Origin: Candidatus Kaiserbacteria bacterium CG10_big_fil_rev_8_21_14_0_10_47_16 | Lineage (GTDB): Bacteria > Patescibacteriota > Minisyncoccia > Phycocordibacterales > UBA918 | DNA: 64,000 bases | Assembly: GCA_002773395.1 (NCBI GenBank) | Contig: PFBI01000006.1 | Location: 12,049-76,048, forward strand | Reading direction: 5' to 3' | Shown: in pieces, positions 1 through 64,000 of the stretch | Layout of the letters: every line of letters starts with the position of its first letter | Numbering within the stretch: position 1 is the stretch's first letter | Notes under the pieces: generated by a model | Database searches by the model: none | What the model was told of the DNA's origin: nothing | The model's input: the letters and a program-made list of their open reading frames with translations, nothing else | Position numbers and translations under genes: made by a program

Positions 1-794
1 TATAGGTCGTGGAGGAGCGCGATATCCGCTGGAGTGGCCCCTTGGTCTATTGAAAAGTCTTCATTACTTGAAGTGCCCCACTGCATTCCTCCTGCACCTA
101 CATAGTGCTTGAGCGTAGCAAGTACGGAAGGGGTGCCAGTATTTTTTGGGGCATTATTTTGAAGCCCACGTACATATGCCGCTCCGAGTCGGCCAACGAG
201 GGCTGGGTCATCAGAAAATGTCTCGTAGACTCTTCCCCAGCGAATATCTTGCGGCATGTCGAGCGTCGGTGAGAAGCTCCATGAGATATTGGTTGCTACC
301 AGTTCTTCTGCCGTCGCTCTTGCGACACGCTCAACAAGATCTACATCTCCCGTGGCACCGAGGCCAATGAAGTGCGGGAATATTGTTGCGCCAGGGATGT
401 TTCCGTGTCCATGGTTTGCATCAACACCATAGAGGATAGGAATACCGAGTCGTGATGTGCGAGATATGTCAGTAAATCCATTGACCATTGTCTGCCAGCC
501 AGCGACGGTATTATTCTCGGGATTACCTCCGCCACCGCTCAGTAACGCCCCAAGGCCGTAGGCGCGAATATCATCCGTCTCCGAAATACTATTTTTTTCA
601 ATAAGGGCCATTTGGCCTATTTTTTCTTGCAGCGTCATCTGCGCAAGAAGATCTTCCACACGTTCTGCCGTAGGAAGTGATGAATCTCGATAGCGATCAG
701 AATATGGCGGAAACTGATTTACCGATAAATAGACAAACATCAAAATATATACTGAAAAAAGTGCGAGGGAGAACCCAATAAGGAGGAGCCGGGT
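1..794 (-). CDS. glycoside hydrolase family 3 protein (BglX/NagZ-like), N-terminal part; the gene continues past the window start
   Basis: Minus-strand translation from ATG at 794 gives MVDDPAPPYWVLPRTFFSIYILMFVYL (signal anchor), then LTLQEKIGQM...GIPILYGVDANHGHGN...DIRWGRVYETFSDDPALVG, which are GH3 N-domain motifs. The frame stays open to position 1, so it is absent from the ORF track. Confidence 0.6.
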
Positions 795-884
795 CGTCGA
801 CCATTTTTTAAAGGAAGAATACACAATACTAAGTATACTCCATACAAAAAAGCCTACTCACACACCTGTTGCTTTCAGTACTGC

Positions 885-1781
885 TTATAAAAACTTTTCG
901 ATCTCCGTTAATACCTCATTTCCCTCCCCCTTCTTAAACCAGCGAATACTCTTATCGCGTTTGAGCCACGTCATCTGCCGCTTCGCAAATTTACGACTTT
1001 CGCTTTCAATCTTTTCACACATCTCTTCCTTACCTATTTTCTTTTGTAAAAATTGTGCAATGTAACGGTATTCAAGTCCGAGGGATTCCAACCGTTCGTA
1101 TGAAAGTCCGTTTTCGTGGAGATGCTCCACTTCTTCAATCATTCCCTCTTCAAGTCGGGTATAGAGACGCGTATGGATATTTTCGTGTAGTTTCTCTTTC
1201 TCTATATCAATACCAATAATAAACGCTTTGTACAGTTCTTCTTGTGTAGATTCAGGTACGCTACCGATTGCCTCTACAATCTCAAGTGCACGGATGAGTC
1301 GTACGGGATTGTCTTTATCAATGTCCGCCGCACGTCGCGGGTCCTGCTCTTCAAGAAGTGCAAAAAGTTCTTCAGTACTTTTTTCTTCCAAAGTCTTTCG
1401 AAGTTCTTGGTTTGGCGGTACTTCTGGAGTACTTACGCGTCCAAGAAGCGCATCAACATAGAAGAAACTACCGCCTGCGACAATCGGCAGCTTTCCTCGC
1501 GCAAGAATGTCTGCAATCGCAGTGCGACCGTCGCGCACAAAGTCAGTGACGTTGTATACGTCCTTCGGATCTGCAACATCAAGAAGGTGGTGCGGGACGC
1601 CGTCCATTTCTTCCTCAGTCACTTTGCCACTGCCAATATCGAGTCCTCTATATACTTGGCGAGAATCTGCAGAGATAACCTCACCGTTAAACTGCTTCGC
1701 CACTTCGATAGAAAGCGACGTCTTGCCCGAGGCAGTTGGCCCCACAATCACTACTATTTTTGGCTTGTTTTTGTCACTCAT
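885..1781 (-). CDS. miaA: tRNA dimethylallyltransferase
   Basis: P-loop GPTASGKT followed by ISADSRQVYRGLDIGSGK; 298 aa, typical MiaA layout. Confidence 0.9.
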   Translation of the reverse strand: MSDKNKPKIVVIVGPTASGKTSLSIEVAKQFNGEVISADSRQVYRGLDIGSGKVTEEEMDGVPHHLLDVADPKDVYNVTDFVRDGRTAIADILARGKLPIVAGGSFFYVDALLGRVSTPEVPPNQELRKTLEEKSTEELFALLEEQDPRRAADIDKDNPVRLIRALEIVEAIGSVPESTQEELYKAFIIGIDIEKEKLHENIHTRLYTRLEEGMIEEVEHLHENGLSYERLESLGLEYRYIAQFLQKKIGKEEMCEKIESESRKFAKRQMTWLKRDKSIRWFKKGEGNEVLTEIEKFL

Positions 1782-1875
1782 TGGAGGGACTATACCACAC
1801 TATTGCTGTTTGTACGGGTATCTGATAGTCTCCTAGCAGAAGAAGCCAAGGTGGCTTCAAAACAGGAGATTTAAG

Positions 1876-2565
1876 ATGGGATTTCGAGTTGTCACTCCGT
1901 CACCAGAAGCGGTTCTCGCCGCTTTATTTGAAGCGAGGGCAGTGGGATTCAAAAGGGGGAAGGCAATTCGTTTCAAACAAAAAATCCTTTCCCCAGGCGC
2001 GTATATCAATAACCGTGCATTGCCGTCCCATCGGAAAGAATGGGCGGTAGTGATTCGGGAGCTGCAGCGCGTTGCTGATATTCTTCATACCAAGCACGAG
2101 TATTCCGTCATTGCTTCGATTGCAACGGGCGCAATCGTTCATGGTGGAGTATTGGCGTGGGAAACTGGATTTCCTCATGTCATCGTCAAGGCTGAAGAAA
2201 AGACACATGGCCTCAGTGGTTTGATTGACGGCGATACGAGAGTTCTTGAAGGAGCACGCGTGCTCCTGATCGAGGACATGTCGTCGACCTTCAAGAGCAG
2301 TCTCGCAGCGATGCGTGCATTTGCTGAAAAAGGGGTGGGCGTTTCTTGCTCGCTGCTCATCAACACGTGGGGATTCCCGGAATTTCATGAAAATGTTGGG
2401 GATCACGATGTGGTCGCCCTCTGCTCGGGAAGCATGATCGTGGACTTCGCAGAGTCGAATCACATCATCGACGCTGAGTATGCAACACTCTTACGGAAGT
2501 GGATCGCAGATCCGTACGACGAGAGCTGGGTCAGTGACGAGTGGATTATTCCACCAAGGAAGTAG
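1876..2565 (+). CDS. orotate phosphoribosyltransferase-like protein (type I PRTase fold) with a degenerate PRPP motif
   Basis: Spacing of FKRGKAIRFKQ...SPGAYIN resembles the OPRT N-terminus; KAEEKTHGLSGLIDG flexible loop; VLLIEDMSSTFKSS sits where VLVVDDVITTGGS would be. Confidence 0.5.
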   Translation: MGFRVVTPSPEAVLAALFEARAVGFKRGKAIRFKQKILSPGAYINNRALPSHRKEWAVVIRELQRVADILHTKHEYSVIASIATGAIVHGGVLAWETGFPHVIVKAEEKTHGLSGLIDGDTRVLEGARVLLIEDMSSTFKSSLAAMRAFAEKGVGVSCSLLINTWGFPEFHENVGDHDVVALCSGSMIVDFAESNHIIDAEYATLLRKWIADPYDESWVSDEWIIPPRK

Positions 2566-2583
2566 TTCTCGAGCCAAATAAAG

Positions 2584-2617
2584 AAAACGGCCGGTGCGCA
2601 TGCGCACCGGCCTTTAT
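2584..2617. terminator. bidirectional intrinsic terminator (hairpin ggccggtgcgcatgcgcaccggcc)
   Basis: Perfect 24-nt palindrome flanked by A-rich and T-rich runs, lying between convergent genes. Confidence 0.6.
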
Positions 2618-2633
2618 AATTCCCCAGCTTCTT

Positions 2634-3371
2634 TTATCGAAGCTGCAGGAGATCGAGCATTTGTTCAACACGACCGCGTACATCGGGATGGTCGTTGACT
2701 CCGCGTCCGAAGACAAAGAAGTCAGTGCCTGCTCGCTGTGCCTCAGTTGGCGCGAGCGCATTCAGCGAGTTGCTGTCTGCCATTGCGTCAGAAGGCTTTA
2801 CGCCTGGGCACACAATACTCACTTGATCTCGTTGGTATGAAGGAATCCACCGAATATCTCGTGGAGCGCAGAGTAGCCCTTCTGCTTCCAGATATTCTGC
2901 GCGAACAAAGTAATCTTTCGCCGCACTTCGACGATCGTGATAGCCTTCCGCAACAAAGTCCGCGTCGCCCTTGTCGGTTGGAAGACCGAACGGCAGGACG
3001 AGTGCTGAAGGCAGCATGTTCTTGATGCCATCAAACGCGTGTCTTGTTACCCTGCTATCGATTGTAACGATCGCCGGTTCGTATCGCGCATAGACCAAAT
3101 ATTCGTTGAGGAGTGTATTGTCGGTACCTGAAGATTTCAAATCAAGCATGACGCGCACATTGCGACCCTTCAGATACTGCAATACTTCGGGGACACCACA
3201 GACGCGCGCAACCACCTCGACCTTCAGAAGGACGTTCAGCCCCTCTATTGCATCGCACAGTCCCCCAAGAAACTGGAAGACTTCGATTTTAGTTCGGTGT
3301 GCAGGCACTGCACCAAGTGGAAGGTCCGCAGAAAGAATGACCCGTTCCGTGAGATGTTGTAATTCGAGCAT
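2634..3371 (-). CDS. pyrF: orotidine 5'-phosphate decarboxylase (probable)
   Basis: ILSADLP (Asp of the ALD motif), MLDLKSSGTDNT resembling DLKxHDIPNT, and C-terminal FFVFGRGV (GR motif). It lies next to the pyrE-like gene. Confidence 0.55.
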   Translation of the reverse strand: MLELQHLTERVILSADLPLGAVPAHRTKIEVFQFLGGLCDAIEGLNVLLKVEVVARVCGVPEVLQYLKGRNVRVMLDLKSSGTDNTLLNEYLVYARYEPAIVTIDSRVTRHAFDGIKNMLPSALVLPFGLPTDKGDADFVAEGYHDRRSAAKDYFVRAEYLEAEGLLCAPRDIRWIPSYQRDQVSIVCPGVKPSDAMADSNSLNALAPTEAQRAGTDFFVFGRGVNDHPDVRGRVEQMLDLLQLR

Positions 3372-3422
3372 GGGGCTCCCCTGTTGAACTGTTTTTACTA
3401 CGATGATTATACAACAAAAATA

Positions 3423-3878
3423 CTATTTTGCAATATTTAGGATATGGTCGAAATGTTTCTTAGAGACTGGTTGTACGGAGAGTCGTTGTCCTTTTTGTAT
3501 GAGTGGCATACCGGTAAACGCAGGATCGTTTTTAATTTCTGCGAGTGTAATCGGGTGTTTAAATTTTTCCTTAAACTTCACGTCGACCACGTACCAACGC
3601 GGATTATCTCTCTTCGCTGTTTTATCAAAGTGATGATCTTTTGGGTCAAATTGAGTTGGGTCTGGATATGCGTCGCTTACCACTTCAGCGATGCCAAAGA
3701 CGCCGATTGGTTCGGTATTTGAGTGATAGAAAAGCACCAAATCCCCTTTCTCAATCGTGTCTCGTATCAGATTTCGTGCCTGGTAGTTGCGGACACCATC
3801 CCACAGTGTTTGCTTGTCGCGCTTTAAATCATCAATGGAATAGCTTTTTGGTTCGCTTTTCAGTAGCCAATATTTCAT
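3423..3878 (-). CDS. EVE (PUA-like) domain protein
   Basis: MKYWLLKSEPKSYSIDDL...WDGVRNYQARNLIRD is the EVE-domain signature. The listed 203-aa ORF has a spurious N-terminal extension; the start at MKYW (3878) avoids thrS. Confidence 0.7.
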   Translation of the reverse strand: MKYWLLKSEPKSYSIDDLKRDKQTLWDGVRNYQARNLIRDTIEKGDLVLFYHSNTEPIGVFGIAEVVSDAYPDPTQFDPKDHHFDKTAKRDNPRWYVVDVKFKEKFKHPITLAEIKNDPAFTGMPLIQKGQRLSVQPVSKKHFDHILNIAK

Positions 3879-3947
3879 ACGTCCATTATATCTTTTTCTC
3901 GGAAATATGTTATTTTTAGCTATTATACGGAGGTTAGCAGGAATTAT

Positions 3948-5705
3948 ATGAGTGAACAGATTTCTAACATTGAGAAAAAGCGTCATACACTCGCCCACCT
4001 TTTGGCGGCAGCGGTTTTGAAAGACTATCCGCACGCACTTCTCACGATCGGTCCTGCTATCGAGAATGGTTTCTATTACGATATTGATTTTTCTGCGGGC
4101 GCAGCGCCCGGAGACGACGATCTAAAAAGTATCCAAAAAAACATGAAGAAGCTGCTCTCTTCATGGAAGGAATTTACACACAAGGAAGTATCTGCTGCTG
4201 ATGCGCGTGAAGTATTTGCAGGAAATGACTTCAAGATTGAACTCATCAATGAGCTTGAGGAAAAAGGAGAAACAATCACACTTTATACGGTAGGCGACTT
4301 TACTGACCTTTGCCGAGGAGGACATTCGGAAACTCCGGCAACTGATATTGATGCCGATGCATTTAAACTCACCTCAATTGCGGGTGCATACTGGCGTGGG
4401 AGCGAAAAGAATCCAATGCTTACCCGTATCTACGGCGTCGCATTTGATACAAAGGAAGAACTTGCTGCGTACGAAACACAGCTTGAAGAAGCGAAGAAGC
4501 GTGATCATAAGAAGCTTGGAGGTGAACTTGGACTCTTTACTATTTCGCCGCTTATTGGCGCCGGCCTCCCACTCCTTCAACCAAAGGGTGCACTCATCCG
4601 TCGTGAGATTGAAGAGTATCTATGGGATCTACATAAAGATAAAGAATACGACCGCGTATGGACACCACATATTGCCCGAGAGGCGCTCTATGAGACAAGT
4701 GGTCACGCAGCTAAATTTGGTGACGAGCTTTTCCGTGTGAAAGGCAAAGAAGATGAGTTTATCCTCAAGCCAATGAACTGTCCGCATCACATGCAGATTT
4801 TTGCAGACAATCAATTCTCATATCGTGATATGCCGATACGATATTTTGAACCTGCCACCGTATACCGCGATGAAAAGAGCGGCCAGTTGGGAGGTCTTAC
4901 TCGCGTACGCGCTATTACACAAGATGATGGACACCTCTTCTGTCGTGTAGAACAAATTACCGAGGAAGTTTCAACGATCGTTGGTATCATTCGTGAGTTT
5001 TACGCGACGATGGGTATGCTTGAGGGTTACCATGTACAGCTTTCGGTACGTGATGGAGAAGATAAGTATTTAGGAAGTGACGCAGTATGGGAACGTGCTG
5101 AAAAGGCACTTGATGATGCTGCAAAGGCAAATAATCTTAACTATACGCGTGTTGAGGGCGAGGCGGCATTCTATGGACCAAAGCTTGACTTCATGTTCAC
5201 TGATGCAATCGGACGAGAGTGGCAACTTGCAACCATTCAGTGTGACTTCAATCTTCCTGAACGATTCAACCTTTCTTTTATTAATGAGAAAGGTGAAAAA
5301 GAGCAGCCAGTGGTTATCCACCGTGCAATCTCAGGTTCACTCGAGCGCTTTATGGGGGTCATGATTGAACATTTTGCAGGCAACTTCCCACTCTGGCTTT
5401 CACCGGAACAAATCACTATTATCCCTGTTTCTGATGCTCATAATGAGTACGCACAGCAGGTATACGATGGCCTCAAGGCTGTTGGTATCCGTGTATCATT
5501 CGATGATTCTAAAGAATCAATGGGTAAGAAGATACGGAATGCAAAGAAAGGTAAACTCCCCTACTTTGCAGTTATTGGAGATAAGGAAGTTGAAAATAAA
5601 ACAGTGACTCTTGAATCACGAAATGGTGAATCAAAAGAAATGACAACGTCAGAACTCGGTAACCATTTGCTTACTGAAATTGAAATGAAGGCATTGCCGA
5701 AGTAA
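3948..5705 (+). CDS. thrS: threonine--tRNA ligase (short form lacking the N-terminal TGS domain)
   Basis: HTLAHLLAAAV...GPAIENGFYYDIDF (editing domain), class II motifs, HRAISGSLERFMGVMIEHFAGNFPLWLSP. Confidence 0.9.
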   Translation: MSEQISNIEKKRHTLAHLLAAAVLKDYPHALLTIGPAIENGFYYDIDFSAGAAPGDDDLKSIQKNMKKLLSSWKEFTHKEVSAADAREVFAGNDFKIELINELEEKGETITLYTVGDFTDLCRGGHSETPATDIDADAFKLTSIAGAYWRGSEKNPMLTRIYGVAFDTKEELAAYETQLEEAKKRDHKKLGGELGLFTISPLIGAGLPLLQPKGALIRREIEEYLWDLHKDKEYDRVWTPHIAREALYETSGHAAKFGDELFRVKGKEDEFILKPMNCPHHMQIFADNQFSYRDMPIRYFEPATVYRDEKSGQLGGLTRVRAITQDDGHLFCRVEQITEEVSTIVGIIREFYATMGMLEGYHVQLSVRDGEDKYLGSDAVWERAEKALDDAAKANNLNYTRVEGEAAFYGPKLDFMFTDAIGREWQLATIQCDFNLPERFNLSFINEKGEKEQPVVIHRAISGSLERFMGVMIEHFAGNFPLWLSPEQITIIPVSDAHNEYAQQVYDGLKAVGIRVSFDDSKESMGKKIRNAKKGKLPYFAVIGDKEVENKTVTLESRNGESKEMTTSELGNHLLTEIEMKALPK

Positions 5706-5713
5706 GGGTTGGC

Positions 5714-5757
5714 GGGCACGAAAAAAGCCAGACGGATGTCTGGCTTTTTTCGTGCTC
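5714..5757. terminator. bidirectional intrinsic terminator; 18-bp perfect stem gcacgaaaaaagccagac/gtctggcttttttcgtgc
   Basis: Long perfect palindrome containing A and T tracts, placed between convergent thrS(+) and the large surface-protein gene(-). Confidence 0.7.
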
Positions 5758-5815
5758 ATTTGAGCGTTGCGGCGGGACTCACAATTATTACTGGAGACTT
5801 TCGGGTCCAGACAGC

Positions 5816-8800
5816 TTACGCTGTGAGAAGTGCTGCGAGGCGCTCTTTGTTGATTACCATCCAACCGTTTTCAGTTGGGAACATTGCCTTTGCCTTCGTG
5901 ATCACATGATCAAGCATGGTAAGACGTTGTTCAAGTGGTGCATCCTGATCAGCGACGTAACTGAGTGCGTCGGCTGAAAGAAGTACACGTGATGCATGTG
6001 CTCGATTTTCAATTGTCGATGCAGCATCCGCTACTTCTTCTTGCACCATTACCGGTGCTCCGGTAATCGGTTCTACTGCTGCAATCGGAAGATTAAACGG
6101 AATACTTGAGTCGGCCGTCACTTCAGAAGCAACCGTTGATGTGGCGACAGGGGTTGGAATATGCTGCGCTGCAGATACTCCTTTCCCTGCTGTTGCAAAA
6201 CGTCCTTTCTTCACTACGAAGAAGTATGCGATACCGACTCCCCATAGAGCGAGGAGTGCATAGAATACTGAGGTAAGGAATGGTCCTGCATCGAATCCTG
6301 TGTATGGCACACGTACGAGCTGTACGCCGGCCACGAGTGGATCCTGTGTTCGAACGGTTGTAACAACAACATTGTTATCATCATCAACACGTACCTCTAC
6401 ACGACAGGTGTCAGTGTCACCTTTCTTTCCGTACGCAGTAAGCGTATATTCAGTATCTTCGTCTGGTCGGACAGAAATACTGTCACGTTCAGGATCTTCG
6501 TTGTCTCCATTGTCGGTATCAACGAGAGTCTTTCCATGATCGTCACGAAGACGGATGTCCTCAGTGTCGTCATTGTCCCAACTGAGCGTAATACGATCGC
6601 CGTCGTTAATACGATCATCAGAGACTTCGAGATCACATCGTACGTTACCAGAATCCTTTACATTAACTGATGTTGAACAAGTCACGCTATCAGTATTGTT
6701 TGAAGCGGTAAGGCGGTATGTCTTATTGTCGTACGCGTAGAGTGTTACGGATCCATCTTGAGCAACGAGTCCAAGACCGTTGTCAATAGAAACGCGCGTT
6801 GCATCAGTTGTGTTCCATCGGAGTTCAAAGGAATCTCCCTCATCAACACTTGAAGGTGTTGCTGTAAAGTAATCACATGAGAGATTACTTTGCGGTGGGG
6901 TATCCTGCACGTTTACCGATGTTGAACACGTTACGGTATTCGTATTATTTGATGCAGTGAGTACGTATGTCTTACTGGCAGTACCGGTAAGGGTAACTGA
7001 ACCGTCAGCTGCAACGAGTCCAATACCATTGTTGATTGATACAGAGTTTGCATCAGTTGTGTTCCAGATAAGTTGGAATTGATTACCCTGTTGTACAGTC
7101 GATGGTGATGTGTAGAACTGGTCACAACTGAGTGAACTTTGTGGTGGCGTATTCTTAATCTTTACTGATGTTGAACATGATACCGTTCCCGTACTATTGG
7201 TTGCAGTAAGGGTGTAGGTCGTATCGTGATTTACTGCAAGAGATACTGATCCGTCCTGTGGGACGAGTCCTGTTCCTTGGTTGATTGAAACTTGCGTTGC
7301 GCCGGTTGTATTCCATGAAAGTTGGAATGCCTCACCTGCTTCAACGAAGCTTGGACTTGCTTGGAAGAAATCACATGAGAGTGGATTTTCAACTGGAATA
7401 TCTTGCACCTTTACGCTTGTTGTACATGAAACAATGCTTGACGCATTTGAGGCAGTAAGTACAAACGAGGTGTTCTTGGTTACGGTAAGCGCGATAGAAC
7501 CGTCCTTAGGAACAAGTCCAACACCGTTGTTAACAGTCACCTGTGTTGCCCCAGTTGTACCCCACGTAAGTTGGAAGGCTTCGCCAGAACCAACAGTACC
7601 AGGATTCGCTTGGAAGAAGTCACATGAAATCGGATTTTCCTCTGGGATGTCCTGTACTTTTATATTCGTCACACATGACACAATACTCGAACTGTTTGAA
7701 GCGGTGAGTACGAACGATGTATCGTTCGTCACGGTAAGAGCGATTGATCCATCTTGTGGCACAAGTCCGACACCATTATTGATGTTTACTTGTGTTGCAC
7801 CAGTCGTCCCCCACGTAAGTTGGAAGGCTTCGCCTTTCTTTACGATATTTGGATTCGCCTGAAAGAAATCACAAGAAATCGGTTCGTCTACAACTACCGT
7901 TTCAACTTTCACATTTGTCGTACATGACACGATGCTTGAGCTGTTTGACGCAGTGAGTACAAATGAAGTGTCTTGATTGACGGTAAGTGCAACCGATCCG
8001 TCCTGTGGTACAAGACCGATACCATTATTAATGGTTACCTGTGTACCACCAGTTGTACCCCACGTAAGTTGGAATGCCTCACCTTTCTTTACAATACTCG
8101 GGTTTGCTTGGAAGAAGTCACACGAGAGTGGGTTCTCGACAGGAATGTCTTGTACGTGCACGGTCGATGTACACGATACGATACTCGAAGCATTAGATGC
8201 GGTAAGCACGTACGTTTTGTCAGCTTGCACGGTAAGTGCAACCGATCCATCTGCTGGTACAAGACCAACACCGTTGTTGATGTTTACCTGTGTCGCTCCG
8301 GTCGTTGCCCACGTAAGTTGGAATGCTTCACCCTTTCCTACTGTTGAAGGATTCGCTTGGAAGAAATCACATGAGAGTGGATTTTCCTCTGGAATATCTT
8401 CTACATGTACCGTTGTCGTACACGACACAATACTTGAAGCATTTGATGCCGTAAGGATAAATGACTTATCAGCTTGCACTGAAAGTGCCACCGATCCGTT
8501 TTTCGGTACAAGACCAACACCGTTATTGATGTTTACCTGCGTCGCTCCGGTTGTTGCCCACGTAAGTTGGAATGCCTCACCTTTGCCTACAGTGCTTGGG
8601 TTTGCTTGGAAGAAGTCACATGAAAGTGGAGTTTCTACAGGAATATCCTGCACCTTCACATTTGTGGCACACGAAACCGTTCCCGTGCTATTCGATGCGG
8701 TAAGGATAAAGGACGTATCTTGATTTACAGAAAGCGCTGCCGAACCATTCTTTGGAACGAGGCCTACGCCGTTATTGATTGATACTGTGGTAGCACCTGT

Positions 8801-9673
8801 TGTGCCCCATGTAAGTTGAAATGCTTCACCTTTCTTCACGATACTTGGACTTGCTTGGAAGAAGTCACATGAAAGTGGTGTTTGCTGTGGTGGCTGTTGG
8901 TTTACATTGATCTGTACCGTACACGTATCACTGCCTCCTTGTCCGTATGCAGTAAGGGTGTATGACTGTGAGTGATCAACGTATACGCTACTTGAACCGT
9001 TCTTTGGAACAAGTCCGAGTCCTGGATTAATAGATACTGAAGTTGCGTATGAAGTTCCCCATGTAAGTGTTACGTTTGCGCCGCCAGCGGGAACTGTTGT
9101 GTTACTTGCAGTAAAGAAGTCACAGTATGCGGGCTGTGGAGTGTAGTGGTAGTCGTTGTAGTACGTGTAGTCGTAATAGGTGTAGTCGTTGTATGTGTAG
9201 TAGTCGTAGTAATCGTAATAGTCGTAGTTGTAGTATTGGTAGTCGGTGTAGTAGTAGTCGGTGTAACCGTAGTCGTATGAATAGTCGTTGTACCCGTAAT
9301 CATACGAGTAATCGTTATACCCGTAATCGTAGGAATAATCATCGTAGCCACCACAGCCATAACAGCTGTCGCCACCGACGTACCCGCCATTTCCATAATT
9401 ATACGAGTAGTCGTTATACCCGTAATCATACGAATAGTCGTTGTACCCGTAGTCGTATGAGTAGTCATAGTATCCTCCACAGCTGTAACAGCTGTCGCCA
9501 CCGACGTAGCCACCCCCATAGTCATAGGAATAGTCATCGTAGTATTGAGCCTCTGCTGTTGCAGGGACGAGCGTAAGATCATCAGTGATCTGTGATACTG
9601 AGACAAGACCAAACGCAAAAACAGCAGTCGCGAAGACTCCCGTAAGGATTGAGATTTTAATAATAGTGTTCAT
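5816..9673 (-). CDS. giant cell-surface repeat protein: signal peptide, Tyr/Asp/Gly-rich low-complexity region, eleven ~83-aa Cys-bracketed Ig-like tandem repeats, VPYTG motif + TM helix + KKGR, then a ~130-aa C-terminal tail
   Basis: The ORF is open from 9829, but the real start is probably MNTIIKISILTGVFATAVFAFGLVSV (ATG at 9673), since the Tat-protein terminator lies upstream. The repeat consensus is PLSCDFFQANPS.V.KGEAFQLTW.TTGATQV.INNGVGLVP.DGS.AL.V..D.SF.LTASN.SSIVSC.T.V.V.DIP.EN. Confidence 0.85.
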   Translation of the reverse strand: MNTIIKISILTGVFATAVFAFGLVSVSQITDDLTLVPATAEAQYYDDYSYDYGGGYVGGDSCYSCGGYYDYSYDYGYNDYSYDYGYNDYSYNYGNGGYVGGDSCYGCGGYDDYSYDYGYNDYSYDYGYNDYSYDYGYTDYYYTDYQYYNYDYYDYYDYYTYNDYTYYDYTYYNDYHYTPQPAYCDFFTASNTTVPAGGANVTLTWGTSYATSVSINPGLGLVPKNGSSSVYVDHSQSYTLTAYGQGGSDTCTVQINVNQQPPQQTPLSCDFFQASPSIVKKGEAFQLTWGTTGATTVSINNGVGLVPKNGSAALSVNQDTSFILTASNSTGTVSCATNVKVQDIPVETPLSCDFFQANPSTVGKGEAFQLTWATTGATQVNINNGVGLVPKNGSVALSVQADKSFILTASNASSIVSCTTTVHVEDIPEENPLSCDFFQANPSTVGKGEAFQLTWATTGATQVNINNGVGLVPADGSVALTVQADKTYVLTASNASSIVSCTSTVHVQDIPVENPLSCDFFQANPSIVKKGEAFQLTWGTTGGTQVTINNGIGLVPQDGSVALTVNQDTSFVLTASNSSSIVSCTTNVKVETVVVDEPISCDFFQANPNIVKKGEAFQLTWGTTGATQVNINNGVGLVPQDGSIALTVTNDTSFVLTASNSSSIVSCVTNIKVQDIPEENPISCDFFQANPGTVGSGEAFQLTWGTTGATQVTVNNGVGLVPKDGSIALTVTKNTSFVLTASNASSIVSCTTSVKVQDIPVENPLSCDFFQASPSFVEAGEAFQLSWNTTGATQVSINQGTGLVPQDGSVSLAVNHDTTYTLTATNSTGTVSCSTSVKIKNTPPQSSLSCDQFYTSPSTVQQGNQFQLIWNTTDANSVSINNGIGLVAADGSVTLTGTASKTYVLTASNNTNTVTCSTSVNVQDTPPQSNLSCDYFTATPSSVDEGDSFELRWNTTDATRVSIDNGLGLVAQDGSVTLYAYDNKTYRLTASNNTDSVTCSTSVNVKDSGNVRCDLEVSDDRINDGDRITLSWDNDDTEDIRLRDDHGKTLVDTDNGDNEDPERDSISVRPDEDTEYTLTAYGKKGDTDTCRVEVRVDDDNNVVVTTVRTQDPLVAGVQLVRVPYTGFDAGPFLTSVFYALLALWGVGIAYFFVVKKGRFATAGKGVSAAQHIPTPVATSTVASEVTADSSIPFNLPIAAVEPITGAPVMVQEEVADAASTIENRAHASRVLLSADALSYVADQDAPLEQRLTMLDHVITKAKAMFPTENGWMVINKERLAALLTA
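6335..9124 (-). repeat. tandem array of ~249-bp coding repeats (eleven 83-aa domains); the central units are near-identical at the DNA level
   Basis: Repeats 3-7 encode almost identical peptides. The antisense and alternate-frame ORFs at 7281-7862, 7977-8723 and 7973-8347 show the same periodicity. Confidence 0.85.
9125..9544 (-). repeat. low-complexity coding DNA for a Tyr/Asp/Gly/Ser/Asn-rich segment (YDYSYDYGYNDYSY units, with an internal ~45-aa duplication containing CxxC pairs)
   Basis: Translation reads YYDDYSYDYGGGYVGGDSCYSCGGYYDYSYDYGYNDYSYDYGYNDYSY... The alternate-frame ORFs at 9070-9618(-) and 9127-9576(+) are composition artefacts. Confidence 0.8.
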
Positions 9674-9784
9674 AGAATAATTAATATAACGATTAGTACT
9701 ACACTGGATGACGACTATCATGCCAGATGATGAAGGTGAATCGAGTTCACCGCCAACATCAATAATGATGTAAGAAAATAGGTT

Positions 9785-9822
9785 TCTGGTGGCGCGATGC
9801 TTTCGCAACGCGCCACCAGTTA
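9785..9822 (-). terminator. intrinsic terminator after the Tat-signal gene (stem tggtggcgcg/cgcgccacca, then a T-rich run on the minus strand)
   Basis: 10-bp perfect stem, followed on the minus strand by tattttctt. It separates the three-gene cassette from the giant gene. Confidence 0.55.
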
Positions 9823-9825
9823 CCT

Positions 9826-10335
9826 TCAACAGGCATCTCCCTTGCTCGGTTCACACCGACATGGGAGAGGAGCGCCGTAGCGCGCAAAGGACCAATTGCC
9901 ACACACGAGTGGCTTTATGATCCGGTATTGAACACCCGTCTCATCGTTGACGTACCAGACGGCAGCGATGCGGGAAGCCTTGGACTTCCATTTCGACGGC
10001 ATTGCTACCGTTTCCTTGGCGACCCAATGCTTTTTGCGAGTGAAGACCATGGTGCCTACTGGGTCACCGTCACGTAGTTCATACGTGTCGTGACCCTTGG
10101 GATGGTGGGCGACTGCTGCAGATATGCGCGGACGCATATCTGCAGGGATACCCGCCAATTCCATGGCTTGGTCGAGGGTTCCCTTGAAAGGGTTCCCTCC
10201 ACCATTTGTCCAGAGGAAGGTGCCCTTGTCGAGGGTACCTACCCCCGCATGGTCATCTGCGGCAAACGCAAACCTTGGGAGGAATGCAACTGCCGCGATG
10301 CCAGCGAGAAGCTGACGTCGAGTTGGTTGCATCAC
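9826..10335 (-). CDS. secreted protein with a twin-arginine (Tat) signal peptide and C-terminal 4-Cys cluster; function unknown
   Basis: MMQPTRRQLLAGIAAVAFLPRFAFA-ADD, with RRxLL and an AxA cleavage site. SD AGGAAAGGAAAGG upstream. Local GC about 57%. Confidence 0.6.
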   Translation of the reverse strand: MMQPTRRQLLAGIAAVAFLPRFAFAADDHAGVGTLDKGTFLWTNGGGNPFKGTLDQAMELAGIPADMRPRISAAVAHHPKGHDTYELRDGDPVGTMVFTRKKHWVAKETVAMPSKWKSKASRIAAVWYVNDETGVQYRIIKPLVCGNWSFARYGAPLPCRCEPSKGDAC

Positions 10336-11258
10336 CTTTCCTTTCCTGCGTTACCGGGAACGATGGCAACAACCAAAACCGGATCTCTCTGGTTTCGGCC
10401 GCCGCCGTTCTTCACGTAGTTGTAGATGCTATCCGTGCACATAACACGTGCCTCGGCAGCCTTCTTCTGGTGCGCGATGATGTCCCAAGGGACTTGCACG
10501 CAGAGCAAGGTTTCGGAATCGATGCGCGAAGCGTCGATCTCGATCACCTCGTGCCCCTGGTTGTTACCCTTGTAGATTACGTCCTTATCCTCGCCGTTTC
10601 GGGTGAGGAAGAGGGTGACAGGTGCATTCACTACGCGAACGTCACCAGTGTTGGTGCCGTCGCGCAGATCAGGGCCGTATTCGTCAGCATTACGGTCGCC
10701 GACAATGCGGTCGACGGTCGGTGTCTGCCGAGGCAAAAATGCCCCTACAAAAGCCGACCCTTCGAGTGAGTTGCGGTCGGAGTTTGCACCGGATGGTACG
10801 AAATCCTGACGATCGTCGCTTTCGTAGTCATCACGGTAGGAGGCCGGACGAATGTCCGAACCCGACCGTCTAACGGCGACTGTGCGGCGTTCAACCTGAA
10901 CGCCGCTACCGGCACCGTAGTAGCCGGACCGCTGCTGACGACCGTAGTTTTGGCCACGGTCATAGCGTCGTTCGGTCACGATGCCGTTTTGGCTGAGAAC
11001 AGCCTGACGACACCATTCACGGGGATTACCCCGCGAGCGGTCACGTCGAGCGCGATACTCACAGTCCTCGATGGCTCGCGCCATCTGGGGAGTGATCTGT
11101 ATCGAGTCACCTTCACGGTGGTAGCCGCCGGATTCAGCACGCATCTCGCGATGCATACCTCCTCCGGAACGAATAGGTTCGTACTCGGAACTCACCTGAG
11201 TACCAGCACACGCCGTGAGCAACAGTGCGCCCACGGCCAGAATCGTTACTTTTAACAT
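10332..11258 (-). CDS. lipoprotein (lipobox LLTAC) with an R/Y/G/D-rich N-terminal region; function unknown
   Basis: MLKVTILAVGALLLTAC signal II. SD AAGGAGAAG 5 nt upstream. 4-nt overlap with the downstream gene. Confidence 0.6.
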   Translation of the reverse strand: MLKVTILAVGALLLTACAGTQVSSEYEPIRSGGGMHREMRAESGGYHREGDSIQITPQMARAIEDCEYRARRDRSRGNPREWCRQAVLSQNGIVTERRYDRGQNYGRQQRSGYYGAGSGVQVERRTVAVRRSGSDIRPASYRDDYESDDRQDFVPSGANSDRNSLEGSAFVGAFLPRQTPTVDRIVGDRNADEYGPDLRDGTNTGDVRVVNAPVTLFLTRNGEDKDVIYKGNNQGHEVIEIDASRIDSETLLCVQVPWDIIAHQKKAAEARVMCTDSIYNYVKNGGGRNQRDPVLVVAIVPGNAGKER

Positions 11259-11279
11259 GGATCTTCTCCTTGAAGTTGA

Positions 11280-11825
11280 TCAGCGCCGCGGGCGCGGCTG
11301 ATGTTGCTGTTGCGGGCGCGGCTGAGGCCGTCGCTGTTGCTGCCGCCGATATTGAGGCGGTGGCGGTTGGATACGATAGTATTGTTGCTGCCGATACTGT
11401 TGGCCTCCGCCGTAGCGTTGACCATTCCCGTATTGACCGCCACCATAACCTTGTTGACCGTAACCGTACTGACCACCGCCGTAACGACGTTGACCATAAC
11501 CCTGTTGGCCGCCATGGTGGCGACCTTGGGATATTTGTCGGCCAATTCGCATCTTACAATCGTACAAGATGTCATCAAACGCTGGATGAGCATGGTGTGC
11601 GCCCTGCGTTCTTTCGTCAACGCACTGCCACACCATTGCTCTTCCGCCATCTGGATGACCTCGGCCTCGAGATTGGTTGCTGCATCCACCGAGGACGCAA
11701 GCAAACAACCACATACCACGATCGATGAGGTATATTTCTCCTCGATCAAGCTCAGCCTTTGCGGGTTGGGCTACACTCGCCATCGCAATGAAAGCGACGA
11801 CGCAGAACGCAAATAGTCGCTTCAT
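11280..11825 (-). CDS. secreted protein with a Gly/Gln/Tyr/Arg/Pro-rich low-complexity C-terminus
   Basis: Signal peptide MKRLFAFCVVAFIAMASVAQPAKA. C-terminus GYGQRRYGGGQYGYGQQGYGGGQYGNGQRYGGGQQYRQQQYY...PQYRRQQQRRPQPRPQQ. SD AAGGAG 8 nt upstream. Confidence 0.6.
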   Translation of the reverse strand: MKRLFAFCVVAFIAMASVAQPAKAELDRGEIYLIDRGMWLFACVLGGCSNQSRGRGHPDGGRAMVWQCVDERTQGAHHAHPAFDDILYDCKMRIGRQISQGRHHGGQQGYGQRRYGGGQYGYGQQGYGGGQYGNGQRYGGGQQYRQQQYYRIQPPPPQYRRQQQRRPQPRPQQQHQPRPRR

Positions 11826-12158
11826 TACTTAGGCTCCTTTTTCCTGTTGAAGCCGTGTCTTGCACGGCATTGTTAAAGTTCACCTCCCGTCGCACAAAAA
11901 ATCATGCGTGGAGCTCTTTGTTTAGAATAATTTTGTATAACACAATACAAAACACACGCTCTATTCTAAAAAAAGAGCTACCTACATGTACATTTTCCCC
12001 ACCACAGAGAACAATTTGATTAGGGTAATTCTACACCAAACTATTGTATATGTCAAGTATTTGTCTCTCTTTTCTTTCTGTGAGCACTCTTAAAATACAG
12101 CTTAATATAAGCCTATAAATAGTATATTGTTATTGAAAATCTAGACAATCCTGCGGAA

Positions 12159-13127
12159 TTATCGCAAAAGATCCATGATGAGATGATGAACAAGCTCTCT
12201 GTGTGAGGCTCCGACAGCGGTCATTGCCTTCGGGAAAAGTGATTCTTCAGTGAGTCCTGGCAGTGTATTTACTTCGAGAAAATAAATTCCATCATCGGCA
12301 ATCATAAAATCTGATCGAGAGTATTGCGCGAGATCAAGTGTTTCGTGGACGAGTCGTGCAATACGTTCCATCTCTTTCTTTTCGGTATGAGTAAATCGTC
12401 CCGGACACACTTCTTCTGTCTCCCCTGTGTATTTCACATCTGCAGAAAAGAAATCTGATTTTTGTGGTGGAATAATTTCAATTGCAGGAAGTGCGTACAA
12501 CTCTTCACCGCGAAAACGATTGAGTACTCCGCATGTCGCTTCTTTTCCAACAATTCTTTTTTCTACGAGAACTTGATCATAAATATTAAGAGCATCGCTG
12601 AGTGCACTTGCAAGGAGTGTTGGATTTTTTACCATCATGGTTCCAACGGATGATCCTGATGAAATTGGTTTAATAACGTACTCAGGACCAAACATGTCGG
12701 CAATACTTTCGCTCAGTCCATGCAAATTTCGTTTCGAGTCTCGCGTTACTACCATGTGTGGAGGCATCTTGAGTCCAAAATCACGTAAGTGATCCTTGGT
12801 AAGTACTTTATTCATTGCAATGCTTGATGCGTAGGAACGACTTCCAGTGAACGGGACGCCCGCGCGCTCGAGAATACGTTGTAGCTTGCCGTCTTCACCG
12901 AATGCGCCGTGGAGAGCGATAAAGACGGCGTCGACACTTTGGAGGATTTGCTCAGGATATCGTGAGACACCACGATGCAACCACTCACCTGTCTTGGTGA
13001 TGGTTATATCAAGTGGTTCAAAGAGATCTCGGCTAAGCGAGGCCAGTACTGCATCACCAGTTTTCATTGAAACTTCGTATTCTTCACTGGGGCCTCCGCG
13101 GAGTACCGCAACGCGTATCTTACTCAT
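12159..13127 (-). CDS. ddl: D-alanine--D-alanine ligase
   Basis: IRVAVLRGGPSEEYEVS...ALHGAFGEDGKLQRILERAGVPFTGS...; ATP-grasp fold, 322 aa. Confidence 0.9.
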   Translation of the reverse strand: MSKIRVAVLRGGPSEEYEVSMKTGDAVLASLSRDLFEPLDITITKTGEWLHRGVSRYPEQILQSVDAVFIALHGAFGEDGKLQRILERAGVPFTGSRSYASSIAMNKVLTKDHLRDFGLKMPPHMVVTRDSKRNLHGLSESIADMFGPEYVIKPISSGSSVGTMMVKNPTLLASALSDALNIYDQVLVEKRIVGKEATCGVLNRFRGEELYALPAIEIIPPQKSDFFSADVKYTGETEEVCPGRFTHTEKKEMERIARLVHETLDLAQYSRSDFMIADDGIYFLEVNTLPGLTEESLFPKAMTAVGASHRELVHHLIMDLLR

Positions 13128-13186
13128 AGCGACATTCTAACACGCCCTTATTCTTTACCTCCCCCATCATGTATAAAACACCACTC

Positions 13187-13228
13187 TAGGTTAGTCAGAC
13201 TAACCTAGATTAGACTAACCTAGATTAC
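13187..13228. repeat. 22-bp perfect palindrome (ctaggttagtc|gactaacctag) fused to a tandem 15-bp direct repeat (gactaacctagatta x2)
   Basis: Read directly from the sequence. It lies immediately 3' of the uvrC stop and upstream of ddl. Confidence 0.6.
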
Positions 13229-14451
13229 GGGAGTTTGCGTTTTGAGCGGTGGTAACCGATGGCGAAGCGGTGTGCCTCGGCGTTTACGAGCAAAATAGCA
13301 TCGTGGTAGGTGTCGATAATAGAACGCGGGCCGATAATACGCTTTGGATTATGTTTTTCATCTTTTACGACGCCGACGACAGGAATGAGTACATCGTATT
13401 TACGAAGAACGTGCTCCGCAGCGTTTTTTTGTGCAGTGCTCCCATCAACTACAATAATACTTGGATACTGCCATTCGGGATGCGCGAGTCTCCGTTCAAG
13501 TACCTCGCGGAGTGCAGCAGGATCATTGGAACCATGTACGGTATTTATTTTAAACTTCCGATATTCTGATTTCTGCGGTTGCAAGCCCTCACTCACTGTC
13601 ATAACGCCCACCATATTCTTGCCACTTAAGTGCGCGACGTCATACCCTTCGATACGTGCAGTCTTCTCATCACGATACACGCGGACGTCATCCTTAATGA
13701 GCGCAACATCCTGAATATGTTGCAGAGCAAATATTTTCCTCTTTACAAGGTTAGCATCTTCAAATTTCTCAGCCTTTGCAAGCGTCTTCATCTCTTTCTC
13801 AAGTTCAGTAATGATTTGTTTCTTCTTTCCTTCAAAGAAAAGCTTGATGTGCCGTATCGTTTTCTGGTATTCCTTCTTGGATTGAACGCTTGGATAGAGT
13901 CCAATTTGGCGGTTAAAATCCACTTTTCCTCGAGCCATCTTGCCCTTCTCTGTCCCTATCGGCTTGTCCGTGTCGTAGAATTGAAATATCTTTCTGACGA
14001 TTTTTAGCGCTTCACGAAAGAGCATTCCACTTGGGAATGGGCCGAAGTGGTATTTAATTTCTTTTTTCGCGAATTCTTGCGTGAGATCCTTTCCTCGTAC
14101 GACGAGTACACGTGGAAACTCTTCATCAGTGATGACAAGATGGTTGAAACTCTTATCGTCTTTTGAAATGGTATTGTATTTTGGCTTATGTGTACGAATG
14201 AGGTTGGTTTCGAGAATAAGTGCTTCAAGTACTGAGTCCGTCACAGTGGCATCAACCGTCTTTGCTTCCTCAACCATTTTTTCAATAATCTCACTCCGCT
14301 TCTCCCGAATATCATGGGTAAAGTAGCTTCGAACGCGGTTTTTTAACGAGGTTGCTTTCCCGATATATAAAATTTCCTTGCGTTTTCCAAGGAAGAAATA
14401 GACACCAGGGGCGTCTAGAAGCTTTTTCTGGGGGATATCCTCTTTTTTCAT
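13225..14451 (-). CDS. uvrC: excinuclease ABC subunit C, short form (GIY-YIG + EndoV-like nuclease, no C-terminal HhH2)
   Basis: The GIY-YIG motif is PGVYFFLGKRKEILYIGKATSLKNRVRSYF. C-terminal ...VVDGSTAQKNAAEHVL...LLVNAEAHRFAIGYHRSKR. Confidence 0.8.
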   Translation of the reverse strand: MKKEDIPQKKLLDAPGVYFFLGKRKEILYIGKATSLKNRVRSYFTHDIREKRSEIIEKMVEEAKTVDATVTDSVLEALILETNLIRTHKPKYNTISKDDKSFNHLVITDEEFPRVLVVRGKDLTQEFAKKEIKYHFGPFPSGMLFREALKIVRKIFQFYDTDKPIGTEKGKMARGKVDFNRQIGLYPSVQSKKEYQKTIRHIKLFFEGKKKQIITELEKEMKTLAKAEKFEDANLVKRKIFALQHIQDVALIKDDVRVYRDEKTARIEGYDVAHLSGKNMVGVMTVSEGLQPQKSEYRKFKINTVHGSNDPAALREVLERRLAHPEWQYPSIIVVDGSTAQKNAAEHVLRKYDVLIPVVGVVKDEKHNPKRIIGPRSIIDTYHDAILLVNAEAHRFAIGYHRSKRKLP

Positions 14452-14519
14452 AGGTTCTATAGAGTATACTAAAACTTTAGAGAAGTCCTTATAGCAATTT
14501 GGTTCGGAGGGAACCCCAC

Positions 14520-14738
14520 ATGGGCACGAAACCTATCGTTCATGCACTCCATTACGCACGTCTTCAGTGTGACGGGAAACCGTGCGACTTTGGGATGAAG
14601 AGTTGTCCAGAATATTGGCGTAACGTCTTCATCTCCCATTTCAACGATACTCCAGTAGGAGACACTGATACAAGGTGGGATCATCTTTTCCAAGTTGGAT
14701 TTCCCGCTCTCCGTCACATGGAAGCACTCGGCATCTAA
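14520..14738 (+). CDS. hypothetical small Cys-containing protein (72 aa); tentative
   Basis: SD GGAGGG 8 nt upstream of ATG. Followed by the hairpin caacggcgcc..ggcgccgtt plus a T-rich run. Codon usage resembles host genes more than the overlapping minus-strand ORF does. Confidence 0.3.
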   Translation: MGTKPIVHALHYARLQCDGKPCDFGMKSCPEYWRNVFISHFNDTPVGDTDTRWDHLFQVGFPALRHMEALGI

Positions 14739-14773
14739 TCCTCTAGCCCAACGGCGCCTCACGGCGCCGTTTC

Positions 14774-17422
14774 CTATTTCTTCCTGAGCATCTTCTTCAG
14801 GTACTGCCCGGTGTATGATTTTTCAGTATTCGCAACTTCTTCAGGAGTTCCCTTTGCTACAATGTTCCCTCCACCAGCTCCGCCCTCAGGACCAACATCG
14901 ATAATGTAGTCGGCACATTTAATAAGATCGAGGTTATGTTCAATTACCATTACGGTATTACCGCGGTTTACGAGTTCTTGCAGAATTTCAATAAGCTTCT
15001 TTACATCCTCATAGTGAAGACCGATGGTCGGCTCATCGAGAAGGTACATGGTCTTTTGTGTATGTGGACGATAGAGTTCTGAAGCAATCTTTACACGTTG
15101 TGCTTCTCCTCCTGAGAGCGTTGTTGCGCTCTGGCCGAGTTGAAGATACCCAAGTCCCACGTTGAGGAGCGAATAGAGACGATCGTAAATTGCCGGCACA
15201 TCAATGAAGAAATCAGCAGCCTCCTCAATGGTCATATGAAGGATCTCGTCGATGTTCTTTTTCTTATAGGTAACCTCAAGTGTTTCCTTGGTAAATCGCT
15301 TTCCATCGCAGACATCACAGGTTACATACACCGTTGGGAGGAAGTGCATTTCTACTGCAATCATTCCGTTCCCTTGGCATGTCTCACAGCGACCGCCCTT
15401 TACGTTGAATGAAAATCGTCCCGGCTTCCACCCACGAGCGCGAGCTTCGCTACTGGCTGCAAAGAGATCACGGATGTGCGTAAATGCTCCTGTGTACGTC
15501 GCAGGGTTACTGCGTGGCGTACGACCGATTGGAGACTGATCAATGAGGATTGTGCGTCCAAGATACTCCGTACCCGTGAATTCTGTTGCGTTGTACGTAT
15601 GTGGCGTACGATACTTTCGCTCCAGCCGTGATTTGAGGTTGCGGTGAAGTATTTCATACATAAAGGTAGATTTCCCAGAACCAGATACTCCGGTGACCGC
15701 AATTAAGCGTCCGAGCGGTATATCAACATTCATGTTTTTAATATTGAATGCCTTCCCACCACGAACTTTGATGGAACCTTTTTCTCCCTCACGTCGTTTT
15801 TCAGGTATTTCAATACGTTTGTCTCCTCGGAGATAATCGAGCGTAATTGATTTCGATGGATTTGTTTTTGCAGAGAGGAGCGGTTCGAGTTCTCCTGCAA
15901 CGACAACTTCCCCGCCGTGCGTCCCTGCACCTGGGCCAATATCAACAATATAGTCTGCAGCAAAAATAGTATCCTCATCATGTTCGACCACAATAATCGT
16001 ATTTCCAAGGTCACGAAGGCCAGTGAGTGTTTTGATGAGCCGGTCGTTGTCTCGTTGGTGAAGACCGATGGTCGGCTCATCGAGAACGTAGAGCGCTCCT
16101 ACAAGACCTGACCCAAGCTGTGAGGCGAGGCGAATACGCTGTGCTTCTCCTCCTGAGAGTGTGTTGGCACGTCGATCGAGTGTAAGGTACTCAATACCCA
16201 CATCAATCATGAACTGCAGACGTTCAATAATTTCGCGAAGTGCTGGCCACGCGATTTCCTGATCTTTCTTAGAGAGCTTGAGGTTTACAATAAAATCAGC
16301 AGCGTCCTTCACGGTCATTGAGGTGAGGTCGACGATGTTTTTCCCAAGGTCGTTTCCACTTCCACCGAGATACACGCGGAGTGCTTCTTTACGGAGGCGA
16401 GCGCCATGACATTCAGGACATTCGTCACTTTGGAAGATACCCGTAACACCGAGACCATTACATTCAGGACAGGCGCCGTATGGAGAGTTGAATGAGAAAA
16501 GGCGTGGTTCAACTTCAGGGAATGATGATCCGTCTGCTGGACAGATGAACTTTGCAGAAAGCGTACGTTCGCTGCCATCGGGATTTTCGATTTTAATCAA
16601 ACCGTTTGATTCCTTGAGCGCAAGTTCGACTGCTTCTGAAAGTCGCTCGCGGGAACCCTTTGGGTCGTCTCTGAATTCGCTCACATAGATTTCATCGACG
16701 AGGAGATCGATATCATGTCGCTTTGTTTTCGTGAGTGCTATTTTTTCTCGAAGACTCTTTATCTCACCATCGATTTTGACGGTCTCATACCCTTTTCCAA
16801 GAAGGTCGTAGAGCATCTGGTAGTACTCTCCCTTTCGCCCAACGACGAGTGGTGAGAAGATCGCGACTCGTGCAGATGAGATAGGGACTCCGAGCACGTC
16901 CTTACTTCCCTTTGCGTTTTTAATCTCCTTCCCTTCGATTGACTTGAGAACGATCCCGAGGATTTCATCCTGAGAGAGCTTTTCGATTTTTATATCGACA
17001 TCAAGACAATATGGTTGCCCGATACGTGCGTAGAGGATACGAAGGTAATCGTATATTTCAGTAATGGTCGCGACGGTTGAGCGTGGATTTCGTGATGCAG
17101 ATTTTTGATCAATTGAAATGGCTGGAGAGAGACCCGAGATTTCATCAACATCAGGCTTTTGCATTTGCTTGAGGAATTGCCTCGCATACGCAGAAAGAGA
17201 CTCAACGTAGCGGCGCTGTCCTTCGGCAAAAATAGTATCAAACGCGAGTGATGACTTCCCTGACCCTGAGAGACCAGTAAATACCACCATTTTATTGCGT
17301 GGCATTTCGACATCTACATTCTTAAGGTTGTGCGTGCGAGCACCCTTAACAATGATCTTATCCTCTTTATTTCCAACGTTTGTTTTTGTAGTTTTCTTTT
17401 TTTCAGCCATTTTATGAGCCAT
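14774..17422 (-). CDS. uvrA: excinuclease ABC subunit A
   Basis: [58 protein letters not shown]; two ABC modules, zinc fingers. The start was taken at [10 protein letters not shown] (GGAGGG upstream); the alternative starts are 17410 and 17452. Confidence 0.9.
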
Positions 17423-17520
17423 TACCCTCCATATACGCAATCCCCGGTGCATGTTGGCACCGGTTCAGTAGTAGTTCTATTATACGCACATCCTCAAACT
17501 TCTCAAATAAAATTAAAGAG

Positions 17521-17547
17521 ACCCCGGATCAGTCTGATCCGGGGTCG
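17521..17547 (-). terminator. intrinsic terminator (stem gaccccggatc/gatccggggtc) ending a ~270-nt untranslated segment downstream of uvrB
   Basis: On the minus strand the hairpin is followed by tctctttaattttattt. Confidence 0.55.
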
Positions 17548-17814
17548 ACGACGGTTTTTACCATTGAGACACAACCGTCCAATGTTCTCAGTGGCAAGAT
17601 CTCGAGTACAAGCTGGGGGCTCGATCCTTATGTTCCCAGCAGCGCACCCCTTCCCGCGAAGTGCTACGGCGATCGCTAAAGGGATCTAAGACAGGGCCGT
17701 ATTCTCTCATGCCTTTGCGTCGTAAAGCCGAGATGTCCGCGCTGTGCGGATTGCCGACTCCTCACGGCAGCCTCCTGTGCGGTAAACGTACCCTATTTAC
17801 AGAAATACGCAACT

Positions 17815-19851
17815 TTATTTCTTCTTTTTCTTTGAGTCTATTTCTTCAAGGGCGGCGATTTCGTCTCGAATAAGGGCAGCTGTTTCAAAGTCGAGAATCT
17901 GTACCGCTTCTTCCATTTGCCTACGCTTTTCTTTCAGGAGTTTCTTCGGGTTCTGTTTGTAGAGGTCTGCGTCAATGGTAAGGAGCGTATGCACTGCAGC
18001 TTGGTGCTCGGTACGAAGCTGGCCAGTAATATCTTTGATTTCTTTTGCAATCGTAATCGGCGTGATCCCGTGCTCTTTGTTGTATGCAACTTGAATTTTA
18101 CGACGACGGTTCGTCTCACCAACCGCTTTCTCAAGAGAATTGGTCATGTGGTCGGCATAGAGTACTACTCGTCCGTTCACGTTACGTGCAGCGCGTCCAA
18201 TCGTTTGAATAAGTGAGGTCTCACTACGGAGGAAGCCCTCCTTGTCTGCGTCAAGAATCGCGACGAGCTCCACCTCAGGAAGATCGAGCCCTTCTCGGAG
18301 TAGGTTGACTCCCACGAGACAGTCAAATTCTCCACGACGGAACGAAGTCAAAATCTCAATACGTTCAATCGTCTTAATGTCTGAGTGAATGTACTTTGTA
18401 TTAATACCTTTTTCGGTAAGGAAGTCAGTGAGGTCTTCTGCCATCTTTTTCGTAAGCGTTGTGGTAAGGACACGTGCTCCACCAGCAATAATCTTTGTTG
18501 CTTCTTCAATGAAGTCTTTTACTTGGCCTGGATAACTCCCTGTGCCCGTCACCGGACGAATATCAATCTCAGGATCAACAAGGCCTGTCGGACGAATGAT
18601 CTGATTGGCGATTTGTCCGTGTGGCGGAATTGCTCGCTCGAGTTCGTACTTCCCTGGTGTTGCAGAGGTAAAAATCATTTGTCCTACACGCGCTTCAAAT
18701 TCTTCAAAATTAAGTGGACGGTTGTCGACTGCACTCGGAAGTCTGAATCCAAATTCTACAAGCGTCTTCTTTCGTGACTGGTCACCTGCGTACATGGCGC
18801 CGAGCTGCGGCATCGTTACGTGCGATTCATCAACAATGGTGAGGAAGTCAGGCTTACCATCTTTTGTGTGAGGGAAGTATGAGAGAAGCGTGTGCGGTGC
18901 GTCTCCTGGCTTTCGGCCATCAAAGTGGCGTGAATAGTTTTCAATACCGTTGCAGTATCCAACTTCACGAATGAGTGCGAGGTCGTGGTCAGTACGACGC
19001 TTAATGCGCTCTGCTTCCAAGAGCTTCCCTTCTTTCTTAAATTTCTTTAGCTGCGCATCGAGCTCTGCTTTGATATCAATGATCGCTCGCTTTCGCTCCG
19101 TTTCGGGCGTCACAAAGTGCTTTGCAGGAAAGAGATAGAATACGTCTGCCTCTTCAATAATGGCGCGCGATACGGCATCAATCTTTGTAATATCAGAGAT
19201 ACTGTCCTTAGAAAAACTGAGACGATAAATTACTCGTTCGTTCGTCGGCATGATTTCAATCGTATTTCCCACCGCGCGGAAATGCCCCGGCGTTAAGTCG
19301 GCGTTGGTACGCTCAAAGTACATATTCACGAGCGTACGGAGCATTTCCGCGCGTGTTGTCTTAAACCCACGTTCAATCTTTTGGTGTACTTTCTCATATT
19401 CCTCTGGTGAACCGAGACCGTAAATACATGAAACGGACGCAACGATGATTACATCCTTACGCGTCAGGAGTGCTTGTGTTGAGGCGTGACGAAGCCGATC
19501 AATTTCTTCATTGATCTGCGCTTCTTTCTCAATATAAGTGTCAGACACCGGCATATATGCTTCCGGCTGGTAGTAGTCGTAATAGGATACGAAATAGTGC
19601 ACTTCGTTGTTTGGGAAGAAGTCGCGGTATTCCTGTGCAAGCTGGGCGGCAAGCGTCTTGTTGTGCGCAATCACCAAGGTTGGCTTTTGAATCTGCGCGA
19701 TCACGTTTGCAGCGGTAAAGGTCTTTCCTGAACCGGTAACACCAAGGAGTGTCTGGTGTGTCATCCCAGATTTAATGCCCTTTACGAGCTTCTCAATAGC
19801 CTTCGGTTGATCCCCCGCCGGCGTTTTGTCTGTCGCAAGCTCAAATTTCAT
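17815..19851 (-). CDS. uvrB: excinuclease ABC subunit B
   Basis: MKFELATDKTPAGDQPKAI...TLLGVTGSGKTFTAANVIAQIQKPTLVIAHNKTLAAQL...YFVSYYDYYQPEAY. The start is chosen by alignment to the UvrB N-terminus. Confidence 0.9.
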   Translation of the reverse strand: MKFELATDKTPAGDQPKAIEKLVKGIKSGMTHQTLLGVTGSGKTFTAANVIAQIQKPTLVIAHNKTLAAQLAQEYRDFFPNNEVHYFVSYYDYYQPEAYMPVSDTYIEKEAQINEEIDRLRHASTQALLTRKDVIIVASVSCIYGLGSPEEYEKVHQKIERGFKTTRAEMLRTLVNMYFERTNADLTPGHFRAVGNTIEIMPTNERVIYRLSFSKDSISDITKIDAVSRAIIEEADVFYLFPAKHFVTPETERKRAIIDIKAELDAQLKKFKKEGKLLEAERIKRRTDHDLALIREVGYCNGIENYSRHFDGRKPGDAPHTLLSYFPHTKDGKPDFLTIVDESHVTMPQLGAMYAGDQSRKKTLVEFGFRLPSAVDNRPLNFEEFEARVGQMIFTSATPGKYELERAIPPHGQIANQIIRPTGLVDPEIDIRPVTGTGSYPGQVKDFIEEATKIIAGGARVLTTTLTKKMAEDLTDFLTEKGINTKYIHSDIKTIERIEILTSFRRGEFDCLVGVNLLREGLDLPEVELVAILDADKEGFLRSETSLIQTIGRAARNVNGRVVLYADHMTNSLEKAVGETNRRRKIQVAYNKEHGITPITIAKEIKDITGQLRTEHQAAVHTLLTIDADLYKQNPKKLLKEKRRQMEEAVQILDFETAALIRDEIAALEEIDSKKKKK

Positions 19852-19922
19852 TACGCGAGTATAGCATAAATTGACAATCATTCTCTGGTGTTCTATGGTC
19901 TGTATAGAAAAAGGAGGTCGTC

Positions 19923-20417
19923 ATGCAAATAACGTTGCCCCAGCTACTTGTATCTGTTGCGGCGAAAATGGAGCGCGAAGTTTCAGCAATGAAGCAGCGT
20001 AAAACGAGTCCTGAAGAACGAAGAGAGATTCTCAAGTCTTTTCAAAAGACCATGTTCATTTCAGACAGCGATATCGAAGAAGTGATTGTCTATCTACAGA
20101 CAGTGGAGACCGGCGGTAGTTTCATTGAAAACGATGCACTCCCCCTTCTCAATGAAATTGTAAATGAAGGGAGAAAGCTTCTGAACGAATATCAAGAAAA
20201 GTACGATAGCATTGAATCAGAAATTTCAAAAATTCACTTTCTTTCAGAGACAGAGAAAAAAACGCGAGCTCTTGCCCGTACACTCCCTCTCGTCAGGGAT
20301 ATTAATAGGCAGCTCATGGCAAAGCTCGTTTACATTGGAGTATTGCCTGATGATGCCCGAAAAATCATCAGCGCCTTGTATGATGAAAGGATAGAAAAAG
20401 CCGGCAGTCTCTCGTAA
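19923..20417 (+). CDS. hypothetical protein (164 aa, predicted helical)
   Basis: Strong SD AAGGAGG 6 nt upstream. Terminator downstream. No recognisable motif. Confidence 0.5.
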   Translation: MQITLPQLLVSVAAKMEREVSAMKQRKTSPEERREILKSFQKTMFISDSDIEEVIVYLQTVETGGSFIENDALPLLNEIVNEGRKLLNEYQEKYDSIESEISKIHFLSETEKKTRALARTLPLVRDINRQLMAKLVYIGVLPDDARKIISALYDERIEKAGSLS

Positions 20418-20439
20418 AGTACGAATGTCTGACGGTGTT

Positions 20440-20472
20440 GCAGCGTGCCCAGTGGGGGTGCGCTGCTTTTTT
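20440..20472. terminator. intrinsic terminator (gcagcg...cgctgc + TTTTTT) shared by convergent genes
   Basis: Hairpin then T6, overlapping the tgt stop. Confidence 0.5.
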
Positions 20473-21679
20473 ATGCATTTAGAATTTCTTCTCGGAGCCT
20501 CTTTGTGAAATTTACGATGACGTAGAGGTTGTGGAGTGATGCGAGATGTGCACCAAGCATTTCCTGCGCGCGGAAGAGGTGCGCGAGATACGCTTTGGTG
20601 TAGTTCGTACACACGTAACAATCGCAACCCTCATCAACGCTACTAAAATCACGCTGGTACTTTGTATTGAAAAGATTGGTCTTTATGATTTCACCCTCTT
20701 TGTGCTCATAGATTGTCCCTGTACGTGCAAGACGTGTTGGTGCAACACAGTCGAACGTATCGCAGCCGAGTGCAACGGCCTCTCTAATATCGTTTGGTTC
20801 ACCAATACCAAGAAGATGACGGGGTTTATCTTCTGGAAGAATTTCGTTTACCACGCGGATTGCGTCGCCGAGATCATCTTTTGAGAACGAGCCGCCAATT
20901 CCATAACCATCAAAATCCATATCACTAAGCACTCGAGCACTTTCTGCACGAAGATCAAGATGACGCCCTCCTTGTACGACGCCGTAGAGACCCTGCTTCT
21001 TCAGCGCTTCATAGTTTTGCTTGTGCGCAAGAATAGATCGCTTTGCCCAACGGTGTGTACGATCCATTGCTTCCTTTTGGTACTCATAGTCCGCTGTAGG
21101 CGACGTACATTCATCAAATGCAAACATAATATCTGCACCAATTGCATGTTGTATTTCAATAGATCGTTCAGCAGTAAAACGATGGAGCGATCCATCGTGA
21201 TGTGAGGTAAAGGTTACCCCTTCTTCATCAATAACACAGAGCTTCCCATGACTCTTTGCAAGATCCTTTGAGTAGACATTGAGCTCGGTCTTCTCCCCTT
21301 GTTTTTCTTCCGGTACGTCCCCACTTGCGAATTTCGTCACACCTTTTCCAAAAGCTGCACCAAGTGAAAATACTTGGAATCCACCTGAGTCAGTAAATGT
21401 CGGCATGTTCCAGTTTGCAAATTTGTGAAGTCCGCCAGCTTCTTCTACGATTTTGTGCCCTGGCTGAAGATAGAGATGGTACGTGTTGGCGAGTGCCGCC
21501 TGATTACTTATGTACTCCTTCATGTCTTCGGGCTTGATTGATTTGACCGTACCCTTTGTACCAACCGTGATAAAAGCTGGTGTTTCAATATCACCATGGG
21601 GCGTAGAAATAACACCAGCCCGGCCTAGTGTGCCGGGCTGTTTCTTAACAATTTTAAATGTAATGGGTCGATCACTCAT
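20471..21679 (-). CDS. tgt: queuine tRNA-ribosyltransferase
   Basis: FTDSGGFQVFSL, LLGIGEPNDI, C-terminal zinc site CDCYVCTNYTKAYLAHLF. Confidence 0.9.
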   Translation of the reverse strand: MSDRPITFKIVKKQPGTLGRAGVISTPHGDIETPAFITVGTKGTVKSIKPEDMKEYISNQAALANTYHLYLQPGHKIVEEAGGLHKFANWNMPTFTDSGGFQVFSLGAAFGKGVTKFASGDVPEEKQGEKTELNVYSKDLAKSHGKLCVIDEEGVTFTSHHDGSLHRFTAERSIEIQHAIGADIMFAFDECTSPTADYEYQKEAMDRTHRWAKRSILAHKQNYEALKKQGLYGVVQGGRHLDLRAESARVLSDMDFDGYGIGGSFSKDDLGDAIRVVNEILPEDKPRHLLGIGEPNDIREAVALGCDTFDCVAPTRLARTGTIYEHKEGEIIKTNLFNTKYQRDFSSVDEGCDCYVCTNYTKAYLAHLFRAQEMLGAHLASLHNLYVIVNFTKRLREEILNA

Positions 21680-22206
21680 TATTTAACCTCGAGGAGTTCA
21701 ATGGAGAACACAAGGACAGAATTCGGTGCAATAGGACCTACCTGTGCATTTCCGTATGCCATTTCTGCTGGAACAACGAGAATGCGTTGACCACCAATTT
21801 TCATACCGAGGATTCCTTCATCCCAACCTTCGATAACCTTTCCTGTACCAACGGTGAATGTGAATGGTTCGCCACGTTCGTATGAGCTGTCGAATTTCAC
21901 ACCCTCCTTCGTAGTACCAACGTACTGTACGGTGACCGTGTCCCCCTTCTTAACCTCAGGACCTGTTCCTGCGCGAACATCATCAATGATGAGTTTCTTG
22001 AGATCACCTTTTGTCGTTGCCGCTTCTGAAACTGCGTCAGCAATACTAACGTCGTCGCCTGTTGCAACAACAACTGCACTTGATTGTGAACCGCCGCCAA
22101 GCTGTGCAACCGCATCTCCAATATTCTGAAATTGAAATATAGCGAGTACAAGCGCCATAAACGCGATACTTAAAAAGATTCCTATTGCTTCATGTTTATT
22201 TACCAT
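21679..22206 (-). CDS. FKBP-type peptidyl-prolyl cis-trans isomerase, membrane-anchored
   Basis: N-terminal TM. GDTVTVQYVGTTKEGVKFDSSYERGEPFTFTVGTGKVIEGWDEGILGMKIGGQRILVVPAEMAYG. Confidence 0.8.
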   Translation of the reverse strand: MVNKHEAIGIFLSIAFMALVLAIFQFQNIGDAVAQLGGGSQSSAVVVATGDDVSIADAVSEAATTKGDLKKLIIDDVRAGTGPEVKKGDTVTVQYVGTTKEGVKFDSSYERGEPFTFTVGTGKVIEGWDEGILGMKIGGQRILVVPAEMAYGNAQVGPIAPNSVLVFSIELLEVK

Positions 22207-22260
22207 ATTCTATATCGTTACGTACCTGACACTATACTGTAAATACACCATTACGCAACC

Positions 22261-23274
22261 TTACCGCGGAAGTGTAAAGAAGTCCTTGGAGAAGCTTTTC
22301 GTCGATGGATTTCGAGCGAATACACTCTGTAGGAGAGCTTTTGCCTCATTTTGATTCATGATATTTGGCTGACTCGGTGAAGCGACGCTCGTGATTGGTA
22401 TGAGGGTGAACGTTATATCCTTCTCACTCACCGTAAGCTCTAGGAGAAGTCCTTCCTGGGTTTCTCTACTGAAGTCCTGATCGAAGACAAAATTCCCGAG
22501 TGAATAGAAAATAGCACGACCGTTATATATTTCAATATCTTGCACTATATGCGGATGCATACCAACGATAACGTCGGCACCACTCTCTATGAGGGAATGT
22601 GCGATCGATTCTTGCCGCGGTGTGTGAATTGGTTCGTACTCTTCTCCCCAGTGCATATATGCGATTTGTATATCACTCTCATGCTCGAGTCGAACCAGTG
22701 CCGCTTTCGCCGCAGTTACGTCGAGTGGCACACTTATGTCATTGAGTGCCAATAATCCTATACGTACTCCTTTCTGCGTGACCACACGTTCTTGAGGTAC
22801 ATTCGGATGACCGACGCAGACGAGCTCTGCATCTCTGCAGGAATCTTTTGTATTTAAAAATCCGTCAGCACCAAAATCAAACGTATGATTATTGGCAAGT
22901 CCGAGGATATCGAAACCGTTGTCCGCTAATACAATAAACGATGACTGCTTCGCAGAGAGCTGCATTCCCATCGAAGGTGTCCGCACATGTACATTTGGCG
23001 ATGCTGCTTCGAAGTTGCCGATGGTGAGATCGGGCTTGGTAAGGAGTGCTTGGGTACCCAGAAATGGGTAGTTACTCCCCCGACCTTCCATTCTAATTTC
23101 AACTGCTCTCCCCATCATAATATCTCCCGTAAAGAGAAGACGGAGCGGAGGGTTGTCAGAAGTCGTTACCGAGTGTGGAGCTAAAGCAAAATAAACCTCT
23201 TTAATCGGAAGAAAGAAAATTGCTACTGAAACGGCAACGATACCTGTAATGAGTGCTGCTAATCGCATACGCAC
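22261..23274 (-). CDS. CapA/PgsA-family metallophosphatase-like protein
   Basis: LANNHTFDFG, GMHPHIVQDIEIYNGRAIFYSLGNFVFD; N-terminal TM. Confidence 0.7.
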   Translation of the reverse strand: MRMRLAALITGIVAVSVAIFFLPIKEVYFALAPHSVTTSDNPPLRLLFTGDIMMGRAVEIRMEGRGSNYPFLGTQALLTKPDLTIGNFEAASPNVHVRTPSMGMQLSAKQSSFIVLADNGFDILGLANNHTFDFGADGFLNTKDSCRDAELVCVGHPNVPQERVVTQKGVRIGLLALNDISVPLDVTAAKAALVRLEHESDIQIAYMHWGEEYEPIHTPRQESIAHSLIESGADVIVGMHPHIVQDIEIYNGRAIFYSLGNFVFDQDFSRETQEGLLLELTVSEKDITFTLIPITSVASPSQPNIMNQNEAKALLQSVFARNPSTKSFSKDFFTLPR

Positions 23275-23308
23275 AACCTACGCTATTTAAGAGAATATTC
23301 AATAGTGC

Positions 23309-23731
23309 CTACACCGGCAGTTCTGAAACGTAGAAGAAGCCCGCACCGAAGAGATACATTGCGGCAGTCACCGCAACTGCAGCAAGAATGAGTGCGCTCA
23401 CGAGAATTGCGAACGTGTGAGACTCTTCTTTCTCGACGACGCGCTTACTATAGTAGGCAGTAACATTTTCATCTTTTGAATGAATATTGATACCGAGGAG
23501 CGTTGAGAGTACTTTCGGTGAAACGCGAGAATCTGAATGAAAGAGCTTGCGTGCTGCCACCACATGCACGTCTTCTGTTTCCGTCTGACCACGAAGGACC
23601 AAGAGCGCCACTTCTACATCATCATCTTGCCAACGAGCCGATATAAGCGCAGTTCGAATTTCTTCGTCGGGTGAATCGGGCGGTATACCGTTGATGCGGA
23701 GGAAGTTTTCGATATGCGCTTTTTGAATCAT
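23309..23731 (-). CDS. hypothetical tail-anchored membrane protein
   Basis: 140 aa with a C-terminal TM (FAILVSALILAAVAVTAAMYLFGAGFF). No known motif. Confidence 0.45.
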   Translation of the reverse strand: MIQKAHIENFLRINGIPPDSPDEEIRTALISARWQDDDVEVALLVLRGQTETEDVHVVAARKLFHSDSRVSPKVLSTLLGINIHSKDENVTAYYSKRVVEKEESHTFAILVSALILAAVAVTAAMYLFGAGFFYVSELPV

Positions 23732-23740
23732 AGGTAAGTA

Positions 23741-24784
23741 TTATTGACTGGGGTTTGGATTGTGTGCCATATACAGTTCAATGAGCACTTTGAACAAACT
23801 CAATATGACGGGGCCGACCACGAAACCAATTGGACCGAAGAATGCGAGTCCCCCAAGAACGGAGAGAAGTATGAAAAACGGATGGAGTGTCCCTCCGCGA
23901 CTGATGATGTACGGACCGAGGAGATTATCAATGAGTCCCACTGCAAGGGCTGCCCAGATAGAGAGACCGACGGCAGAGAGGTATGAGCCAGTCGCAAGAA
24001 GATAGATAATCGCAGGAATGAATACAACAGATGTGCCGATACCTGGAATGAGCGCTCCGAACGCCGCTATCGTTCCCCAGAGAACGAATCGATCGAATCC
24101 AAAGATAGCAAAGCCAATAGCAGTGAGTGTTCCTTGGATAAGCGCTACAAGGACCGTACCGAGTGCAACCGATCGGATTGAGCGTGCGAGTCGTTTGAGG
24201 ATAGCACTGTCTTGTTCGTCAGGAAGTGGGCTGACACGAATGAGGTACTTCGTGAACTCTTTTCCATCACGGAAAAAGTAGAATGTTGAAATAAGAGTAA
24301 GGAAGAAAAGGAAGATAGTTGACGCGGTTCCCGTAAAGATGGCAGCGATGTTTGAGGTAATGAGACGAGCTCCTTGTTGAATATACCCAGCAAGATCGAG
24401 TTTGAACGATGGAATAACGCGTTGGACAATATGTTCAACATTGACGATGCCTTGCTGCAGTGCAATCGAGCTGTCTGGTTTGTTGACGAGAGAGTAAATT
24501 TCCGCGGCCTCTCTAAAGATGAACATCCCGAGAATGCTGAGCGGGATAAGAAGAATACAAACCACGAGAAATGTGGTGATGAGTGCAGCAACTGAAGAAT
24601 TGTGCCGCGGAGTCATTATTCGCACTCGTTCATATATTGGATAGCAGATGGTGGCAATTATTGCCGCGAGTGCGACTGCAGTACCAAACGGCATGAACAT
24701 TTCCCATAAGAGGAAGCCGGCAAATCCGAGTAGACCAAAGAAAAATACATATTCAATAATACGTCCCGAAATCATTAGCTTCAT
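23741..24784 (-). CDS. AI-2E family transporter (PerM/UPF0118)
   Basis: 8 TM pattern with a C-terminal G-rich segment GPIGFVVGPVILSLFKV. The listed ORF start (24850) is a TTG inside the terminator T-tract; ATG MKLM at 24784 follows a TATAAT box. Confidence 0.75.
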   Translation of the reverse strand: MKLMISGRIIEYVFFFGLLGFAGFLLWEMFMPFGTAVALAAIIATICYPIYERVRIMTPRHNSSVAALITTFLVVCILLIPLSILGMFIFREAAEIYSLVNKPDSSIALQQGIVNVEHIVQRVIPSFKLDLAGYIQQGARLITSNIAAIFTGTASTIFLFFLTLISTFYFFRDGKEFTKYLIRVSPLPDEQDSAILKRLARSIRSVALGTVLVALIQGTLTAIGFAIFGFDRFVLWGTIAAFGALIPGIGTSVVFIPAIIYLLATGSYLSAVGLSIWAALAVGLIDNLLGPYIISRGGTLHPFFILLSVLGGLAFFGPIGFVVGPVILSLFKVLIELYMAHNPNPSQ

Positions 24785-24847
24785 TATATCAGATGCCGGA
24801 GAGAAGATGTCGTTCTTACCGGCAGCGTAGATGTGTACAGGAGAATA

Positions 24848-24876
24848 CAAAAAAGCCGCCCGGAGGCGGCTTTTTT
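24848..24876. terminator. bidirectional intrinsic terminator (aaaaaagccgcccggaggcggctttttt)
   Basis: Perfect hairpin with A and T tracts. Confidence 0.7.
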
Positions 24877-24889
24877 GTATGGAGAGCGG

Positions 24890-25183
24890 TTACTTCATCG
24901 CGAGAGTTGGACTCCAACACGCTGAAGACGCAGACCATGGTTGTGTACCCTGTTTCTCATAGAGATACCGGGCATATGCCATGTTGTCGTAGATGTTTGT
25001 CAAATCGAGTCCAAGTTCCTTAGCTTTGGCACCGTGATAACGCTCGTTAATTTGCATTACCCCCATGTCAGCTGAGTCAACTTTTCCGCGAAGAACAGAT
25101 CCATCTGCGAGTGTTTGTCGATATTGCGATTCACAACGAGCAACCTGGATCATTACCGGAACATCGCTGAAGTAGTGACGCAC
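24890..25183 (-). CDS. small lytic-transglycosylase (SLT/lysozyme-like) domain protein; the reading frame stays open upstream to 25330 and encodes a signal-peptide-like segment with no canonical start codon
   Basis: ARCESQY...GVMQINERYH resembles the SLT E-S...GLMQ motifs. The upstream in-frame translation is DLWLILSSVFAAILAVSNITAAVPVAEA. Confidence 0.5.
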   Translation of the reverse strand: MRHYFSDVPVMIQVARCESQYRQTLADGSVLRGKVDSADMGVMQINERYHGAKAKELGLDLTNIYDNMAYARYLYEKQGTQPWSASSACWSPTLAMK

Positions 25184-25451
25184 AATACGTTCTACATCGG
25201 TTGAGTCAGTAATGGTTGGCTGAACAGTTTCAATAGCACCATACGATGCTTCTGCTACTGGTACAGCCGCAGTAATGTTTGATACAGCAAGAATTGCTGC
25301 AAAGACACTGGATAAAATAAGCCAAAGGTCTTAATTAACAAAAAACGGCCAAAGCCGCTTAGGCGTCCATTATAGCATGCCTAGTCTAAATGTCAAGTTA
25401 TACAATAAATATTCCGCTCGTCAATGGTCTTTAGACCCTTATTTTAAGCCT

Positions 25452-26318
25452 TTATTTAAAGAAACCGGCAATATAACGAAAAAGGCCATTTGTCCATGTT
25501 CCCTTCATCTGGTTTGTGCTTTGCTCCAAAGTAGCCAAAACCGCCATAGCGCCGTAGAGTCCAGCCTCATCTTTGAGTGATGCGTCTACTATTGCAGGGC
25601 AAGCGACTCCTTCAGGAAGTAATTCCGTCGTATGTCTTGTAATATCTGCCAAAAGTATGCGCGGGTCCCCCACGATCATGGATCCGCCGAGCACAATAGC
25701 GTCAGGAGACCATGCGGTCACAACATTCACGAGGGCATGTGCCAGCTTTTCAGCAAGAACATTCCATACAGGATCACTTTGCGGAATCTCGTACGGCTTC
25801 ATTCCCCGCTGTTGCTCAAGTGCGGTACCTGAAATCTGATCTTCAATAGTATGTGGTCCGCCAACAAGATCATTATGCGTCGCAATAACCTTTCCTTCAC
25901 TTACGAGCGCTCCACCCACTCCCGTGCTGACTGTGTGGTAGGAAATGCGTGAGTACCCTCGACCTGCTCCAAAGGAGGCTTCGCCGAGCGCTGCAACTTC
26001 TGCGTCATTTCGAAGCAAGATAGGTGCTACAAAAGCAGCTTCTAAATCTTTTGCCAGAGGCTTGTCTACCCAATCTGTTAAAATCTTCTCACTGACGAGT
26101 TCAGTCTTTGTGGCGTTCAATTCTCCTCGTATCCCCCCTGCGACCAGGGTAATTGGTGTCGCTGGATTAAGCGTACGGACTGCTTCTGTAATCGCTGCGA
26201 TACCTTCAGCATATGAAGCAGGTGTATCAAATTTTTCTACTTTAAAGGATTGTAGGTCCGTACTGACCGCAACACGAGTCTTTGTTCCGCCAATATCAAA
26301 AAGGATGTATGTCTGCAT
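25452..26318 (-). CDS. ROK-family sugar kinase (glucokinase-like)
   Basis: ILFDIGGTKTRVAV; NDAEVAALGEASFGAG; ROK fold. Confidence 0.8.
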   Translation of the reverse strand: MQTYILFDIGGTKTRVAVSTDLQSFKVEKFDTPASYAEGIAAITEAVRTLNPATPITLVAGGIRGELNATKTELVSEKILTDWVDKPLAKDLEAAFVAPILLRNDAEVAALGEASFGAGRGYSRISYHTVSTGVGGALVSEGKVIATHNDLVGGPHTIEDQISGTALEQQRGMKPYEIPQSDPVWNVLAEKLAHALVNVVTAWSPDAIVLGGSMIVGDPRILLADITRHTTELLPEGVACPAIVDASLKDEAGLYGAMAVLATLEQSTNQMKGTWTNGLFRYIAGFFK

Positions 26319-26320
26319 AG

Positions 26321-27250
26321 CTACTCAACGATAATACTAAGTTTCTTTCCAAAGAGTTCTTCTGTCTTTTCCATGTAGTCGGCAATGTTCTCTTTAAAGA
26401 ATGGGGGCTTCACTCCCTGAATCGTTCCTACCACGTAGTATGCAATCGCGAGCATTGCAGCGGGACCCGCATCCTTCGGAAGGGGTATGGTAATCCGTGT
26501 ATCCACACCACCAAAGAGGTTGTTCTCTTCTCCAAAGCTGATAAAACATTCACGCGGCGAATCAACAACCGTCTTGGCATGCTTTGCACCTTCGCTCGTA
26601 AAGACACGCCCGAGAAGCATTGGTCCAAAGAGTTCATCGAATTTCGTTACAATCATCGGCGCAGTTGCTGCACACTGGGGTGGGATTAAGAAACAGAACG
26701 CATCGTATGCGGCAAGCTCTGGTGTACAGATCGGTGCAACTTTTTCTTCAATCCATGTTCGTATTGCAGCAGGATCTTCACCGCTGTGTCCAAGAATCAT
26801 ACTCAGATACGTTGATACATTGTAGGTATATGGTTCACGAATCTTTGGAAAGAGGTGTACGTGGTCTGGCGTTAGCAGTGCAACGGCCGGTGATTTCTCT
26901 GTGTTCGTGAGGAGTACAACCGACATACCGTGCGCAAGAGCGTACTCAGTGACCGTGACTGCATGTTTACTTCCCGATGCAGAGAGCACAACAACGCCGT
27001 CCGCATCTGTATGTGTACTACAGACCGCAGCAAAGGTACTTTCGTTTGCAAAGACCGCTGCAGTATCTGCAAAGAGGAGTTTACTCACTGAATGCGCATT
27101 AGCGCTCCCAACGATAATTGGCTTCTTAAATGGAATAGTGACTTTTGGAATAGAGGCTGTCTCAAGAAATTCGAGTGCCCCCAGAACGACCGTATCGAGA
27201 TTTGGAAGTGACTGTGCATCGAAGGTCTGGAGTGTCTGGAGTGGATTCAT
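26321..27250 (-). CDS. SIS-domain protein, possibly an archaeal-type bifunctional phosphoglucose/phosphomannose isomerase
   Basis: VVLSASGSKHAVTVTEYALAHGMSVVLLTNTEKSPAV is a SIS-like S-x-S-G-x-T motif. About 300 aa. Adjacent to the glucokinase. Confidence 0.45.
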   Translation of the reverse strand: MNPLQTLQTFDAQSLPNLDTVVLGALEFLETASIPKVTIPFKKPIIVGSANAHSVSKLLFADTAAVFANESTFAAVCSTHTDADGVVVLSASGSKHAVTVTEYALAHGMSVVLLTNTEKSPAVALLTPDHVHLFPKIREPYTYNVSTYLSMILGHSGEDPAAIRTWIEEKVAPICTPELAAYDAFCFLIPPQCAATAPMIVTKFDELFGPMLLGRVFTSEGAKHAKTVVDSPRECFISFGEENNLFGGVDTRITIPLPKDAGPAAMLAIAYYVVGTIQGVKPPFFKENIADYMEKTEELFGKKLSIIVE

Positions 27251-27262
27251 AGTGGAATCGTA

Positions 27263-28003
27263 TTAAACCTGCCGCGGAGTACACGGGTTCACATGCTTTG
27301 TGATGTAGCTATAAGCTTCTTCAACGGAGTCTACAAGAACGAACAGATCGATGTCTTCTTGACTGACTGTTTTATACTTCGTGAGCATTCTGTCATTAAT
27401 GAAGGCAATAAGTGGTTCCCAAAAATCTTTCCCGTAAAGCACGATAGGGATTTTAGAAATTTTCTTTGTCTGTACGAGTGTGAGGATTTCAAAGAGTTCA
27501 TCGAGCGTACCGAATCCTCCTGGGAAGTACACATATACTTCTGAAGCAAACGCGAGCATTACCTTTCGAGAGAAGAAGAAATGAAATTCTGTAGATTCAG
27601 TGAGGTATTTATTTATTGTCTGTTCGTGCGGGAGGGTGATATTGATACCCACTGATTTCCCTCCTACTTCATGCGCGCCAATATTGGCTGCTTCCATAAC
27701 ACCTCCACCACCACCGGTAATAATGGTAAAACCAGACTTCGCGAGGAGTCCTGCCAATTGAGATGACGCCTCGAATACTTCATCTCCCACACCACAGCGT
27801 GCACTTCCAAAGAAGGTTGCTGCTGTTTGGTACTTACGGAGAAGCTCGAAGCCACTTACGAATTCCGACATGATGCGGAAAATTCGCCACGATTGAATCG
27901 CATCATCACCTGTTTGTGAGGATGGATCTGCGAGGAGATCGGTCATGACACGACAATGCATGTCTACAACCTGTACGTTAAGTTTTTTATTCTTCTTAAA
28001 CAC
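27263..28003 (-). CDS. LOG-family protein (cytokinin riboside 5'-monophosphate phosphoribohydrolase-like, TIGR00730)
   Basis: ITGGGGGVMEAANIGAHEVGGKSVGINI...PGGFGTLDELFE. Confidence 0.8.
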   Translation of the reverse strand: MFKKNKKLNVQVVDMHCRVMTDLLADPSSQTGDDAIQSWRIFRIMSEFVSGFELLRKYQTAATFFGSARCGVGDEVFEASSQLAGLLAKSGFTIITGGGGGVMEAANIGAHEVGGKSVGINITLPHEQTINKYLTESTEFHFFFSRKVMLAFASEVYVYFPGGFGTLDELFEILTLVQTKKISKIPIVLYGKDFWEPLIAFINDRMLTKYKTVSQEDIDLFVLVDSVEEAYSYITKHVNPCTPRQV

Positions 28004-28020
28004 GGCTTAATGATATCACG

Positions 28021-28617
28021 CTAGACACTCCACGGAATTTCATACTGTGTAAATTCAGGAAGAAGTTTCTTGCCGTACAACAGTCGAGACGTTACTTCCG
28101 CATGAGAGATTGCGCCGGTGAGCGCATTGTGTGGCTGCGGTTCATCAGGAATACCACAGTACTGTAATACTGCATCAAGATTAAGCGCCGATCGTTTATG
28201 TTGTGCATCAATAGGAGGATTCTTTCCAGATTTCACAATATGCATCCAGCACAGCGTATGCGTATCAATCGTTCGATACGCTAAATCCCACGGAAGTCCC
28301 GCTCGTTCTGCGGCAGCTCTTATAAAATCACGATCAAAGGAAACGTTTTGCCCCGTAAGCGTACGGTCAGCGAGACTCATAGACCATTCAAGGAATTCTG
28401 TCACAAGCTCCGCTTCAGTCTTTTTACTTGGATCAGTAATCTCTGCTTCAGTAAATCCATTCACGGCAAGTGCTCCCTCCATAATGTGAGCACCGTCCCA
28501 AATGCGGCACTCTCCATAAAATTGATTTTCTGGATTATCAAAATCAAGTGCACCAATCGATACGATTGAATGCTTTCCGTACTCTGTTCCGGAAGCTTCA
28601 ACATCTAAAATTAACAT
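28021..28617 (-). CDS. DEDD-family 3'-5' exonuclease (RNase T/DnaQ-like)
   Basis: ILDVEASG (Exo I) ... HNALTGAISHAEV (Exo III-like). 198 aa. Confidence 0.6.
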   Translation of the reverse strand: MLILDVEASGTEYGKHSIVSIGALDFDNPENQFYGECRIWDGAHIMEGALAVNGFTEAEITDPSKKTEAELVTEFLEWSMSLADRTLTGQNVSFDRDFIRAAAERAGLPWDLAYRTIDTHTLCWMHIVKSGKNPPIDAQHKRSALNLDAVLQYCGIPDEPQPHNALTGAISHAEVTSRLLYGKKLLPEFTQYEIPWSV

Positions 28618-28641
28618 GTCAGTATTTTATCATAGCCACCA

Positions 28642-29019
28642 TTAAATCCCTTTGCAGTTTGCTGCGGGAGTATATCCTGCCGCTTCTGCCTCTGCTTTAC
28701 TATTGAAATATATCTTATTCTCTTCTTTTATTTGCTTTGCGCCGCCACACCATGGCAGGTGATACTTGGCGCCACTTTTTGAAGCGATGTAGAGTATGCT
28801 ACTGCTTGCACTTGGAGGACTTTCAGCTGGTAATTGCTCCACAGTCCCTGTGACTGCGGCTGCGGGAAGCACGCCTGAAGCCTGTTCTACCGACCCTCTT
28901 CCAAGCCCAAACGCGACGATCCCCACGAGAAGGATCAGGGTAATGGTAAACGCCTCATCATCCAAAAGGAGTCCTACGGCCCTGCTCTTGAGTTTTCCTA
29001 TACTTTCTTGTATACTCAC
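28642..29019 (-). CDS. membrane-anchored protein with a C-terminal Ada-like zinc-binding domain
   Basis: TM ITLILLVGIVAFGLG, then KYHLPWCGGAKQIKEENKIYFNSKAEAEAAGYTPAANC, resembling Ada_Zn_binding (F...C...C...NV.F......A...GFRPC). Confidence 0.45.
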   Translation of the reverse strand: MSIQESIGKLKSRAVGLLLDDEAFTITLILLVGIVAFGLGRGSVEQASGVLPAAAVTGTVEQLPAESPPSASSSILYIASKSGAKYHLPWCGGAKQIKEENKIYFNSKAEAEAAGYTPAANCKGI

Positions 29020-29046
29020 AACGTTAATTTTACAGCATAGTTACCT

Positions 29047-29334
29047 ATGGCACATAAGAAAGCCGGTGGATCGGCAAAAAACCTCAGAGACTCACAGCCA
29101 AAATACCTTGGTGTGAAGCGTGCAGATGGTCAAACAGTGAAAACTGGTGAGATTATTGTACGTCAGCGCGGTACAAAGATTGAGGCTGGAAAGAACGTAC
29201 AGGTTGGAAAAGACCACACTCTTTTCGCAATGCAGCCTGGTGTTGTCTCATTCCGCAATACACGAAAGACACGATTTGACGGACGTACCGTTGGAAAGAA
29301 AATGGTGGATGTCCTTGCAGCAGTTGCAAAATAA
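29047..29334 (+). CDS. rpmA: 50S ribosomal protein L27
   Basis: [61 protein letters not shown]. Confidence 0.95.
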
Positions 29335-29346
29335 TCTCCTTATATA

Positions 29347-29380
29347 CAAAAACCCCGCGGCATTGCCGCGGGGTTTTTGT
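29347..29380. terminator. bidirectional intrinsic terminator (aaaaaccccgcggcattgccgcggggttttt)
   Basis: Perfect 8-bp GC stem with A5/T5 flanks between convergent rpmA and the PPIase gene. Confidence 0.8.
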
Positions 29381-29392
29381 ATATTCCCTTCT

Positions 29393-30088
29393 CTACTCAA
29401 TCTTAATAGATTCAATAATCACTGCGTCTACGGGAAGATCTCGCTGACCTGTCTGAACACTTGAAATTGCGTCAACAACGTCCATTCCTTCAATAACACG
29501 TCCGAACACTGGGTGCTTCGATGTAAGCGGTTCTTTATCGAAGTCGAGACCTGTGTTATCCACAACGTTAATGAAGAACTGACTACCGCCAGAGTTTGGC
29601 TGTCCGGTGTTTGCCATTGCAATCGTACCTCGCGCATTTGTGAGAAGTGCACCGCTTACAAATTCATCTTGAATCGTGTATCCCGGACCGCCTGTGCCGT
29701 AGGTTGCAACATTTTCAGTCTTTGAATTTGGATCTCCGGCCTGGATCATAAAGTTTGGAATTACCCGATGGAACTTTGTGCCATCGTAATATCCTGATTC
29801 CGCAAGTTTAACGAAGTTTGCGGTCGTAATAGGCATTTGGTCTTCGAAAAGCTCCATCTTAAATACTCCTTTATTTGTATTGAATACTGCAGTTCTATTC
29901 ATATCGTTTGTTACATCTGGGTTAGCGACGGCTAATTCTTTTGGTGAAAGTGGCCCATTGAGTGCTTTATCTTCACTGAGAAGTGTCTCTGGCGTACCGC
30001 CATCACGCATGACAACAAGTGCTGCGAGTGCTCCGAGCAGGAGTGCCGACACGAGTAGGATAATGATGATTTGTTTGTAGTCCCCCAT
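29393..30088 (-). CDS. cyclophilin-type peptidyl-prolyl cis-trans isomerase, N-terminal TM anchor
   Basis: FHRVIPNFMIQAGDP...GTIAMANTGQPNSGGSQFFINVVDN...HPVFGRVIEGMDVVDAI. Confidence 0.85.
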   Translation of the reverse strand: MGDYKQIIIILLVSALLLGALAALVVMRDGGTPETLLSEDKALNGPLSPKELAVANPDVTNDMNRTAVFNTNKGVFKMELFEDQMPITTANFVKLAESGYYDGTKFHRVIPNFMIQAGDPNSKTENVATYGTGGPGYTIQDEFVSGALLTNARGTIAMANTGQPNSGGSQFFINVVDNTGLDFDKEPLTSKHPVFGRVIEGMDVVDAISSVQTGQRDLPVDAVIIESIKIE

Positions 30089-30090
30089 AG

Positions 30091-30531
30091 TTACTCTTTT
30101 GTGATTGAGAGTGTAAAGGTGCCTTTTAGATCACCTGAAGAAATGGCAATCTCGTGTTCACCAACTTCTTTGAGTGGGCTATGGAGTGCAATATGATCAG
30201 CATCAAGAGGACCAACTTCTTTTGTGACCTGTGCCGCAATATCTGTTGCCTTCACACTCTTAAAGAGGTGACCTTGTTCATTGGCTGATACAGGGAGCGT
30301 TACGGTCGTGCCCTCGAGCTTTTTAAGCGTGTCTTCAAATGTTGAAGCGGCTCCTGCTCGTACCTCATCTACCTTCTTCATACGTTCTTTCAAACGACGC
30401 ATGTTTTCTGGTGTTGCGGGTTCAGCAAGACGCTTTGGAATTAGCATGTTGAGTGCATGTCCATCGGGTACAACCTTCATTTCGAATCGGCGTCCAATAC
30501 GCGCTACGTCCTGTAATAAGATTACTTTCAT
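30091..30531 (-). CDS. rplI: 50S ribosomal protein L9
   Basis: MKVILLQDVARIGRRFEMKVVPDGHALNMLIPKRLAEPATPEN; 146 aa. Confidence 0.85.
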   Translation of the reverse strand: MKVILLQDVARIGRRFEMKVVPDGHALNMLIPKRLAEPATPENMRRLKERMKKVDEVRAGAASTFEDTLKKLEGTTVTLPVSANEQGHLFKSVKATDIAAQVTKEVGPLDADHIALHSPLKEVGEHEIAISSGDLKGTFTLSITKE

Positions 30532-30614
30532 CCTAATATCATCATAATTACCGTTAAATGTACGGAGACTATAGCATATTCTTATATAGGGTGCATGAAT
30601 AGACTTTTATATAG

Positions 30615-30646
30615 CAAAAGCCCGGCGCGTACGCGCCGGGCTTTTC
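30615..30646. terminator. intrinsic terminator (aaaagcccggcgcgtacgcgccgggctttt)
   Basis: Perfect GC-rich hairpin with A4/T4 flanks. It lies 15 nt 3' of the small acidic ORF on the minus strand. Confidence 0.65.
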
Positions 30647-30660
30647 CAGTGTTGTTCGAG

Positions 30661-30786
30661 CTATGCAGCTGGAGTTTCTTCTGGGGTTTCCTCCGCTGGA
30701 GTTTCCGGAGCTGCTTCTGGTGTTGCTTCTGCTGGAGTATCTCCTGCAGGAGTCATTGTTGGGTCTGTTGTAGTTTCTTCCATCAT
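30661..30786 (-). CDS. tiny acidic Pro/Thr/Glu/Ala-rich ORF (41 aa: MMEETTTDPTMTPAGDTPAEATPEAAPETPAEETPEETPAA); tentative
   Basis: Read manually; not in the ORF track because it is under 60 aa. It ends 15 nt before a strong terminator. No SD. Confidence 0.25.
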   Translation of the reverse strand: MMEETTTDPTMTPAGDTPAEATPEAAPETPAEETPEETPAA

Positions 30787-30916
30787 AACAATGCATTGTT
30801 AACTAGTAGAGGTGCATGGTATCAAAGATCGAGGATATAGCTACCCGAGAAATACACAGCGCCACTTAATTACCAATGATGCAACTTTTCATTTTTTCAG
30901 TATACTGACCACACTT

Positions 30917-30986
30917 GCGCGGTTAGCTCAGGGCAGAGACAAAATAGTATGGGATACTATTTTACGATTGACATTGAATATATTGT
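30917..30986 (+). pseudogene. degenerate tRNA-like remnant (acceptor/D-arm-like gcgcggtTAGCTCAGGGcagagac, a 10-bp stem hairpin, an ATTGACATTG anticodon-arm fragment) immediately upstream of tRNA-Val
   Basis: TAGCTCAG D-arm consensus plus ATTGACATTG identical to the tRNA-Val anticodon arm. No T-arm or 3' acceptor. Confidence 0.35.
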
Positions 30987-31059
30987 GAGCGATTAGCTCA
31001 GCTGGTAGAGCGCTACATTGACATTGTAGAGGTCACAGGTTCAAGTCCTGTATCGCTCA
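30987..31059 (+). tRNA. tRNA-Val (anticodon GAC)
   Basis: Manual cloverleaf: acceptor GAGCGAT/ATCGCTC, D-arm GCTCAGCTGGTAGAGC, anticodon stem CTACA/TGTAG with loop TTGACAT, T-arm ACAGGTTCAAGTCCTGT, discriminator A. Confidence 0.85.
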
Positions 31060-31139
31060 CAATATATTTAAGACAGTCACAAATTGACCTAATTTTTAAG
31101 AAGCGAAGCGACTATAAAAATGGAAATGTCCTTGTGGCG

Positions 31140-31160
31140 CAAGCCCTGTATCGCACATTA
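31140..31160 (+). repeat. imperfect direct repeat of the tRNA-Val 3' region (caagYcctgtatcgc...), about 80 bp downstream of the tRNA; att-core-like
   Basis: caagccctgtatcgcaca versus tRNA caagtcctgtatcgctcaca. Confidence 0.4.
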
Positions 31161-31163
31161 GAT

Positions 31164-31202
31164 AAAAAGAACCCCGTTTGTTTAGAACGGGGAATTTTTT
31201 AT
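31164..31202. terminator. bidirectional intrinsic terminator (aaaaagaaccccgtttgtttagaacggggaatttttt)
   Basis: 7-bp stem with A5/T6 flanks, between tRNA-Val(+) and the HTH gene(-). Confidence 0.7.
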
Positions 31203-31218
31203 ATGGATGCCCATACGC

Positions 31219-31515
31219 TTACTCTGTCGAGAGTGTGCGTATTTTTTCAACAAGTGCCGCCAACATACCCGCTCTTCTTTTGGGACATTTGGGTATTTGA
31301 ACGCCCTGCTTCCACTGCGAATACATACCCTGATTCACTCCACAGATATAAGATATCTCTTTGTTTGGCAGACCGCAGGTAATATTTGCAAGTCGCACCA
31401 AAGCAATAAATATATTTCTGTCCATGAAATCGAGCTCAGTCGCATACGACACAAAGTCTGTCCGGACCTTTTGCAAAAATATTTTCTCAGTCTTCCGTAA
31501 CGAACACATGCTCAT
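31219..31515 (-). CDS. XRE-family helix-turn-helix protein (repressor-like)
   Basis: EISYICGVNQGMYSQWKQGVQIP aligns with the XRE HTH pattern L..GVS...IS.WE.G...P. 98 aa. Confidence 0.45.
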   Translation of the reverse strand: MSMCSLRKTEKIFLQKVRTDFVSYATELDFMDRNIFIALVRLANITCGLPNKEISYICGVNQGMYSQWKQGVQIPKCPKRRAGMLAALVEKIRTLSTE

Positions 31516-31618
31516 CCCCTTTATGTTCTTGATTCAATGTATAAAATACAATTTTTATTTAATATGTCAATACTCTCCTTTACGCTTGTCTCAAAATAAG
31601 GTTAATATGTGATTACCT

Positions 31619-32803
31619 ATGAATATCCTCTCAATTGAAACATCGTGTGATGAAACAGCGGTCAGTATCGTCCGTGCTGACGGTGATTTTCCTGATGCGA
31701 CGTATACACTCCTCGGAAATGCGCTTTTTTCACAAATTGATATCCACCGTGAGTACGGCGGCGTATTCCCAATGGTTGCAAAACGTGAGCACGCAAAGAC
31801 TCTCGTACCAATGACGGAGCGTGCTCTGAAAGAAGCGGAGCTTCTTTCAGAGCACGCGGAAAAGCTAGAAAGTGATACCGATGAATCACTCCGTACACTT
31901 TTTTACCGCGAGGAAGAACTTGCAGACGCCCTTATTCCGTTTGTAGAAACTTATGCAAAGCCCGATATTGATGTAATCGCAGTCACTCACGGTCCTGGAC
32001 TTGAGCCTGCACTCTGGGTTGGCGTCAATTTTGCAAAAGCACTTGCGATGCTGTGGGGCATTCCTGTAGTAGGAACGAACCATATGGAAGGCCACGTCCT
32101 TGCGTCTGTTTTTGATGGAACAAAGCTTGCGCCACTTTCCTTCCCTGCGGTAAGTCTTCTTATTTCTGGAGGTCACACAGAACTCCTTAAAATGAAAAGC
32201 TGGACAGAATACGAAATGCTCGGGCAAACACGCGATGACGCAGTCGGTGAAGCCTTTGATAAAGCAGCGCGTATGATGGGACTTCAATATCCTGGAGGCC
32301 CTGAGATTAGTGTGCGAGCTGCTCGTGCACGCGAAAAGAATCTTCCGCCGTACACAAAACTTCCAAAACCGATGATTGACTCGGGTGATTGCGATTTTTC
32401 ATTTTCTGGACTGAAGACTGCAGTACGATACGCAATTCGAGATATCACTGGTGAAAAAGAAATGACCGAAGAGGAGCGCGAGGCGCTCTCGCGTGACTTT
32501 GAAGACGTGGTCACTGAAGTGCTTCTGAAAAAATCTATTCTCGCTGTTGAAGAATCGAACGCGCATGCACTTATTCTTGGTGGCGGTGTAACAGCGAACT
32601 CATACATTCGAGAACAATTCAAACTCTATTTTAATAAAAAATATCCAGATCTTGCGCTCCATTTCCCCGAACGGAATCTCTCGACTGATAACAGCATCAT
32701 GATTGCTCTTGCCGGCCACGCACGTCTCGATGAGAGTCATTCCGCAGAAGGCACTCAGACGAGCCTAAAGGCCGATGGAAATCTCTCACTTTCGCAGGGA
32801 TAA
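31619..32803 (+). CDS. tsaD: tRNA N6-adenosine threonylcarbamoyltransferase
   Basis: LSIETSCDETAVSIV, GGVFPMVAKREH, GVTANSYIRE. It carries a ~35-aa acidic helical insertion (EAELLSEHAEKLESDTDESLRTLFYREEELADALIP). Confidence 0.9.
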   Translation: MNILSIETSCDETAVSIVRADGDFPDATYTLLGNALFSQIDIHREYGGVFPMVAKREHAKTLVPMTERALKEAELLSEHAEKLESDTDESLRTLFYREEELADALIPFVETYAKPDIDVIAVTHGPGLEPALWVGVNFAKALAMLWGIPVVGTNHMEGHVLASVFDGTKLAPLSFPAVSLLISGGHTELLKMKSWTEYEMLGQTRDDAVGEAFDKAARMMGLQYPGGPEISVRAARAREKNLPPYTKLPKPMIDSGDCDFSFSGLKTAVRYAIRDITGEKEMTEEEREALSRDFEDVVTEVLLKKSILAVEESNAHALILGGGVTANSYIREQFKLYFNKKYPDLALHFPERNLSTDNSIMIALAGHARLDESHSAEGTQTSLKADGNLSLSQG

Positions 32804-32847
32804 CGCCTTTTAGAGCGTCATTTTCCGTGCTACTATCGGCTTTATAT

Positions 32848-35061
32848 ATGGAGGAGAAATCATCACAACTACCGGAAATCTTTTTGAAGCCGTATGACGC
32901 ACAGGCGCATGAAAAGAAATGTTATGAAATGTGGGAATCCTCAGGCCTCTTTAATCCTGACGTGAGTGTTGAAAAAGGTATAACGCAGAAAGATGCGGAA
33001 ACATTTTCAATGGTGCTTCCGCCGCCAAACGTCACCGGTCACCTCCACATGGGAAGTGCGCTTATGCTTGCCATTGAAGACATGATGGTTCGTCATGCGC
33101 GCATGCAAGGAAAACGAACACTTTGGATTCCGGGGACAGACTCAGCGGCAATCGCAACGCAGGCTCGCGTAGAAAAAGATATTCAAAAAGAAGAAAAGAA
33201 AACGCGTCACGATCTTGGACGTGAAGAACTTCTTAAGCGTATTGATGCATTCGTCGAGAAAAATAAAAGTCACATGATCGGTCAGATGCGCGCAATGGGG
33301 GCATCGCTCGACTGGAGTCGCTATGCGTATACGATGGATGACGCGCGATACGACGCGGTGATGGAAGCGTTTATCCAAATGCATGCCGCAGGGCTCATTT
33401 ACCGCGGGAACCGCATTGTAAACTGGGATCCAAAAGGCCAGACGACAATTTCTGACGATGAAATTGTCTATGAAGAGCGAAAAGCCACGCTCTATACATT
33501 TAAATATTCAAAGGACTTCCCTATTCCAGTTTCAACAACCCGTCTTGAAACAAAAGTTGGGGACGTCGCCGTCGCAGTACATCCAGATGACGCACGCTAC
33601 AAGGAATTTGTTGGAAAGGAGTATGACGTGATGTTTTGTGATGTACCGCTTCATATAACTATTGTTGCTGATACTGAAGTTGATCCAGAATTTGGAACTG
33701 GCGCGCTCGGTGTCACTCCAGCACATAGTCATGTTGACTGGGAGATTGCCGACCGGCACGGCATCACAAATCGCCCTGCCGTTATTAATGAATACGCAAA
33801 GATGACCGTCGCAGGACATCTTGAAGGGATGAAGGTGAACGAAGCGCGGGAAGCGGTAGCAGAGTGGCTCCGTGCTGAAGATCTTCTTGAGAAAGAAGAA
33901 GAAATCACCCAAAACGTTTCTACTGCAGAACGCACAGGAGGTATCGTTGAACCACTCCCAAAGCTCCAATGGTGGATTGACGTAGATAAAACGTTCACAC
34001 TTCCCCATTCTGAGATTCCAGGTATTGAAAGCGGTTCAGAGACAACACTTAAAGAAATCATGCGGAGCGCGGTAAAAAGCGGCACTATTCAGTTTGTCTC
34101 AGAGCGTCATGAACGTGTATATATGAACTGGATCGACAACCTCCGGCCGTGGTGTATCTCACGACAAATCTGGTTTGGTCACCGTATTCCTGTTTGGCAC
34201 AAAGACGAAGAAATGAAAGTACAAGTTGAATCTCCAGGCGAAAGCTGGGAACAAGACCCCGATGTGCTCGATACGTGGTTCTCTTCTGGACTTTGGACGT
34301 TTAGTACACTCGGCTGGCCAAACGAGACTGACGACCTAAAAACATACCATCCAACGACACTCATTGAGAGCGGGTACGATATTCTTTTCTTTTGGATTGC
34401 ACGTATGGTGCTCATGAGCGGCTTTTTCCTTGGGCAGGTACCATTTAAGACCGTCTACCTTCACGGATTGGTACGTGATGGTCAGGGACGAAAGATTTCA
34501 AAATCACTTGGCAACAATATCGATCCTATCGATATGATCGAGAAGTACGGGACTGACGCCGTTCGTCTTTCACTCGTGACCAATATGGTCCCCGGAAGCG
34601 ATAGTCGAATCTCTGAAGACAAGATCCGTGGCTACAAGCACTTCGCAAACAAAATTTGGAATATCTCTCGGTTTGTTCTGGAGAACCGAACGGTTGATAC
34701 TGCCAAGGAAACACAGTGGGATGACGCCGACAAACGCGACCTCGCCGAACTCGATGCAACAATTACTGATGTGAACGGACATATGGAATCGCATCGTATC
34801 GACCTTGCAGTTGACGCTGTCTATCACTATGTATGGCATACGTTTGCCGATGAGGTGATTGAACGAAGTAAAGATGCGCTCAAGGGTGACGACGTATCTG
34901 CTCGTATTCGTACATCTCGCAAGCTCCAACACATCCTCACCACCTCACTTAAGCTCCTGCATCCGTTCATGCCGTTTGTGACTGAAGCTGTTTGGCAAGA
35001 ACTTCCAAAAGATATGAAAGACGCCGAACTTCTCATGGTAGCGAAGTGGCCGCGCACATAG
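32848..35061 (+). CDS. valS: valine--tRNA ligase (short form without the C-terminal coiled coil)
   Basis: PPPNVTGHLHMGSA (HIGH), WCISRQIWFGHRIPVW, KISKSLGNNIDP (KMSKS). The start was taken at MEEKSS; the ORF track start at 32827 is GTG. Confidence 0.9.
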   Translation: MEEKSSQLPEIFLKPYDAQAHEKKCYEMWESSGLFNPDVSVEKGITQKDAETFSMVLPPPNVTGHLHMGSALMLAIEDMMVRHARMQGKRTLWIPGTDSAAIATQARVEKDIQKEEKKTRHDLGREELLKRIDAFVEKNKSHMIGQMRAMGASLDWSRYAYTMDDARYDAVMEAFIQMHAAGLIYRGNRIVNWDPKGQTTISDDEIVYEERKATLYTFKYSKDFPIPVSTTRLETKVGDVAVAVHPDDARYKEFVGKEYDVMFCDVPLHITIVADTEVDPEFGTGALGVTPAHSHVDWEIADRHGITNRPAVINEYAKMTVAGHLEGMKVNEAREAVAEWLRAEDLLEKEEEITQNVSTAERTGGIVEPLPKLQWWIDVDKTFTLPHSEIPGIESGSETTLKEIMRSAVKSGTIQFVSERHERVYMNWIDNLRPWCISRQIWFGHRIPVWHKDEEMKVQVESPGESWEQDPDVLDTWFSSGLWTFSTLGWPNETDDLKTYHPTTLIESGYDILFFWIARMVLMSGFFLGQVPFKTVYLHGLVRDGQGRKISKSLGNNIDPIDMIEKYGTDAVRLSLVTNMVPGSDSRISEDKIRGYKHFANKIWNISRFVLENRTVDTAKETQWDDADKRDLAELDATITDVNGHMESHRIDLAVDAVYHYVWHTFADEVIERSKDALKGDDVSARIRTSRKLQHILTTSLKLLHPFMPFVTEAVWQELPKDMKDAELLMVAKWPRT

Positions 35062-35133
35062 CCAAATCATCGACATTTTGTAAAAACGTGGTACTCTGAG
35101 GGCACTAACTTAGTGTTTTAGAACTGTTTACAT

Positions 35134-36636
35134 ATGAAAATTATAGGACGCCTACATCGACGTTATGGGAAACGCTTTATTTGGAGCGTTGCTGGAGCTG
35201 CACTCGTTATCATCATTATTATTGTGGTCGCTATTAAGAGTAGCGAAAATACCGCATCAATTGCTACAAATGTACCGCCAACAGTGGTGGTTTCAAGTGT
35301 TCGTGATATTTCAGGTAAAAATACTATCAATTTGATTGGTTCTGTCGAAGCTGTCGACGAAGTACGTCTTGAGACAGAGGCATCAGGCCGCATTACCAGC
35401 GTTGGTGTTGGACTTGGCGATTCAGTAGCTGCCGGACAAATCATTGCGCAAATTGAGAACGCGAGCGAATACGCTGCACTTCTCCAAGCGCAAGGATCCT
35501 ACGAAGCAGCAGTTGCTTCTTCACGTTCTACAAGTGTAAGTCTGATCAACGCACAAAGCGATGCAATCAACACCTACCGAAGTAGCTACTCAAAAACAAA
35601 CGACGTCATTCTTAATACAATCGATAGCCTCTTTTCAAATCCAAAAGCAATAACGCCAGGTGTCCGTATTCAGACTGGTAGTAATGTCGATATCCTCAAC
35701 AGCGAACGTTACGCTTTCAATACCATGCTCTCTGAGTGGCAGAAGCAGAGTGTTACTCTCACGACAAGCAGTGATCTCCATGCAGCGCTTCGTGAAGCAC
35801 GTGCAAACGTCACTCGCGTACAGAAGATGATCGATATCTTTATTCCGTATCTCGCATCAGAAGACGCGGGAACATTTACCGAAACACAACTCAGTACCAT
35901 CCGCTCAAACTTCGCATCGTCAGATACCGTTATTACTTCTCTCCTCAATTCAATTAATAGCGCCGAGGATACACTTTCACGCGCAGAACTCAGTAGCTCT
36001 GGAGGCGTTGTGTCTGCAGCTGACGCCCAAGTGAAGCAAGCACTCGGAAGTCTCAAGGCCGCTGAAGCAAACTATGCAAAAACAGTCATTCGGACTTCAA
36101 TTGCAGGTACGGTGAACTCCCTCTCAGTAAAAACTGGTGACTACGTATCAACATTCGCACCGGTCGCTATCGTGGCAAATAATAATGCGCTTGAAATCAC
36201 CACCTACGTTGGTGCATCAGATCGTGACCGTATCGCGGTTGGACAGAAAGTTATTATTGCAAAGAAATATACTGGCGTGGTAACGCAGGTTGCACCGGCC
36301 GTTGATCCTGTAACGAAAAAAGTTGAAGTAAAAATCCAAGCAGAGACAGCCGATATCTCAAACGGCGATACTGTCGACATTAGTATTACAACAACCAACG
36401 AAACAGCCGTCACCGTCGGTCCGATTCTCGTACCTATTACTGCAGTGAAGTTTAATGCTGAAAACGGTGACGTCTTCTCTGTTGTCGAAGGTCAACTCGT
36501 TTCTCATCCGGTGGTGATTGGGGATGTTCGCGGCGCCTTTGTTGAGATTCTTGATGGTATTACCTTCGATGATACGATCGTACTCGATGCTCGTGGTCTT
36601 AATGCTGGAGAACGTGTAGAAGCAATACTCCCCTAG
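35134..36636 (+). CDS. efflux RND transporter periplasmic adaptor subunit (HlyD/MFP family)
   Basis: N-terminal TM, GSVEAVDEVRLETEASGRITSV..GDSVAAGQIIAQI, coiled-coil segment, VIRTSIAGTVNSLSVKTGDYV. Confidence 0.8.
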   Translation: MKIIGRLHRRYGKRFIWSVAGAALVIIIIIVVAIKSSENTASIATNVPPTVVVSSVRDISGKNTINLIGSVEAVDEVRLETEASGRITSVGVGLGDSVAAGQIIAQIENASEYAALLQAQGSYEAAVASSRSTSVSLINAQSDAINTYRSSYSKTNDVILNTIDSLFSNPKAITPGVRIQTGSNVDILNSERYAFNTMLSEWQKQSVTLTTSSDLHAALREARANVTRVQKMIDIFIPYLASEDAGTFTETQLSTIRSNFASSDTVITSLLNSINSAEDTLSRAELSSSGGVVSAADAQVKQALGSLKAAEANYAKTVIRTSIAGTVNSLSVKTGDYVSTFAPVAIVANNNALEITTYVGASDRDRIAVGQKVIIAKKYTGVVTQVAPAVDPVTKKVEVKIQAETADISNGDTVDISITTTNETAVTVGPILVPITAVKFNAENGDVFSVVEGQLVSHPVVIGDVRGAFVEILDGITFDDTIVLDARGLNAGERVEAILP

Positions 36637-36647
36637 CCATATTCTGT

Positions 36648-39600
36648 ATGTATAAACTCTGGCAATTTTTTATCCTCAACAACCGTTTCAGCTACCTCAT
36701 GATGGTTGCGTTAACTGGTTTTGGTATTCTCTCCCTCTTTCTTATTCCGAAAGAATCAGCTCCCGAGGTACAAATTCCAATCGGCGTGGTGAGTGTCCTC
36801 CTTCCTGGAGCACCTGCAGCAGACATCGAATCCCTCGTCACAAATGAGATTGAGCGAGGTATCGCCGGCTCACTTGAGAACGTAAAATCAATTACCTCCA
36901 CCTCACGAGAGAGTGTGTCTGTGGTGACCGTTGAGTTTGAAGACAGTGCAGATATTGATGTTGCGATTCAAGATCTTAAAGATAAAATCGACACCATCAA
37001 ACCCAATCTTCCAACGGATGCTGAAGATCCTGTAGTGTCGGAAGTAAATTTTGTCGATCAACCAGTCATGACGGTTGCGCTTTCTGCCAATCTTACTGAC
37101 GCTGAGCTCACTGCACTTACCGATACACTCGAAGTTGAAGTTGAGAACGTATCGGGCGTTTCTCGTATGGAAAAAAGCGGAGTGCGTGATCGAGAAGTAA
37201 CCGTTGTGGCCGACCAAGCGTCTCTCCAACGTTATGACATGAGCGTGATTGATATTTTAAATGGTATCCGCTCTGCAAACAGCACCTTCCCTGTCGGACA
37301 AATTGAGAACGACGGTGTGAACTACAACATTGCGTTTGAAGGTGATATTGCTGATAGCACCGAAATAGCCGGCATCGTAATCGGTATTCGTGGTGGTCAA
37401 CCAGTCTACGTCCGCGATGTTGCCAAGATTGATGATGGACTCGGTCCGACCGTTACCCTCTCTCGCCTCTCTGTCGACGGAAAGCCGTCAGTACACGCTG
37501 CATCCTTTAGTGTGTACAAACAGCGTGGTGGCGATATCACCCGCATCACCGGCGCAGTGAACGACCGTCTGAGTGAGCTTCAAAAGCCCGGTGAACTTCT
37601 TGATGGTATTACCGTCGTCACTGTCCTCGATAGCGGAAAGGATATCAAAACAGACCTCACAAGGCTCTCTCGATCAGGTGTACAAACGGTTATCCTCGTT
37701 ATTATTGTGCTGGTTCTTGCCATTGGTTGGCGAGAAGGATTTGTTGCAGGAAGCGCAATCCCTCTTTCGTTCCTCATTGGATTCATCGGCCTTTATCTCT
37801 CAGGTAATACCATAAACTTCGTAAGCCTTTTTGCGCTCATTCTTGCCATCGGTATTCTTGTCGATTCGGCAATTGTGATGGTTGAAGGAATCAACCGCCG
37901 TATGAAGGAAGACCCCCATATTGATAAATCAAAAGCTGCACTCGAGACTATTCGTGAGTTTAGTACTCCGCTCATTTCTGGAACACTCACGACGGTTGCT
38001 ATGTTCTCTGGACTCTTCCTCATCTCTGGAGTCACCGGCCAATTCATTGGAGCGATTCCGTTTACGATTAACTTTATCCTTTTTGCCTCACTTCTTGTTG
38101 CACTTGGATTTGTACCGCTCATCGCATCGACAGTGCTCAGACGACGAAGTGAGACAAACTTTGAGAAAAGACAAATTGCTTATTCTCACAAACTTGAAAC
38201 GTGGTACCGCTCAAAGCTTTCGCTCATCATCGGAAATAAAAAGAACGAACGGAAGTTTCTTTGGATCATTGGTATCGCACTCATTGTTGCGCTCGCGCTT
38301 CCAATCACCGGTGTCGTAAAGGTGATCTTCTTCGAACAGTCCGATATTGATTGGATTTATGCAGAAGTAGAACTCCCACAAGGGAGCACACGCGCTGAGA
38401 CTGATGTCGCCGTACGACGTGTTGAGGAGTATCTCTACCAAGAGCCTGACGTTGCATCCTTTGTAACGACAGTTGGTCAAGCTGCTGTGTATGGTGGGAA
38501 CGGTGGTACCACCGATGAAAAGTTCGGCAACATGTTCATCACTCTTAAACCTGACCGCAAAGATACCAGTACCGATGTCGTGGAGCGACTTCGAGGTACC
38601 TTTTCTGAAATTCGTGATGTAACCGTTACCGTAGACCAGCCAAGCGATGGGCCACCAACAGGATCCGAACTCGGGTACCGTTTCCTCGGAGACGACCTTG
38701 CTGAACTCACTGAGCTTGCAAATAAAGGTGCGATTATTCTGAAGGATATTTCTGGCACCACCAACGTCGTCACGAGTACTAACAACAACAGTACCGAATT
38801 TGTACTCACACTCAATAAACAGAAAGCGTCCGCACTCGGTCTTTCACCGCAACTTATTTCTCAGACACTTCGTGCCGCAGTGTACGGTATGACCGCAACA
38901 TCACTCACGACACTCGATTCTGATATCGACGTTATTGTAAAACTCGACCTCACACAAAGTGGCGCACTCACCTCTGATGCAACGAATATTGCAAACCTTG
39001 AGACACTCAAGAACATTCAATTCATTACACCATCTGGCGAAACCGTTCTTCTCTCTTCCTTTGCGGACGTATCGCTCCGTGAATCAAGTAACGTTATTTC
39101 ACACGACGAACAACGCCGCGTCGTCTCACTTTCTGGTGGTATTACTGCTGATGGCAATATTGCGACCATCAATGCTGAATTCGAGAAGCGCTTGCGTGAA
39201 GAAATAAACATTCCAAGTGATGTCACGATTGAGATTGGTGGACAAACAGAGGAGTCCAACAAAGCATTCATGGAAATGTTCCTTGCACTTATTGTAGGAG
39301 TCATTCTCATGCTCGCTGTATTGGTATTGCAGTTCAATTCATTCCGTCACACATTCTACGTACTTTCAATTCTTCCATTCTCACTCATTGGTATCATGGC
39401 AGGACTCGCGATTACCCAACTCCCTCTTTCCTTCCCATCTATCATGGGATTCATCGCGCTCTCAGGTATTGTGGTAAATAACTCAATCCTCCTCATCGAT
39501 ATGATGAACGAGAATCGTCGCAAATACCCAGACCGTGACCTCCTTGAAAACATCATGAATGCCGCATCTTCACGACTCCGCCCGATTCTCCTTACCACCC

Positions 39601-39752
39601 TCACCACCGTGATCGGTATGATCCCGCTTACGTATGCGTCAGACCTTTGGTCACCGCTTGCGTGGGCAATTATGTTCGGACTCACCTTCTCAGTGGTCAT
39701 TACCCTTGTCCTGATTCCTGTGATTTACCACCGTAACCCAGGCAAGATTTAG
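36648..39752 (+). CDS. efflux RND transporter permease (AcrB/HAE1-like)
   Basis: 1034 aa, 12-TM RND layout. C-terminus FIALSGIVVNNSILLIDMMNENRRKYPDRDLLENIMNAASSRLRPILLTTLTTVIGMIPL. Confidence 0.9.
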   Translation: MYKLWQFFILNNRFSYLMMVALTGFGILSLFLIPKESAPEVQIPIGVVSVLLPGAPAADIESLVTNEIERGIAGSLENVKSITSTSRESVSVVTVEFEDSADIDVAIQDLKDKIDTIKPNLPTDAEDPVVSEVNFVDQPVMTVALSANLTDAELTALTDTLEVEVENVSGVSRMEKSGVRDREVTVVADQASLQRYDMSVIDILNGIRSANSTFPVGQIENDGVNYNIAFEGDIADSTEIAGIVIGIRGGQPVYVRDVAKIDDGLGPTVTLSRLSVDGKPSVHAASFSVYKQRGGDITRITGAVNDRLSELQKPGELLDGITVVTVLDSGKDIKTDLTRLSRSGVQTVILVIIVLVLAIGWREGFVAGSAIPLSFLIGFIGLYLSGNTINFVSLFALILAIGILVDSAIVMVEGINRRMKEDPHIDKSKAALETIREFSTPLISGTLTTVAMFSGLFLISGVTGQFIGAIPFTINFILFASLLVALGFVPLIASTVLRRRSETNFEKRQIAYSHKLETWYRSKLSLIIGNKKNERKFLWIIGIALIVALALPITGVVKVIFFEQSDIDWIYAEVELPQGSTRAETDVAVRRVEEYLYQEPDVASFVTTVGQAAVYGGNGGTTDEKFGNMFITLKPDRKDTSTDVVERLRGTFSEIRDVTVTVDQPSDGPPTGSELGYRFLGDDLAELTELANKGAIILKDISGTTNVVTSTNNNSTEFVLTLNKQKASALGLSPQLISQTLRAAVYGMTATSLTTLDSDIDVIVKLDLTQSGALTSDATNIANLETLKNIQFITPSGETVLLSSFADVSLRESSNVISHDEQRRVVSLSGGITADGNIATINAEFEKRLREEINIPSDVTIEIGGQTEESNKAFMEMFLALIVGVILMLAVLVLQFNSFRHTFYVLSILPFSLIGIMAGLAITQLPLSFPSIMGFIALSGIVVNNSILLIDMMNENRRKYPDRDLLENIMNAASSRLRPILLTTLTTVIGMIPLTYASDLWSPLAWAIMFGLTFSVVITLVLIPVIYHRNPGKI

Positions 39753-39759
39753 AGGAATT

Positions 39760-39785
39760 GCGTACCATATACAAATATGGTACGC
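39760..39785 (+). promoter_or_regulatory. 11-bp perfect stem-loop (gcgtaccatat acaa atatggtacgc) between the RND permease stop and the rpsU start; terminator or attenuator
   Basis: Read directly. No T-tract. It ends 12 nt before the rpsU ATG. Confidence 0.4.
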
Positions 39786-39797
39786 TTGCAACCACAT

Positions 39798-40043
39798 ATG
39801 TCAGTAAACGTTCAGGTAGAAAAAAACAACAACGAAAGCACTGCGAACCTTATTCGTCGTTTTACGAAGCGCGTACAAGGATCAGGGATTATTAATCGTA
39901 TCCGTCGTGAGCGTTACTACAAACGCGCAAAGTCACGGAACATTGGTAAGACTGCCAAACTCCTCAAGCTCGAAAAGAAGGTAAAGTACGAAACCCTTCT
40001 CAAGCTCGGTAAGATTCAAGAAACTCGCGGACGCCGACGATAA
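39798..40043 (+). CDS. rpsU: 30S ribosomal protein S21
   Basis: MSVNVQVEKNNNESTANLIRRFTKRVQGSGIINRIRRERYYKRAKSRN matches the S21 pattern (MP.I.V..NE..D.ALRRFKR). Confidence 0.8.
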   Translation: MSVNVQVEKNNNESTANLIRRFTKRVQGSGIINRIRRERYYKRAKSRNIGKTAKLLKLEKKVKYETLLKLGKIQETRGRRR

Positions 40044-40049
40044 TCATAC

Positions 40050-40086
40050 AAAAACGACCGCACGGGACTCCGTGCGGTCGTTTTTA
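40050..40086 (+). terminator. intrinsic terminator (aaaaacgaccgcacgggactccgtgcggtcgttttt)
   Basis: Perfect 11-bp stem with A5/T5. Confidence 0.8.
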
Positions 40087-40136
40087 GTTTATAACCCGTC
40101 TGTAAGCCAGCCTAAGTAGCGTATACTAGCAAGAAC

Positions 40137-40517
40137 ATGAAAGCATTTGACGTTTCAGCAACAGTGGCTGAGTACCCGAAACTCCCGTACGAAAAGATAA
40201 AGAATGATATCTTGGGAAGTTCTTACAATCTGTCTCTCGTTTTTATTGGGAAGACACGCGCACAATCACTCAACAAAACGTACCGAAAGAAATCGTATGT
40301 ACCGAATGTACTTTCGTTTCCAATCGAAAAGAGTGTAGGAGAAATTTTTATTACACCGGAAGTTGCGCAGCGTGAAGCAAAGAAACACGACCTCTCCTAC
40401 TCAGGATATATCGGATTTTTGTTTATCCACGGTTTATTGCATTTGAAAGGACTCGCTCACGGCGATACAATGGAGAAAGCAGAAAAACGCTTCATTTCAA
40501 AGTATCGACTGAAGTAA
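40137..40517 (+). CDS. ybeY: rRNA maturation endoribonuclease YbeY
   Basis: IHGLLHLKGLAHGDTME is the H..LH..G.DH metal motif. 126 aa. Confidence 0.85.
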   Translation: MKAFDVSATVAEYPKLPYEKIKNDILGSSYNLSLVFIGKTRAQSLNKTYRKKSYVPNVLSFPIEKSVGEIFITPEVAQREAKKHDLSYSGYIGFLFIHGLLHLKGLAHGDTMEKAEKRFISKYRLK

Positions 40518-40540
40518 TGGTGGGAGTGTACACATAATAT

Positions 40541-41710
40541 ATGGCAGATAAAATCGTAACCGGAATAGACGTAGGAACCTTTCAAGTAAAGGTGGTTATT
40601 ACGAGCTGCCCAAAGAAAGATGCGAGTCGTACACTTCCCCAGATTATTGGTACAGGATTTGCTGAATCACGAGGTCTCCGCAACGGCTACATCATCAACG
40701 AGAGCGACGTAGTGCGAAGTGTTCGTAACGCTGTCGCGCAAGCCGAGAAAGCCGCTGGTGTCTCTGTGAAGCACGCCTATATCTCAATGGGTGGTATTGG
40801 TCTCGATGAAATTCGCTCACGTGGTGAAGTGATTACCTCACGTGCTGACTCAGAAATTACGCAGACAGACTTGGACAAAGCGATGCAAGATAGCGAAGAA
40901 CGCATTATTGATCAAATCCCGAACCGTCGAATACTCCACGCAATTCCCCTTTCATACGTTGTTGACGGTGACCCTGTCTTTGGCCGCCCACACGGTCTCA
41001 AGGGTACGAAGCTCGAAGTTGAGACACTCTTCATCACTGCCTTCGAACAGCACCTCAGCGACCTTGTAGGGGCCATTGAGGGCATTGGTATCGCTGTGGA
41101 CGATGTTATGGCATCACCTGTTGCAGGAAGTCTCGTGATGCTCACAAAAGCTCAGAAACGAGCCGGATGCGTACTTGCCAATATCGGCGCTGAAACTGTT
41201 TCGATTGTGGTCTTTGAAAACAGCACTCCTGTCTCACTTAAAGTCTTTCCTATTGGTTCAAGTGACATCACCAACGATATTGCGCTTGGTCTCAAGATTC
41301 CTCTGGAAGAAGCAGAGAAGGTGAAGCGCGGAGGTATGACCAGTGCAGCAATTTCAAAACGAAAACTTGATGAGATCGTAGCAGCGCGCCTCACTGATAT
41401 TTTTGAACTCATTGATTCACACCTTAAAAAGATTAAACGAGACGGACTCCTTCCGGCAGGAATTATTATTACCGGCGGCGGATCTGGTATTGCAACCATC
41501 CAAGATCTTGCAAAAGCATCTCTCCGACTTCCCTCTAAAATCGCAACACTCGATCCTGCACAAAACGGAAAAGTAAAGGATGCATCATGGGCAGTTGCGT
41601 ACGGACTTTGTATTTGGGGAAGCTCAAGTGCAGAAGAAGACACCGGGATCATAACTGCCAAGAAAGCTGGGGGCACCCTCCTCAACTGGTTGAAACAATT
41701 TCTTCCATAA
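40541..41710 (+). CDS. ftsA: cell division protein FtsA
   Basis: IVTGIDVGTFQVKVVI, actin-like ATPase fold, IITGGGSGIATIQDLA. Confidence 0.9.
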   Translation: MADKIVTGIDVGTFQVKVVITSCPKKDASRTLPQIIGTGFAESRGLRNGYIINESDVVRSVRNAVAQAEKAAGVSVKHAYISMGGIGLDEIRSRGEVITSRADSEITQTDLDKAMQDSEERIIDQIPNRRILHAIPLSYVVDGDPVFGRPHGLKGTKLEVETLFITAFEQHLSDLVGAIEGIGIAVDDVMASPVAGSLVMLTKAQKRAGCVLANIGAETVSIVVFENSTPVSLKVFPIGSSDITNDIALGLKIPLEEAEKVKRGGMTSAAISKRKLDEIVAARLTDIFELIDSHLKKIKRDGLLPAGIIITGGGSGIATIQDLAKASLRLPSKIATLDPAQNGKVKDASWAVAYGLCIWGSSSAEEDTGIITAKKAGGTLLNWLKQFLP

Positions 41711-41920
41711 TATAGTTTTTGACTAGTCCGGCATCCACTTACCCTGGATGTCTTTTATTTTCAATGTTATTTCAATATATTTTTCTATAAAATCAATCGC
41801 ACGAAACAGAAGAATGTCAACGGAGTGACAGGGGAAAACAGGCACGGTATGATGTGGGTACTTCGTTCTTGGGGTTGGGATCCCGAACGTATTTTGGAAT
41901 CATTAATTCAATATTCAGTT

Positions 41921-43141
41921 ATGGAACAAATAAAAACAGACGTTGAATCATTCGCACGAATTCGCGTCGTTGGTGTTGGTGGTTCAGGCAAGAATGCAGT
42001 GAACCACATGGTGAACTCGAAGGTGAAAGGGGTTGAGTTCATCGCGATCAACAGTGATGCGCAAGATTTGCACAACTCACTTGCAAAGAAGAAGATCCAC
42101 ATCGGAAAAAATCTGACGCGAGGACTTGGTGCCGGCGGTGATCCTGATATGGGACGACGTGCAGCAGAAGAAACGCGTGAAGAGATTGCAAACGCAATCA
42201 AAGGATCCGACATGGTCTTCATCACAGGAGGTATGGGAGGTGGTACCGGAACAGGATCTGCACCTGTTGTTGCAAAGATTGCACGAGAGACAGGAGCACT
42301 CACTGTTGGTGTTGTCACCAAACCATTCCTCTTTGAAGGACAAGAACGTATGCGTCTTGCCCTCCAAGGTATTGCTGAACTTCAGAAAGAGGTTGATGCC
42401 CTCATTACGATTCCAAATGACCGACTCCTCGCTATTGTTGATAAAGAAACAACAGTAAAGAACGCGTTCGAGATGTGCGATAACGTCCTCAAGCAAGCGG
42501 TAGAAGGTATCTCTGACCTTATTACCATGCCAGGTATCATTAACGTCGACTTCGCCGATATCCGAAGCGTGATGGAAAACGCAGGATCAGCACTCATGGG
42601 TGTTGGACTTGCAACTGGTGAGAAGCGTGCTGAAGAAGCTGCTCGCGGATCAATCAATTCCCCACTCCTCGAAGTCTCTATTACTGGTGCAAAGGGCGTA
42701 CTCTTTGCAATTGCTGGTGGTGACGATCTCGGAATGCTTGAAATTCAAGATGCAGCTCGTGTAATTACGGAATCAATTGACCCACATGCGAAGGTAATCT
42801 TCGGTGCCATCCGTGACGACAAGCTAAAGAAGAACGAGCTTAAGGTGACGGTTATTGCGACAGGGTTCCCTGATGCTGGATTCCCTACCCGTCGTATCCA
42901 AGAAGAAGTCCGTGATTTTGGTGGAACTGATGACAGTGACGAATCTGGACGAGGACGAATCTTTAATTCACTCGGTACACCGCGTACTCCTGAACGGACT
43001 GAACAAAAGCAACCAAAAGAACCGGTCGCTGCAGTTGAAATGAAACCAAAAGAATCAAAGCCTGTCGAACCTATTGATGAGGATGAAGATGAAGACTGGG
43101 GCGCGGTGCCGGCATTTTTGCGACGAAGTAAGCTAAAATAG
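41921..43141 (+). CDS. ftsZ: cell division protein FtsZ
   Basis: [40 protein letters not shown]-terminal [11 protein letters not shown]. The start was taken at MEQIKTD; the ORF track extension from 41825 is probably spurious. Confidence 0.9.
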
Positions 43142-43142
43142 C

Positions 43143-43252
43143 CGGCACTGCGGGCCGGAGCGTCGTGAGTCGCTCGTCCCAGAGCGACGAACCGCGAGGC
43201 GGGCTCGCGAGTACTTACTATTTTTAGAGCGTAGCGCTATAAAAATAGTTAG
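43143..43252 (+). ncRNA. candidate structured element: a 70-nt, ~70% GC multi-hairpin segment plus a 32-bp AT-rich imperfect palindrome (ctatttttagagcgtagcgctataaaaatag) in the ftsZ-trxB spacer; tentative
   Basis: Local GC spike in an AT-rich spacer. Self-complementary segments cgtcgctc/gagcgacg and cgcgag/ctcgcg. Confidence 0.25.
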
Positions 43253-43321
43253 TAACTTGTGAGCCGTTCCACCTTTTTCCCACAAATCTAAGCTTAAATA
43301 ATTATAGCTGCCCTCTAAGAA

Positions 43322-43356
43322 AAAACCCGCGAGCAGAGCTCGCGGGTTTTTTCTTT
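43322..43356 (+). terminator. intrinsic terminator (aaaaaacccgcgagcagagctcgcgggtttttt)
   Basis: 9-bp GC stem with A6/T6. Confidence 0.75.
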
Positions 43357-43402
43357 CTCTAATCTACGTTAGAATGTACTTCTATTATCGACTAAAGAAT
43401 TT

Positions 43403-44326
43403 ATGATGCACGACTTAATTATCATCGGTGGAGGCCCTGCAGGTATTGCTGCCGGCGTCTACGCATCTCGCAAGCAACTCAAGACACAATTTGTTACGAA
43501 AGAATGGGGCGGACAAAGTATTGTCTCTCCCGATATTCAAAACTGGATTGGAACACCACATATTTCTGGTGACGATCTCGCAAAAAACCTTGAGGCTCAC
43601 CTTCGCGAATATGCAGCTGATATAGTTGAGATCAAAAGTGGATCACTCGCGACGGCAGTTACAAAGACCGACGCCGGCTTCTCCGTAACACTTGAAGACG
43701 GATCTACGTCAGAAGCAAAGGCAGTACTGATTGCCGCAGGTTCAAATCGTCGAAAACTCGATGTTCCAGGTGCCGAAGAATTTGATAACAAAGGACTTAC
43801 CTACTGCGCATCATGCGATGGTCCCCTCTTCTCAGGACAAGATGTTGTGGTTGTCGGGGGTGGTAATGCTGGATTCGAAACCGCCGCCCAACTTCTTGCG
43901 TATACAAAGAGCGTGACCCTTCTCCACCGTGGCGATCAATTTAAAGCTGACCCTGTAACCGTAGAAAAAGTCCTCGCCCACAAAAATATGACCGCCGTAT
44001 TAAACGCTACTCCAACTGAAGTCACTGGCGATAAATTTGTAAATGGTCTCACATACACCGATGCAGAAGGTACTGAACACACACTTGCCGTCAATGGCGT
44101 ATTCGTCGAAATTGGAATGATTCCAAACACAGACTTCGTCGCAAATACTCTTAAGCTCGACGACTACAAACGAATTGAAATTGACCCATGGACACAACAA
44201 ACATCTGTTCCTGGTATTTGGGCTGCTGGTGATTGTACAAATATTAAATACCACCAAAACAATATCTCTGCAGGAGATGCGGTTCGTGCACTCGAAGATA
44301 TCTACATCAACCTACACGCCAAGTAG
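43403..44326 (+). CDS. trxB: thioredoxin-disulfide reductase
   Basis: IIIGGGPAGIAAGVYASR (FAD), CASCDG redox-active site, VVVVGGGNAGFETA (NADPH). Confidence 0.85.
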   Translation: MMHDLIIIGGGPAGIAAGVYASRKQLKTQFVTKEWGGQSIVSPDIQNWIGTPHISGDDLAKNLEAHLREYAADIVEIKSGSLATAVTKTDAGFSVTLEDGSTSEAKAVLIAAGSNRRKLDVPGAEEFDNKGLTYCASCDGPLFSGQDVVVVGGGNAGFETAAQLLAYTKSVTLLHRGDQFKADPVTVEKVLAHKNMTAVLNATPTEVTGDKFVNGLTYTDAEGTEHTLAVNGVFVEIGMIPNTDFVANTLKLDDYKRIEIDPWTQQTSVPGIWAAGDCTNIKYHQNNISAGDAVRALEDIYINLHAK

Positions 44327-44331
44327 TCTTT

Positions 44332-45153
44332 CTACAGACTCCCAAAAAAGATTGCTGCCACAACAACTCCCGCAAGAATAATGCGGTACCACACAAACGG
44401 CCACAGCGTGTGTTTTCGTACAAAGCCAATCATAAAGTGAATAGCGAAGAGTCCGACAATAAAGGCTGTTGCAGCTCCTACCGCGACAAGTGGCCACGAG
44501 ATATCCGCATTGAGAGCAAGGAGATCAAGGAGTTTCTTTGCTCCTGCACCAAGAAGTACTGGTATACCAAGCAAGAATGCAAAACGAGTTGATTCACTAC
44601 GCGTAAGTCCGAGAATCATACCTCCAGAAATTGCTGATCCTGAACGTGACATACCTGGAATGAGGGCGAGCGTTTGGAAGAATCCAATCTTAATCGCCAT
44701 AGACACTGTCATGACAGTAGATGGTACGGGTGGTTTTTTTAGATATCGATATTCCGCAAACATAAAGAGTCCTGATCCCACTACAAGAACTCCGGCGACG
44801 AGGAGCGGATTTCGAAACACGGTCTCCATCATTTTTTCAAGGAGAAGTCCGAAGATAACCGCAGGAATTGTTCCGATAATTAACGCCTTGAGGAGCGTTA
44901 CATTCTTTTGATCAACCGGCTGTCTTCCGAGTACGCGGAGAAATGTTTGGAACAGCACCCAAATCTCACTATAAAAATACACAATAATCGCTGCAACAGT
45001 CGCGAGGTGGAGGATTGCATCGAACGCGAGTGCGTTCGCATCTTCACTCCCAAGAAGATTCCCAAAGAGAATCAAGTGTCCCGTAGACGAAACGGGCAAA
45101 AACTCAGTAAGTCCTTGTACGAGTCCGAGAATAATAACTGAAAAGAGATCCAT
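44332..45153 (-). CDS. uppP: undecaprenyl-diphosphate phosphatase
   Basis: VQGLTEFLPVSSTGHLIL; 8-TM BacA pattern. Confidence 0.9.
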   Translation of the reverse strand: MDLFSVIILGLVQGLTEFLPVSSTGHLILFGNLLGSEDANALAFDAILHLATVAAIIVYFYSEIWVLFQTFLRVLGRQPVDQKNVTLLKALIIGTIPAVIFGLLLEKMMETVFRNPLLVAGVLVVGSGLFMFAEYRYLKKPPVPSTVMTVSMAIKIGFFQTLALIPGMSRSGSAISGGMILGLTRSESTRFAFLLGIPVLLGAGAKKLLDLLALNADISWPLVAVGAATAFIVGLFAIHFMIGFVRKHTLWPFVWYRIILAGVVVAAIFFGSL

Positions 45154-45277
45154 AGATATAACTGAGGCTTGATAATAGTACCGAAAGAACGGCTATACAG
45201 CGCGGTTCTGTAGGATAGATACCAGTATACTACATATGGTATACTTTTCTCATACTACTTTAGAATAGTCATCACGT

Positions 45278-45988
45278 ATGGAGAAAAATCCTTTTGCCGT
45301 CCCTATCGCAATAATCATCGCTGCCGGCCTTCTTGCGGGAGCAATCTACTTCAGTGGAAAACAAAATTCTGCGAATACTGCCAATGACGGTGATTCTTCA
45401 CCGAGTGAAGAAATTACCATCCCTCCAGTGACTGAAGCGGATCACATCTTAGGAAATCCAAATGCTCCAATCATGATTGTTGAGTATTCGGATTATGATT
45501 GTCCGTTCTGTAAAAATTTCCATGAGACAATGAAAAAAATCATGGATGACTATGGAGCAGGCGGCAAGGTTGCATGGGTCTATCGCTATTTCCCACTCCA
45601 ACAACTTCACCCGAATGCGCCTGAGCTTGCAGTCTCTGCCGAATGTGTCGCGGAACTCGGAGGAAACGATGCGTTCTGGAAATTCAGTGATCTCGTCTTT
45701 AGTGAACGAGATACCAACGAACAGACCGATATGACACGCGTACCTGAGTTTGTTGCAGCAGCCGGCGTCGACACTACAGCATTCCAAGAATGTCTCGATA
45801 GTGGTCGCTACAAATCTCTCGTAGAACAGCAGTTCAATGACGCTGTTGCGGCTGGCGGACGTGGTACTCCATACCCAATCGTCGTTGTCGGGGATCAGAA
45901 AGGCACGATCCAAGGAGCACAGCCATACTCAGTAGTAAAACAAATGATTGATACCCTTATCGCACAACTCGATAACTCAGGTAACTAA
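45278..45988 (+). CDS. DsbA-like thiol:disulfide oxidoreductase, membrane-anchored
   Basis: N-terminal TM; thioredoxin-fold CPFC active site (EYSDYDCPFCKNFH). Confidence 0.75.
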   Translation: MEKNPFAVPIAIIIAAGLLAGAIYFSGKQNSANTANDGDSSPSEEITIPPVTEADHILGNPNAPIMIVEYSDYDCPFCKNFHETMKKIMDDYGAGGKVAWVYRYFPLQQLHPNAPELAVSAECVAELGGNDAFWKFSDLVFSERDTNEQTDMTRVPEFVAAAGVDTTAFQECLDSGRYKSLVEQQFNDAVAAGGRGTPYPIVVVGDQKGTIQGAQPYSVVKQMIDTLIAQLDNSGN

Positions 45989-45989
45989 T

Positions 45990-46026
45990 AAAAAAGACCG
46001 ATCGCTCTGCGATCGGTCTTTTTTAT
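45990..46026. terminator. bidirectional intrinsic terminator (aaaaagaccgatcgctctgcgatcggtctttttt)
   Basis: 11-bp stem with A5/T6, between convergent genes. Confidence 0.8.
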
Positions 46027-46033
46027 TACCCTC

Positions 46034-49000
46034 TTATTCTCCCTCCCCCATAAAGCGTGCAGCAAGCTGGCAGTAGTTGCTCGTTTTTGGATCACACGAT
46101 TCTTTAAGAAATGCGCCTGATGCAATCTCCTTTGCGACCCGAATAATGTCTCCTTTGAGCGCATCAACTTCTTCGTCAGTGATAGAGAACGTTTCCTCGT
46201 GAATGACTCCCTTACTATCAGGCTCCACAAACGAAACCGTCATCTCACGACAGAGATACCGTTCGTCGCCATAGAGCGAGAGGAGTAACGCATAAAATAC
46301 GAGCTGGCGTTTGTACTTTCCATCTGAACTCTTTGTTTCTCCCGCTATGTCGCCACGCGTTTTCGGCTTCCCTGTTTTGTAATCAATAACCCGAAGCAGC
46401 TTCCCTCCTGCATCAAAATCAAGTCGATCGAGCTTCCCTGTCAGCGGAATTTCTGGCAGATCAGGGTCTCCCGTCGGAAGTACTACCCGCAGTGAGAACT
46501 CTTCTTTTGCTGACTCCGTCAATGAGTTCTTAAGATGCGTACTGTACGCATAGAGGGCTGCAAGGCCGCGTTCGAGTTGTCGTACGTATTCTTCTTTCGT
46601 AAGTGGTAAACGGCCGAGTGCTTGTTCTAGAAATTTCTTGATCTCGGTATCCGTCGGAAGCACACCGGTGCTTGTGCGCAGTTTTGTCGCCCGTTCAAGC
46701 ACACTATGTACTGCAGTACCGTACTGCATTGGGACTGCCTGCACCTCCGGTATGCGGAGCATGTTACGGAAAAAGTAATTCCATGGGCTTTCCAAATAGT
46801 TATTGAGGTGCGTCGCTGAGAGTCCTCGCTCAAGCAGGAGCTTGCGAAGGAGCGCAGCATCAACCTGCGCGCCATGCATCGTCGCGCTCATATGAGCGAG
46901 TGGTTCAAAAGATTTTTCTTCAGCGTCGGTATCAACGAGCGCAACATATTCTTGACCGATACCCTCAAACAACCGCGATGGTGTCAGCTCCCTTCCGTCT
47001 GCATTTGTTTCTGCTTGTGAGAGAAATAGATATGACTTTGCGCGGGTCATTGCAACATAGAGAAGTCTCCGTTCATCATCCAGTCCATCGAGAGGCGTTG
47101 TGATGTGTTTGGTAAGTGGAATATCAAAGAGTGTTCGATGCGTACGACCGCCCCACAGATTGTCTGAGAGGTGCGGTATGTACACGACGCTAAATTCAAG
47201 ACCTTTCGACTTATGTGCAGTCATCACCTCGACTGCGTGTGCGTCATTGGCAATATACGGCGCATTGAGTGGGAGGAGGTACGCACGTCGCTTCGTAAGA
47301 ACCGCTTGTACTTCACGAAGCGTTCCTGCGCCATCACGACGTACCATTTCCTCCACTTCGTCGTACAGCCTGCGCACCGTGCGGACCCCTTCAAATGGGC
47401 TCTCGTTCATGACGTGTTCAATGAAACCACTTTCGGTAAGCAGACATTCGAGCACTCGATGTGGCGCTTCGGTCACCTCACGCTGCCGCGCCATCGTTAA
47501 TACCTTCATGATATTTTCTGCAGCCGCAACATCGGATACGCCAATCTCTGCAAGTGTGTCTGTATCACTCAGTATCTTTGTGAGCGAACGTGAGTAACTT
47601 CGTGCACTGGCAATGCGGACTAAATCTTCTGGCGTCAGTCCCCAATACGCTCCGTGCAGAACGGTAAACAACGCTGACTCGTTCTCGGTATCAATCGCAG
47701 CATCAATGAGTGCCTGTACCGCCTGAGTAATAGGGTGGAGCAAAATATCACCTTCAGCTGATGCGTGCGCGGCAATACCCGCTCGGCGAAGTGCTTCAGC
47801 GTACTCCTCAACTTCACGGTTCGTACGTACAATGACCGCAATCTCTGAAGCGGGAACACCTTCCGTAATACGATGTTTAATATCCTTCACCACAAAGGCA
47901 TCCTCAATGGCCTGATGCGAGAAATCACGACGCTCAACCTGCGCTACAGCATCCGGAAGTGCCGTAAGCGGTACACGAAGATCTTTGAGTGGGCCGTCTT
48001 CGACCGCAATCAAACTGTGCGCTGCATCGAGAATCTTCTGACCAGACCGGTAGTTTTGTGTGAGTGCAATAGTTGCTGTCTCTGAAAAGACATCTTCAAA
48101 ATAAAGAAAGTTTTCAAGTGATGCGCCTTGAAAGCGAAAGATTGCCTGCTTCTCATCTCCCACTGCAAAAATATTTGGTCGCTCGTGATACGACGCAAGT
48201 AATTCTAAAATACGGTTTTGGCTGCCATTCACATCTTGGTGCTCGTCGGCGTGTATATATTGATACGTTTCCTGCAGGTCTCGGAGCATGTCTTCGTTCT
48301 TTTCAAGTGCGTCAATCGTCTCCAGAATCATGTCATCAAAGTCGTACAATCGTTTGTCAGTAAGGAGTGCCTGGTATCTCCGGTACACAAAGAGAAGCTC
48401 TTTATTTTTCCCAACTGCTTTTTCCTTCGTCGCATATTCACCGCGAACCTTTCCTTTGTGCGCACCCTTTTCATGTACTTTTTGAATATTTGCGAGATCG
48501 ATTTCTTGTGACGCAATAATGGTCGCGAATGTATCGGGAGTGATGTACTCCTTTTTCATAGATTCAATCGCACTCAGTATCGGTCGTATGTAGTACGACG
48601 GATCTCCGTGGGGTCGTAGGAGGCGAATTTCACCAGATTCAATGATTGATTCCAAGATTGAGATCTTATCGAGGTCAGACGCAGGACGTCCGCCAACAAC
48701 TCTATCGTATGCATCGGGATACTTCCCAATACATTCTTTTGCAAATCCATGGAAGGTTTGAATCGGTACTCGATACCCTTCACTCCCAATGTACCCACGA
48801 AGACGTTCACGCATCGCCTTTGCACCCGCATCAGTAAAGGTAAGCGCAAGAATATTTTCTGGCGCGGTATCCGTCCTCCGTAGAATATTTGCAATACGAA
48901 GGGTGAGAATCTGGGTCTTACCCGTTCCTGGACCTGCAATAACCATGACCGGACCTTCGATCGTATCCACTGCTTTTTTCTGTTCTTTGTTGAGCCGTGC

Positions 49001-49042
49001 GTACGCTGTTGAAAAGGCGTCCGTCGCTGTAGATTTCTCCAT
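46034..49042 (-). CDS. ATP-dependent UvrD/PcrA-type helicase fused to a C-terminal RecB-family PD-(D/E)XK nuclease (AddA/AdnB-like)
   Basis: VIAGPGTGKTQ (motif I); nuclease motifs LDRLDFDAGG, IDYKTGK, QLVFYALLL. C-terminal cysteines C..C-x7-C. The start was taken at MEKSTATD (49042) after a TATACT box. Confidence 0.85.
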   Translation of the reverse strand: MEKSTATDAFSTAYARLNKEQKKAVDTIEGPVMVIAGPGTGKTQILTLRIANILRRTDTAPENILALTFTDAGAKAMRERLRGYIGSEGYRVPIQTFHGFAKECIGKYPDAYDRVVGGRPASDLDKISILESIIESGEIRLLRPHGDPSYYIRPILSAIESMKKEYITPDTFATIIASQEIDLANIQKVHEKGAHKGKVRGEYATKEKAVGKNKELLFVYRRYQALLTDKRLYDFDDMILETIDALEKNEDMLRDLQETYQYIHADEHQDVNGSQNRILELLASYHERPNIFAVGDEKQAIFRFQGASLENFLYFEDVFSETATIALTQNYRSGQKILDAAHSLIAVEDGPLKDLRVPLTALPDAVAQVERRDFSHQAIEDAFVVKDIKHRITEGVPASEIAVIVRTNREVEEYAEALRRAGIAAHASAEGDILLHPITQAVQALIDAAIDTENESALFTVLHGAYWGLTPEDLVRIASARSYSRSLTKILSDTDTLAEIGVSDVAAAENIMKVLTMARQREVTEAPHRVLECLLTESGFIEHVMNESPFEGVRTVRRLYDEVEEMVRRDGAGTLREVQAVLTKRRAYLLPLNAPYIANDAHAVEVMTAHKSKGLEFSVVYIPHLSDNLWGGRTHRTLFDIPLTKHITTPLDGLDDERRLLYVAMTRAKSYLFLSQAETNADGRELTPSRLFEGIGQEYVALVDTDAEEKSFEPLAHMSATMHGAQVDAALLRKLLLERGLSATHLNNYLESPWNYFFRNMLRIPEVQAVPMQYGTAVHSVLERATKLRTSTGVLPTDTEIKKFLEQALGRLPLTKEEYVRQLERGLAALYAYSTHLKNSLTESAKEEFSLRVVLPTGDPDLPEIPLTGKLDRLDFDAGGKLLRVIDYKTGKPKTRGDIAGETKSSDGKYKRQLVFYALLLSLYGDERYLCREMTVSFVEPDSKGVIHEETFSITDEEVDALKGDIIRVAKEIASGAFLKESCDPKTSNYCQLAARFMGEGE

Positions 49043-49168
49043 AATACAAGCAGTATACCAAGAAATCCGTAGAACACAGTCTGTGCTTGCAAGATATAAA
49101 AATAGGCATAGTATAGTGCCTGTGCCCTGTGGGGCATTTTGTTTTCCCACGTTTTAAAGAAGTTTTCT

Positions 49169-51256
49169 ATGCTATCACCCCAAGTATTTCTCTCATTCTT
49201 TGTTATTCTCGCGCTTTCAAGTCTCGCGGTCTTTGTCGCACGAAAGGTTCGCCTGCCCCACACTGTATTCCTTGTTGTCGTTGGTGCGATACTTGGTTTC
49301 CTCTCATTCCTGCCCCCATTTACGTTCATTAGTCAGTTTGAATTTACGCCAGGACTCCTTTTTTACCTTCTTCTCCCAACGCTCATTTTTGAGTCTGCGT
49401 TTGCTATGCAAATCCGACGTATTCTTGCCGATATTCCAATCATCTTCCTGCTTGCGGTTGTTGGACTTCTTATATCAGCACTCGCGATCGCCGCAGGTCT
49501 CTCATTCGGTTTCGGACTCATCGGTCTTTCTGTTCCTTTCTCATTTCTTTTCCTCTTTGGCGCAATCATTTCAGCAACAGATCCAGTTGCGGTTCTCGCC
49601 CTCTTCAAAGAGTATGGCGCTCCGGAACGTCTCTCCCTCATTTTTGAAGGAGAGAGTCTTTTCAACGATGCAACGGCGGTAGCACTTTTCTTCATTGTAC
49701 TCGGTGTGATTACCGAAGGATTTCACGGTTCAAGCACAGTGAGTATTGCAGTGGTGAATTTCACATTCATGATGATTGGCGGAATTCTCTTCGGTGCACT
49801 TATTGGGAATCTCTTCTCATGGCTCGTTGGAAAAGCTCGTGAAAACGAAGTGGCGAGTATTACACTCACTATCGCTCTTGCGCATATTACGTTTATTCTC
49901 TCTGAAGTTATTTCTGAACACCTCGTATTCTTCAACACGCAGTTTGCAATCTCTTCGATCGTCGCAACTACTGTGGCTTCGCTCATCATGGGTAATTACG
50001 GACGAGCAAAGATTCACCCATCTGCGGATGAATTCGTATCGAAGCTCTGGAGCCAGCTTGCCTTCATGGCAAACTCAACGATTTTTGTCCTCATCGGACT
50101 TCTTTTTGTGCGAAGTGGTGTATTCACCAACGGAATGATTGTGCCTATTCTTGTCACGATTATTGTGGTCGCTATTGCGCGCGCACTCTCTATTTACCCT
50201 GTCGCCTTTATCTATAATCTCTTTGCAAAATCAAGTCGCGACCTACCAACTGCGTGGGTACACCTCCTTTCGTGGGGCAGTCTCCGTGGTGCACTCGCCA
50301 TTACGATGGTACTCCTTGTGCCTGCTGATCTTGAAATCCCTGGATGGACATTCAGTATTTCTCCACAAGCCTTCCTCCTTTCTCTCACCGCAGGTTGTAT
50401 ATTCGCAACACTCTTCCTTAAAGCAACGACCATTCGTCCGTTTATGCGAAAGCTTAAGCTCGACGCGCATACTGATCTTGAGGAACTTCAACTCTACGAA
50501 GCGCAGGCAATCATCCATGAACGTATTACCGAACGTCTACGGCAACACCACAAGCGCGGCTATATTGCCGACGGTGTGTTTGAAACTCTGTTGAAGGAAC
50601 ATGTCGATGCATTTACGAAAGCGTGTGCGGCGGTTACTTCATGCGGAGAGCGTAATGAAGAACGTGCACAGAGTGTGATTCGTATGTACGCCATCGGTAT
50701 TGAATTTCTTTATCTCAAAGAACTCTATCAATACAATGAAGTGAACGAGTTTGTCTACCGTCGTATTTTTGGTAAGCTCTCAGCCCAATTTGAAGCTATT
50801 GAACACGGCAATCTTTCTGCTGACTCTGTGATGCATACCGACGGAAAGGACGTCTTTGAAAAGATGGCAGCACGCATCCATGGCGCGCTCTTCCCGAAGT
50901 CAGTTGGCACTATCGCGGAAGAGAATTACCTCTACTACCGCGCGCAGTCTATTATTTCCCGAAAGGTACTCAAGGAGCTTAATCGTCATGACGACAGCGA
51001 CGCCATCAGCATCTTCTCTGAGCAAGCGTTTAGTGAAATCATCCGAATCTACGAATCGTATAAAGAACAATCAAAAGCAAAAATGCTCAAGATTGCAGAG
51101 GAACACCCTGAGACAATCGCTGCACTCTCTCAGTCGCTTGCAGTACGCGGTGTCTATAAGACAGCCTCACAGACACTCAGTGAACTCCGCAGCACACAAC
51201 TCATCACTGCGAACCTTCAGATCGCCCTCAGTGACGAACTCAAAGAAGCCGACTAA
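49169..51256 (+). CDS. CPA1-family Na+(K+)/H+ antiporter (NhaP-type) with a ~300-aa cytoplasmic C-terminal domain
   Basis: ATDPVAVLALFKEYGAPERLSLIFEGESLFNDATAV are the NhaP TM4/5 signature motifs. 12 TM. Confidence 0.8.
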   Translation: MLSPQVFLSFFVILALSSLAVFVARKVRLPHTVFLVVVGAILGFLSFLPPFTFISQFEFTPGLLFYLLLPTLIFESAFAMQIRRILADIPIIFLLAVVGLLISALAIAAGLSFGFGLIGLSVPFSFLFLFGAIISATDPVAVLALFKEYGAPERLSLIFEGESLFNDATAVALFFIVLGVITEGFHGSSTVSIAVVNFTFMMIGGILFGALIGNLFSWLVGKARENEVASITLTIALAHITFILSEVISEHLVFFNTQFAISSIVATTVASLIMGNYGRAKIHPSADEFVSKLWSQLAFMANSTIFVLIGLLFVRSGVFTNGMIVPILVTIIVVAIARALSIYPVAFIYNLFAKSSRDLPTAWVHLLSWGSLRGALAITMVLLVPADLEIPGWTFSISPQAFLLSLTAGCIFATLFLKATTIRPFMRKLKLDAHTDLEELQLYEAQAIIHERITERLRQHHKRGYIADGVFETLLKEHVDAFTKACAAVTSCGERNEERAQSVIRMYAIGIEFLYLKELYQYNEVNEFVYRRIFGKLSAQFEAIEHGNLSADSVMHTDGKDVFEKMAARIHGALFPKSVGTIAEENYLYYRAQSIISRKVLKELNRHDDSDAISIFSEQAFSEIIRIYESYKEQSKAKMLKIAEEHPETIAALSQSLAVRGVYKTASQTLSELRSTQLITANLQIALSDELKEAD

Positions 51257-51267
51257 CACAAGGAATA

Positions 51268-51303
51268 TAAAAACAGCGAGCCGTACCGGCTCGCTGTTTT
51301 TAT
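51268..51303. terminator. bidirectional intrinsic terminator (aaaaacagcgagccgtaccggctcgctgttttt)
   Basis: 11-bp stem with A5/T5 between convergent genes. Confidence 0.8.
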
Positions 51304-51304
51304 A

Positions 51305-51673
51305 TTAGTCTCGTCCGAATCGCATCATTCGTTTGATCATTGCACCGCCCCGCTTTACTAACGTCTGCTCCTTACTCTGCGCCTTCCGAATCTCGCGCTC
51401 GACCTCATTTCGCATTTGGTCAATAGATTTTTCAATCTGGTCAGTCGTTGCTTCTGCTCGATATAACTTGCCGCCAACTCGAATATTTACTTCGGCGCGG
51501 AAGATATTTCCACTGTGACTCCCTGTCATCTTCTCAAGCTCAATATCACAGGTCACGTCTGGTCGGTCGCCGATGAATTTACCCAGTTTTGCAAATTTTT
51601 GTTCAACGAGTGTCCGAAGTGTGTCGGTCACTTCGATGTTCGATCCTTGGATGTGCGTAATTGAAAATGTCAT
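51305..51673 (-). CDS. hpf: ribosome hibernation-promoting factor (RaiA/HPF, short form)
   Basis: ITHIQGSNIEVTDTLRTLVEQKFAKLGKF...GNIFRAEVNIRVGGKLYRAEATTDQIEKSIDQ. Confidence 0.85.
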   Translation of the reverse strand: MTFSITHIQGSNIEVTDTLRTLVEQKFAKLGKFIGDRPDVTCDIELEKMTGSHSGNIFRAEVNIRVGGKLYRAEATTDQIEKSIDQMRNEVEREIRKAQSKEQTLVKRGGAMIKRMMRFGRD

Positions 51674-51683
51674 AGGTACAATA

Positions 51684-51908
51684 TTATTTCTTTATAATAT
51701 CAAAAATCTTGGTTGGGGACCGATGTCCGGCAGTGATACGTACATCCCGTACCGGTACTTCGTATATTTCAGCAAGCACTGCTTGCACCCGTCGGTTTGC
51801 AAGATTCCGCTCTGCTGGCTCACGTACTGATAGGGCAAACTCAGTATCACTTACTTTTTTTACCAATTCCTTACGCGCTCCCGCAACTACTCTTACTCTA
51901 ACATACAT
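51684..51908 (-). CDS. DUF167 (YggU/UPF0235) family protein
   Basis: VRVVAGARKELV...LSVREPAERNLANRRVQAVLAEIYEVPVRDVRITAGHRSPTKIF. Confidence 0.65.
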   Translation of the reverse strand: MYVRVRVVAGARKELVKKVSDTEFALSVREPAERNLANRRVQAVLAEIYEVPVRDVRITAGHRSPTKIFDIIKK

Positions 51909-52183
51909 ACATTTGGTTCTGTCGTATCACCTTTTTGTGAAGCCATTCCAGAACCATAGTTCTTTTCAAGATACTCAGAAATAGGACCTGATTCGTACAT
52001 GAATGTACCTGTTTCAGGGTCAATCATAAAGGGAGTCTGCCCTTTCCCGCCCTTTTCAACGAGTTCGTCCATAACACCTTCATCGGCAATATTTTTCTCG
52101 TCAATCGTAAGGTTTAAGTCTTCAACTTTTTTAAGTACCATTGCGCAAAATGGGCACCCTGTCTTTACATAAAGCGTAATCAT
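51893..52183 (-). CDS. glutaredoxin-like protein (CPFC active site)
   Basis: MITLYVKTGCPFCAMVLKKVEDLNL...TPFMIDPETG. Confidence 0.75.
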   Translation of the reverse strand: MITLYVKTGCPFCAMVLKKVEDLNLTIDEKNIADEGVMDELVEKGGKGQTPFMIDPETGTFMYESGPISEYLEKNYGSGMASQKGDTTEPNVCMLE

Positions 52184-52233
52184 GAAATCAAAAATCGTTA
52201 TATCGTAATGTTGTGTAAGTATACTACACCCAC

Positions 52234-52854
52234 CTATGGCCGCTTATATCGTGCAGTAAGCGTCGCACTCTCAATCATCATACCTTTTGCTGCAATCTCC
52301 ACTTCATCGAGCGTTGGCGCTTTAATGAAGTTGAGCGTACCGGTCACCGCGTACAGTCGAAAGATGTATCGGTGTTCAGTCGGCTCTATATCTGTTGGCG
52401 GACACGGACCTGTATATTCTGCATTCCCTGCAGAATTAAGACCGGTTGTACCGAGGCGATCTTCTTCGTTAATTTCTCGTGTGCTCGGGACGATATTGTA
52501 GAGAACCCAATGATCAAACTTTTCTATTCCCCGCTGCTGTTTTATGCTCTCTGGAATATCAGGATCATCCATTACGAGAATGAGTGATTCTGTTCCTTCA
52601 GGAACTCCACTGATTAAGAGTGGCGGATTAAGATATCGTTTTCCATCACAGGTATATTCTGCGGGAATTGTCCCCCCATCAACAAACACCGGTGAAGTCA
52701 GTTTTAGCATAGTTGTTTCATCAGTAGATGAATAATCGGCTTCTTGAGGAGTCTCTCCCTCTTTTGTTGGAGCATCGGCATGTTCAAGTGCGAAAAATGC
52801 ACCGCCAATGATAACGAGAAAGAGAATACCGAGTAAACCGTATGCTCGTCGCAT
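52234..52854 (-). CDS. YbhB/YbcL-family PEBP (Raf-kinase-inhibitor-like) protein, secreted or anchored
   Basis: N-terminal TM/signal; HRYIFRLYAVTG; DPDIPE...FDHWVLYNI. Confidence 0.8.
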   Translation of the reverse strand: MRRAYGLLGILFLVIIGGAFFALEHADAPTKEGETPQEADYSSTDETTMLKLTSPVFVDGGTIPAEYTCDGKRYLNPPLLISGVPEGTESLILVMDDPDIPESIKQQRGIEKFDHWVLYNIVPSTREINEEDRLGTTGLNSAGNAEYTGPCPPTDIEPTEHRYIFRLYAVTGTLNFIKAPTLDEVEIAAKGMMIESATLTARYKRP

Positions 52855-52863
52855 AATGTATGC

Positions 52864-52891
52864 ATTATACCATATGTCTCATCTTGTCGAA
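52864..52891 (-). promoter_or_regulatory. putative sigma70-like promoter (TTCGAC-16-TATAAT) for the PEBP gene, giving a near-leaderless transcript
   Basis: -10 TATAAT sits 11 nt upstream of the ATG on the minus strand. Confidence 0.3.
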
Positions 52892-53209
52892 GAAGCCTCT
52901 TCACGGCATGTTCATGACACTTTAGTATAATGACTGCAGTACGATATGATTTCTTAAATGATTAGGTAGTGAAGCAAGTGTGTTCTGAACCATTTGTAGT
53001 AGCTACTCATACCGTTTTATTTTGTTCTTTAATGTTTTGTTGTACAACCCACTTTAGGCGGTGCCTTTGTGTGCCGCTTATTGTTATGACACTGCTTTTT
53101 AGCACGATACCCTGCCTCTTTGAGGCGGGGTATTCGTATAAATGACTGTATAAAAAAGCCGCCCTCTCGTTGAGACGAAAGTTTGGCTTTCTTCTCGCGT
53201 AGGGCGGTC

Positions 53210-53428
53210 TCATCGGTACTCCACTCGATACCAGAACCATGTAGTAAGGCGAGTCCTGTTACCAATAATTGCTTCTTGGCGCAGAATTTCTTCATGCGCC
53301 AAGCCAAGCCAGGGGCCTGAATATCGTAGACCTGATACCAAACTCTCCTGGACTAAACGGCACTCACCAGGGTCAGTGCCATTGAGGATTCGAGTAAGAC
53401 TGCTGGGTAATTCTATACCGGGAACCAT
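53210..53428 (-). CDS. small ORF (72 aa) with a perfect SD; its C-terminal 40 aa weakly resemble a degenerate tyrosine-recombinase box II (LRYS...IIGNRTRLTTWFWY)
   Basis: AAGGAG 6 nt upstream of ATG. Alignment to H.LRHT..L...G......Q.LGH...TT..Y.H with both His positions substituted. Confidence 0.3.
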   Translation of the reverse strand: MVPGIELPSSLTRILNGTDPGECRLVQESLVSGLRYSGPWLGLAHEEILRQEAIIGNRTRLTTWFWYRVEYR

Positions 53429-53542
53429 TTTTTACTCCTTTCTCACCACAATTGGTGCACTTCTTGAACCAGAGTTTGATTGGTACGCTGCGCTTTGCGC
53501 GCAGAAGACTTCCGCTTCCACGACACCTCTTGCACGTCTTCA

Positions 53543-53812
53543 TTATCGTACATTCCCTTTTTGGTTTTTTGGCGAACGTGTTTGAAGTGTCTCGAGAAAA
53601 CTCTTCAGCTCATCTGTCTCGAGAAGTGGCAAGAACCCCCGCACACTCGCAATGATGACGCAGTGAATGAGACTGCGTTGCGTATAGATCTTGTTGATTT
53701 CTTCGCAGACAACGACTCGGTGTTCTTTCGAAATCCTGTAGTCATCCATGAGCACATCAGCACAGTGCCCGTGGTCCCATTCCACCTGTGTCCCCTTTTT
53801 AAAAAGCGGCAC
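53543..53812 (-). CDS. hypothetical small protein (89 aa) with a canonical SD, inside the tRNA-Asn-adjacent islet
   Basis: AAGGAGG 5 nt upstream of the GTG start. It begins 15 bp after the tRNA-3'-end repeat copy. Confidence 0.4.
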   Translation of the reverse strand: MPLFKKGTQVEWDHGHCADVLMDDYRISKEHRVVVCEEINKIYTQRSLIHCVIIASVRGFLPLLETDELKSFLETLQTRSPKNQKGNVR

Positions 53813-53826
53813 AATAACCTCCTTCG

Positions 53827-53865
53827 GTTTGTAATGATTCCTAAGCTCCGCGGGCAGGATTCGAA
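53827..53865. repeat. 36/39 direct repeat of the tRNA-Asn 3' end plus 19 nt of its downstream flank (copy of 53971-54009)
   Basis: gtttgtaatgattcctaagctccgcgggcaggattcgaa versus ttttgtaatgatttctaggctccgcgggcaggattcgaa. The sequences diverge right after gattcgaa. Confidence 0.7.
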
Positions 53866-53950
53866 GCTTACAGCCTCAGTACACCTTGTCGCTCTTTTAT
53901 TTCCTTACGTCATAAAAGAGCTGGCAAGGTTTTCGAATCCTCACAAAACA

Positions 53951-53965
53951 GTCCACTGGACTGTC
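53951..53965 (-). terminator. putative tRNA-Asn terminator hairpin (cagtcca c tggactg, with a T-run on the minus strand)
   Basis: Perfect 7-bp palindrome followed on the minus strand by ttttgtgagg. Confidence 0.35.
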
Positions 53966-53989
53966 TTTGATTTTGTAATGATTTCTAGG

Positions 53990-54061
53990 CTCCGCGGGCA
54001 GGATTCGAACCTGCGACCAATTGATTAACAGTCAACTGCTCTACCGCTGAGCTACCGCGGA
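53990..54061 (-). tRNA. tRNA-Asn (anticodon GTT)
   Basis: Manual cloverleaf on the minus strand: acceptor TCCGCGG/CCGCGGA, D-arm GCTCAGCGGTAGAGC, anticodon stem GTTGA/TCAAT with loop CTGTTAA, T-arm GCAGGTTCGAATCCTGC, discriminator G. Confidence 0.85.
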
Positions 54062-54159
54062 GCCTAAAAATCATTGTTTCAAGGTACATCTCCTCCGTAG
54101 AAGAGTTACAGCATTGTACAGAAAAATCACAGAGTTTCAACACATCCTTCTAAAGATGG

Positions 54160-54396
54160 CTATCCTGAAAAGGCACTATTGAAGAATTGCTGGATTGCTG
54201 CTCCAATATCGATCGTCCCCGCAAGGTTAAAAGCGATAGAAGTGACGACCGCAACTAAGACCGTTGCGCCGAGCGCAGTACCAAGGCCGCGTACCAACCC
54301 TTTCAAAAATACTCTCTTCGGAGAGTTCTGAATCTTCAACTGCTCATCAACTGAGGAAAGAATCTCATAGAGCTTCTCTTCGTTCTTTTTTTCCAT
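54160..54396 (-). CDS. hypothetical small membrane protein
   Basis: The start was taken at MEKKNEEKLYEIL; C-terminal TM GTALGATVLVAVVTSIAF. Confidence 0.4.
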   Translation of the reverse strand: MEKKNEEKLYEILSSVDEQLKIQNSPKRVFLKGLVRGLGTALGATVLVAVVTSIAFNLAGTIDIGAAIQQFFNSAFSG

Positions 54397-54461
54397 GGTT
54401 CTATGATACCAGAGTGGATAGAAACGATGTACCGATACCTGTGTGGTATATAGTGGTGCAT

Positions 54462-54626
54462 ATGGAATCAAAACGATTGACTTGGCTACTCATGATTGTC
54501 GGCGGAGCTATCGGCGGATACGTGCCGATACTCTGGGGAGCGAGCTATTTCTCCTTCTCTTCAATCATCGGCAACGCGGTCGGCGCCATCTTCGGCATCT
54601 GGCTCGCGTTTCGTCTCACTCATTAA
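54462..54626 (+). CDS. small two-TM membrane protein, GlsB/YeaQ/YmgE-like
   Basis: MESKRLTWLLMIVGGAIGGYVPILWGASYFSFSSIIGNAVGAIFGIWLAFRLTH. The ORF track shows a longer frame from 54264. Confidence 0.4.
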   Translation: MESKRLTWLLMIVGGAIGGYVPILWGASYFSFSSIIGNAVGAIFGIWLAFRLTH

Positions 54627-54762
54627 GAAAGAGTTCCACGTAAACATGGTTTCGGTTTAGACAAACCCATCTAGTTATTCACCGTACCCATTGTGCTTAC
54701 GCCCAGATTTGCGAGAATAGAAGTATTAATAATATAAATTTCTAGGTCTTCTAGAAAACATC

Positions 54763-55128
54763 ATGAACACAAAAAAATTAGCACAAGTGTTTGGAGTGGT
54801 CTTTCTACTCATCGGTATTCTTGGATTCGTTCCTGGAATCACCACAACAGGTCATCTCCTTGGTATCTTTGAAGTTGATATCCTTCACAACGTTATTCAC
54901 ATCCTCACGGGTATTCTTGCACTCGTTTTTGCAGGAAGTGCGGCGAAGATGTTTTTCAAAGTATTTGGTATCGTATACCTCATCGTAACGGTTGTCGGGT
55001 TTGTTCAAGGTGATACTGTTCTCGGTCTCATCGGCGTAAACCTTGCTGACAATGTTCTTCACCTCGTTGTAGCTGCAGTTGCGCTCTACGTTGGTTTCAA
55101 GAAGGACACTATGGTGTCATCAATGTAA
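54763..55128 (+). CDS. DUF4383-family membrane protein
   Basis: FGVVFLLIGILGFVPG...LLGIFEVDILHNVIHILTGILAL. 4 TM. Confidence 0.6.
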   Translation: MNTKKLAQVFGVVFLLIGILGFVPGITTTGHLLGIFEVDILHNVIHILTGILALVFAGSAAKMFFKVFGIVYLIVTVVGFVQGDTVLGLIGVNLADNVLHLVVAAVALYVGFKKDTMVSSM

Positions 55129-55137
55129 TCATTGACC

Positions 55138-55168
55138 CTACGAACATAAAAATCCCCGCACATGCGGG
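55138..55168 (+). terminator. intrinsic terminator (aaaaatccccgcacatgcggggattttt)
   Basis: Perfect stem with A/T flanks. Confidence 0.75.
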
Positions 55169-55276
55169 GATTTTTATTTATCGCCAAAAAAACCTTCTTT
55201 CTATTAAGCAGTTATTGACTTTTTATACCCTCAGTCGCATACTGCCGCTTAGATGCACCATAAAAGGGCCTGACAC

Positions 55277-55615
55277 ATGCTTATGCTCAATGCGTTAAGT
55301 GCCATAGCGTTAATGGCCGCTCTGTCGCCAACGATTGCATCAAACGACATCGATGCATGTGAGGGAAGAATATTTAACTTCCCCGTATTCATAGATATCG
55401 ATTTCCACAATGCAACGACTGCCGGTGACTGCGACATTACGCTAAACTACCGAATGCCGCCAATGAGCGACGGGGCCACCATTTTTTCCGTCAGCGTCGT
55501 CATAGAAAACGGCAAGGAGGTCACTACGGGAGTACAAATCACACAGACGACACTCGTCTGTAAAGATGGGAAGATGGTTCGCAAGGAGGGTTCTACTGAT
55601 GCCGTTTCTCGTTAA
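55277..55615 (+). CDS. small secreted 4-Cys protein of unknown function
   Basis: Signal peptide MLMLNALSAIALMAALSPTIASN. TTGACT-type promoter upstream. Confidence 0.5.
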   Translation: MLMLNALSAIALMAALSPTIASNDIDACEGRIFNFPVFIDIDFHNATTAGDCDITLNYRMPPMSDGATIFSVSVVIENGKEVTTGVQITQTTLVCKDGKMVRKEGSTDAVSR

Positions 55616-55880
55616 GTTGACTGTCGTAAAGATTTCCGCACTGTTGCTGCTCATTTATTTGGCGACGACACACGCGGAAATCCTACGCACCATCCAACGC
55701 TGGGTCGGTGCCGCCGTCGACTGGGTGGAAAGGATCTTTGAGGTCAACGCCCAGTTCATGATTTTCTTCGATCTTTTCGGAGGCAAATCAATCCTGCTCT
55801 TCATTGTTCTCTGCTTCGTCATAACGATATCCGCGATATTGATTAAACATCTTACACGTGAGACAAAGAAAAAAGCGTGA
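55599..55880 (+). CDS. hypothetical membrane protein (N- and C-terminal TM)
   Basis: MPFLVKLTVVKISALLLLIYLATTHA...ILLFIVLCFVITISAILI. It overlaps the upstream gene by 17 nt. Confidence 0.4.
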   Translation: MPFLVKLTVVKISALLLLIYLATTHAEILRTIQRWVGAAVDWVERIFEVNAQFMIFFDLFGGKSILLFIVLCFVITISAILIKHLTRETKKKA

Positions 55881-55897
55881 ACATCCACACCCTGAAG

Positions 55898-55932
55898 GAA
55901 GCCCGGTCGCAGCATGCGGCGCGGGCTTTTTC
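55898..55932 (+). terminator. intrinsic terminator (compound GC hairpin + TTTTTCTTTT)
   Basis: agcccg...cgggct stem enclosing cgcagcatgcggcg. Confidence 0.6.
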
Positions 55933-55984
55933 TTTTACACAACACCGCCTATTTACCTATCGACGTACGATACAATAGGTCTGT

Positions 55985-57049
55985 ATGATTTTAAAAAGTA
56001 TGCGCATTCTCATTCTGAGTTTTATTGCATTTCTCCCTTCCTCTTTCGCATCTGCGCATGAAGTGTACGTGCTTCCACAAGACGTTATCGATACCGCAAT
56101 TCATACCCCCGGAATGCCGCTCATGCAGATACTCCTCGAGAACCTCAATCAGTTTTTACTCTGGGGATTTATGGCAATACTGTTGGTCTTCATTATCTTC
56201 TTTACTTCAATTTCACACACCCTCGAAGAACGGCTCGACCCTTTCCTTGCAAAGCTTCCTCCCTTTGCCCCCGTGATCAGCCGTATCACGATTGGCCTCG
56301 CCTTTCTCGCGGCAGCCTACTACGGGGCTCTCTTTGGGCCAGAATTGCCTCTAGGTGCATCTTTTGGGGCATATACGCCCATTATCACTGCTTTATTGAT
56401 TGTCCTCGGTTTAATGATTATTGTGGGGTTCTATACCCGCGTTGCTGCCATTATTGCCGGTCTTATTTTTCTGTGGCAAGTATCCATCTCTGGTGAATAT
56501 ATGTTCACCTATGCCAACTACGCTGGTGAGCTTATCCTCCTCATCATTCTCGGCGCGCATAAATTTGCCTATCACCACAAAGGACACGACGTGCGCCGTG
56601 CGCCCCGAGCCCTCCTTCGTTTGAAGGAAATCCTTACGCCTTATACCTTCCTCATTCTCCGCGTTGCCTTTGGTGCTTCCCTACTCTACGCTTCAATATA
56701 TGCAAAAATAATTCACAACGAACTTGCGCTCGCAGTTGCTGCAACACCGCTCGCAGGACATGCGACCAGCCTCGCTTCTGTCTTTGGGTTCTCACCAGAG
56801 TTTCTTGTTCTCGGTGCAGCGATTGTGGAGATTGTCATCGGTACATTCTTTATTCTCGGTATCGAAATTCGGTTTACCTCACTCTTCCTCCTCTTCTGGC
56901 TCTCACTTTCACTCTGGTACTTCGGCGAAGTGGTGTGGCCACACATTGTTCTCATCGGTATTCCTATTGCATTTATTTTTTATGGATACGACAAATACTC
57001 GCTCGAAGGATTCTTTTTCAAACGAAACGGGCGTGACCCTGTGCTCTAG
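55985..57049 (+). CDS. integral membrane protein with a cleavable signal peptide (~8 TM); unknown family
   Basis: MILKSMRILILSFIAFLPSSFASAHEV; multiple hydrophobic spans; HHKGHDVRR loop. Confidence 0.55.
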   Translation: MILKSMRILILSFIAFLPSSFASAHEVYVLPQDVIDTAIHTPGMPLMQILLENLNQFLLWGFMAILLVFIIFFTSISHTLEERLDPFLAKLPPFAPVISRITIGLAFLAAAYYGALFGPELPLGASFGAYTPIITALLIVLGLMIIVGFYTRVAAIIAGLIFLWQVSISGEYMFTYANYAGELILLIILGAHKFAYHHKGHDVRRAPRALLRLKEILTPYTFLILRVAFGASLLYASIYAKIIHNELALAVAATPLAGHATSLASVFGFSPEFLVLGAAIVEIVIGTFFILGIEIRFTSLFLLFWLSLSLWYFGEVVWPHIVLIGIPIAFIFYGYDKYSLEGFFFKRNGRDPVL

Positions 57050-57099
57050 GAGTGCATAACCGGGAGTCCACTCAAAGATGATGGAATACAATAAGACCC

Positions 57100-57303
57100 A
57101 TGGAATCAGATATACTCAAAAAACTATCCGAACAAGACGAGAAGCTTGATGCTATTTGGCGTTCTGCAGAAAAAACGCGCAAGATGTTCCTCTTTACTAT
57201 GTGGGGCACGATTATTGCCTTTGTACTCCCGCTTCTCGCACTCGCGTTCGTTATCCCAAGCTTTATTAATTCGTACCTCTCAAGTTACCAAGGATTATTG
57301 TAA
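57100..57303 (+). CDS. small membrane protein (67 aa); tentative
   Basis: Amphipathic N-terminus then TM MFLFTMWGTIIAFVLPLLALAFVIP. Confidence 0.3.
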   Translation: MESDILKKLSEQDEKLDAIWRSAEKTRKMFLFTMWGTIIAFVLPLLALAFVIPSFINSYLSSYQGLL

Positions 57304-57337
57304 TCATTGTTCGCACGGTATCAGTGGGCGAGAGACA

Positions 57338-57366
57338 TTGACTTTTAAGGGTTTTTATATTACTAT
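57338..57366 (+). promoter_or_regulatory. sigma70-like promoter TTGACT-17-TACTAT, followed by a ~90-nt structured leader of the DEAD-box helicase gene
   Basis: Exact 17-nt spacer. The leader contains the hairpin ccccaccttaagatactcgtgtgggg. Confidence 0.45.
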
Positions 57367-57459
57367 CTCCCCACCTTAAGATACTCGTGTGGGGCTCTTC
57401 AGGAGCGAAAAGCTATTTTCGGATTATTACCTGCACCCCTAAGAACATACATTCCAGTC

Positions 57460-58788
57460 ATGGATCATACAACAAGCCGACCTAGTCGGAACTCTTCTTC
57501 TCGTAGTGGCAGTCGCCCAAGCTACGGAGGAGCAAACAAACGATCATCTTTCAGTGACCGTCGCGGTCGCGGTGGAAACGGAGGAGGATCATCATTTAGT
57601 AGCAATCGTTCACCACGTGGTGGTTCATCACGAAGTGGTGGTGGCAGTGGCTCATCACGTGGTCGCGGTGGCCGCATGCAAAAGTCTTTTGACGTATCAC
57701 AATACATCAACAAGAACCCTGTTATTCAGGAAACTGCAGAGGTATACGTACCTGAACATAAATTTACTGAATTCGGCCTCGATAAGAAGCTCGCATTTAC
57801 GGTAACGTCTTCAGGACTTGTGTCTCCGACACCAATTCAAGATCAGATTATTCCGCACATCCTTGAAGGACGTGACGTCATTGGTCTTGCAAACACAGGT
57901 ACCGGAAAGACCGCAGCCTTCCTCATTCCACTTATTGATAAGACCCTGCGCGAATACAATCGTCAGACACTGATTCTTGCGCCAACTCGAGAACTTGCAA
58001 TTCAGATTCAAGAAGAGCTTCGAAAGCTCAGTGGACAGTCTAAAATCTACTCAACCATCTGTGTTGGTGGAACGAGTATTCGACCACAGATCCAAGGTCT
58101 CCGACGAAAGAATCATTTTATCATCGGAACTCCCGGACGTGTGCTCGATCTTATTAATCAGGGATACCTCAAGCCGCAGCACATCCGTACCGTCGTTCTC
58201 GACGAAGCGGATCGTATGCTCGACATGGGATTCATCCATGATATGCGTAAGATTCTGCAAGACATTCCAAAAGATAAAGAAACACTCTTTTTCTCAGCGA
58301 CTATGTCTGCCGACATCGAACGACTCGTCAGCGACTTCCTTCGAAACCCTATTACCGTATCGGTAAAGAAGAAGGATATTACTGGCAGTATTGAACAAGA
58401 CGTTGTCCGTCACGGTAATCATGATAAGTTCCAAACATTGGTAACACTTCTCAAGGATACTGAGACATTCAAACGAGTGATTATCTTCGGTGCTATGAAG
58501 CACAGTGTTGAAAAACTCGGACAAGCACTCAATGCTGCAGGTATTACCGCAGAATCAATTCACGGTAATAAGTCACACCCACAGCGACAGCGCGCACTGA
58601 AAAACTTTAAAAGTGGGCAGTCACGCGTACTCGTTGCAACAGACGTCGCCGCTCGCGGTATCCACGTTGACAACGTGACTCACGTGATCAACTACGATCT
58701 CCCGAACTGTTACGAAGATTACGTACACCGTATTGGCCGTACCGGCCGCGGTGAGAAGCTTGGAAAAGCACTTACGTTCGTAGCGTAA
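57460..58788 (+). CDS. DEAD-box ATP-dependent RNA helicase with an N-terminal ~75-aa RGG/Ser-Gly-rich disordered region
   Basis: Q-motif TPIQDQIIP, AQTGTGKT-like ANTGTGKTAAF, DEAD (VLDEADRMLDMGF), SAT, HRIGRTGRG. N-terminus SRSGSRPSYGGANKRSSFSDRRGRGGNGGGSS.... Confidence 0.9.
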   Translation: MDHTTSRPSRNSSSRSGSRPSYGGANKRSSFSDRRGRGGNGGGSSFSSNRSPRGGSSRSGGGSGSSRGRGGRMQKSFDVSQYINKNPVIQETAEVYVPEHKFTEFGLDKKLAFTVTSSGLVSPTPIQDQIIPHILEGRDVIGLANTGTGKTAAFLIPLIDKTLREYNRQTLILAPTRELAIQIQEELRKLSGQSKIYSTICVGGTSIRPQIQGLRRKNHFIIGTPGRVLDLINQGYLKPQHIRTVVLDEADRMLDMGFIHDMRKILQDIPKDKETLFFSATMSADIERLVSDFLRNPITVSVKKKDITGSIEQDVVRHGNHDKFQTLVTLLKDTETFKRVIIFGAMKHSVEKLGQALNAAGITAESIHGNKSHPQRQRALKNFKSGQSRVLVATDVAARGIHVDNVTHVINYDLPNCYEDYVHRIGRTGRGEKLGKALTFVA

Positions 58789-58823
58789 TAAAAAGCCCTC
58801 GGCACTCGCCGAGGGCTTTTTAT
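58789..58823 (+). terminator. intrinsic terminator (aaaaagccctcggcactcgccgagggcttttt)
   Basis: 10-bp stem with A5/T5. Confidence 0.8.
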
Positions 58824-58900
58824 TATTTTATGCCCCATATTGACTCTTTTTGGAAATAAGGACAGTATAGGAACTAGATTCATTGGCATGGGAGCTCAAA

Positions 58901-59131
58901 ATGGAATTTCTCCAATCGCAGGTACCCCTCATTGCCTGCGTCGTGATAATCATACTCGGCGCAGCCTTTTTTCTGGGTTGTCTCGCCTTTCTGTCAGACA
59001 ATATCTTCGTCTTCACTCTAAGGTTTACATTTTTTGTCGTCCTCGCGGCAGTCGCTGTTTTGATTGTCTATCATTCGGACGAGAGTGTGTCGACAAGTAT
59101 CCGAGCAGAGCTGAAGCGGCTCACGAGCTAA
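58901..59131 (+). CDS. small two-TM membrane protein (76 aa)
   Basis: SD GGGAG 7 nt upstream; MEFLQSQVPLIACVVIIILGAAFFLG...FFVVLAAVAVLIVY. A terminator follows. Confidence 0.4.
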   Translation: MEFLQSQVPLIACVVIIILGAAFFLGCLAFLSDNIFVFTLRFTFFVVLAAVAVLIVYHSDESVSTSIRAELKRLTS

Positions 59132-59135
59132 CATA

Positions 59136-59174
59136 CGCCGCCCAAGGAAAGGCTTCCTCTGGGCGGCTTTTCTG
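59136..59174 (+). terminator. intrinsic terminator (gccgcccaagg...ctgggcggc + ttttct)
   Basis: 8-bp stem with a structured loop. Confidence 0.55.
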
Positions 59175-59260
59175 TTACCTATATAGTGACAATCTCATAT
59201 TTTTATGATATAAATTTGCCAGATTTCTCCCACATACGAAAGGACCCTCACGTGGAAAGA

Positions 59261-59608
59261 ATGCATGTACCCCAATGGGTCCTTATCGGGACCATCATCA
59301 GCCTCGCGCTCGCCGACCAACTGCAGGAGAAAGGAATTCCCGCACATAAGCTCGATGTGCTTCCGCAAGACATCGAGATTCTGAGCAATCTCCTGCCGGA
59401 AGAAGACCGGCGAGCAACGATCCAATATCGGCGTACGAGAATCCGGGACGTCTTACGGAACGAAATTCCCGTTCTCGCTGGGTTCGGATCGGAAAATGTG
59501 ACATACTCCGATTTCGATACCTGGGTCCAGGATGTGGCAAATGCTGTCTTCGATGGCGATGGAGGTGCCATTATCGAAAACCAACGAGGCAGAGTTCTCG
59601 TCATTTAG
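59261..59608 (+). CDS. hypothetical protein (116 aa, N-terminal TM)
   Basis: MHVPQWVLIGTIISLALADQL...; a terminator follows. No known motif. Confidence 0.4.
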   Translation: MHVPQWVLIGTIISLALADQLQEKGIPAHKLDVLPQDIEILSNLLPEEDRRATIQYRRTRIRDVLRNEIPVLAGFGSENVTYSDFDTWVQDVANAVFDGDGGAIIENQRGRVLVI

Positions 59609-59628
59609 CATGAACAGCCTTCCCTTCA

Positions 59629-59674
59629 GAAAACCGCCAGTGGGTACGTATCCCACTCGGCGGTTTTGTTTTTT
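59629..59674. terminator. bidirectional intrinsic terminator (aaaaccgccagtgggtacgtatcccactcggcggttttgtttttt)
   Basis: Hairpin between the convergent hypothetical gene and the GH18 gene. Confidence 0.7.
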
Positions 59675-59678
59675 GTAA

Positions 59679-60872
59679 TTATAAATTTTTCCAGATATCC
59701 GGATCCTCTTCCCCATCAATCTTAAAGAGTGCAACTCCTCGAAGCCCAAATTCTTTTGCAAGATCAATCTTTGTTTGAGCTGACGTTGCGTCTCCATATG
59801 ATGCAAGGTTGAAGGTGAGTGTCTGCCCTGTTGCATTTGCATACATGAGTGCTTGTGCTGCAGCTTCATTCCCCTTTTGTGTACCTTTCGGCACAGGGAG
59901 TGCGCTCAATACCCGATACGGTGATTCCTTTGGGAAATAGGTGAAATTGAGTTCGCCGCCGAGATTGCGCCCCGGTGTCACCTTGTAGTCTTTTGCAATT
60001 TGCTCTAAGTCAGGCTTATTCAATGCCCCAAGACGTTCATAGCTTTGATACCAATCAGGAGAAACCGTCACACGGTAATGATACCCGTACGTTGGAATAC
60101 CGAGCATAATTTTATCTGCAGGGATATCCTTCAGTGCAAACGCTACCACTTTACGCACCCAATCAATATCAGACACAGGGAAATACGGTGCACCTTTTCT
60201 GGCATTATTGAGTGAGAGATCGGCACGTTGCTGATCGTAGGCCATGATCACCACACGGTCGCAGTGTGTCGCGATTGCTTTATAGTCATTTGAGTAATTG
60301 ATAGTCGCAGGAACAACCTTATACAGCGATTCTGGTGGTGTACGTGGTTCAATGGTACACACAAGTGTCTTACTGCCGATCGCAGCCTTTAGTTCTTTAA
60401 GAAAAAGTGAGAAGTACGGATTTGTCTCAGCAAGCTTTCCTTCATAATCAATATCAACTCCGGCGTAGCGTCCGTCTTCTACCATTTTCTTGATCTCTGC
60501 AATATGTGCGGTGCGAGATCTAGTGTTACTTAAAATACGATTGAGCACCTGCCCATCGCTCGACATGATGCTCGGGATGACATCAGTATTATCCCTGTCC
60601 GCTTGGCGAATAAGACGCTTCCATTTACTTTCATCTAACCCCGCGAGGTCTTTGAGGGTGCCGTCGCTTTTAATAGTAAATCCAAAAGGAAATATCATAT
60701 CGAGACTGCTCATATGGAGTCGTGCAGATTTGGTGCCGAGTGTTTCCTGCCAATATGGCACCCACCCTGCAACCTCAAGATCACCAGTCGTAGTGGCTGC
60801 GTTTACGGTACCTACACCAAAACTGCTTACCGTGAGTAGGGAAACAACAAAAACTCCAATATATGATTTCAT
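59679..60872 (-). CDS. secreted glycoside hydrolase family 18 protein (chitinase/YaaH-like)
   Basis: Signal peptide MKSYIGVFVVSLLTVSSFGVGTVNA; GH18 catalytic motif YAGVDIDYEGK (DxDxE). Confidence 0.8.
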   Translation of the reverse strand: MKSYIGVFVVSLLTVSSFGVGTVNAATTTGDLEVAGWVPYWQETLGTKSARLHMSSLDMIFPFGFTIKSDGTLKDLAGLDESKWKRLIRQADRDNTDVIPSIMSSDGQVLNRILSNTRSRTAHIAEIKKMVEDGRYAGVDIDYEGKLAETNPYFSLFLKELKAAIGSKTLVCTIEPRTPPESLYKVVPATINYSNDYKAIATHCDRVVIMAYDQQRADLSLNNARKGAPYFPVSDIDWVRKVVAFALKDIPADKIMLGIPTYGYHYRVTVSPDWYQSYERLGALNKPDLEQIAKDYKVTPGRNLGGELNFTYFPKESPYRVLSALPVPKGTQKGNEAAAQALMYANATGQTLTFNLASYGDATSAQTKIDLAKEFGLRGVALFKIDGEEDPDIWKNL

Positions 60873-60924
60873 ACTTGTGATGACGGACTAAAAATCTCTT
60901 TCTTTCATCCTATGCTACTGCCCC

Positions 60925-60965
60925 ATCTTTTCTGCGTTTGCCAAGATGGCAAACGCAGAAAAGAT
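60925..60965. terminator. 19-bp perfect inverted repeat (atcttttctgcgtttgcca aga tggcaaacgcagaaaagat) abutting the typA stop; 3' stem-loop or terminator
   Basis: Read directly; no clear U-tract on the minus strand. Confidence 0.45.
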
Positions 60966-60966
60966 A

Positions 60967-62748
60967 CTATTTCCGCTTCAACTTTGCTCGTTCAGCCTCT
61001 TTGAGGTACTTCTTTCGGAGACGTGTACTTTCTGGAGTAATCTCGAGGTACTCATCTTCAGACATAATTTCGAGACCAAGCTCAATCGTGAGTTCTCGCG
61101 GTGGCACGAGCTGAATGTTTTCGTCAGTTCCCGATGCACGCATGTTGGTAAGTTGCTTCCCTTTAATTGGGTTTACCGACATATCCTCACCCTTTGAGGT
61201 GTTTCCAATAACCATTCCTTCATACACTTCGGTATTCACTGGAATATAGAGCTGTCCGCGATCCTGAAGGTTCGCAAGAGAAAAGCCGAGTGCCTTCCCC
61301 ATTGCCATAGAAACCATTGATCCTGTTGCTCGCTTCACGATCTCTCCTGCAAACGGCTTAAAGCCCGTCACACGACTCGAGAGGATGCCTTCACCCTTCG
61401 TATCAATAATAAATTGTCCGCGATATCCGAGAAGTCCTCGAGTAGGAATTTCAAAGATGAGACGTGATGTGTTCTCGTGCTGCGTCATGTTGAGCATGAT
61501 GCCTTTGCGGTTTCCAAGACGTTCAATAACCGAACCTTGGAATTCTGTCGGGACATCAATCGTTACTTCTTCATACGGCTCAAGCTTCTTACCATCCTCT
61601 TCTTTGATGATGATGCGTGGCTGCGATACTTGGAGTTCATAGCCTTCACGTCGCATGTTCTCAAGAAGCACGGCGATATGGAGTTCACCACGTCCTGCCA
61701 CACTAAACGGCGCACCGGTACTGGTGTCTACATGGAGTCCAACGTTAATTTCAAGTTCTTTATCGAGACGTTCACCAATCTGTCGTCCCGTTACATACTT
61801 TCCTTCGCGACCAGCAAAAGGGGAGTCGTTTACCAAAAAGTCGAGGGTGATGGTCGGTTCATCAATTGTGATAGCGGGGAAGGGATCAACAGCATCATTT
61901 CCACAGAGTGTTTCTCCGATGAAGATATCAGGGAATCCCGCAACGAGCACAATGTCTCCCGCTTCAGCGAGTTCTGCTTCTTCTCGTGCAATACCACGGA
62001 AGGTAAAGATCTTCGTTACTTTCCCACTTCGTACTTCCCCTGTTGGCTTCTTTACAAAAATCGTACTCCCCATCTTGATCGTACCGTCATAAATACGAGC
62101 AACCGCAAGACGTCCGAGGAAGTTGTCGTATCCGAGGTTGAATACCTGCGCGCGTAGTTCAGCATTTTTATCACCTGATGCTGCTGGTACCTCTGCAAGA
62201 ATAGTATCGAGGAGTGGTGTGAGGTCTGTTGATTCATCCTCAAGCTTCTTCTTCGCAATACCATCGCGGCCGATTGCGTACACAACCGTAAAGTCGAGTT
62301 GCTCATCGTTTGCACCAAGTTCCATAAAGAGTTCGAGAACCTGTTCTTCTGCAAGCTCTGGATTTGCCGCAGGCTTGTCAATTTTATTAATAACCACAAT
62401 AGGCTTCAGTCCGAGCTCAAGTGACTTCTTGAGTACGAAACGTGTCTGTGGCATCGGCCCTTCCTGTGCGTCTACGATGAGAAGCACCGAGTCAATAGAA
62501 CGGAGTACGCGCTCTACTTCACTACCGAAGTCCGCGTGTCCTGGAGTATCTACAATGTTGATCTTGGTATCACGGTAGTATACAGCCGTATTTTTAGCAT
62601 AAATAGTAATACCACGCTCTTTTTCAAGATCGTTGGTATCCATACTCATTCCTTCGTCAAACATACCCGTCTGACGCATGATGCCGTCAGTCAGGGTCGT
62701 TTTCCCGTGGTCTACGTGCGCGATAATAGCGATATTTCTAATTTCCAT
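60967..62748 (-). CDS. typA: translational GTPase TypA/BipA
   Basis: [46 protein letters not shown]; 593 aa EF-G-like domain order. Confidence 0.9.
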
Positions 62749-62876
62749 TGTAGTAAGATGAAGTGCCAGAATACACTAGAAAGCCCTTAAATTCAACCGT
62801 ATTTATCATGTATACTATTCGAATATGAAAACTATTGGAATCGCGGTACTACTCTTTATAGGACTACTCCTCCTCA

Positions 62877-63686
62877 ATGCACTGGTTTCAACGCTATAAA
62901 AACTTTTTTACGCGTAGGGAAGTGCCGTACGTTTTTCTAGAAAAAGCTGTGGGCGAGACTCCCCTTGTTGCGCTTGAAAAATATCGCGCAGAGCATCCTG
63001 CGCTCACTGGTGTTCCTATGGCATACGCCGGCCGTCTTGATCCTATGGCGAGCGGGACGCTCCTTATACTCATTGGCGACGAATGCAAACAGCAGGAAAA
63101 GTATCACGCACTCGACAAAGAGTACGAATTCTCTGTGCTCTTTGGTGCTTCCTCTGATACAGGTGACGTCCTTGGGCGGATTACGGCGATGGACGCGCCG
63201 GATGTTAGCGAAGCTAACATCCGGCGCGTCCTCCCCACCCTCGTAGGTCCGATTACCCTTCCGTACCCACACTTCTCTTCAAAAACGGTCCGAGGAAAAC
63301 CACTCCACGTATGGACACTCGAAAACCGCCTCGATGAAATCGATATCCCAACATACACCAGTACCATTTACACACTGACGCTTAATACTGTTATACAAAA
63401 ATCCGGCGTAGATATTTCCAAGGAAGCGCTCACGAAGATTGAAACCATTCCACCCGTCACCGAAGCATCAAAAGCACTTGGAAGAGATTTTCGTAGAGAC
63501 GACGTACGGAAAGACTGGAAACAATTTGAAGAAACGCACGGGAGTGAAATCTACACAATTGCAACATTTACCTGCAAAGCATCTTCCGGCATGTACATGC
63601 GTTCCCTCTCTGAAATAATCGCGCAAAAGCTGGGTACCACAGGTCTTGCGTACGCTATCCACCGTACAAAGATTTTTCTAAGTTGA
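62877..63686 (+). CDS. truB: tRNA pseudouridine(55) synthase
   Basis: AYAGRLDPMASGTLLILIGDECK (catalytic Asp motif), ..YEFSVLFGASSDTGDVLGRI. Confidence 0.85.
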   Translation: MHWFQRYKNFFTRREVPYVFLEKAVGETPLVALEKYRAEHPALTGVPMAYAGRLDPMASGTLLILIGDECKQQEKYHALDKEYEFSVLFGASSDTGDVLGRITAMDAPDVSEANIRRVLPTLVGPITLPYPHFSSKTVRGKPLHVWTLENRLDEIDIPTYTSTIYTLTLNTVIQKSGVDISKEALTKIETIPPVTEASKALGRDFRRDDVRKDWKQFEETHGSEIYTIATFTCKASSGMYMRSLSEIIAQKLGTTGLAYAIHRTKIFLS

Positions 63687-63754
63687 CAAAGAGACCATTT
63701 CTGGGGTATAATATATTTAGATATTCACCCACTTTTAGACGAAAGAGGGCTGCG

Positions 63755-64000
63755 ATGCACATCGAAATCATCAAGTTTTCTTCCTACCACGTCACCGTCC
63801 TTATTAATGGAGTTGAGATCAATTTTATTGGATACCTCAATATCATTGAAAAGGATTCAGGCAATTGGATTTCCGACAAAGGGGCATTCTTTGCTGGAAA
63901 AAACTTGGCTCAGAAAGCCATGGGAGTTGCGCGGGAAATGAACGGTATGAAACCGTCTCGTAACAGTTTCTACGCAAAGAAAATTTTAGAGTGGCATTAC
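63755..64000 (+). CDS. hypothetical protein, 5' part (runs off the window end)
   Basis: SD AAAGAGGG 6 nt upstream of ATG; MHIEIIKFSSYHVTVLINGVEINFIGYLNIIEKDSGNW.... Confidence 0.4.
   Translation, partial: MHIEIIKFSSYHVTVLINGVEINFIGYLNIIEKDSGNWISDKGAFFAGKNLAQKAMGVAREMNGMKPSRNSFYAKKILEWHY

What the first reader, a model, noticed from the sequence alone, without database searches (positions are those of the whole stretch)
5816..9673. Giant cell-surface protein with 11 near-identical tandem Ig-like repeats and an LPXTG-like VPYTG anchor followed by an atypical long tail
The protein is about 1285 aa. It has a signal peptide, eleven ~83-aa repeats each bracketed by two Cys (PLSCDFF...VSC), and a final, strongly acidic variant repeat (DLEVSDDRINDGDRITLSWDNDDTEDIRLRDD...). 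Then come VRVPYTGFDAGPF + TM + KKGR, which looks like a sortase/exosortase-type sorting signal. A further ~130 aa follow, which classical sortase substrates lack. The central repeats are near-identical at the nucleotide level, which implies recent concerted evolution and a recombinational hot spot for copy-number or phase variation. Proteins like this are candidate host-attachment factors in small-genome episymbiotic bacteria.
Basis: partly seen in the sequence, partly recalled or inferred. Interest (0 to 1): 0.7.

Follow-up and report, generated by a model that had tools for sequence, protein, structure and literature searches.

The report
Sortase-type surface protein with cytoplasmic tail
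This gene from an ultra-small (CPR, Kaiserbacteria) bacterium encodes a real 1285-residue surface protein of 11 antibody-like domains. Its VPYTG membrane anchor belongs to a large, undescribed family that in relatives sits right after its own sortase gene yet, unlike any classical sortase substrate, carries a conserved folded domain inside the cell.

Summary
The gene is real: window 5816-9673, minus strand, 1285 aa, and nucleotide-identical in independent assemblies.

Anatomy, from N to C terminus:
- a signal peptide
- a tip with 41% tyrosine
- 10 Cys-bracketed Ig-like repeats plus one acidic variant domain (not 11 + 1)
- VPYTGFDAGP
- one transmembrane helix
- KKGR
- a 127-aa tail

The claim of near-identical repeats is wrong. 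Repeat nucleotide identity is 56-80%, below the amino-acid identity, so there has been no recent concerted evolution.

The tail is not an artefact. The module [VIL]PYTGF[ED]AGP-TM-linker-domain defines at least 1281 protein clusters, all from Patescibacteria. The tail domain folds with pLDDT 97-98 as an AAA+-lid-like domain.

In relatives the gene lies in fixed synteny (GyrB, c4, sortase, this gene, ThrRS, DnaE). A PF04203 sortase lies upstream on the same strand in 61/61 loci, and the reciprocal test gave 23/23. Two loci also carry small paralogues with the same VPYTG motif in a canonical short sorting signal.

Best reading: a dedicated sortase substrate whose cleavage remnant keeps a conserved cytoplasmic domain. 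This is a new variant of a known kind.

Caveat: no sortase gene lies in this window or within 10 kb on either side. No cleavage has been shown.

The parts
5816..9673 (-). Complete CDS, 1285 aa plus stop codon (5816-5818).
   Evidence: ORF and translation. JGI and NCBI gene calls give the same 1285 aa. The CDS is nucleotide-identical in two other assemblies.
9548..9673 (-). N-terminal signal peptide region, aa 1-42. The hydrophobic core is aa 7-27, and there is a possible AEA|Q cleavage site.
   Evidence: Kyte-Doolittle 19-aa window score of 2.06 at aa 7. No signal-peptide predictor was available.
9125..9547 (-). Tyr/Asp/Gly low-complexity tip, aa 43-183 (41% Y, 18% D, 14% G), with two C-x-x-C motifs. 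It contains a 126-bp unit duplicated at 87% identity (9282-9508).
   Evidence: Similar Tyr-rich tips occur in Kaiserbacteria homologues P0004 and P0008.
6638..9124 (-). Ten canonical Ig-like repeats (aa 184-1012), each about 83 aa and each with one Cys pair.
   Evidence: Repeat boundaries. Profile hits of 115-146 bits each. AF2 model with pLDDT 94.3, all-beta sandwich. Foldseek finds a PKD domain (1l0q, TM 0.69), titin and other I-set Ig domains.
6398..6637 (-). Acidic membrane-proximal variant Ig-like domain (aa 1013-1092, net charge -16). This unit is conserved across the whole family (R-C-x-L-x-x-S-D...G-[DE]-x-[IV]-T-L-x-W).
   Evidence: (23 bits to the repeat profile).
6311..6397 (-). Stalk, aa 1093-1121 (...VVVTTVRTQDPLVAGVQLVR). 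It corresponds to the family consensus RDQQPLVAGISLTQ.
   Evidence: Alignments.
6281..6310 (-). Sorting-type motif VPYTGFDAGP (aa 1122-1131). The pentapeptide VPYTG is at 6296-6310.
   Evidence: In 148 family members the pentapeptide is VPYTG in 107, IPYTG in 28 and LPYTG in 7. The following residues are FEAGP in 108 and FDAGP in 17. P, T, G, F, A, G, P are invariant in the 63-sequence alignment.
6212..6280 (-). Single transmembrane helix, aa 1132-1154.
   Evidence: Kyte-Doolittle score 2.22. AF2 helix at module residues 23-45, pLDDT 88-97.
6200..6211 (-). Basic stop-transfer residues KKGR, aa 1155-1158. They place the tail in the cytoplasm by the positive-inside rule.
   Evidence: Sequence. 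Family consensus is [RK][RK] at this position.
6050..6199 (-). Disordered cytoplasmic linker, aa 1159-1208. It contains the nearly invariant P-x-N-L-P motif (PFNLP, 6086-6100).
   Evidence: pLDDT 55-60. P84, N86, L87 and P88 are at least 90% conserved.
5819..6049 (-). Cytoplasmic tail domain A, aa 1209-1285 (alpha-beta-alpha-alpha-beta-alpha). The fold is AAA+-lid-like.
9788..9817 (-). GC-rich hairpin between the upstream island and this gene. It looks like a terminator for the island genes, so this gene probably has its own promoter.
   Evidence: Fold energy -34.1 kcal/mol, z -7.5. Sequence. It was not flagged by the consensus scan, whose loop limit is 8.
9826..11825 (-). Three-ORF island with higher GC (0.554 against about 0.46), encoding secreted or lipoprotein-like proteins (169, 308 and 181 aa). 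It occupies the variable slot that in relatives lies between the sortase gene and the surface-protein gene.
   Evidence: (no Pfam hits).
3948..5705 (+). Threonyl-tRNA synthetase, convergent with the gene. This neighbour is conserved and marks orthology with the family.
   Evidence: ThrRS lies downstream in 72 of 78 related loci. Pfam on the JGI gene call.
45278..45988 (+). Membrane-anchored DsbA/MdbA-like thiol-disulfide oxidoreductase. It is a candidate oxidant for the 13 Cys pairs of the ectodomain; this link is inferred.
   Evidence: Pfam Thioredoxin_4 at 3.9e-24 and DSBA at 5.7e-15. 26 Cys residues. CPR enrichment of MdbA-like enzymes is reported in PMC6744442.

Best explanation
The gene encodes a member of a large, unnamed family of surface proteins found across Paceibacteria (CPR/Patescibacteria).

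Shown:
- The architecture: signal peptide, variable low-complexity tip, 3-11 Ig-like domains (11 here, the most seen), and a conserved charged membrane-proximal Ig-like domain. Then come a stalk, the motif [VIL]PYTGF[ED]AGP, one transmembrane helix, basic residues and a disordered linker with P-x-N-L-P. The last part is a folded AAA+-lid-like cytoplasmic domain, and most relatives add a second helical domain that is absent here.
- In relatives the gene is a single syntenic gene, placed immediately downstream of and co-directional with a dedicated sortase gene that keeps its His/Cys/Arg catalytic motifs.

Inferred mechanism:
1. The precursor is exported by Sec.
2. Each Ig-like domain acquires one disulfide.
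3. The C-terminal helix holds the precursor in the membrane with its tail in the cytoplasm.
4. The sortase cuts between Thr and Gly of VPYTG and joins the ectodomain to the peptidoglycan precursor.
5. A remnant of about 160 aa stays in the membrane: G-FDAGP, the helix, the linker and the lid-like domain.

The conserved tail most likely acts as a protein-protein interaction module. It could work before cleavage (targeting or quality control of the precursor) or after it (reporting surface display to the cytoplasm). This would enlarge the known 'C-peptide' signalling of streptococcal adhesins. In this genome the sortase gene is not next to the gene and must lie elsewhere if the scheme holds.
For: - Architecture.
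- Family size: a profile of the C-terminal module finds 1281 clusters at E<=1e-3 and 400 at E<=1e-30, always at the C-terminus of long proteins.
- Motif: near-invariant across the family.
- Distribution: 162 hits in GTDB species genomes; nearly all of the 80 loci listed are titled Patescibacteria lineages or unclassified MAGs, two carry other names.
- Synteny: PheS, PheT, GyrB, c4, sortase, this gene, ThrRS, DnaE.
- The neighbour is a sortase: PF04203 at E=7.5e-16, with GHSSY, L-x-T-C and D-R-x-x-V-E-A conserved in 65 sequences.
- Sortase upstream on the same strand in 61/61 loci with at least 1.5 kb of upstream DNA.
- Reciprocal test: 23/23 sortase-anchored metagenome loci with at least 6 kb downstream carry a PYTG motif on the same strand.
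- L068 and L079 also encode small paralogues with the same membrane-proximal domain + VPYTG + TM + RRRK. These end 41-43 aa after the motif, which is a canonical sorting signal.
- Orthology of the window gene: it shares the motif, the membrane-proximal domain, domain A and the ThrRS neighbour.
- A cell wall is expected: Ddl lies at 12159-13127 (Pfam on the gene call).
- Oxidative folding is plausible: a DsbA-like enzyme is in the window.
- Sortases are common in CPR (PMC6744442). C-peptide signalling has a precedent (PMC11502775).
Against: - No sortase gene lies in the 64-kb window or in 10 kb on either side. A six-frame search with the sortase profile gave no hit at E<=10, and no sortase Pfam appears on the flank gene calls.
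- The rest of this genome could not be read.
- The signal is not at the extreme C-terminus, which is a defining feature of classical sorting signals. It lies 164 aa from the end here and a median of 301 aa in the family.
- The five residues after the scissile bond (F-[ED]-A-G-P) are as conserved as the pentapeptide itself. That is unusual for sortase signals and could point to another role.
- No cleavage, anchoring or partner of the tail has been shown for any member.
Confidence: 0.62

Rival explanations
1. It is an uncleaved type-I single-pass membrane protein, a receptor or adhesin with an Ig-like ectodomain and a cytoplasmic adaptor domain. PYTGFEAGP would be a structural juxtamembrane element, and the neighbouring sortase would serve other substrates.
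For: - The tail is long, conserved and folded.
- F-[ED]-A-G-P after the pentapeptide is invariant.
- No sortase lies near the gene in this genome.
- The motif starts with V or I, not L.
Against: - Sortase adjacency on the same strand is found in 61/61 and 23/23 loci.
- The same motif and membrane-proximal domain occur in canonical short-tailed sorting signals in the same loci.
- No other sortase-type signal was found among the other ORFs of the 80 related loci, apart from these paralogues.
Confidence: 0.2
2. The sortase cuts the protein, but the main purpose is not wall anchoring. Instead the cut would shed the ectodomain, polymerise it, or liberate the membrane-bound cytoplasmic fragment as the functional product.
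For: - The tail is more conserved than the ectodomain. Tail identity to the window is 35-46%, while repeat number varies from 3 to 11.
- The nearest solved sortases are class D enzymes, not housekeeping class A.
Against: - No pilin-type partner genes are present, only a single substrate gene per locus.
- Two paralogues lack the tail altogether, so the ectodomain with its signal makes sense alone.
- The matches to class D sortases are weak (E=3e-4).
Confidence: 0.1
3. One reading: a contingency adhesin whose near-identical repeats recombine to change copy number or phase.
For: - Repeat number differs between species, from 3 to 11.
- One 126-bp duplication at 87% identity lies in the Tyr-rich tip.
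Against: - Repeat nucleotide identity is 56-80% and the longest shared run is 28 nt.
- Amino-acid identity exceeds nucleotide identity, which indicates old duplications under purifying selection.
- The CDS is nucleotide-identical in independent assemblies, and five contigs encode the identical protein.
- The gene is single-copy in a conserved housekeeping neighbourhood.
Confidence: 0.04
4. The tail or the repeat array is an assembly or frameshift artefact.
For: - One JGI contig (L082) ends inside the repeat array.
- The NCBI annotation of one MAG starts the gene late, giving 1007 aa.
Against: - The exact 1285-aa product is found on 5 contigs of 0.2-1 Mb. The CDS is nucleotide-identical in JGI Ga0210043_1000005 and NCBI JAACWM010000001.1.
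- The tail is conserved in more than 1000 clusters and folds confidently.
Confidence: 0.01

Closest known systems
Classical LPXTG cell-wall-anchored proteins and their sortases (e.g. staphylococcal and streptococcal MSCRAMM or repeat adhesins with sortase A)
   Same: - N-terminal signal peptide and tandem Ig-like domains.
- A pentapeptide with P, T and G in the canonical positions, then a hydrophobic helix and basic residues.
- A sortase (PF04203) with the His/Cys/Arg motifs encoded next to the gene in relatives.
   Different: - Position 1 of the motif is V or I and position 3 is a fixed Tyr.
- Five further residues (F-[ED]-A-G-P) are invariant.
- The signal is followed by 127 aa here, and about 270 aa in most relatives, of conserved cytoplasmic sequence with a folded domain.
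- The host lineage is CPR/Patescibacteria.
- No biochemical evidence exists.
Class D sortases with dedicated substrates (solved examples 2ln7 and 4d70)
   Same: - They are the nearest solved sortase sequences to the family's sortase.
- They follow the same logic of a dedicated enzyme-substrate gene pair.
   Different: - The match is only weak (E=3e-4 and 1.7e-3, partial coverage).
- The CPR enzyme has its own strongly conserved motifs (VRHPDSA, GHSSYLP, NKNFQAFNG, LATCNSFG).
- It forms at least 1317 clusters of its own.
- Class assignment was not tested by phylogeny.
C-peptide signalling by sortase A substrates in Streptococcus gordonii (as cited in PMC11502775)
   Same: The membrane remnant left after sortase cleavage has a function of its own, which offers a conceptual precedent for a functional remnant.
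   Different: The streptococcal remnant is about 30 aa and acts within the membrane on a histidine kinase. Here the remnant would be about 160-300 aa with one or two folded cytoplasmic domains. No partner is known.
PKD/Ig-like repeat proteins of other bacteria (for example OmpA-family proteins of Acidobacteria that carry PF22352 and PF18911)
   Same: The ~80-aa repeat is homologous by sequence, with E down to 1e-27 for whole proteins. It has the same beta-sandwich fold.
   Different: - Those proteins lack the Cys pair, the VPYTG module and the tail.
- The window repeats do not reach any Pfam threshold.
Stand-alone AAA+-lid-like domains (N-terminal domains of the B subunits of DNA polymerases epsilon and alpha; Lon alpha subdomain)
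   Different: There is no detectable sequence similarity (9-13% identity). The context is quite different: the cytoplasmic end of a bacterial surface protein. Common descent is not shown.
Exosortase/archaeosortase signals (PEP-CTERM, PGF-CTERM and relatives)
   Same: A short motif, a transmembrane helix and basic residues near the C-terminus of a surface protein.
   Different: The motif does not match any of those signals (my own knowledge of the motifs). The enzyme encoded next to the gene in relatives is a sortase, not an exosortase. Those signals also end the protein.

Membership tests
Sortase substrate (cell wall sorting signal) | N-terminal secretion signal | tested here: met
   A basic N-terminus and a hydrophobic core at aa 7-27, Kyte-Doolittle 2.06. 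No dedicated predictor was run.
Sortase substrate (cell wall sorting signal) | LPXTG-type pentapeptide | tested here: met
   VPYTG has P, T and G in the canonical positions. Position 1 is V/I/L across the family. This is a variant of the consensus, not the consensus itself.
Sortase substrate (cell wall sorting signal) | Hydrophobic segment and then basic residues directly after the motif | tested here: met
   The helix at aa 1132-1154 is followed by KKGR.
Sortase substrate (cell wall sorting signal) | The signal ends the protein, with only a short charged tail after the helix | tested here: not met
   127 aa follow KKGR. The family median is 301 aa from the motif to the end. Two small paralogues in L068 and L079 do meet this feature.
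Sortase substrate (cell wall sorting signal) | A cognate sortase encoded in the same genome | tested here: inconclusive
   None was found in the window or in 10 kb on each side, and the rest of the genome could not be read. In relatives a sortase is adjacent in 61/61 loci.
Sortase substrate (cell wall sorting signal) | Cleavage between T and G and linkage to peptidoglycan | not testable with these tools
   This needs biochemistry or proteomics.
Unnamed Paceibacteria family (VPYTGF[ED]AGP-TM-tail surface proteins) | Motif [VIL]PYTGF[ED]AGP immediately before a single C-terminal helix | tested here: met
   VPYTGFDAGP.
Unnamed Paceibacteria family (VPYTGF[ED]AGP-TM-tail surface proteins) | Conserved charged membrane-proximal Ig-like domain and stalk | tested here: met
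   RCDLEVSDDRINDGDRITLSWD...TEYTLTAYGKKGDTDTCRVEV aligns with the family unit. The poly-Gly linker that usually precedes this domain is absent here.
Unnamed Paceibacteria family (VPYTGF[ED]AGP-TM-tail surface proteins) | Cytoplasmic linker with P-x-N-L-P, and domain A (ENRAH...LLS.DA...AKA.[FY]P.E.GW..[IL]N.ER) | tested here: met
   PFNLP and IENRAHASRVLLSADA...AKAMFPTENGWMVINKER.
Unnamed Paceibacteria family (VPYTGF[ED]AGP-TM-tail surface proteins) | Second C-terminal helical domain (domain B) | tested here: not met
   The window protein ends after domain A, as do 7 of the other 14 sequences in alignment A1 (P0003, P0004, P0005, P0008 among them). It is a short-tail subform.
Unnamed Paceibacteria family (VPYTGF[ED]AGP-TM-tail surface proteins) | Synteny: sortase upstream, convergent ThrRS downstream | tested here: inconclusive
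   The ThrRS neighbour is kept. The sortase, c4 and GyrB side is replaced by Ddl and UvrCAB beyond the island.
Ig-like / PKD-like beta-sandwich | Fold | tested here: met
   AF2 pLDDT 94.3 with eight strands. TM 0.69 to the PKD domain of 1l0q, and 0.6-0.76 to I-set Ig domains, though Foldseek E is only about 2e-3.
Pfam PKD / Big / I-set families | Sequence match above the curated threshold | tested here: not met
   Only sub-threshold, repeat-inflated hits with no significant single stretch.
Exosortase/archaeosortase substrates | PEP, PGF or a related motif, and a cognate exosortase | tested here: not met
   The motif is PYTG, and the neighbouring enzyme in relatives is PF04203 sortase.
AAA+ ATPase lid domain | Lid fold attached to a P-loop ATPase core | tested here: not met
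   The fold matches, but no ATPase core is present. The domain follows a disordered linker.

The most novel reading that the evidence does not exclude
One gene yields two working proteins through sortase cleavage. The first is a wall-linked Ig-like ectodomain. The second is a membrane-tethered cytoplasmic adaptor (an AAA+-lid-like domain, plus a second domain in most relatives) that couples surface display to a cytoplasmic process. The locus is fixed between GyrB and DnaE/RNase HII, and the tail fold resembles lids of DnaA, Hda, clamp loaders and polymerase B subunits. That process could therefore be replication or division control in these ultra-small cells. This would be a previously unknown mode of sortase-dependent transmembrane signalling, specific to CPR bacteria.
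Probability: 0.2. Interest if true: 0.85.

Novelty: new variant of a known kind. Interest (0 to 1): 0.66.

Why it matters
Sortase substrates are defined by a sorting signal that ends the protein. Here a lineage-wide family (at least 1281 clusters at 50% identity) pairs a dedicated sortase with a substrate that carries conserved, folded cytoplasmic domains beyond that signal.

If cleavage occurs, the 'waste' remnant is a conserved protein in its own right. That would extend C-peptide signalling from a curiosity to a built-in design.

CPR/Patescibacteria are mostly uncultured, and their cell envelopes are poorly known. This family is probably a major conserved surface component of Paceibacteria.

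The hypothesis is directly testable: a defined enzyme, a defined 10-residue motif and a small soluble tail domain can all be produced recombinantly. The work also corrects a truncated public annotation (1007 aa against 1285 aa).

Tried and rejected
- **Pfam and NCBIfam on the whole protein and the tail.** They gave only repeat-inflated sub-threshold hits (RDR6_2nd, HZS_alpha and others, none with a significant stretch) and chance hits. I rejected these as annotation.
- **Word-indexed homologue search with the 15-sequence tail alignment.** It returned nothing, probably because low-complexity linkers swamped the word index. I replaced it with the exhaustive profile search.
- **Looking for this genome's sortase.**
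  - Pfam on 10 membrane or secreted ORFs of the window found none.
  - A six-frame profile search of the window and of the 10-kb flanks found none.
  - A homologue search with a sortase query gave 1317 clusters, but none of the 120 listed could be traced to this genome.
  - A metagenome scan found a sortase on another contig of the same sample (L131). That contig has its own surface-protein and ThrRS genes, so it belongs to a different organism.
- **A universal N-terminal C-x-x-C-G-G motif.** Only 29 of 110 complete members have it, so I dropped it as a family feature.
- **An apparent exception to sortase adjacency (L077).** This was an artefact of my ORF picker. The sortase is there, at 313 bits.
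- **Exosortase/archaeosortase reading.** Rejected, because the motif and the neighbouring enzyme do not fit.
- **Sequence search of the tail against PDB.** It gave nothing meaningful.
- **Literature.** No paper mentions a PYTG sorting motif. Papers on CPR sortases do not describe this family.

Full report

The minus strand of the window carries one long ORF. From the ATG at 9673 to the stop at 5816-5818 it gives 1285 aa. JGI and NCBI gene callers call the same 1285-aa product on other assemblies.

The exact protein is on five contigs of 0.2-1 Mb. The 3858-nt CDS is nucleotide-identical in JGI contig Ga0210043_1000005 and in NCBI JAACWM010000001.1. The gene, its repeat number and its tail are therefore not assembly or frameshift artefacts.

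One public annotation (COU16_01530, Candidatus Kaiserbacteria, 100% identical) starts the gene late and gives only 1007 aa.

**2. Anatomy**

- Only two segments are strongly hydrophobic: aa 7-25 and aa 1136-1154.
- After the signal region comes a 141-aa tip with 41% Tyr, 18% Asp and 14% Gly, and two C-x-x-C motifs.
- Ten canonical repeats of 80-85 aa follow, each with one Cys pair, and then one acidic variant (net charge -16). That makes 11 domains, not 11 + 1.
- Then come a stalk, VPYTGFDAGP (aa 1122-1131), a 23-aa helix, KKGR and 127 more residues.

**3. The repeats are not near-identical**

- Among repeats 2-9, nucleotide identity is 56-80% and amino-acid identity is 48-89%.
- 30-64% of codons for conserved residues differ.
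- The longest shared exact run is 28 nt.
- Tandem Repeats Finder gives 73% matches.

Protein identity above DNA identity means old duplications kept by purifying selection, not recent concerted evolution. The only recent duplication is a 126-bp unit in the Tyr-rich tip (87% matches).

**4. The repeat fold**

No Pfam or NCBIfam model reaches threshold. With a 76-sequence alignment of repeats, AlphaFold2 gives an eight-strand sandwich at pLDDT 94.3.

The best solved matches are the PKD domain of an archaeal S-layer protein (TM 0.69) and I-set Ig domains, with weak E-values of about 2e-3. The repeat is thus a generic Ig-like/PKD-like domain. Homologous repeats occur in many unrelated bacterial surface proteins.

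**5. The tail is the key to the family**

Every close homologue shares the C-terminal module. A profile of that module was searched exhaustively against 1.84 billion representatives. It finds 1281 clusters at E<=1e-3 and 400 at E<=1e-30, always at the C-terminus of long proteins.

In 148 members with the motif, the pentapeptide is VPYTG in 107, IPYTG in 28 and LPYTG in 7. It is followed by FEAGP in 108 and FDAGP in 17.

The following parts are conserved:
- the membrane-proximal charged Ig-like domain and the stalk
- the helix and the basic residues
- a linker motif, P-x-N-L-P
- a roughly 75-aa domain A

The number of Ig-like repeats varies from 1 to 11; 3 to 8 is usual, and the window protein has the most. 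Most members carry a second helical domain B, which the window protein lacks.

**6. Tail structure**

With a 63-sequence alignment, AlphaFold2 predicts three parts:
- the transmembrane helix, at pLDDT 88-97
- a disordered linker, at pLDDT 55-60
- a compact alpha-beta-alpha-alpha-beta-alpha domain, at pLDDT 96-98

No ATPase core is present and there is no sequence similarity. KKGR after the helix places this domain in the cytoplasm. This placement is inferred from the positive-inside rule.

**7. Genomic context in relatives**

A scan of one genome per GTDB species for PYTGF[ED]AGP found 162 relatives. Nearly all of the 80 loci kept carry Patescibacteria titles (Paceibacteria, Kaiserbacteria, Nomurabacteria and similar) or are unclassified; two carry other names, probably mislabelled bins.

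Clustering the ORFs of these loci shows one fixed neighbourhood: PheS, PheT, GyrB, c4 (divergent), a 231-aa protein, the surface-protein gene, ThrRS (convergent), DnaE, RNase HII.

- The 231-aa protein is a sortase: PF04203 at E=7.5e-16, above threshold. GHSSY, L-x-T-C and D-R-x-x-V-E-A are conserved in 65 sequences.
- It lies upstream on the same strand in all 61 loci with at least 1.5 kb of upstream DNA. The one apparent exception, L077, was an artefact of my ORF picker.
- The reverse test was run from sortase matches in metagenomes. It gave a PYTG motif downstream on the same strand in 23 of 23 loci with enough sequence.
- The nearest solved sortases are class D enzymes, but only weakly (E=3e-4).

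**8. Independent support for the motif as a sortase signal**

L068 and L079 encode, just downstream, a small paralogue. It has these parts:
- a signal peptide
- a Gly/Pro-rich spacer
- the same membrane-proximal domain
- VPYTG[IF]
- a helix
- RRRK
- the end of the protein, 41-43 aa after the motif

That is a canonical sorting signal using the same motif next to the same enzyme. Apart from these paralogues, no other ORF in the 80 loci or in the window carries such a signal.

**9. What differs in this genome**

The ThrRS neighbour is kept. A three-ORF island with higher GC (9826-11825) sits directly upstream, in the slot where 32 of 63 relatives carry variable secreted or lipoprotein genes.

Beyond the island come Ddl and UvrC/A/B instead of the sortase, c4 and GyrB. 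A six-frame search with the sortase profile finds nothing in the window or in 10 kb on either side. I could not read the rest of the genome, so whether this organism has the enzyme remains open.

A strong hairpin (-34.1 kcal/mol, z -7.5) separates the island from the gene. This suggests that the gene has its own promoter.

**10. Most likely mechanism**

Shown: the architecture, the family-wide conservation, the sortase pairing in relatives, and the folded tail.

Inferred:
1. The precursor is exported by Sec.
2. One disulfide forms per Ig-like domain. There are 26 Cys, and a DsbA/MdbA-like enzyme lies at 45278-45988.
3. The helix holds the precursor in the membrane.
4. The sortase cleaves after Thr1125 and transfers the ectodomain to peptidoglycan.
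5. A membrane remnant persists whose cytoplasmic lid-like domain binds a partner.

Sortases and MdbA-like oxidoreductases are enriched in CPR (PMC6744442). A functional cleavage remnant has a precedent in the streptococcal C-peptide (PMC11502775).

The main rival is an uncleaved type-I membrane protein. The long tail, the invariant F-[ED]-A-G-P and the missing local sortase favour that rival. The synteny and the short-tailed paralogues argue against it.

**11. Comparison and novelty**

The protein works like an LPXTG-type sortase substrate. It fails one defining feature of that class, because the signal does not end the protein.

The tail, the motif and the family have no Pfam, NCBIfam or PDB counterpart. 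I found no paper describing them. I rate it a new variant of a known kind.

The ideas of concerted evolution and phase variation are not supported.

**12. Limits**

- No experiment exists for any member of the family.
- All assemblies are from short reads.
- The sortase class was not resolved.
- Domain B was not modelled.
- The sortase of this particular genome was not located.

Noticed in passing
window 9826-11825 (-): A three-ORF island with GC 0.554 against about 0.46 for the window. The ORFs are 169 aa (Tat-like signal), 308 aa (lipobox LLLTAC) and 181 aa (signal peptide plus a Gly/Gln/Arg-rich region), with no Pfam hits. In 32 of 63 related loci the same slot, between the sortase and the surface-protein gene, holds 1-5 unrelated secreted or lipoprotein ORFs. 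Their GC is above the locus mean in about 28 of 32 cases. The window's 169-aa ORF is 29% identical (E=4e-13) to the ORF in that slot in L077. This looks like a hypervariable, possibly horizontally acquired cassette site.
   Followed up: partly
window 9788-9817 (-): A perfect 9-bp GC-rich stem extends to an 11-pair hairpin (-34.1 kcal/mol, z -7.5). It lies 8 nt after the stop of the island's last ORF and about 115 nt before the surface-protein ATG. It is terminator-like but has an interrupted T-run. The consensus scan missed it because the loop is longer than 8.
   Followed up: partly
window 9125-9547 (-), aa 43-183: An extraordinarily Tyr-rich tip (41% Tyr; YSYDYGYNDY units) with two C-x-x-C motifs. 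A 126-bp unit is duplicated at 87% nucleotide identity (9282-9508). Kaiserbacteria homologues have similar Tyr-rich tips, while other family members have Gly/Asp-rich tips. The function is unknown; it may be an adhesive or cross-linking surface.
   Followed up: partly
window 5816-9673 compared with public annotation COU16_01530: The NCBI record for the same protein starts at an internal GTG in repeat 2. It gives 1007 aa and lacks the signal peptide, the Tyr-rich tip and the first repeat. JGI and another NCBI assembly call 1285 aa.
   Followed up: yes
L068 12096-13163 (+) and L079 10520-11596 (+): Small paralogues (355 and 358 aa) lie downstream of the main gene. Each has a signal peptide, a Gly-rich region with a (PPVV)n spacer, and the conserved membrane-proximal domain. 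They end with VPYTG[IF], a helix, RRRK and a short tail, which is a canonical sortase signal with the family motif.
   Followed up: yes
related loci L001-L080, gene c4 (e.g. L050 5494-6549, -): A conserved protein of about 350 aa with an N-terminal helix and beta-rich domains is encoded divergently from the sortase in 58 loci. It has no Pfam hit. It is absent from the window and may be a further component of the system.
   Followed up: no
family tails (e.g. P0010, P0015, L077 surface protein): Most family members carry a second C-terminal helical domain (SLAEAIVTGN..AAY.M.GNRPMFALADAA.DLD.VYRARKG...ALDG.Y.DE..AVK.AI.KA.K), which is absent from the window protein. A different, shorter tail type ending in MV[IF].RS..G..P...I.R occurs in P0022 and P0026.
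   Followed up: partly
window 45278-45988 (+) and 44332-45153 (-): A membrane-anchored DsbA/MdbA-like thioredoxin-fold protein lies next to an ORF at 44332-45153 (-) that I read by eye as undecaprenyl-diphosphatase-like (no tool was run on it). This is relevant to oxidative folding of the 13 Cys pairs of the surface protein.
   Followed up: partly
window 1-64000 compared with related loci: Apart from the ThrRS-surface protein pair, the conserved Paceibacteria gene order (PheST, GyrB, c4, sortase ... DnaE, RNase HII, L32, Rnc) is broken on both sides in this genome. MiaA and an OMP-decarboxylase-like gene lie on one side; Ddl and UvrC/A/B lie on the other.
   Followed up: partly
L131 (JGI Ga0210043_1000013, same sample as the window's contig): A second Paceibacteria organism in the same sample carries the canonical PheT, GyrB, c4, sortase, 1160-aa long-tail surface protein and ThrRS arrangement. 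Both locus types therefore coexist in one community.
   Followed up: yes

Follow-up and report, generated by a model that had tools for sequence, protein, structure and literature searches.

Does a segment of 140 residues with roughly 40% tyrosine represent a genuine part of a bacterial surface protein, and what might it do at the cell surface? The question arises from the initial annotation of the window (the whole stretch of 64,000 nucleotides analysed here), which described a Tyr-rich low-complexity (LC) segment, interrupted twice by GGYVGGDSCY(S/G)CGGY, at the N-terminus of a surface protein. Translation of the minus strand at 9125-9544 retrieved exactly this peptide, which begins YYDDYSYDYGGGYVGGDSCYSCGGYYDYSYDYGYNDYSYDYGYN, within one ORF that runs from signal peptide through LC module, Ig-like domains, acidic domain, VPYTG and TM helix to a cytoplasmic tail. 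The parts of the gene are as follows.

5816..9673, minus strand: complete surface-protein gene, 1285 aa, defined as an ORF with its stop codon at 5816-5818; identical to NCN52214.1 (GW943_00155)
9545..9673, minus strand: signal peptide with a long c-region, aa 1-43, MNTIIKISILTGVFATAVFAFGLVSVSQITDDLTLVPATAEA followed by Q; basic n-region and 20-aa hydrophobic core
9125..9544, minus strand: 140-aa Tyr/Asp/Gly LC module, aa 44-183, recognized from translation and composition
6629..9124, minus strand: stalk of ten tandem Ig-like domains of 83-85 aa, from the repeat table, each with two conserved Cys (CDFF...VSC)
6374..6628, minus strand: acidic membrane-proximal beta domain, about aa 1016-1100, with family-wide conservation; part of the 270-aa query used below
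6296..6310, minus strand: VPYTG, LPXTG-like, aa 1122-1126, directly preceding the TM helix
6212..6280, minus strand: TM helix FLTSVFYALLALWGVGIAYFFVV, then KKGR, from the sequence
5819..6211, minus strand: conserved cytoplasmic tail, aa 1155-1285, ending ...ENRAHASRVLLSADAL...FPTENGWMVINKERLAALLTA, from homolog alignments

The start codon is the ATG at 9673 (MNTIIK...), which gives an N-terminus common to the homologs P0009, P0006, P0020 and P0218; the TTG at 9829, which opens the mechanical ORF, was rejected as a start. The concern that the region is an assembly artefact or that its frame is interrupted was not borne out: the frame is intact, the identical 1285-aa protein is present on 5 contigs from separate assemblies, and the gene DNA shows no mismatch in two retrieved loci of independent assemblies. 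As the initial annotation stated, an alternate frame (9070-9618, minus strand, 182 aa) and an antisense frame (9127-9576, plus strand, 149 aa) are also open. Its warning that gene callers may go wrong here holds in part. The GenBank record PIR84262.1 (COU16_01530) begins at residue 279 and is without the signal peptide, the LC module and the first Ig domain, but the antisense and alternate-frame ORFs are called in no record of a 15-billion-protein collection, and the call in NCN52214.1 and in IMG covers all 1285 aa. The lesson for annotation is that one GenBank record shortens the surface protein by 278 residues.

The 140 residues of the module comprise 58 Tyr (41.4%), 25 Asp (17.9%), 20 Gly, 10 Ser, 9 Asn, 6 Thr and 4 Cys; K, R, E, L, I, M, F, W and His are absent, and the net charge is about -25. 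In the rest of the protein Tyr accounts for 18 of 1102 residues (1.6%), a rate at which the binomial tail for 58/140 is 7e-65. Among the long ORFs in a six-frame scan of 1.27 Mb (the window and 80 loci from relatives), no other reached 25% Tyr over 40 aa, save one 83-aa chance piece. Within the module the following units were distinguished.

9470..9514, minus strand: Cys-pair unit 1, GGYVGGDSCYSCGGY, aa 54-68, from the sequence; homologous to the family motif
9344..9388, minus strand: Cys-pair unit 2, GGYVGGDSCYGCGGY, aa 96-110, from the sequence; homologous to the family motif
9263..9514, minus strand: two tandem 42-codon copies, aa 54-95 and 96-137, found by Tandem Repeats Finder with period 126
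9125..9262, minus strand: densest Tyr/Asp/Thr/Asn tail, aa 138-183, TDYYYTDYQYYNYDYYDYYDYYTYNDYTYYDYTYYNDYHYTPQPAY, reaching 57% Tyr in 40 aa

Both Cys-pair units match GGYVGGDSCY(S/G)CGGY; the paired CxxC motifs described earlier are thus real, and of the whole module they alone have homologous counterparts throughout the family. Each 42-codon copy consists of a Cys-pair unit followed by three DYSYDYGYN-type units. The 9-aa (27-bp) sequence DYSYDYGYN occurs exactly five times, each time encoded by different DNA, and a degenerate DNA pattern for DYxYDYGxxDY gave 5 matches in the window against 0 expected. The DY dipeptide recurs along the whole module, tandem DNA periodicities of 6, 9, 15, 27 and 126 bp were detected, and a D-Y-S-Y-D-Y-G unit would, if extended as a strand, place D, S and D on one face.

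Comparison of the two 42-codon copies indicates how this sequence is maintained. They differ at 24 nucleotides, of which 20 are third, 4 first and none second codon positions (P = 7e-7), and 38 of the 42 residues are identical, 18 of them with different codons; read in the other two frames, the same differences give non-synonymous to synonymous ratios of 20:1 and 17:4. Since the copies differ mostly at third positions with 38/42 residues kept, the reading frame is under selection. The module is also continuous in frame between the conserved signal peptide and the conserved Ig domains. Judged by this substitution pattern, it is a real, translated and selectively maintained protein-coding segment.

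The location of the module was claimed to be the N-terminus of the surface protein, and the signal peptide, the Ig-like stalk and the TM anchor bear this out: it is an N-terminal module, but one that follows a 43-aa signal/pro region. By rule, signal-peptidase cleavage is predicted after AEA (AEA|Q), and in many family members an AxA site lies directly ahead of the LC segment or of a Cys pair. Neither a lipobox (no L-x-x-C after the signal peptide) nor a type IV pilin signal (no G|FTLIE) is present. Once the signal peptide is removed, the mature protein would begin with the LC module itself, which would therefore sit farthest out on a stalk of 10-11 Ig-like domains; from typical Ig-domain size we estimate a stalk length of about 40-50 nm. 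An AlphaFold2 model of three Ig-like repeats was all-beta with a mean pLDDT of 82.9, and Foldseek matched it in the PDB to tandem Ig modules of PTPdelta, OPCML, titin and contactin (E about 3e-9, probability 1.00). The protein is a type-I membrane-anchored surface protein of a Candidatus Kaiserbacteria (Paceibacteria, CPR) bacterium. The VPYTG followed by a hydrophobic helix and basic residues (KKGR) resembles sortase LPXTG substrates; a sortase substrate was rejected, because the signal is not C-terminal and is followed by 131 further conserved cytoplasmic residues (a domain of 91-331 aa in the family). No sortase Pfam match was found among the 49 ORFs in these 64 kb of genome. The sortase comparison bears on the anchor and not on the LC module.

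Disorder was predicted with single-sequence AlphaFold2, a type of run that may miss repeat folds, and it gave no structure for the module: pLDDT was 22-31, with nearly no secondary structure apart from two short strands at the C-terminal end, compared with 52-70 for the adjacent Ig domain in that run. An ordered beta structure or a specific ligand site, and not a generic brush, could nevertheless underlie the conserved [FY]DYG core and the Y-x-Y alternation.

To place the protein, the family was traced by its C-terminal domain. Searching with aa 1016-1285 in phmmer, we obtained 766 representatives at E<=1e-3, of which 199 reached E<=1e-30; for most of the listed relatives, identity across the full 270 aa is 35-51%. 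[LIVMA]PYTG[FL] directly precedes the TM helix in each of the 153 family representatives used here, and homologs keep the same order of parts. NCN52214.1, PIR84262.1, KTR10_03530, LR017_01305 and R3B60_03105 are all members annotated as 'hypothetical protein'. No Pfam or NCBIfam model for the family was found by scanning the full protein and its relatives, the matches to RDR6_2nd, HZS_alpha, WZC_N and phosphatidylserine decarboxylase being sub-threshold or repeat-inflated and spurious. We found no literature on this family or on Tyr-rich segments in Patescibacteria. The module itself is invisible to HMMER-type searches, a further lesson for annotation: the HMMER composition correction strips LC-type segments, so that profile searches cannot trace it, and a homology search with the LC module alone gave 1741 word-sharing candidates, none of which scored. 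It was traced instead by the degenerate DNA pattern.

The Cys pairs are a family trait. Gly-flanked pairs after the AxA site occur as GCC in 43 of the 153 representatives and as GCGxCG (CxxC) in 31, together about half, and the same 31/153 have the motif G-D/S-S/T-G-C-G-x-C-G-G at 3-6 residues past the signal peptide. CC and CxxC are interchangeable, always in flexible Gly-rich sequence near the mature N-terminus, and the window protein shares the trait, with AEA|Q followed by two GDSCYxCGG units. The Tyr-rich module is more restricted. A search for similar segments in related surface proteins, which the initial annotation proposed, found a Tyr-rich extracellular LC in 17/153 representatives (18 with the window protein, or about 11%) in a bimodal distribution, most members having plain Gly/Asp or Ser-rich LC in place of the Tyr/Asp repeats. 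The nearest relatives (P0092, P0093 and P0094) have a short Gly/Asp LC with one Cys pair and no Tyr-rich module; compared with them, the window protein shows the 140-aa Tyr-rich expansion, a duplicated Cys-pair unit and Gly-to-Tyr replacements within that unit. In a neighbour-joining tree, built on a short region and without support values, the Tyr-rich modules occupy at least 3 distinct positions, which suggests that the module arose at least three times. Additionally, the degenerate DNA pattern for DYxYDYGxxDY was found in at least 119 metagenome stretches, some of them in unrelated small secreted proteins and lipoproteins. The view that this is not a common bacterial LC type is therefore right as to its rarity, but the type is recurrent.

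The Tyr-rich sub-class (P0004, P0194, P0218/L093, P0142, P0096, P0119, L124, L164, L176 and others) has a Tyr/Asp/Gly(Ser) module after the signal peptide. Its members resemble the window protein in the [FY]DYG core, which is common to repeat units that otherwise differ, in the often interleaved Cys pairs, and in a mature N-terminus that is often A|QY.... Their units are YDYGGG, YDYGST, YDYGDYY or FDYGIGAAEVIDDGCCE, in contrast to DYSYDYGYN in the window, and most have vicinal CC instead of CxxC. In most, the Ig domains number only 2-4 and are highly charged, and the tail is P/Y/T-rich, whereas the stalk of the window protein, with 10 near-identical Ig repeats, is unusually long for the family. 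The Cys pairs of Tyr-rich members, 2-6 in number, keep register with the aromatic repeats, several members (P0008, P0194 and P0218) having none, and in the ortholog pair L093/P0218 the YDYGST core is kept and whole repeats were gained and lost. P/T/Y-rich tails follow the repeats in relatives. No contig encoding P0001 or P0008 is on record.

The genomic neighbourhood of the surface gene consists of housekeeping genes and orphan ORFs, with no adjacent glycosyltransferase or sulfotransferase. UvrA-UvrC-Ddl is conserved in 80 related loci; the surface gene, a GC-rich islet and ThrRS were not found there, and none of these loci has a syntenic ortholog of the surface gene next to Ddl. An adjacent 169-aa islet ORF is an orphan with 3 homolog matches, which do not inform its origin. 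A search for tyrosine-modifying enzymes nearby, also proposed earlier, was negative: tyrosinase, polyphenol oxidase, laccase, peroxidase, a SodA-type partner and sulfotransferase are all absent from the 49 ORFs of the 64-kb window. The window does encode a DsbA-like oxidase.

45278..45988, plus strand: membrane-anchored DsbA-like thiol-disulfide oxidoreductase (Pfam Thioredoxin_4 3.9e-24, DSBA 5.7e-15)

This protein has an N-terminal TM segment and a CPFC active-site motif, and it likely catalyses the formation of extracytoplasmic disulfides; we infer that these include the Cys pairs of the LC module as well as the Ig domains.

The composition of CotC, like that of the module, combines extreme Tyr content with Asp. 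CotC and CotU of the Bacillus subtilis outer spore coat also resemble the module in being extracytoplasmic and are part of a cross-linked surface layer with disulfide and dityrosine links, and these tyrosine-rich proteins assemble into high-mass forms for which dityrosine has been proposed (PMC7944565). They are, however, small, Lys-rich, sporulation-specific and assembled from the mother cell; the window module has no basic residues, sits on the Ig stalk of a 1285-aa anchored protein in a non-spore-forming CPR bacterium and has no peroxidase nearby, and a CotC/CotU-type coat protein was rejected on these grounds. Mussel foot and diatom Tyr-rich surface proteins likewise have repetitive, secreted segments rich in Tyr at the end by which a fibre adheres (PMC4220933), but their Tyr content is 10-15 mol% or higher, Lys is abundant, the proteins are cationic and they rely on conversion of Tyr to Dopa. 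An adhesive of this type was rejected given K+R = 0, a charge of about -25, 41% Tyr and no tyrosinase or polyphenol oxidase in the window. The anammox protein Brosi_A1236 is a beta-rich surface protein with terminal disordered repeats that mediate adhesion, self-binding and phase separation in Ca2+-containing buffer (PMC7482068). It differs in that its disordered domains are C-terminal, have no sequence relationship to the module and lack Cys pairs, and the word tyrosine is absent from the main text of that paper. Antibody CDRs and minimalist binders biased to Tyr/Ser/Gly/Asp use the same Tyr-dominant restricted alphabet, in which Tyr contributes most to binding energy (PMC5405424); a CDR is a short loop presented by a folded scaffold, in contrast to 140 apparently unstructured residues without a dedicated diversification mechanism.

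Several motif types were also rejected. A FUS-like [G/S]Y[G/S] domain has about 15-20% evenly spaced Tyr with uncharged polar (S/G/Q/N) spacers, in contrast to 41% Tyr and 18% Asp in the context D-Y-[SGD]; the relative P0008 (SDYSYSGG) is closer to the FUS-like type. Calcium repeats of the RTX GGxGxDxUx or DxDxDG type do not fit, with Gly at position 7 and not 6, no GGxGxD register and no Pfam match. Choline-binding 'YG' repeats (CW_binding_1, units of about 20 aa, compared with 9 aa here) and Rhs YD repeats are absent from the full protein at E<=1 in Pfam, a search in which the HMMER composition filter may hide weak similarity. A thioredoxin-fold CxxC or a haem-c CxxCH was excluded by the Gly/Tyr context of CYSCGG/CYGCGG and by the lack of His, of a predicted fold and of a Pfam match.

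The initial annotation proposed adhesion, metal or mineral binding or tyrosine cross-linking, all of which we treat as hypotheses. From composition, position and analogy we tentatively favour the reading that the LC module is an adhesive tip, disordered and polyanionic, in which Tyr provides the adhesion and the Cys pairs form disulfides. The module would be an intrinsically disordered, strongly polyanionic brush whose 58 tyrosines could make many weak contacts (pi-stacking, CH-pi and hydrogen bonds), and these might add up to low-specificity multivalent adhesion to the surface glycans or proteins of another cell. Asp side chains would probably maintain solubility and allow bridging by divalent cations; a charge of about -25 should cause repulsion from the anionic surfaces typical of cells, unless cations form a bridge. 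The Gly-flanked CxxC pairs would be the ancestral, family-wide element, most likely oxidized by a DsbA-like enzyme to disulfides that form small closed loops or links between neighbouring tips, and the Tyr-rich repeats would be a lineage-specific expansion around them. Such a role is consistent with the potent binders obtained from Tyr-enriched minimal libraries (PMC5405424) and with the adhesion and phase separation mediated by disordered domains of the anammox surface-layer protein (PMC7482068).

The Cys pairs could also serve the tips themselves. It is possible, and in our estimation somewhat unlikely, that neighbouring tips join by Tyr-Tyr stacking and are locked by interchain disulfides and possibly dityrosine, forming a homotypic canopy or S-layer-like mesh and not a host adhesin. 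Interchain Cys knots are known from the IgG hinge (CPPC) and from collagen III (GPCCG), and the interchangeability of CC and CxxC in Gly-rich context fits such knots better than a spacing-dependent redox or metal site. The register of 2-6 Cys pairs with aromatic repeats and the DsbA-like oxidase in the window point the same way, as do the high-mass CotC/CotU assemblies with the dityrosine and disulfide links of spore coats (PMC7944565) and the mutual binding of the anammox disordered domains (PMC7482068). Against cross-linking stand like-charge repulsion of about -25 per module, which opposes self-association without cations, the lack of a peroxidase, laccase or SodA-type partner in the window, the several Tyr-rich relatives without any Cys pair, and the rapid divergence of the LC between orthologs, more typical of a changing partner than of a self-lattice. 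Binding of metal or mineral, in which Asp/Ser/Asn, Tyr and thiol pairs would chelate Ca2+, Fe or soft metals or attach to carbonate or iron-oxide surfaces in a CO2-rich aquifer, seems improbable to us. The 18% Asp without basic residues, the four Cys in two pairs and the possible D/S/D face favour it, and CC and CxxC are classic thiolate ligand arrangements. The source genome name, CG10_big_fil_rev_8_21_14, denotes the Crystal Geyser, Utah, sample series, which would place it in a mineral-laden aquifer. A geyser aquifer of that kind is described in PMC6792436. The module nevertheless lacks His and any known Ca-binding repeat (RTX GGxGxD and DxDxDG spacing unmet by inspection, no Pfam match), its 41% Tyr is atypical of Asp/phospho-Ser mineral-binding proteins, and in most family members plain Gly/Asp or Ser-rich LC stands in place of the Tyr/Asp repeats.

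Tyrosine O-glycosylation is known in some Gram-positive S-layer glycoproteins. A scaffold for modification, with O-glycosylated Tyr/Ser/Thr or sulfated Asp-flanked Tyr in a mucin-like or polyanionic brush, would suit the recurrent DY dipeptide, the P/T/Y-rich tails of relatives and the frequent glycosylation of disordered surface regions discussed for the anammox protein (PMC7482068); with no glycosyltransferase or sulfotransferase next to the gene and only housekeeping and orphan neighbours, we regard it as quite improbable. That the module has no specific function, as a neutral slippage product of a (GTAGTC)n-like tract, a tolerated spacer or an assembly or frame artefact, is already disfavoured and in our judgement very improbable. 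The tandem DNA periodicities, the openness of all frames and the variation of LC length between orthologs elsewhere in the family would agree with it, but third positions are near-saturated while 38/42 residues are kept between copies without second-position changes, the sequence is identical in 5 contigs and lies in frame between conserved signal peptide and Ig domains, and the same composition and [FY]DYG core emerged independently in other family members.

Much of bacterial diversity belongs to the CPR/Patescibacteria, whose members are presumed to live attached to other cells; to our knowledge, next to nothing is known of the molecules by which they attach, except for type IV pili in Saccharibacteria. 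Our analysis defines a large un-annotated surface-protein family of 766 cluster representatives with a clear topology and a conserved N-terminal Cys-pair motif, in about 11% of which an extreme Tyr/Asp/Gly module has apparently evolved repeatedly and is maintained by purifying selection. The adhesive tip that we favour would show a tyrosine 'sticker' sequence of very high density at work in nature outside the cell, and for this ultra-small groundwater bacterium it would most likely be a flexible pad for sticky contacts at the tip of the surface protein. A more speculative and, we think, unlikely extension is that the [FY]DYG-repeat and Cys-pair module is an undescribed, convergently evolved adhesion/cohesion element specific to Paceibacteria (CPR), a polyanionic 'tyrosine sticker' at the tip of the Ig stalk where Ca2+ and disulfide locking would produce a gel-like or covalently knotted contact zone for host attachment. 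If that were true, the host-attachment or S-layer-like apparatus of Parcubacteria-type CPR would have a prime candidate in this family. As it stands, the family offers concrete candidates for host-contact or surface-layer components in Kaiserbacteria-like organisms.

The low-complexity segment (LC) lies within an open reading frame at 5816-9829 on the minus strand, whose true start is, judged from the sequence, the ATG at 9673. This start yields MNTIIKISILTGVFATAVFAFG..., an N-terminus common to the homologs P0009 (MNTIIKH...), P0006, P0020 and P0218. The encoded surface protein is laid out as follows.

Layout of the 1285-aa surface protein (5816-9673, minus strand)
aa 1-43: signal peptide and c-region ending AEA-Q
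aa 44-183: LC module
aa 184-1015: ten Ig-like repeats of 83-85 aa, with two conserved Cys each
about aa 1016-1100: acidic membrane-proximal domain
aa 1122-1126: VPYTG
aa 1132-1154: transmembrane (TM) helix, then KKGR
aa 1155-1285: cytoplasmic tail

A three-repeat AlphaFold2 model was confident and all-beta (mean pLDDT 82.9), and Foldseek matched it to the tandem Ig modules of PTPdelta, OPCML, titin and contactins (E about 3e-9, probability 1.00). The domain layout and this fold therefore indicate a type-I anchored, bead-on-a-string stalk with the LC at its membrane-distal end. The LC itself is predicted to have no fixed structure, with a pLDDT of 22-31 vs 52-70 for Ig1 in one single-sequence AlphaFold2 run.

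The initial annotation had read a 140-aa peptide with roughly 40% Tyr at 9125-9544, and minus-strand translation gave the same residues, 58 of them Tyr (41.4%). The others include 25 Asp, 20 Gly, 10 Ser, 9 Asn, 6 Thr and 4 Cys; K, R, E, L, I, M, F and W are all absent from the 140 residues, which gives a net charge of about -25. Outside the LC, Tyr accounts for 18 of the protein's other 1102 residues (1.6%), and at that rate the binomial tail for 58 in 140 is 7e-65. The two GGYVGGDSCY(S/G)CGGY units described earlier were located at aa 54-68 and aa 96-110. At the DNA level, Tandem Repeats Finder detected periods of 27 bp, corresponding to the 9-aa unit DYSYDYGYN, and of 126 bp, and a degenerate DNA pattern for DYxYDYGxxDY matched five times in the window vs 0 expected. 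When 1.27 Mb (the window and 80 loci from related genomes) was scanned in six frames, the only other long ORF to reach 25% Tyr per 40 residues was one 83-aa chance piece.

Three independent lines of evidence agree on a real segment, translated in the LC frame. Only this frame links the family-conserved signal peptide with the family-conserved Ig domains, and relatives carry the same order of parts within single ORFs. The two 42-codon copies at aa 54-95 and aa 96-137 differ at 24 nucleotides, 20 of them at third and the other 4 at first codon positions, with second positions unchanged (P = 7e-7 for this concentration); 38 of the 42 residues are identical, 18 of these being encoded by different codons. 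If either of the other frames were the coding one, non-synonymous changes would outnumber synonymous ones, by 20:1 and 17:4. The five exact DYSYDYGYN units also differ from each other in DNA, so that synonymous sites of two-fold codons are near saturation while the peptide is kept. By these codon comparisons the 42-codon repeat is old and conserved at the protein level, not fresh slippage, and selection is shown to act on the LC peptide sequence. The exact 1285-aa protein is present on five contigs, including JGI 3300025018 and GCA_009991995.1, and in NCBI as NCN52214.1; two fetched loci are 100% identical to the window in DNA across 15.7 kb. The frame is thus intact and the DNA identical in independent assemblies, contrary to the artefact or interrupted frame that the initial annotation had named as refuting it.

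The alternate and antisense frames across the LC are indeed open, as had been stated. The accompanying warning about gene callers held in that the GenBank record PIR84262.1 (COU16_01530) is truncated, but the antisense and alternate-frame ORFs were called in no record of a 15-billion-protein collection. This record holds only the last 1007 aa, from an internal GTG at residue 279, so the signal peptide, LC and Ig1 (aa 1-278; 8839-9673) are missing from it, as they are from UniRef. NCN52214.1 is complete at 1285 aa, and one IMG entry is an N-terminally shorter call of 781 aa, probably resulting from a contig end.

To find relatives, the C-terminal 270 aa were chosen as a composition-neutral handle for an exhaustive phmmer search, which gave 766 cluster representatives at E<=1e-3, of which 199 passed E<=1e-30. 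Neither Pfam nor NCBIfam has a model for the family, and no literature on it was found. The window protein belongs to this unnamed family of Paceibacteria surface proteins, as it has all four of its architectural features: C-terminal homology, [LIVMA]PYTG[FL] before the TM helix, tandem two-Cys Ig domains, and AxA followed by an LC with a Cys pair. The LPXTG-like [LIVMA]PYTG[FL], TM helix and basic residues (window 6212-6310, minus strand) are kept in 153 of 153 family representatives (P0003-P0232). Unlike a sortase sorting signal, the family motif leads into a cytoplasmic domain that is conserved and 91-331 aa long; no sortase gene was found in the 64-kb window.

Among the 153 representatives bearing the [LIVMA]PYTG anchor motif, the N-terminal LC contains the Cys pair G-C-C-[GD] in 43 and G-C-G-x-C-G-[GD] in 31, usually 3-6 residues past a conserved AxA (e.g. 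A-WGSTCGSCGGG, A-YGDSGCGDCGGG). At these N-termini the motif is sharply conserved and its CC and CxxC forms are interchangeable. The GDSCYSCGG of the window is this motif with Gly changed to Tyr, and it is duplicated. An aromatic residue often precedes the pair in the N-termini of P0005-P0231 (A-WGSTCGSC, A-YGDSGCGDC, A-WDGG..GGCCGG).

Tyr content in the same set is bimodal: 17 of 153 (11%; 18 with the window protein) reach at least 28% Tyr per 40 aa, and the rest have at most 17%. The Tyr-rich members are modular, with aromatic-acidic repeats that frequently alternate with 2-6 Cys pairs and lead into a P/Y/T-rich tail. Repeat units include DYSYDYGYN, YDYGGG, YDYGST, YDYGDYY, YDYGSDGY and FDYGIGAAEVIDDGCCE, and in 8 of the 18 members found without reference to the motif the most frequent tetrapeptide is [FY]DYG, a core that these differing units share. 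The nearest relatives of the window protein (P0092, P0093 and P0094) have a nearly identical signal peptide and an LC of only 15-40 aa of Gly/Asp with one Cys pair; the Tyr-rich expansion is, on this comparison, lineage-specific. Neighbour joining on the membrane-proximal region gave a tree, short and without support values, that grouped 15 Tyr-rich members together and placed the window protein, P0218 and P0008 elsewhere, which suggests at least three origins. The close orthologs L093 and P0218 share about 90% identity in the signal-peptide region, 88% in Ig1 and 94% in the tail; their LCs are set apart by an indel of 33 aa and by changed units, with YDYGST kept. In this pair the repeats appear to turn over fast round a fixed core.

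The DNA pattern for DYxYDYGxxDY was also found on 8 IMG/VR contigs and in at least 119 metagenome stretches. The listed matches include further family members (L093, L124 with GGCISC after the repeats, L164 and L176), and many others lie in small secreted proteins or lipoproteins with no relation to the family (L105, L095, L136, L160, L188 and the L118 group). Such unrelated Tyr/Asp/Gly tracts reach 53% Tyr per 60 aa, in organisms with 26% to 51% GC; a few of the tracts are on IMG/VR viral contigs (in a set comprising L105, L095, L136, L160, L188, the L118/L130 group, L081 and L087). These matches suggest that extracytoplasmic Tyr-rich segments form a broader class, so far unstudied. The LC had been called an uncommon bacterial type: it is rare, but by the DNA-pattern matches it turns up repeatedly among extracytoplasmic proteins of uncultivated bacteria. 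A HMMER-based search did not detect it.

In the source genome, Candidatus Kaiserbacteria bacterium CG10_big_fil_rev_8_21_14, the flanking genes are housekeeping (ThrRS, EVE, MiaA, Ddl, UvrC, UvrA, UvrB). The UvrA-UvrC-Ddl order at 3948-13127 is kept in Kaiserbacteria relatives (loci L001-L024), where the surface-protein gene, a GC-rich islet and ThrRS are absent within 10 kb past Ddl; the surface-protein gene is therefore at a synteny breakpoint. The 2-kb islet lies directly upstream of it, with 55% GC vs 46.7% for the window.

Islet (9826-11825, minus strand; ORFs at 9826-10335, 10332-11258 and 11280-11825)
169-aa protein with Tat-like RRQLL signal
308-aa protein with lipobox (LLTAC)
181-aa ORF with signal peptide and Gly/Tyr/Gln/Arg low-complexity tail

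None of the three ORFs had a Pfam match, the 169-aa protein is an orphan with only 3 hits among 5.8 billion proteins, and the strand and frame of the third ORF differ between gene callers. The islet is the same in independent assemblies, hence not a chimera. At 9787-9818, a hairpin with a perfect 9-bp stem (GGTGGCGCG...CGCGCCACC) and a T-rich run behind it comes immediately after the 169-aa ORF's stop codon (minus strand), upstream of the surface-protein gene, and looks like a terminator between the two; it is absent from the consensus-scan list because its loop is 12 nt. Farther away, a membrane-anchored DsbA-like oxidoreductase with a CPFC active site (45278-45988) and a thioredoxin-reductase-like flavoprotein (43403-44326) are consistent with disulfide formation in the many-Cys surface protein. 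The window also encodes an HlyD-like adaptor and a full-length AcrB-type RND transporter (35134-39752; Pfam ACR_tran, 9e-183), in a CPR genome presumed single-membrane.

The topology shows the LC at the distal tip, a position at which Tyr/Asp/Gly repeats appear to have evolved repeatedly; what the LC does there we infer. By analogy it could, as a tentative but quite plausible reading, form a flexible polyanionic brush in which dense Tyr would make multivalent, low-specificity contacts with another surface, Asp would provide solubility and cation bridging, and the Cys pairs would form disulfides. Potent binders arise from Tyr-dominated minimal binding alphabets (PMC5405424), and in an anammox surface-layer protein adhesion is mediated by disordered adhesive domains (PMC7482068), disordered ends which the LC resembles. 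In its working the LC would be most like Tyr-rich extracellular LC segments with adhesive or structural roles, among them mussel and diatom Tyr-rich proteins (PMC4220933) and CotC/CotU of the Bacillus spore coat (PMC7944565). The LC fails the defining features of each of these systems, being polyanionic, with no Lys, Dopa enzyme, spore context or sequence relationship. RTX or DxDxDG calcium-binding repeats, choline-binding 'YG' repeats, Rhs YD repeats, thioredoxin-type CxxC and haem CxxCH sites were compared and did not match.

Homotypic cross-linking of tips, in which interchain disulfide knots with or without dityrosine build a canopy, would fit the interchangeability of CC and CxxC in a Gly-rich context, but like-charge repulsion between modules and the Tyr-rich members without Cys speak against it; it is not very likely. 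Binding of metal or mineral is improbable; the LC fits no known Ca-binding motif. Heavy post-translational modification we consider quite improbable; a Tyr-modifying enzyme encoded nearby, which had been proposed for checking, was found in none of the 49 window ORFs. The codon evidence from the 42-codon copies argues against a neutral spacer or artefact, which is very improbable.

The LC is thus a genuine, selected and unusual module in a well-defined, uncharacterised CPR surface-protein family. The [FY]DYG and Cys-pair 'tyrosine sticker' might even be a convergently evolved attachment element of Parcubacteria-type CPR, a generalization that we regard as rather unlikely.

Follow-up and report, generated by a model that had tools for sequence, protein, structure and literature searches.

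An operon of three genes for exported proteins as one allele of a variable, GC-rich accessory-gene slot beside a probable adhesin gene in a Parcubacteria bacterium

Introduction

Sortase gene clusters of Gram-positive bacteria, in which a sortase gene adjoins the gene of a large substrate with an LPXTG-like motif, a transmembrane (TM) segment and basic residues, and which also contain genes for small exported accessory proteins, are the described systems closest to the locus reported here. In Actinomyces, MdbA and VKOR provide an oxidative-folding link to sortase and pilus clusters. Two further arrangements invite comparison: integron arrays and hypervariable islets next to adhesin or receptor genes, in which a set place on the chromosome, preceded by a promoter, is occupied by mosaic combinations of short, promoter-less and mutually unrelated genes, each block being closed by a hairpin and the content being compositionally unlike the host genome; and classical genomic islands, which are characterized by deviant GC content and codon usage, regulatory signals of their own and a patchy distribution among relatives. 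Sortases are common in CPR bacteria (PMC6744442).

Here, we describe a cassette of three genes (ORF1, ORF2, and ORF3) within a stretch of 64,000 nucleotides (the window) of a tiny episymbiotic CPR/Parcubacteria bacterium. The cassette is a real operon for exported proteins and fills, as one of its alleles, a variable slot for accessory genes that is linked to a probable adhesin. The features listed above recur at this locus or at its counterparts in other lineages, the sorting motif of the substrate being VPYTG. Unlike in the Gram-positive clusters, ORF1 to ORF3 carry no sorting signal or pilin motif, the TM segment of the substrate is followed by a long conserved tail in the cytoplasm, the accessory position is hypervariable and deviates in composition, and the sortase gene is not nearby in the window. 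Since the substrate and the accessory proteins are rich in cysteine, oxidative folding is implied; ORF3, however, is beta-rich according to its secondary structure and not of a thioredoxin-type fold.

Anatomy of the cassette

The features of the locus are given in the direction of transcription.

12028-12056, minus strand: sigma-70-like promoter candidate (TTGACA, 17 nt, TAGAAT; 11 of 12 consensus positions), recognized by consensus match
11826-12027, minus strand: 5' leader of about 200 nt with a long hairpin, a conserved block and a small hairpin just before the Shine-Dalgarno (SD) site
11280-11825, minus strand: ORF1, 181 aa, with a Sec-type signal, a small region that contains Cys and a basic tail rich in G/Y/Q/R/P
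10332-11258, minus strand: ORF2, 308 aa, with a lipobox (LLTAC), a variable linker of low complexity and, at the C-terminus, a conserved domain of about 140 aa
9826-10332, minus strand: ORF3, 168 aa from ATG, with a twin-arginine-type signal (TRRQLL...AFA), a beta-rich domain and a C-terminal C-x-C...C motif
9786-9819, minus strand: GC-rich hairpin directly after the ORF3 stop codon (repeat I3), -34 kcal/mol with the extended stem
9674-9785, minus strand: non-coding stretch that separates the hairpin from the surface-protein gene, unusually conserved, with two further small hairpins
5816-9673, minus strand: gene of the giant surface protein, 1285 aa as translated

The three ORFs were found on the minus strand where the original prediction had placed them, and the junctions of the cassette are identical in five independent assemblies, so that it is not an assembly chimera. 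The GC content is 0.564-0.584 across positions 10001-11500 (500-nt windows), compared to 0.467 for the whole window and 0.39-0.49 in neighbouring windows; the predicted elevation is real, but of the 57-65% that had been claimed the upper value is too high here. Amino-acid composition was controlled for by resampling synonymous codons from the codon usage of the window itself. A deviation in GC3 persisted under this control for ORF2 (GC3 of 0.619 vs 0.418 expected, z = 8.0) and ORF3 (0.577 vs 0.455, z = 3.5) but was not significant for ORF1 (0.483 vs 0.429, z = 1.4), the high GC content of which is due to its G/Q/R/P-rich composition.

The promoter candidate is located downstream of the ddl stop codon (12159). 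The leader has a folding energy of -58.9 kcal/mol, and the hairpins predicted for it are present: the long one has arms of 27 nt (11903-11929 and 11962-11988, 81% complementary; inverted repeat I2) followed by ATTTTTT, and together these elements look like an attenuator. Between the long and the small hairpin lies a block that is conserved in the relative L001 (TGCGACGGGAGG), and the 3' 70 nt of the leader can be aligned with L001. In the small hairpin preceding the SD site the stem is kept and the bases differ (GCCGTG/CACGGC in the window, GCTGCAC/GTGCAGC in L001). The leader gave no match in Rfam at the gathering threshold. As read from the sequence, ORF1 and ORF2 are preceded by AAGGAG, 8 and 7 nt before the respective ATG, and ORF3 by the purine-rich stretch GGAAAGGAAAGG. 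The ATG of ORF3 overlaps the stop codon of ORF2 (TGATG), by which its translation is coupled to that of ORF2. SD-like pairing is missing from most other ORFs of the window, even if any start within the first ~50 codons is allowed, which agrees with the earlier claim of canonical ribosome-binding sites that are rare in flanking genes.

The hairpin at 9786-9819 marks the 3' boundary of the cassette and probably acts as terminator or as RNA-stabilizing element. A terminator had been predicted here; the hairpin itself stands, but its T-run is set off by about 6 nt from the core stem and begins right after the extended one, and for this reason a simple terminator scan gave no call. The stem is identical in L001, and positions 9560-9860 of the window show a mean column identity of 79% with positions 1660-2013 of L001 (a block that reaches into the end of ORF3 on one side and into the start of the surface-protein gene on the other), compared to only 58-62% identity of the ORF3 proteins. 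No SD site was found upstream of the surface-protein gene and no promoter-like site on the minus strand of 9674-9785.

The giant surface protein and its sortase

From the N- to the C-terminus, the surface protein is composed of a signal or anchor sequence, a low-complexity region that is acidic, rich in Y and D and contains CxxC, about 13 Ig-like repeats in tandem that are bounded by Cys, the sequence VPYTGFDAGP (residue 1122; nt 6296-6310), a TM segment, KKGR, and a conserved cytoplasmic tail. The order of an LPXTG-like motif (VPYTG), a TM segment and basic residues is that of a sortase substrate, and (V/I)P(Y/Q)TGF(D/E)AGP followed by a TM segment and the tail is common to the surface proteins of the loci L092, L095, L096, and L099. 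The protein is a probable adhesin. In L099 as in the window, its gene is followed downstream by a convergent thrS; the corresponding place in L096 is taken by a gene for a related class II aminoacyl-tRNA synthetase.

No sortase gene was detected in the 64-kb window by tblastn, and the module is therefore separated here from its usual partner. A sortase gene (PF04203) is located directly upstream in L092, L094, L095, L098, and L099 and upstream in 42 other loci described below; the contig of L096 starts at the cassette, and the overlapping contig L097 opens inside a sortase-like ORF.

The conserved pair ORF2 and ORF3

None of the three cassette proteins has a match in Pfam, NCBIfam, PHROGs or PADLOC, in line with the earlier statement that they contain no recognizable domain. 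The assignment of ORF2 as a lipoprotein holds, as its N-terminal sequence reads ...GALLLTAC and conforms to the lipobox pattern [LVI][ASTVI][GAS]C. A comparable lipobox is present in the homologues of L001, L092, L095, L096, L098, and L099 and missing in that of L094. The C-terminal domain, with the motifs QTPxxD, LCV, IAHQ, MC, and GxGR...VxAI, is kept in eight loci, with Q14, D19, C89, and C110 among the invariant columns. No relative of ORF2 was found in Pfam, NCBIfam or the PDB, and none outside the loci considered here.

ORF3 is identical to GW943_00160 of Candidatus Parcubacteria bacterium GCA_009991995.1. Conserved positions of the family are W41, G45, M95, W115, VCGNW and the C-terminal C-x-C...C; of the four C-terminal cysteines, two are invariant and two occur in at least 90% of 24 homologues. 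Both elements that had been claimed for this protein, the twin-arginine signal and the C-terminal cluster of four cysteines, were thus recovered. The signal (TRRQLLAGIAAVAFLPRFAFA) fits, by pattern reading, the sequence S/T-R-R-x-F-L-K followed by a hydrophobic region and AxA. The RR motif is present in about 17 of the 24 aligned homologues and missing in six or seven, one sequence being N-terminally truncated, so that members of the family do not necessarily depend on Tat export. A crude scan of the 64-kb window for motifs and TM segments gave no candidates for TatA or TatC; both have been reported in Paceibacteria (PMC9166423).

A profile search with ORF3 yielded 63 relatives, 18 of which match NF038119 (MHFG family PEP-CTERM protein). 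In P0019 the match covers model positions 6-111, that is the N-terminal domain and the region homologous to ORF3. The matches are weak (17-36 bits, compared to a curated whole-protein cutoff of 100), and ORF3 itself has no match in NCBIfam at E <= 1. At the MHFG motif ORF3 reads M95-V-F-T and keeps the invariant methionine, which is the only residue of the motif that is invariant in the ORF3 family. Unlike the MHFG proteins, ORF3 has a twin-arginine signal, ends with ...CRCEPSKGDAC, lacks a PEP motif or TM segment (PEP-CTERM occurs in only 4 of the 63 relatives), and is found in sortase rather than exosortase contexts. From these similarities ORF3 appears to be a distant relative of the N-terminal domain of MHFG PEP-CTERM proteins, a family for which we found no paper in the literature. 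The AlphaFold2 model of ORF3 has a pLDDT of 88.6, and a Foldseek comparison of this model with the PDB gave no structural match (best TM score 0.24).

Conservation of the neighbourhood

An adjacent ORF2-like/ORF3-like pair is present in at least eight other Parcubacteria-like lineages, usually with a sortase gene just upstream, and in every lineage with visible context the pair is located directly upstream of a homologous giant surface gene. The two genes are always adjacent and often overlap, and their pairwise identities co-vary across loci. L001 (ORF3 identity 58-62%) has the same three-gene layout, hairpin and downstream surface gene, and its GC content is likewise high (0.55-0.65 in the cassette, 0.45 after it). 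In L006 (ORF3 identity 68%), a contig of 1 kb, only the ORF2-ORF3 pair is visible. The distant loci with the pair are L092/L093, L094, L095, L096/L097, L098, and L099, and in L092, L094, L095, L096, L098, and L099 the last cassette gene is followed by an equivalent hairpin of unrelated sequence (-21 to -27 kcal/mol). The functional tie to the adjacent adhesin-like gene that the original prediction had proposed agrees with this arrangement: it is the gene neighbourhood that suggests a link of ORF1 to ORF3 with the surface protein and marks the latter as the likely functional partner of the cassette.

Between the window and L092, L096, and L098 the identity at fourfold-degenerate sites is 0.08-0.40, with a chance expectation of 0.27-0.39, and all copies are rich in GC3. 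Synonymous sites are thus saturated between the distant lineages, yet the GC3 of the cassette stays high. These observations bear on the possibility that the cassette is a recent horizontal island, obtained from an SD-dependent, Tat-bearing donor of about 58-60% GC, not yet drifted to the composition of its host and only incidentally linked to the adhesin. Its composition and SD use do look foreign, it has its own promoter and hairpin, and the closest species representatives in GTDB lack it downstream of ddl. These nearest species-level relatives (about 60% Ddl identity), however, keep uvrC-ddl and lack the surface gene at that place as well as the cassette, and are therefore uninformative with respect to insertion. 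L001 and L006, on the other hand, carry the cassette, in L001 at the same position by the same surface gene and equally GC-rich, and ORF2 and ORF3 stand upstream of homologous surface genes in at least six more distant, synonymously saturated lineages. Nor are there the usual traces of integration: no tRNA gene is near the cassette (the nearest are at 30987 and 53988), its borders show no flanking direct repeats, neither a mobility or recombinase gene nor an integrase was noticed when the ORF lists were read, and no close donor homologue was found. In contrast to classical genomic islands, the position by the partner gene is kept across deeply diverged lineages and the deviation persists after saturation of synonymous sites. 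A recent island is largely refuted by this synteny and has become very improbable.

A variable accessory-gene slot

A search with the C-terminus of the surface protein gave 220 metagenome loci, 80 of which were fetched; none of the 80 contains a homologue of ORF2 or ORF3. A sortase gene is present upstream on the same strand in 42 of them, at a distance to the surface gene of up to 300 bp in 16 and of 0.7-4.5 kb in 26, and the long gaps are occupied by other, unrelated small genes for signal-peptide proteins or lipoproteins. Because sortase and surface genes are adjacent in 16 of the 42 loci, the giant protein does not strictly depend on slot genes.

In each of the 23 lineages examined, the slot genes are GC-rich and SD-led and thereby differ from the remaining genome. 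Their GC3 exceeds the background mean in 34 of 34 cases and the background maximum in 33 (23 distinct loci), with a mean excess of 0.114 in GC and 0.215 in GC3 (Wilcoxon p = 1e-10; n = 34). The SD pairing energy averages -7.9 kcal/mol, against -0.4 kcal/mol for background genes (p = 5e-7), whose starts were taken from the longest ORF, which possibly understates their SD use; a check with alternative starts on the window agreed. The anomaly is restricted to the slot: in 848 kb of loci, nine of the eleven ORFs with the full set of slot-gene characteristics are located within it and the other two look spurious, and surface and sortase genes show no such GC bias. The slot genes form at least 19 mutually unrelated families that occur in mosaic combinations (F4 with F1 and F2 or with F11; F6 alone or with F0; F0 alone, with F3 or with F12); the sortase tree of the loci is a rough neighbour-joining tree without support values. 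Since unrelated genes are combined in this way at the same position, the locus turns over. Of the horizontal insertion originally proposed, the deviant composition and the turnover of the locus therefore remain, whereas a fading donor signature is not supported, as L001 has the same layout and GC content, the saturated lineages are still rich in GC3, and tRNA genes and direct repeats are lacking at the borders; relatives that keep the cassette genes also keep their non-native composition.

Origin and possible function of the slot genes

As slot genes are everywhere about 11 points richer in GC (21 in GC3), the high GC content is a standing property and not the mark of one recent insertion. It may derive either from lateral exchange out of a GC-rich pool or from selection. 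We lean, with some confidence, towards the following explanation. The cassette is a self-contained operon, composed of a promoter-like site, the structured leader of about 200 nt, three SD-led genes and the terminal hairpin, whose exported products would act outside the membrane together with the sortase-substrate surface protein encoded immediately downstream. Its conserved core consists of the membrane-tethered lipoprotein ORF2 and the secreted, beta-rich four-Cys protein ORF3, which most probably associate into a complex on the cell surface; from their co-occurrence with the surface gene we infer contact with the adhesin-like fibre, which the complex would help to assemble, fold, dock or decorate. 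In the Parcubacteria/Paceibacteria-like clade, the slot between sortase and surface genes is occupied, depending on the lineage, by mosaic combinations of unrelated genes for small Cys-containing exported proteins; the cassettes would be exchanged laterally from a GC-rich pool, and strong SD sites may be needed to start translation on GC-rich, structured mRNAs.

The same data can be read without any exchange, the slot genes being ancient residents of the sortase/adhesin locus that are inherited vertically. Selection would favour GC-rich codons and strong SD sites where the genes stand, for instance because their mRNAs have to be structured and highly stable and their translation SD-dependent and either coupled or under tight regulation, and differences in content would be due to loss and rapid divergence. 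This would account for a GC3 that is high despite saturated fourfold sites and that lies at about 0.65-0.75 regardless of a host GC3 of 0.23-0.55, as an absolute optimum would give; the boundary elements (promoter and leader upstream, strong hairpin downstream) and the order of thrS, surface gene, cassette and sortase are kept across lineages, and neither mobility genes nor donors were found. Loss and divergence alone, however, poorly explain at least 19 unrelated families in mosaic combinations, and the surface and sortase genes, with exported or co-located products, lack the bias. We know of no precedent for selection keeping a few genes some 20 points above genomic GC3. Selection in place is thus a doubtful alternative, to be taken seriously nonetheless.

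If lateral exchange from a GC-rich pool is preferred, as above, the source of the pool comes into question. CPR bacteria live as episymbionts and possess machinery for taking up DNA. Both ComEC and type IV pili have been noted (PMC5220378). The slot genes might have been captured by each lineage as envelope genes from its GC-richer, SD-using host competent for Tat export and lipoproteins, so that their composition would mirror that of the hosts, and might serve host recognition or mimicry. The composition, SD sites, lipobox and twin-arginine motif look foreign against SD-poor genomes of 35-53% GC, the content of the slot is highly variable, and some distant relatives of ORF3 are PEP-CTERM and LysM proteins typical of non-CPR bacteria, one of them in a phage-like region. 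Yet these non-CPR-type relatives are very distant (E of 1e-4 to 1e-10), the closest relatives of ORF3 (E < 1e-16) with checked context are all in CPR-type sortase/adhesin loci rather than in ordinary bacterial genomes, and ORF2 has no relatives outside these loci. Among 1.84 billion cluster representatives no close homologue was found outside CPR-type contexts (five contexts checked), and there were no phage or plasmid matches. Capture from hosts is accordingly quite improbable.

A more specific version of the exchange model, which we regard as possible but rather unlikely, is a dedicated slot, bounded by promoter and leader upstream and by the strong hairpin downstream, that is filled with genes for small Cys-rich exported proteins by non-integron lateral exchange from an SD-dependent pool of about 60% GC, foreign to every recipient genome and maybe derived from hosts or phages. 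The products would then dock on the adhesin and set host specificity, and ORF1 to ORF3 of the window would be one specificity cassette. Integron arrays differ from the slot in their integrase and attI/attC core sites, none of which, nor flanking repeats, were seen here: inspection by eye of the terminal hairpins revealed no RYYYAAC/GTTRRRY cores, and the gene tables contain no integrase-like gene. They differ further in that each slot holds one to three genes, all with exported products, and is shifted towards high GC whatever the host.

The variable member ORF1

ORF1 was confirmed as a G/Q/Y/R/P-rich secreted protein, with a Sec-type signal peptide (MKRLFAFCVVAFIAMASVAQPAKA) read from the sequence. 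Its frame gave the best cross-species alignment score with the L001 counterpart (74, other frame pairs <=59), which is a 159-aa lipoprotein of the same composition; the likeness of the two is compositional only. ORF1 differs from lineage to lineage, and its basic G/Y/Q/R tail (net charge +14) may bind the acidic Y/D-rich distal end of the surface protein of this lineage, the N-terminal region of which has a net charge of -25. Public annotations differ at ORF1, where a 165-aa protein in an alternative frame and a 167-aa protein in antisense orientation have been called.

Organization of the locus and reading frames

The three genes of the GC-rich cassette, which encode exported proteins and are designated ORF1 to ORF3, lie on the minus strand as originally predicted. 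In the gene order, uvrB, uvrA, uvrC, and ddl are followed by the cassette and the giant surface protein gene, beyond which lies the convergent thrS. The region comprises the following features:

12056-12028, near-consensus promoter by match to the consensus (TTGACA-17 nt-TAGAAT), upstream of a leader of about 200 nt
11896-11988, leader hairpin whose 27-nt arms precede ATTTTTT, located between the predicted promoter and ORF1, about 70 nt upstream of the latter
11280-11825, minus strand, ORF1
10332-11258, minus strand, ORF2
9826-10332, minus strand, ORF3
9786-9819, directly 3' of the ORF3 stop codon, hairpin of -34 kcal/mol
5816-9673, minus strand, surface protein gene, with the sorting motif (VPYTG) at 6296-6310

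ORF3 has the same sequence as GW943_00160, a hypothetical protein of Candidatus Parcubacteria bacterium GCA_009991995.1, and the locus with identical ORFs is also present in the JGI metagenomes 3300025018, 3300008255, and 3300004210 and in a Logan assembly. As the junctions are common to five independent assemblies, an assembly chimera was rejected as the source of the GC-rich block. Neither tRNA genes nor direct repeats were found flanking the block, and no mobility genes were found at the locus.

Public annotations of the cassette (L007-L011) conflict over the regions 11252-11825 and 10332-11258. Instead of ORF1, NCBI and one JGI record contain an alternative-frame ORF of 165 amino acids, an antisense ORF of 167 amino acids together with an ORF2 cut to 270 amino acids is annotated in the Logan record and in one from JGI, and at L092, a distant locus with ORF2 and ORF3, an antisense gene of 362 amino acids is likewise called. 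These antisense and alternative-frame ORFs are by-products of the high GC content, which creates long spurious ORFs at the cassette. The ORF1 frame used here has an SD (Shine-Dalgarno) site, a signal peptide, and the top cross-species alignment score, and the possibility that the cassette genes are non-coding or antisense was rejected because their frames are backed by conservation, signals, and a confident fold.

Base composition and expression signals

In 500-nt windows, the GC content reaches 0.56-0.58 over positions 10001-11500 compared to 0.467 for the whole window, in agreement with the predicted rise above the surroundings. When amino acid composition was controlled for by resampling synonymous codons from the window's own codon usage, GC3 remained deviant for ORF2 (0.619 vs 0.418 expected, z = 8.0) and ORF3 (0.577 vs 0.455 expected, z = 3.5) and not for ORF1 (z = 1.4), whose high GC content is due to its G/Q/R/P-rich composition. 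The predicted compositional deviation thus holds for two of the three genes, and amino acid composition as the sole cause of the GC excess is true for ORF1 only and rejected for the other two. A 229-amino acid ORF at 1876-2565, located beside an OMP decarboxylase-like gene and resembling a phosphoribosyltransferase by eye, has a moderately raised GC content (0.52; GC3 z = 3.3); it has neither an SD site nor a signal peptide and is not part of the cassette phenomenon.

The SD sites were recovered as well: AAGGAG precedes the ATG by 8 nt in ORF1 and by 7 nt in ORF2, and ORF3, whose ATG overlaps the ORF2 stop codon (TGATG), has a purine-rich GGAAAGG tract upstream. SD pairing is absent from most other ORFs of the window even if alternative starts are allowed, again as predicted, the clearest exceptions outside the cassette being thrS (3948) and a 164-amino acid ORF at 19923-20417 (AAAGGAGG). 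The genome therefore seems to rely mainly on SD-independent initiation. Possibly, GC-rich structured mRNAs could not use this mode of initiation, in which case strong SD sites would be needed.

The cassette has its own 3' hairpin and a hairpin-bearing 5' leader, features that had also been described from the sequence. The leader hairpin resembles an attenuator of transcription or, alternatively, a terminator of ddl at some distance from that gene, and an Rfam search over 9000-13000, which includes it, returned sub-threshold noise only. Conservation with L001, a 2-kb contig from a closer relative, includes the 3'-terminal 70 nt of the leader, where a small hairpin stem is kept despite changed bases. 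An aligned block around the non-coding stretch 9674-9785, which separates the 3' hairpin from the start of the surface protein gene, shows 79% mean column identity with L001 and is more conserved than the flanking genes; the stretch contains two small hairpins and neither an SD nor a promoter-like site, and may serve to regulate or process the surface protein mRNA.

Conservation of the ORF2/ORF3 pair

In the nearest species representatives of GTDB, with about 60% (Ddl) and 63-76% (UvrC) identity, uvrC-ddl is retained, and neither cassette nor surface protein gene is present downstream of ddl. L001, by comparison, shows the layout of the window in order: genes for a G/Y/Q/R/P-rich lipoprotein, an ORF2-like lipoprotein, and an ORF3-like protein with an RR signal, then the same hairpin as in the window and the beginning of a surface protein rich in Y and D, with a GC content of 0.55-0.65 in the cassette dropping to 0.45 beyond. 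Gene context was examined for five of the closer ORF3 relatives, and in all five ORF2-like and ORF3-like genes are adjacent and located directly upstream of a gene for a large protein, which shares a homologous C-terminal part with the surface protein of the window; in most of these contexts, a sortase gene and a gene for a TM protein of about 350 amino acids lie just upstream. A sixth locus, L099, which was reached via ORF2, has the same layout and, like the window, also a convergent thrS downstream. In this lineage, a ParE/Phd toxin-antitoxin pair (L099 6033-6669) adjoins the module of TM protein, sortase, small exported-protein genes, and surface protein.

The identities of ORF2 and ORF3 co-vary across loci. 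The two genes overlap in the window, in the closer relative L006, and in L098, abut in L007 (a public record of the window's locus) and L092, and are 2-13 nt apart in L001, L094, and L099. Each cassette is closed by a strong hairpin, the sequences of which are unrelated across lineages, and every cassette is GC-rich relative to its own flanks.

Base composition of ORF2/ORF3 cassettes and their flanks at three distant loci
L092: cassette GC 0.61-0.68 (GC3 0.76-0.84); flank GC 0.45-0.49
L094: cassette GC 0.62; flank GC 0.43-0.54
L099: cassette GC 0.61-0.63 (GC3 0.68-0.76); flank GC about 0.49

Protein families of the cassette

As the original prediction had stated, none of the three proteins has a recognizable domain, with no match in Pfam, NCBIfam, PHROGs, or PADLOC. 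For ORF3, searches of IMG/VR and tblastn against phages and plasmids found nothing, and when profiles of ORF3 and ORF2 were compared to PDB sequences, the best hit, an LptE-like lipoprotein, was not significant (E = 0.11). A confident AlphaFold2 model of ORF3, resting on a 24-sequence alignment, had no Foldseek match among solved structures and a single marginal, unnamed one in BFVD (E 8.6e-4, TM 0.38). Word-based searches returned only two other proteins for ORF3 (68% and 60% identity) and, for ORF2, only the already known loci and L099.

A profile search with ORF3 against 1.84 billion cluster representatives detected 63 proteins, mostly of 160-180 amino acids, in which the signal is of RR or Sec type and four cysteines are conserved (VCGNW...C-x-C...C); among 24 aligned homologues, six or seven lack the RR motif. 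Weak matches to NF038119 (MHFG family PEP-CTERM protein) occur in 18 of the 63, and 6 carry LysM and 4 PEP-CTERM. One clean match of the NF038119 N-domain covers the ORF3-homologous region, with scores far below the family cutoff; ORF3 itself does not match this model, and a literature search on the MHFG family found no paper. One distant relative with a PEP-CTERM tail, P0025 (L180 3657-4403), is encoded amid many small ORFs in a phage-like early region with ERF and YqaJ recombination genes as neighbors. The locus adds two new protein families.

The giant surface protein and a lineage-variable slot

The giant proteins of the ORF2/ORF3 loci (including L092, L095, L096, and L099) share the sorting signal (V/I)P(Y/Q)TGF(D/E)AGP, followed by a TM segment and a conserved tail of about 130-300 amino acids (ENRAH..RVLLSSDAL...YPSEDGWVV.N.ER), which is presumably cytoplasmic. 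Such a long conserved domain beyond a sorting signal is unusual. A metagenome scan for the sorting motif and tail showed that this architecture is encoded in at least 220 loci, of which 80 were fetched (L100-L179); their surface proteins likewise carry a signal of this type and a TM segment, and homologues of ORF2 or ORF3 were absent from these 80 loci even at E <= 10.

A sortase gene is located upstream on the same strand in 42 loci, and the distance from its end to the start of the surface protein gene is bimodal (<=300 bp in 16 loci, 0.7-4.5 kb in 26). The long gaps, here termed the slot, contain one or two small genes whose products have signal peptides or lipoboxes and several cysteines (e.g., L108 3631-4574, L120 7911-8477, L159 1744-2226, and L110 3731-4623). 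These slot genes, whose products are small exported proteins with cysteines, belong to at least 19 families without relationship to one another, and five families other than ORF2 and ORF3 showed no domain in Pfam. Family combinations are mosaic, and loci of the ORF2/ORF3 type are scattered among other slot types in a rough sortase tree. Our literature search found no paper describing the slot, and the accessible portions of papers on sortase in CPR or Parcubacteria do not describe it.

Composition and initiation signals were compared for 34 slot genes from 23 distinct loci, with the long genes of each locus as background. Slot GC3 exceeded the background mean in 34/34 and the background maximum in 33/34 cases, the mean excess being +0.114 in GC and +0.215 in GC3 (p = 1e-10), and was mostly about 0.54-0.76 regardless of the host GC3 (0.23-0.55). 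SD pairing averaged -7.9 kcal/mol for slot genes vs -0.4 kcal/mol for the background (p = 5e-7), and most slot genes have a strong SD site. Within 848 kb of these loci, 11 signal-bearing ORFs combine a GC3 excess >0.15 with a strong SD site; 9 of them are located in the slot, and the remaining two look spurious.

Origin of the GC excess

Horizontal acquisition had been proposed for the cassette. Identity at 4-fold sites is 0.44-0.51 between the window and L001 or L006, and 0.08-0.40 between the window and L092, L096, or L098, which is around chance (0.27-0.39). Since all cassettes are GC-rich even where these sites have reached chance identity, one ancient transfer whose trace is fading does not account for the excess, which must either be maintained or result from repeated renewal of the genes out of a GC-rich source. 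The mosaic slot content favors the latter, in the form of cassettes exchanged laterally out of a GC-rich pool, although the analysis revealed no donor, mobility gene, or repeat. Selection in situ that keeps the GC excess is a serious rival to such exchange. Capture of slot genes from hosts is possible but unsupported, all close homologues examined being located in CPR-type loci. A general trait of exported proteins was rejected, because the genes for the surface protein, the TM protein of about 350 amino acids, and the sortase show no high GC content, and genes with the deviant features are restricted to the slot. A recombination hot spot with GC-biased gene conversion is unlikely, as neither of the flanking homology arms (the 5' end of the surface protein gene on one side, the sortase gene on the other) is GC-enriched.

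Proposed function and significance

In the best-supported reading, ORF1 to ORF3 are extracytoplasmic accessory proteins of the giant sortase substrate and fill its lineage-variable slot. The suggested link to the adjacent adhesin-like gene was strengthened by the synteny comparison, in which the ORF2/ORF3 pair precedes a homologous surface protein gene in the five contexts and L099; this reading derives from gene neighborhood. In this reading, ORF2 is tethered through its lipid anchor and probably forms a complex with the secreted ORF3. Tat export of ORF3 is plausible, because TatA and TatC have been reported in Paceibacteria (PMC9166423). The LysM and PEP-CTERM fusions of distant ORF3 relatives agree with a role in the cell envelope. 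The basic tail of ORF1 (net +14) has its counterpart in the N-terminal region of the surface protein, which is acidic and Y/D-rich (net -25), and these compositions are paired likewise in L001. The Cys-rich substrates and partners also fit the known link between oxidative folding and sortase pathways (PMC6744442).

The locus is a concrete candidate for host attachment, consisting of a giant sortase-anchored fiber with hypervariable small exported partners. To our knowledge, host recognition and attachment in CPR/Patescibacteria, almost none of which can be cultured, are largely unknown. The partner genes are recognizable from sequence alone by the sortase/VPYTG slot, the GC3 excess, and strong SD sites in otherwise SD-lacking genomes, so that candidate determinants of host specificity become searchable in thousands of metagenome-assembled genomes. 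The persistence of a few genes about 20 points above genomic GC3 across synonymous-saturated lineages is an evolutionary puzzle, which bears on amelioration, lateral exchange, and SD-independent translation in reduced genomes.

Other genes of the window

Bacterial UvrC proteins typically comprise about 600 amino acids. The UvrC of the window (13225-14451) has only 408 amino acids, with GIY-YIG and UvrC RNase H-like domains according to the L007 table, and the UvrC proteins of relatives are similarly short (404-447 amino acids). An ORF of the window first taken for EF-Tu encodes TsaD.
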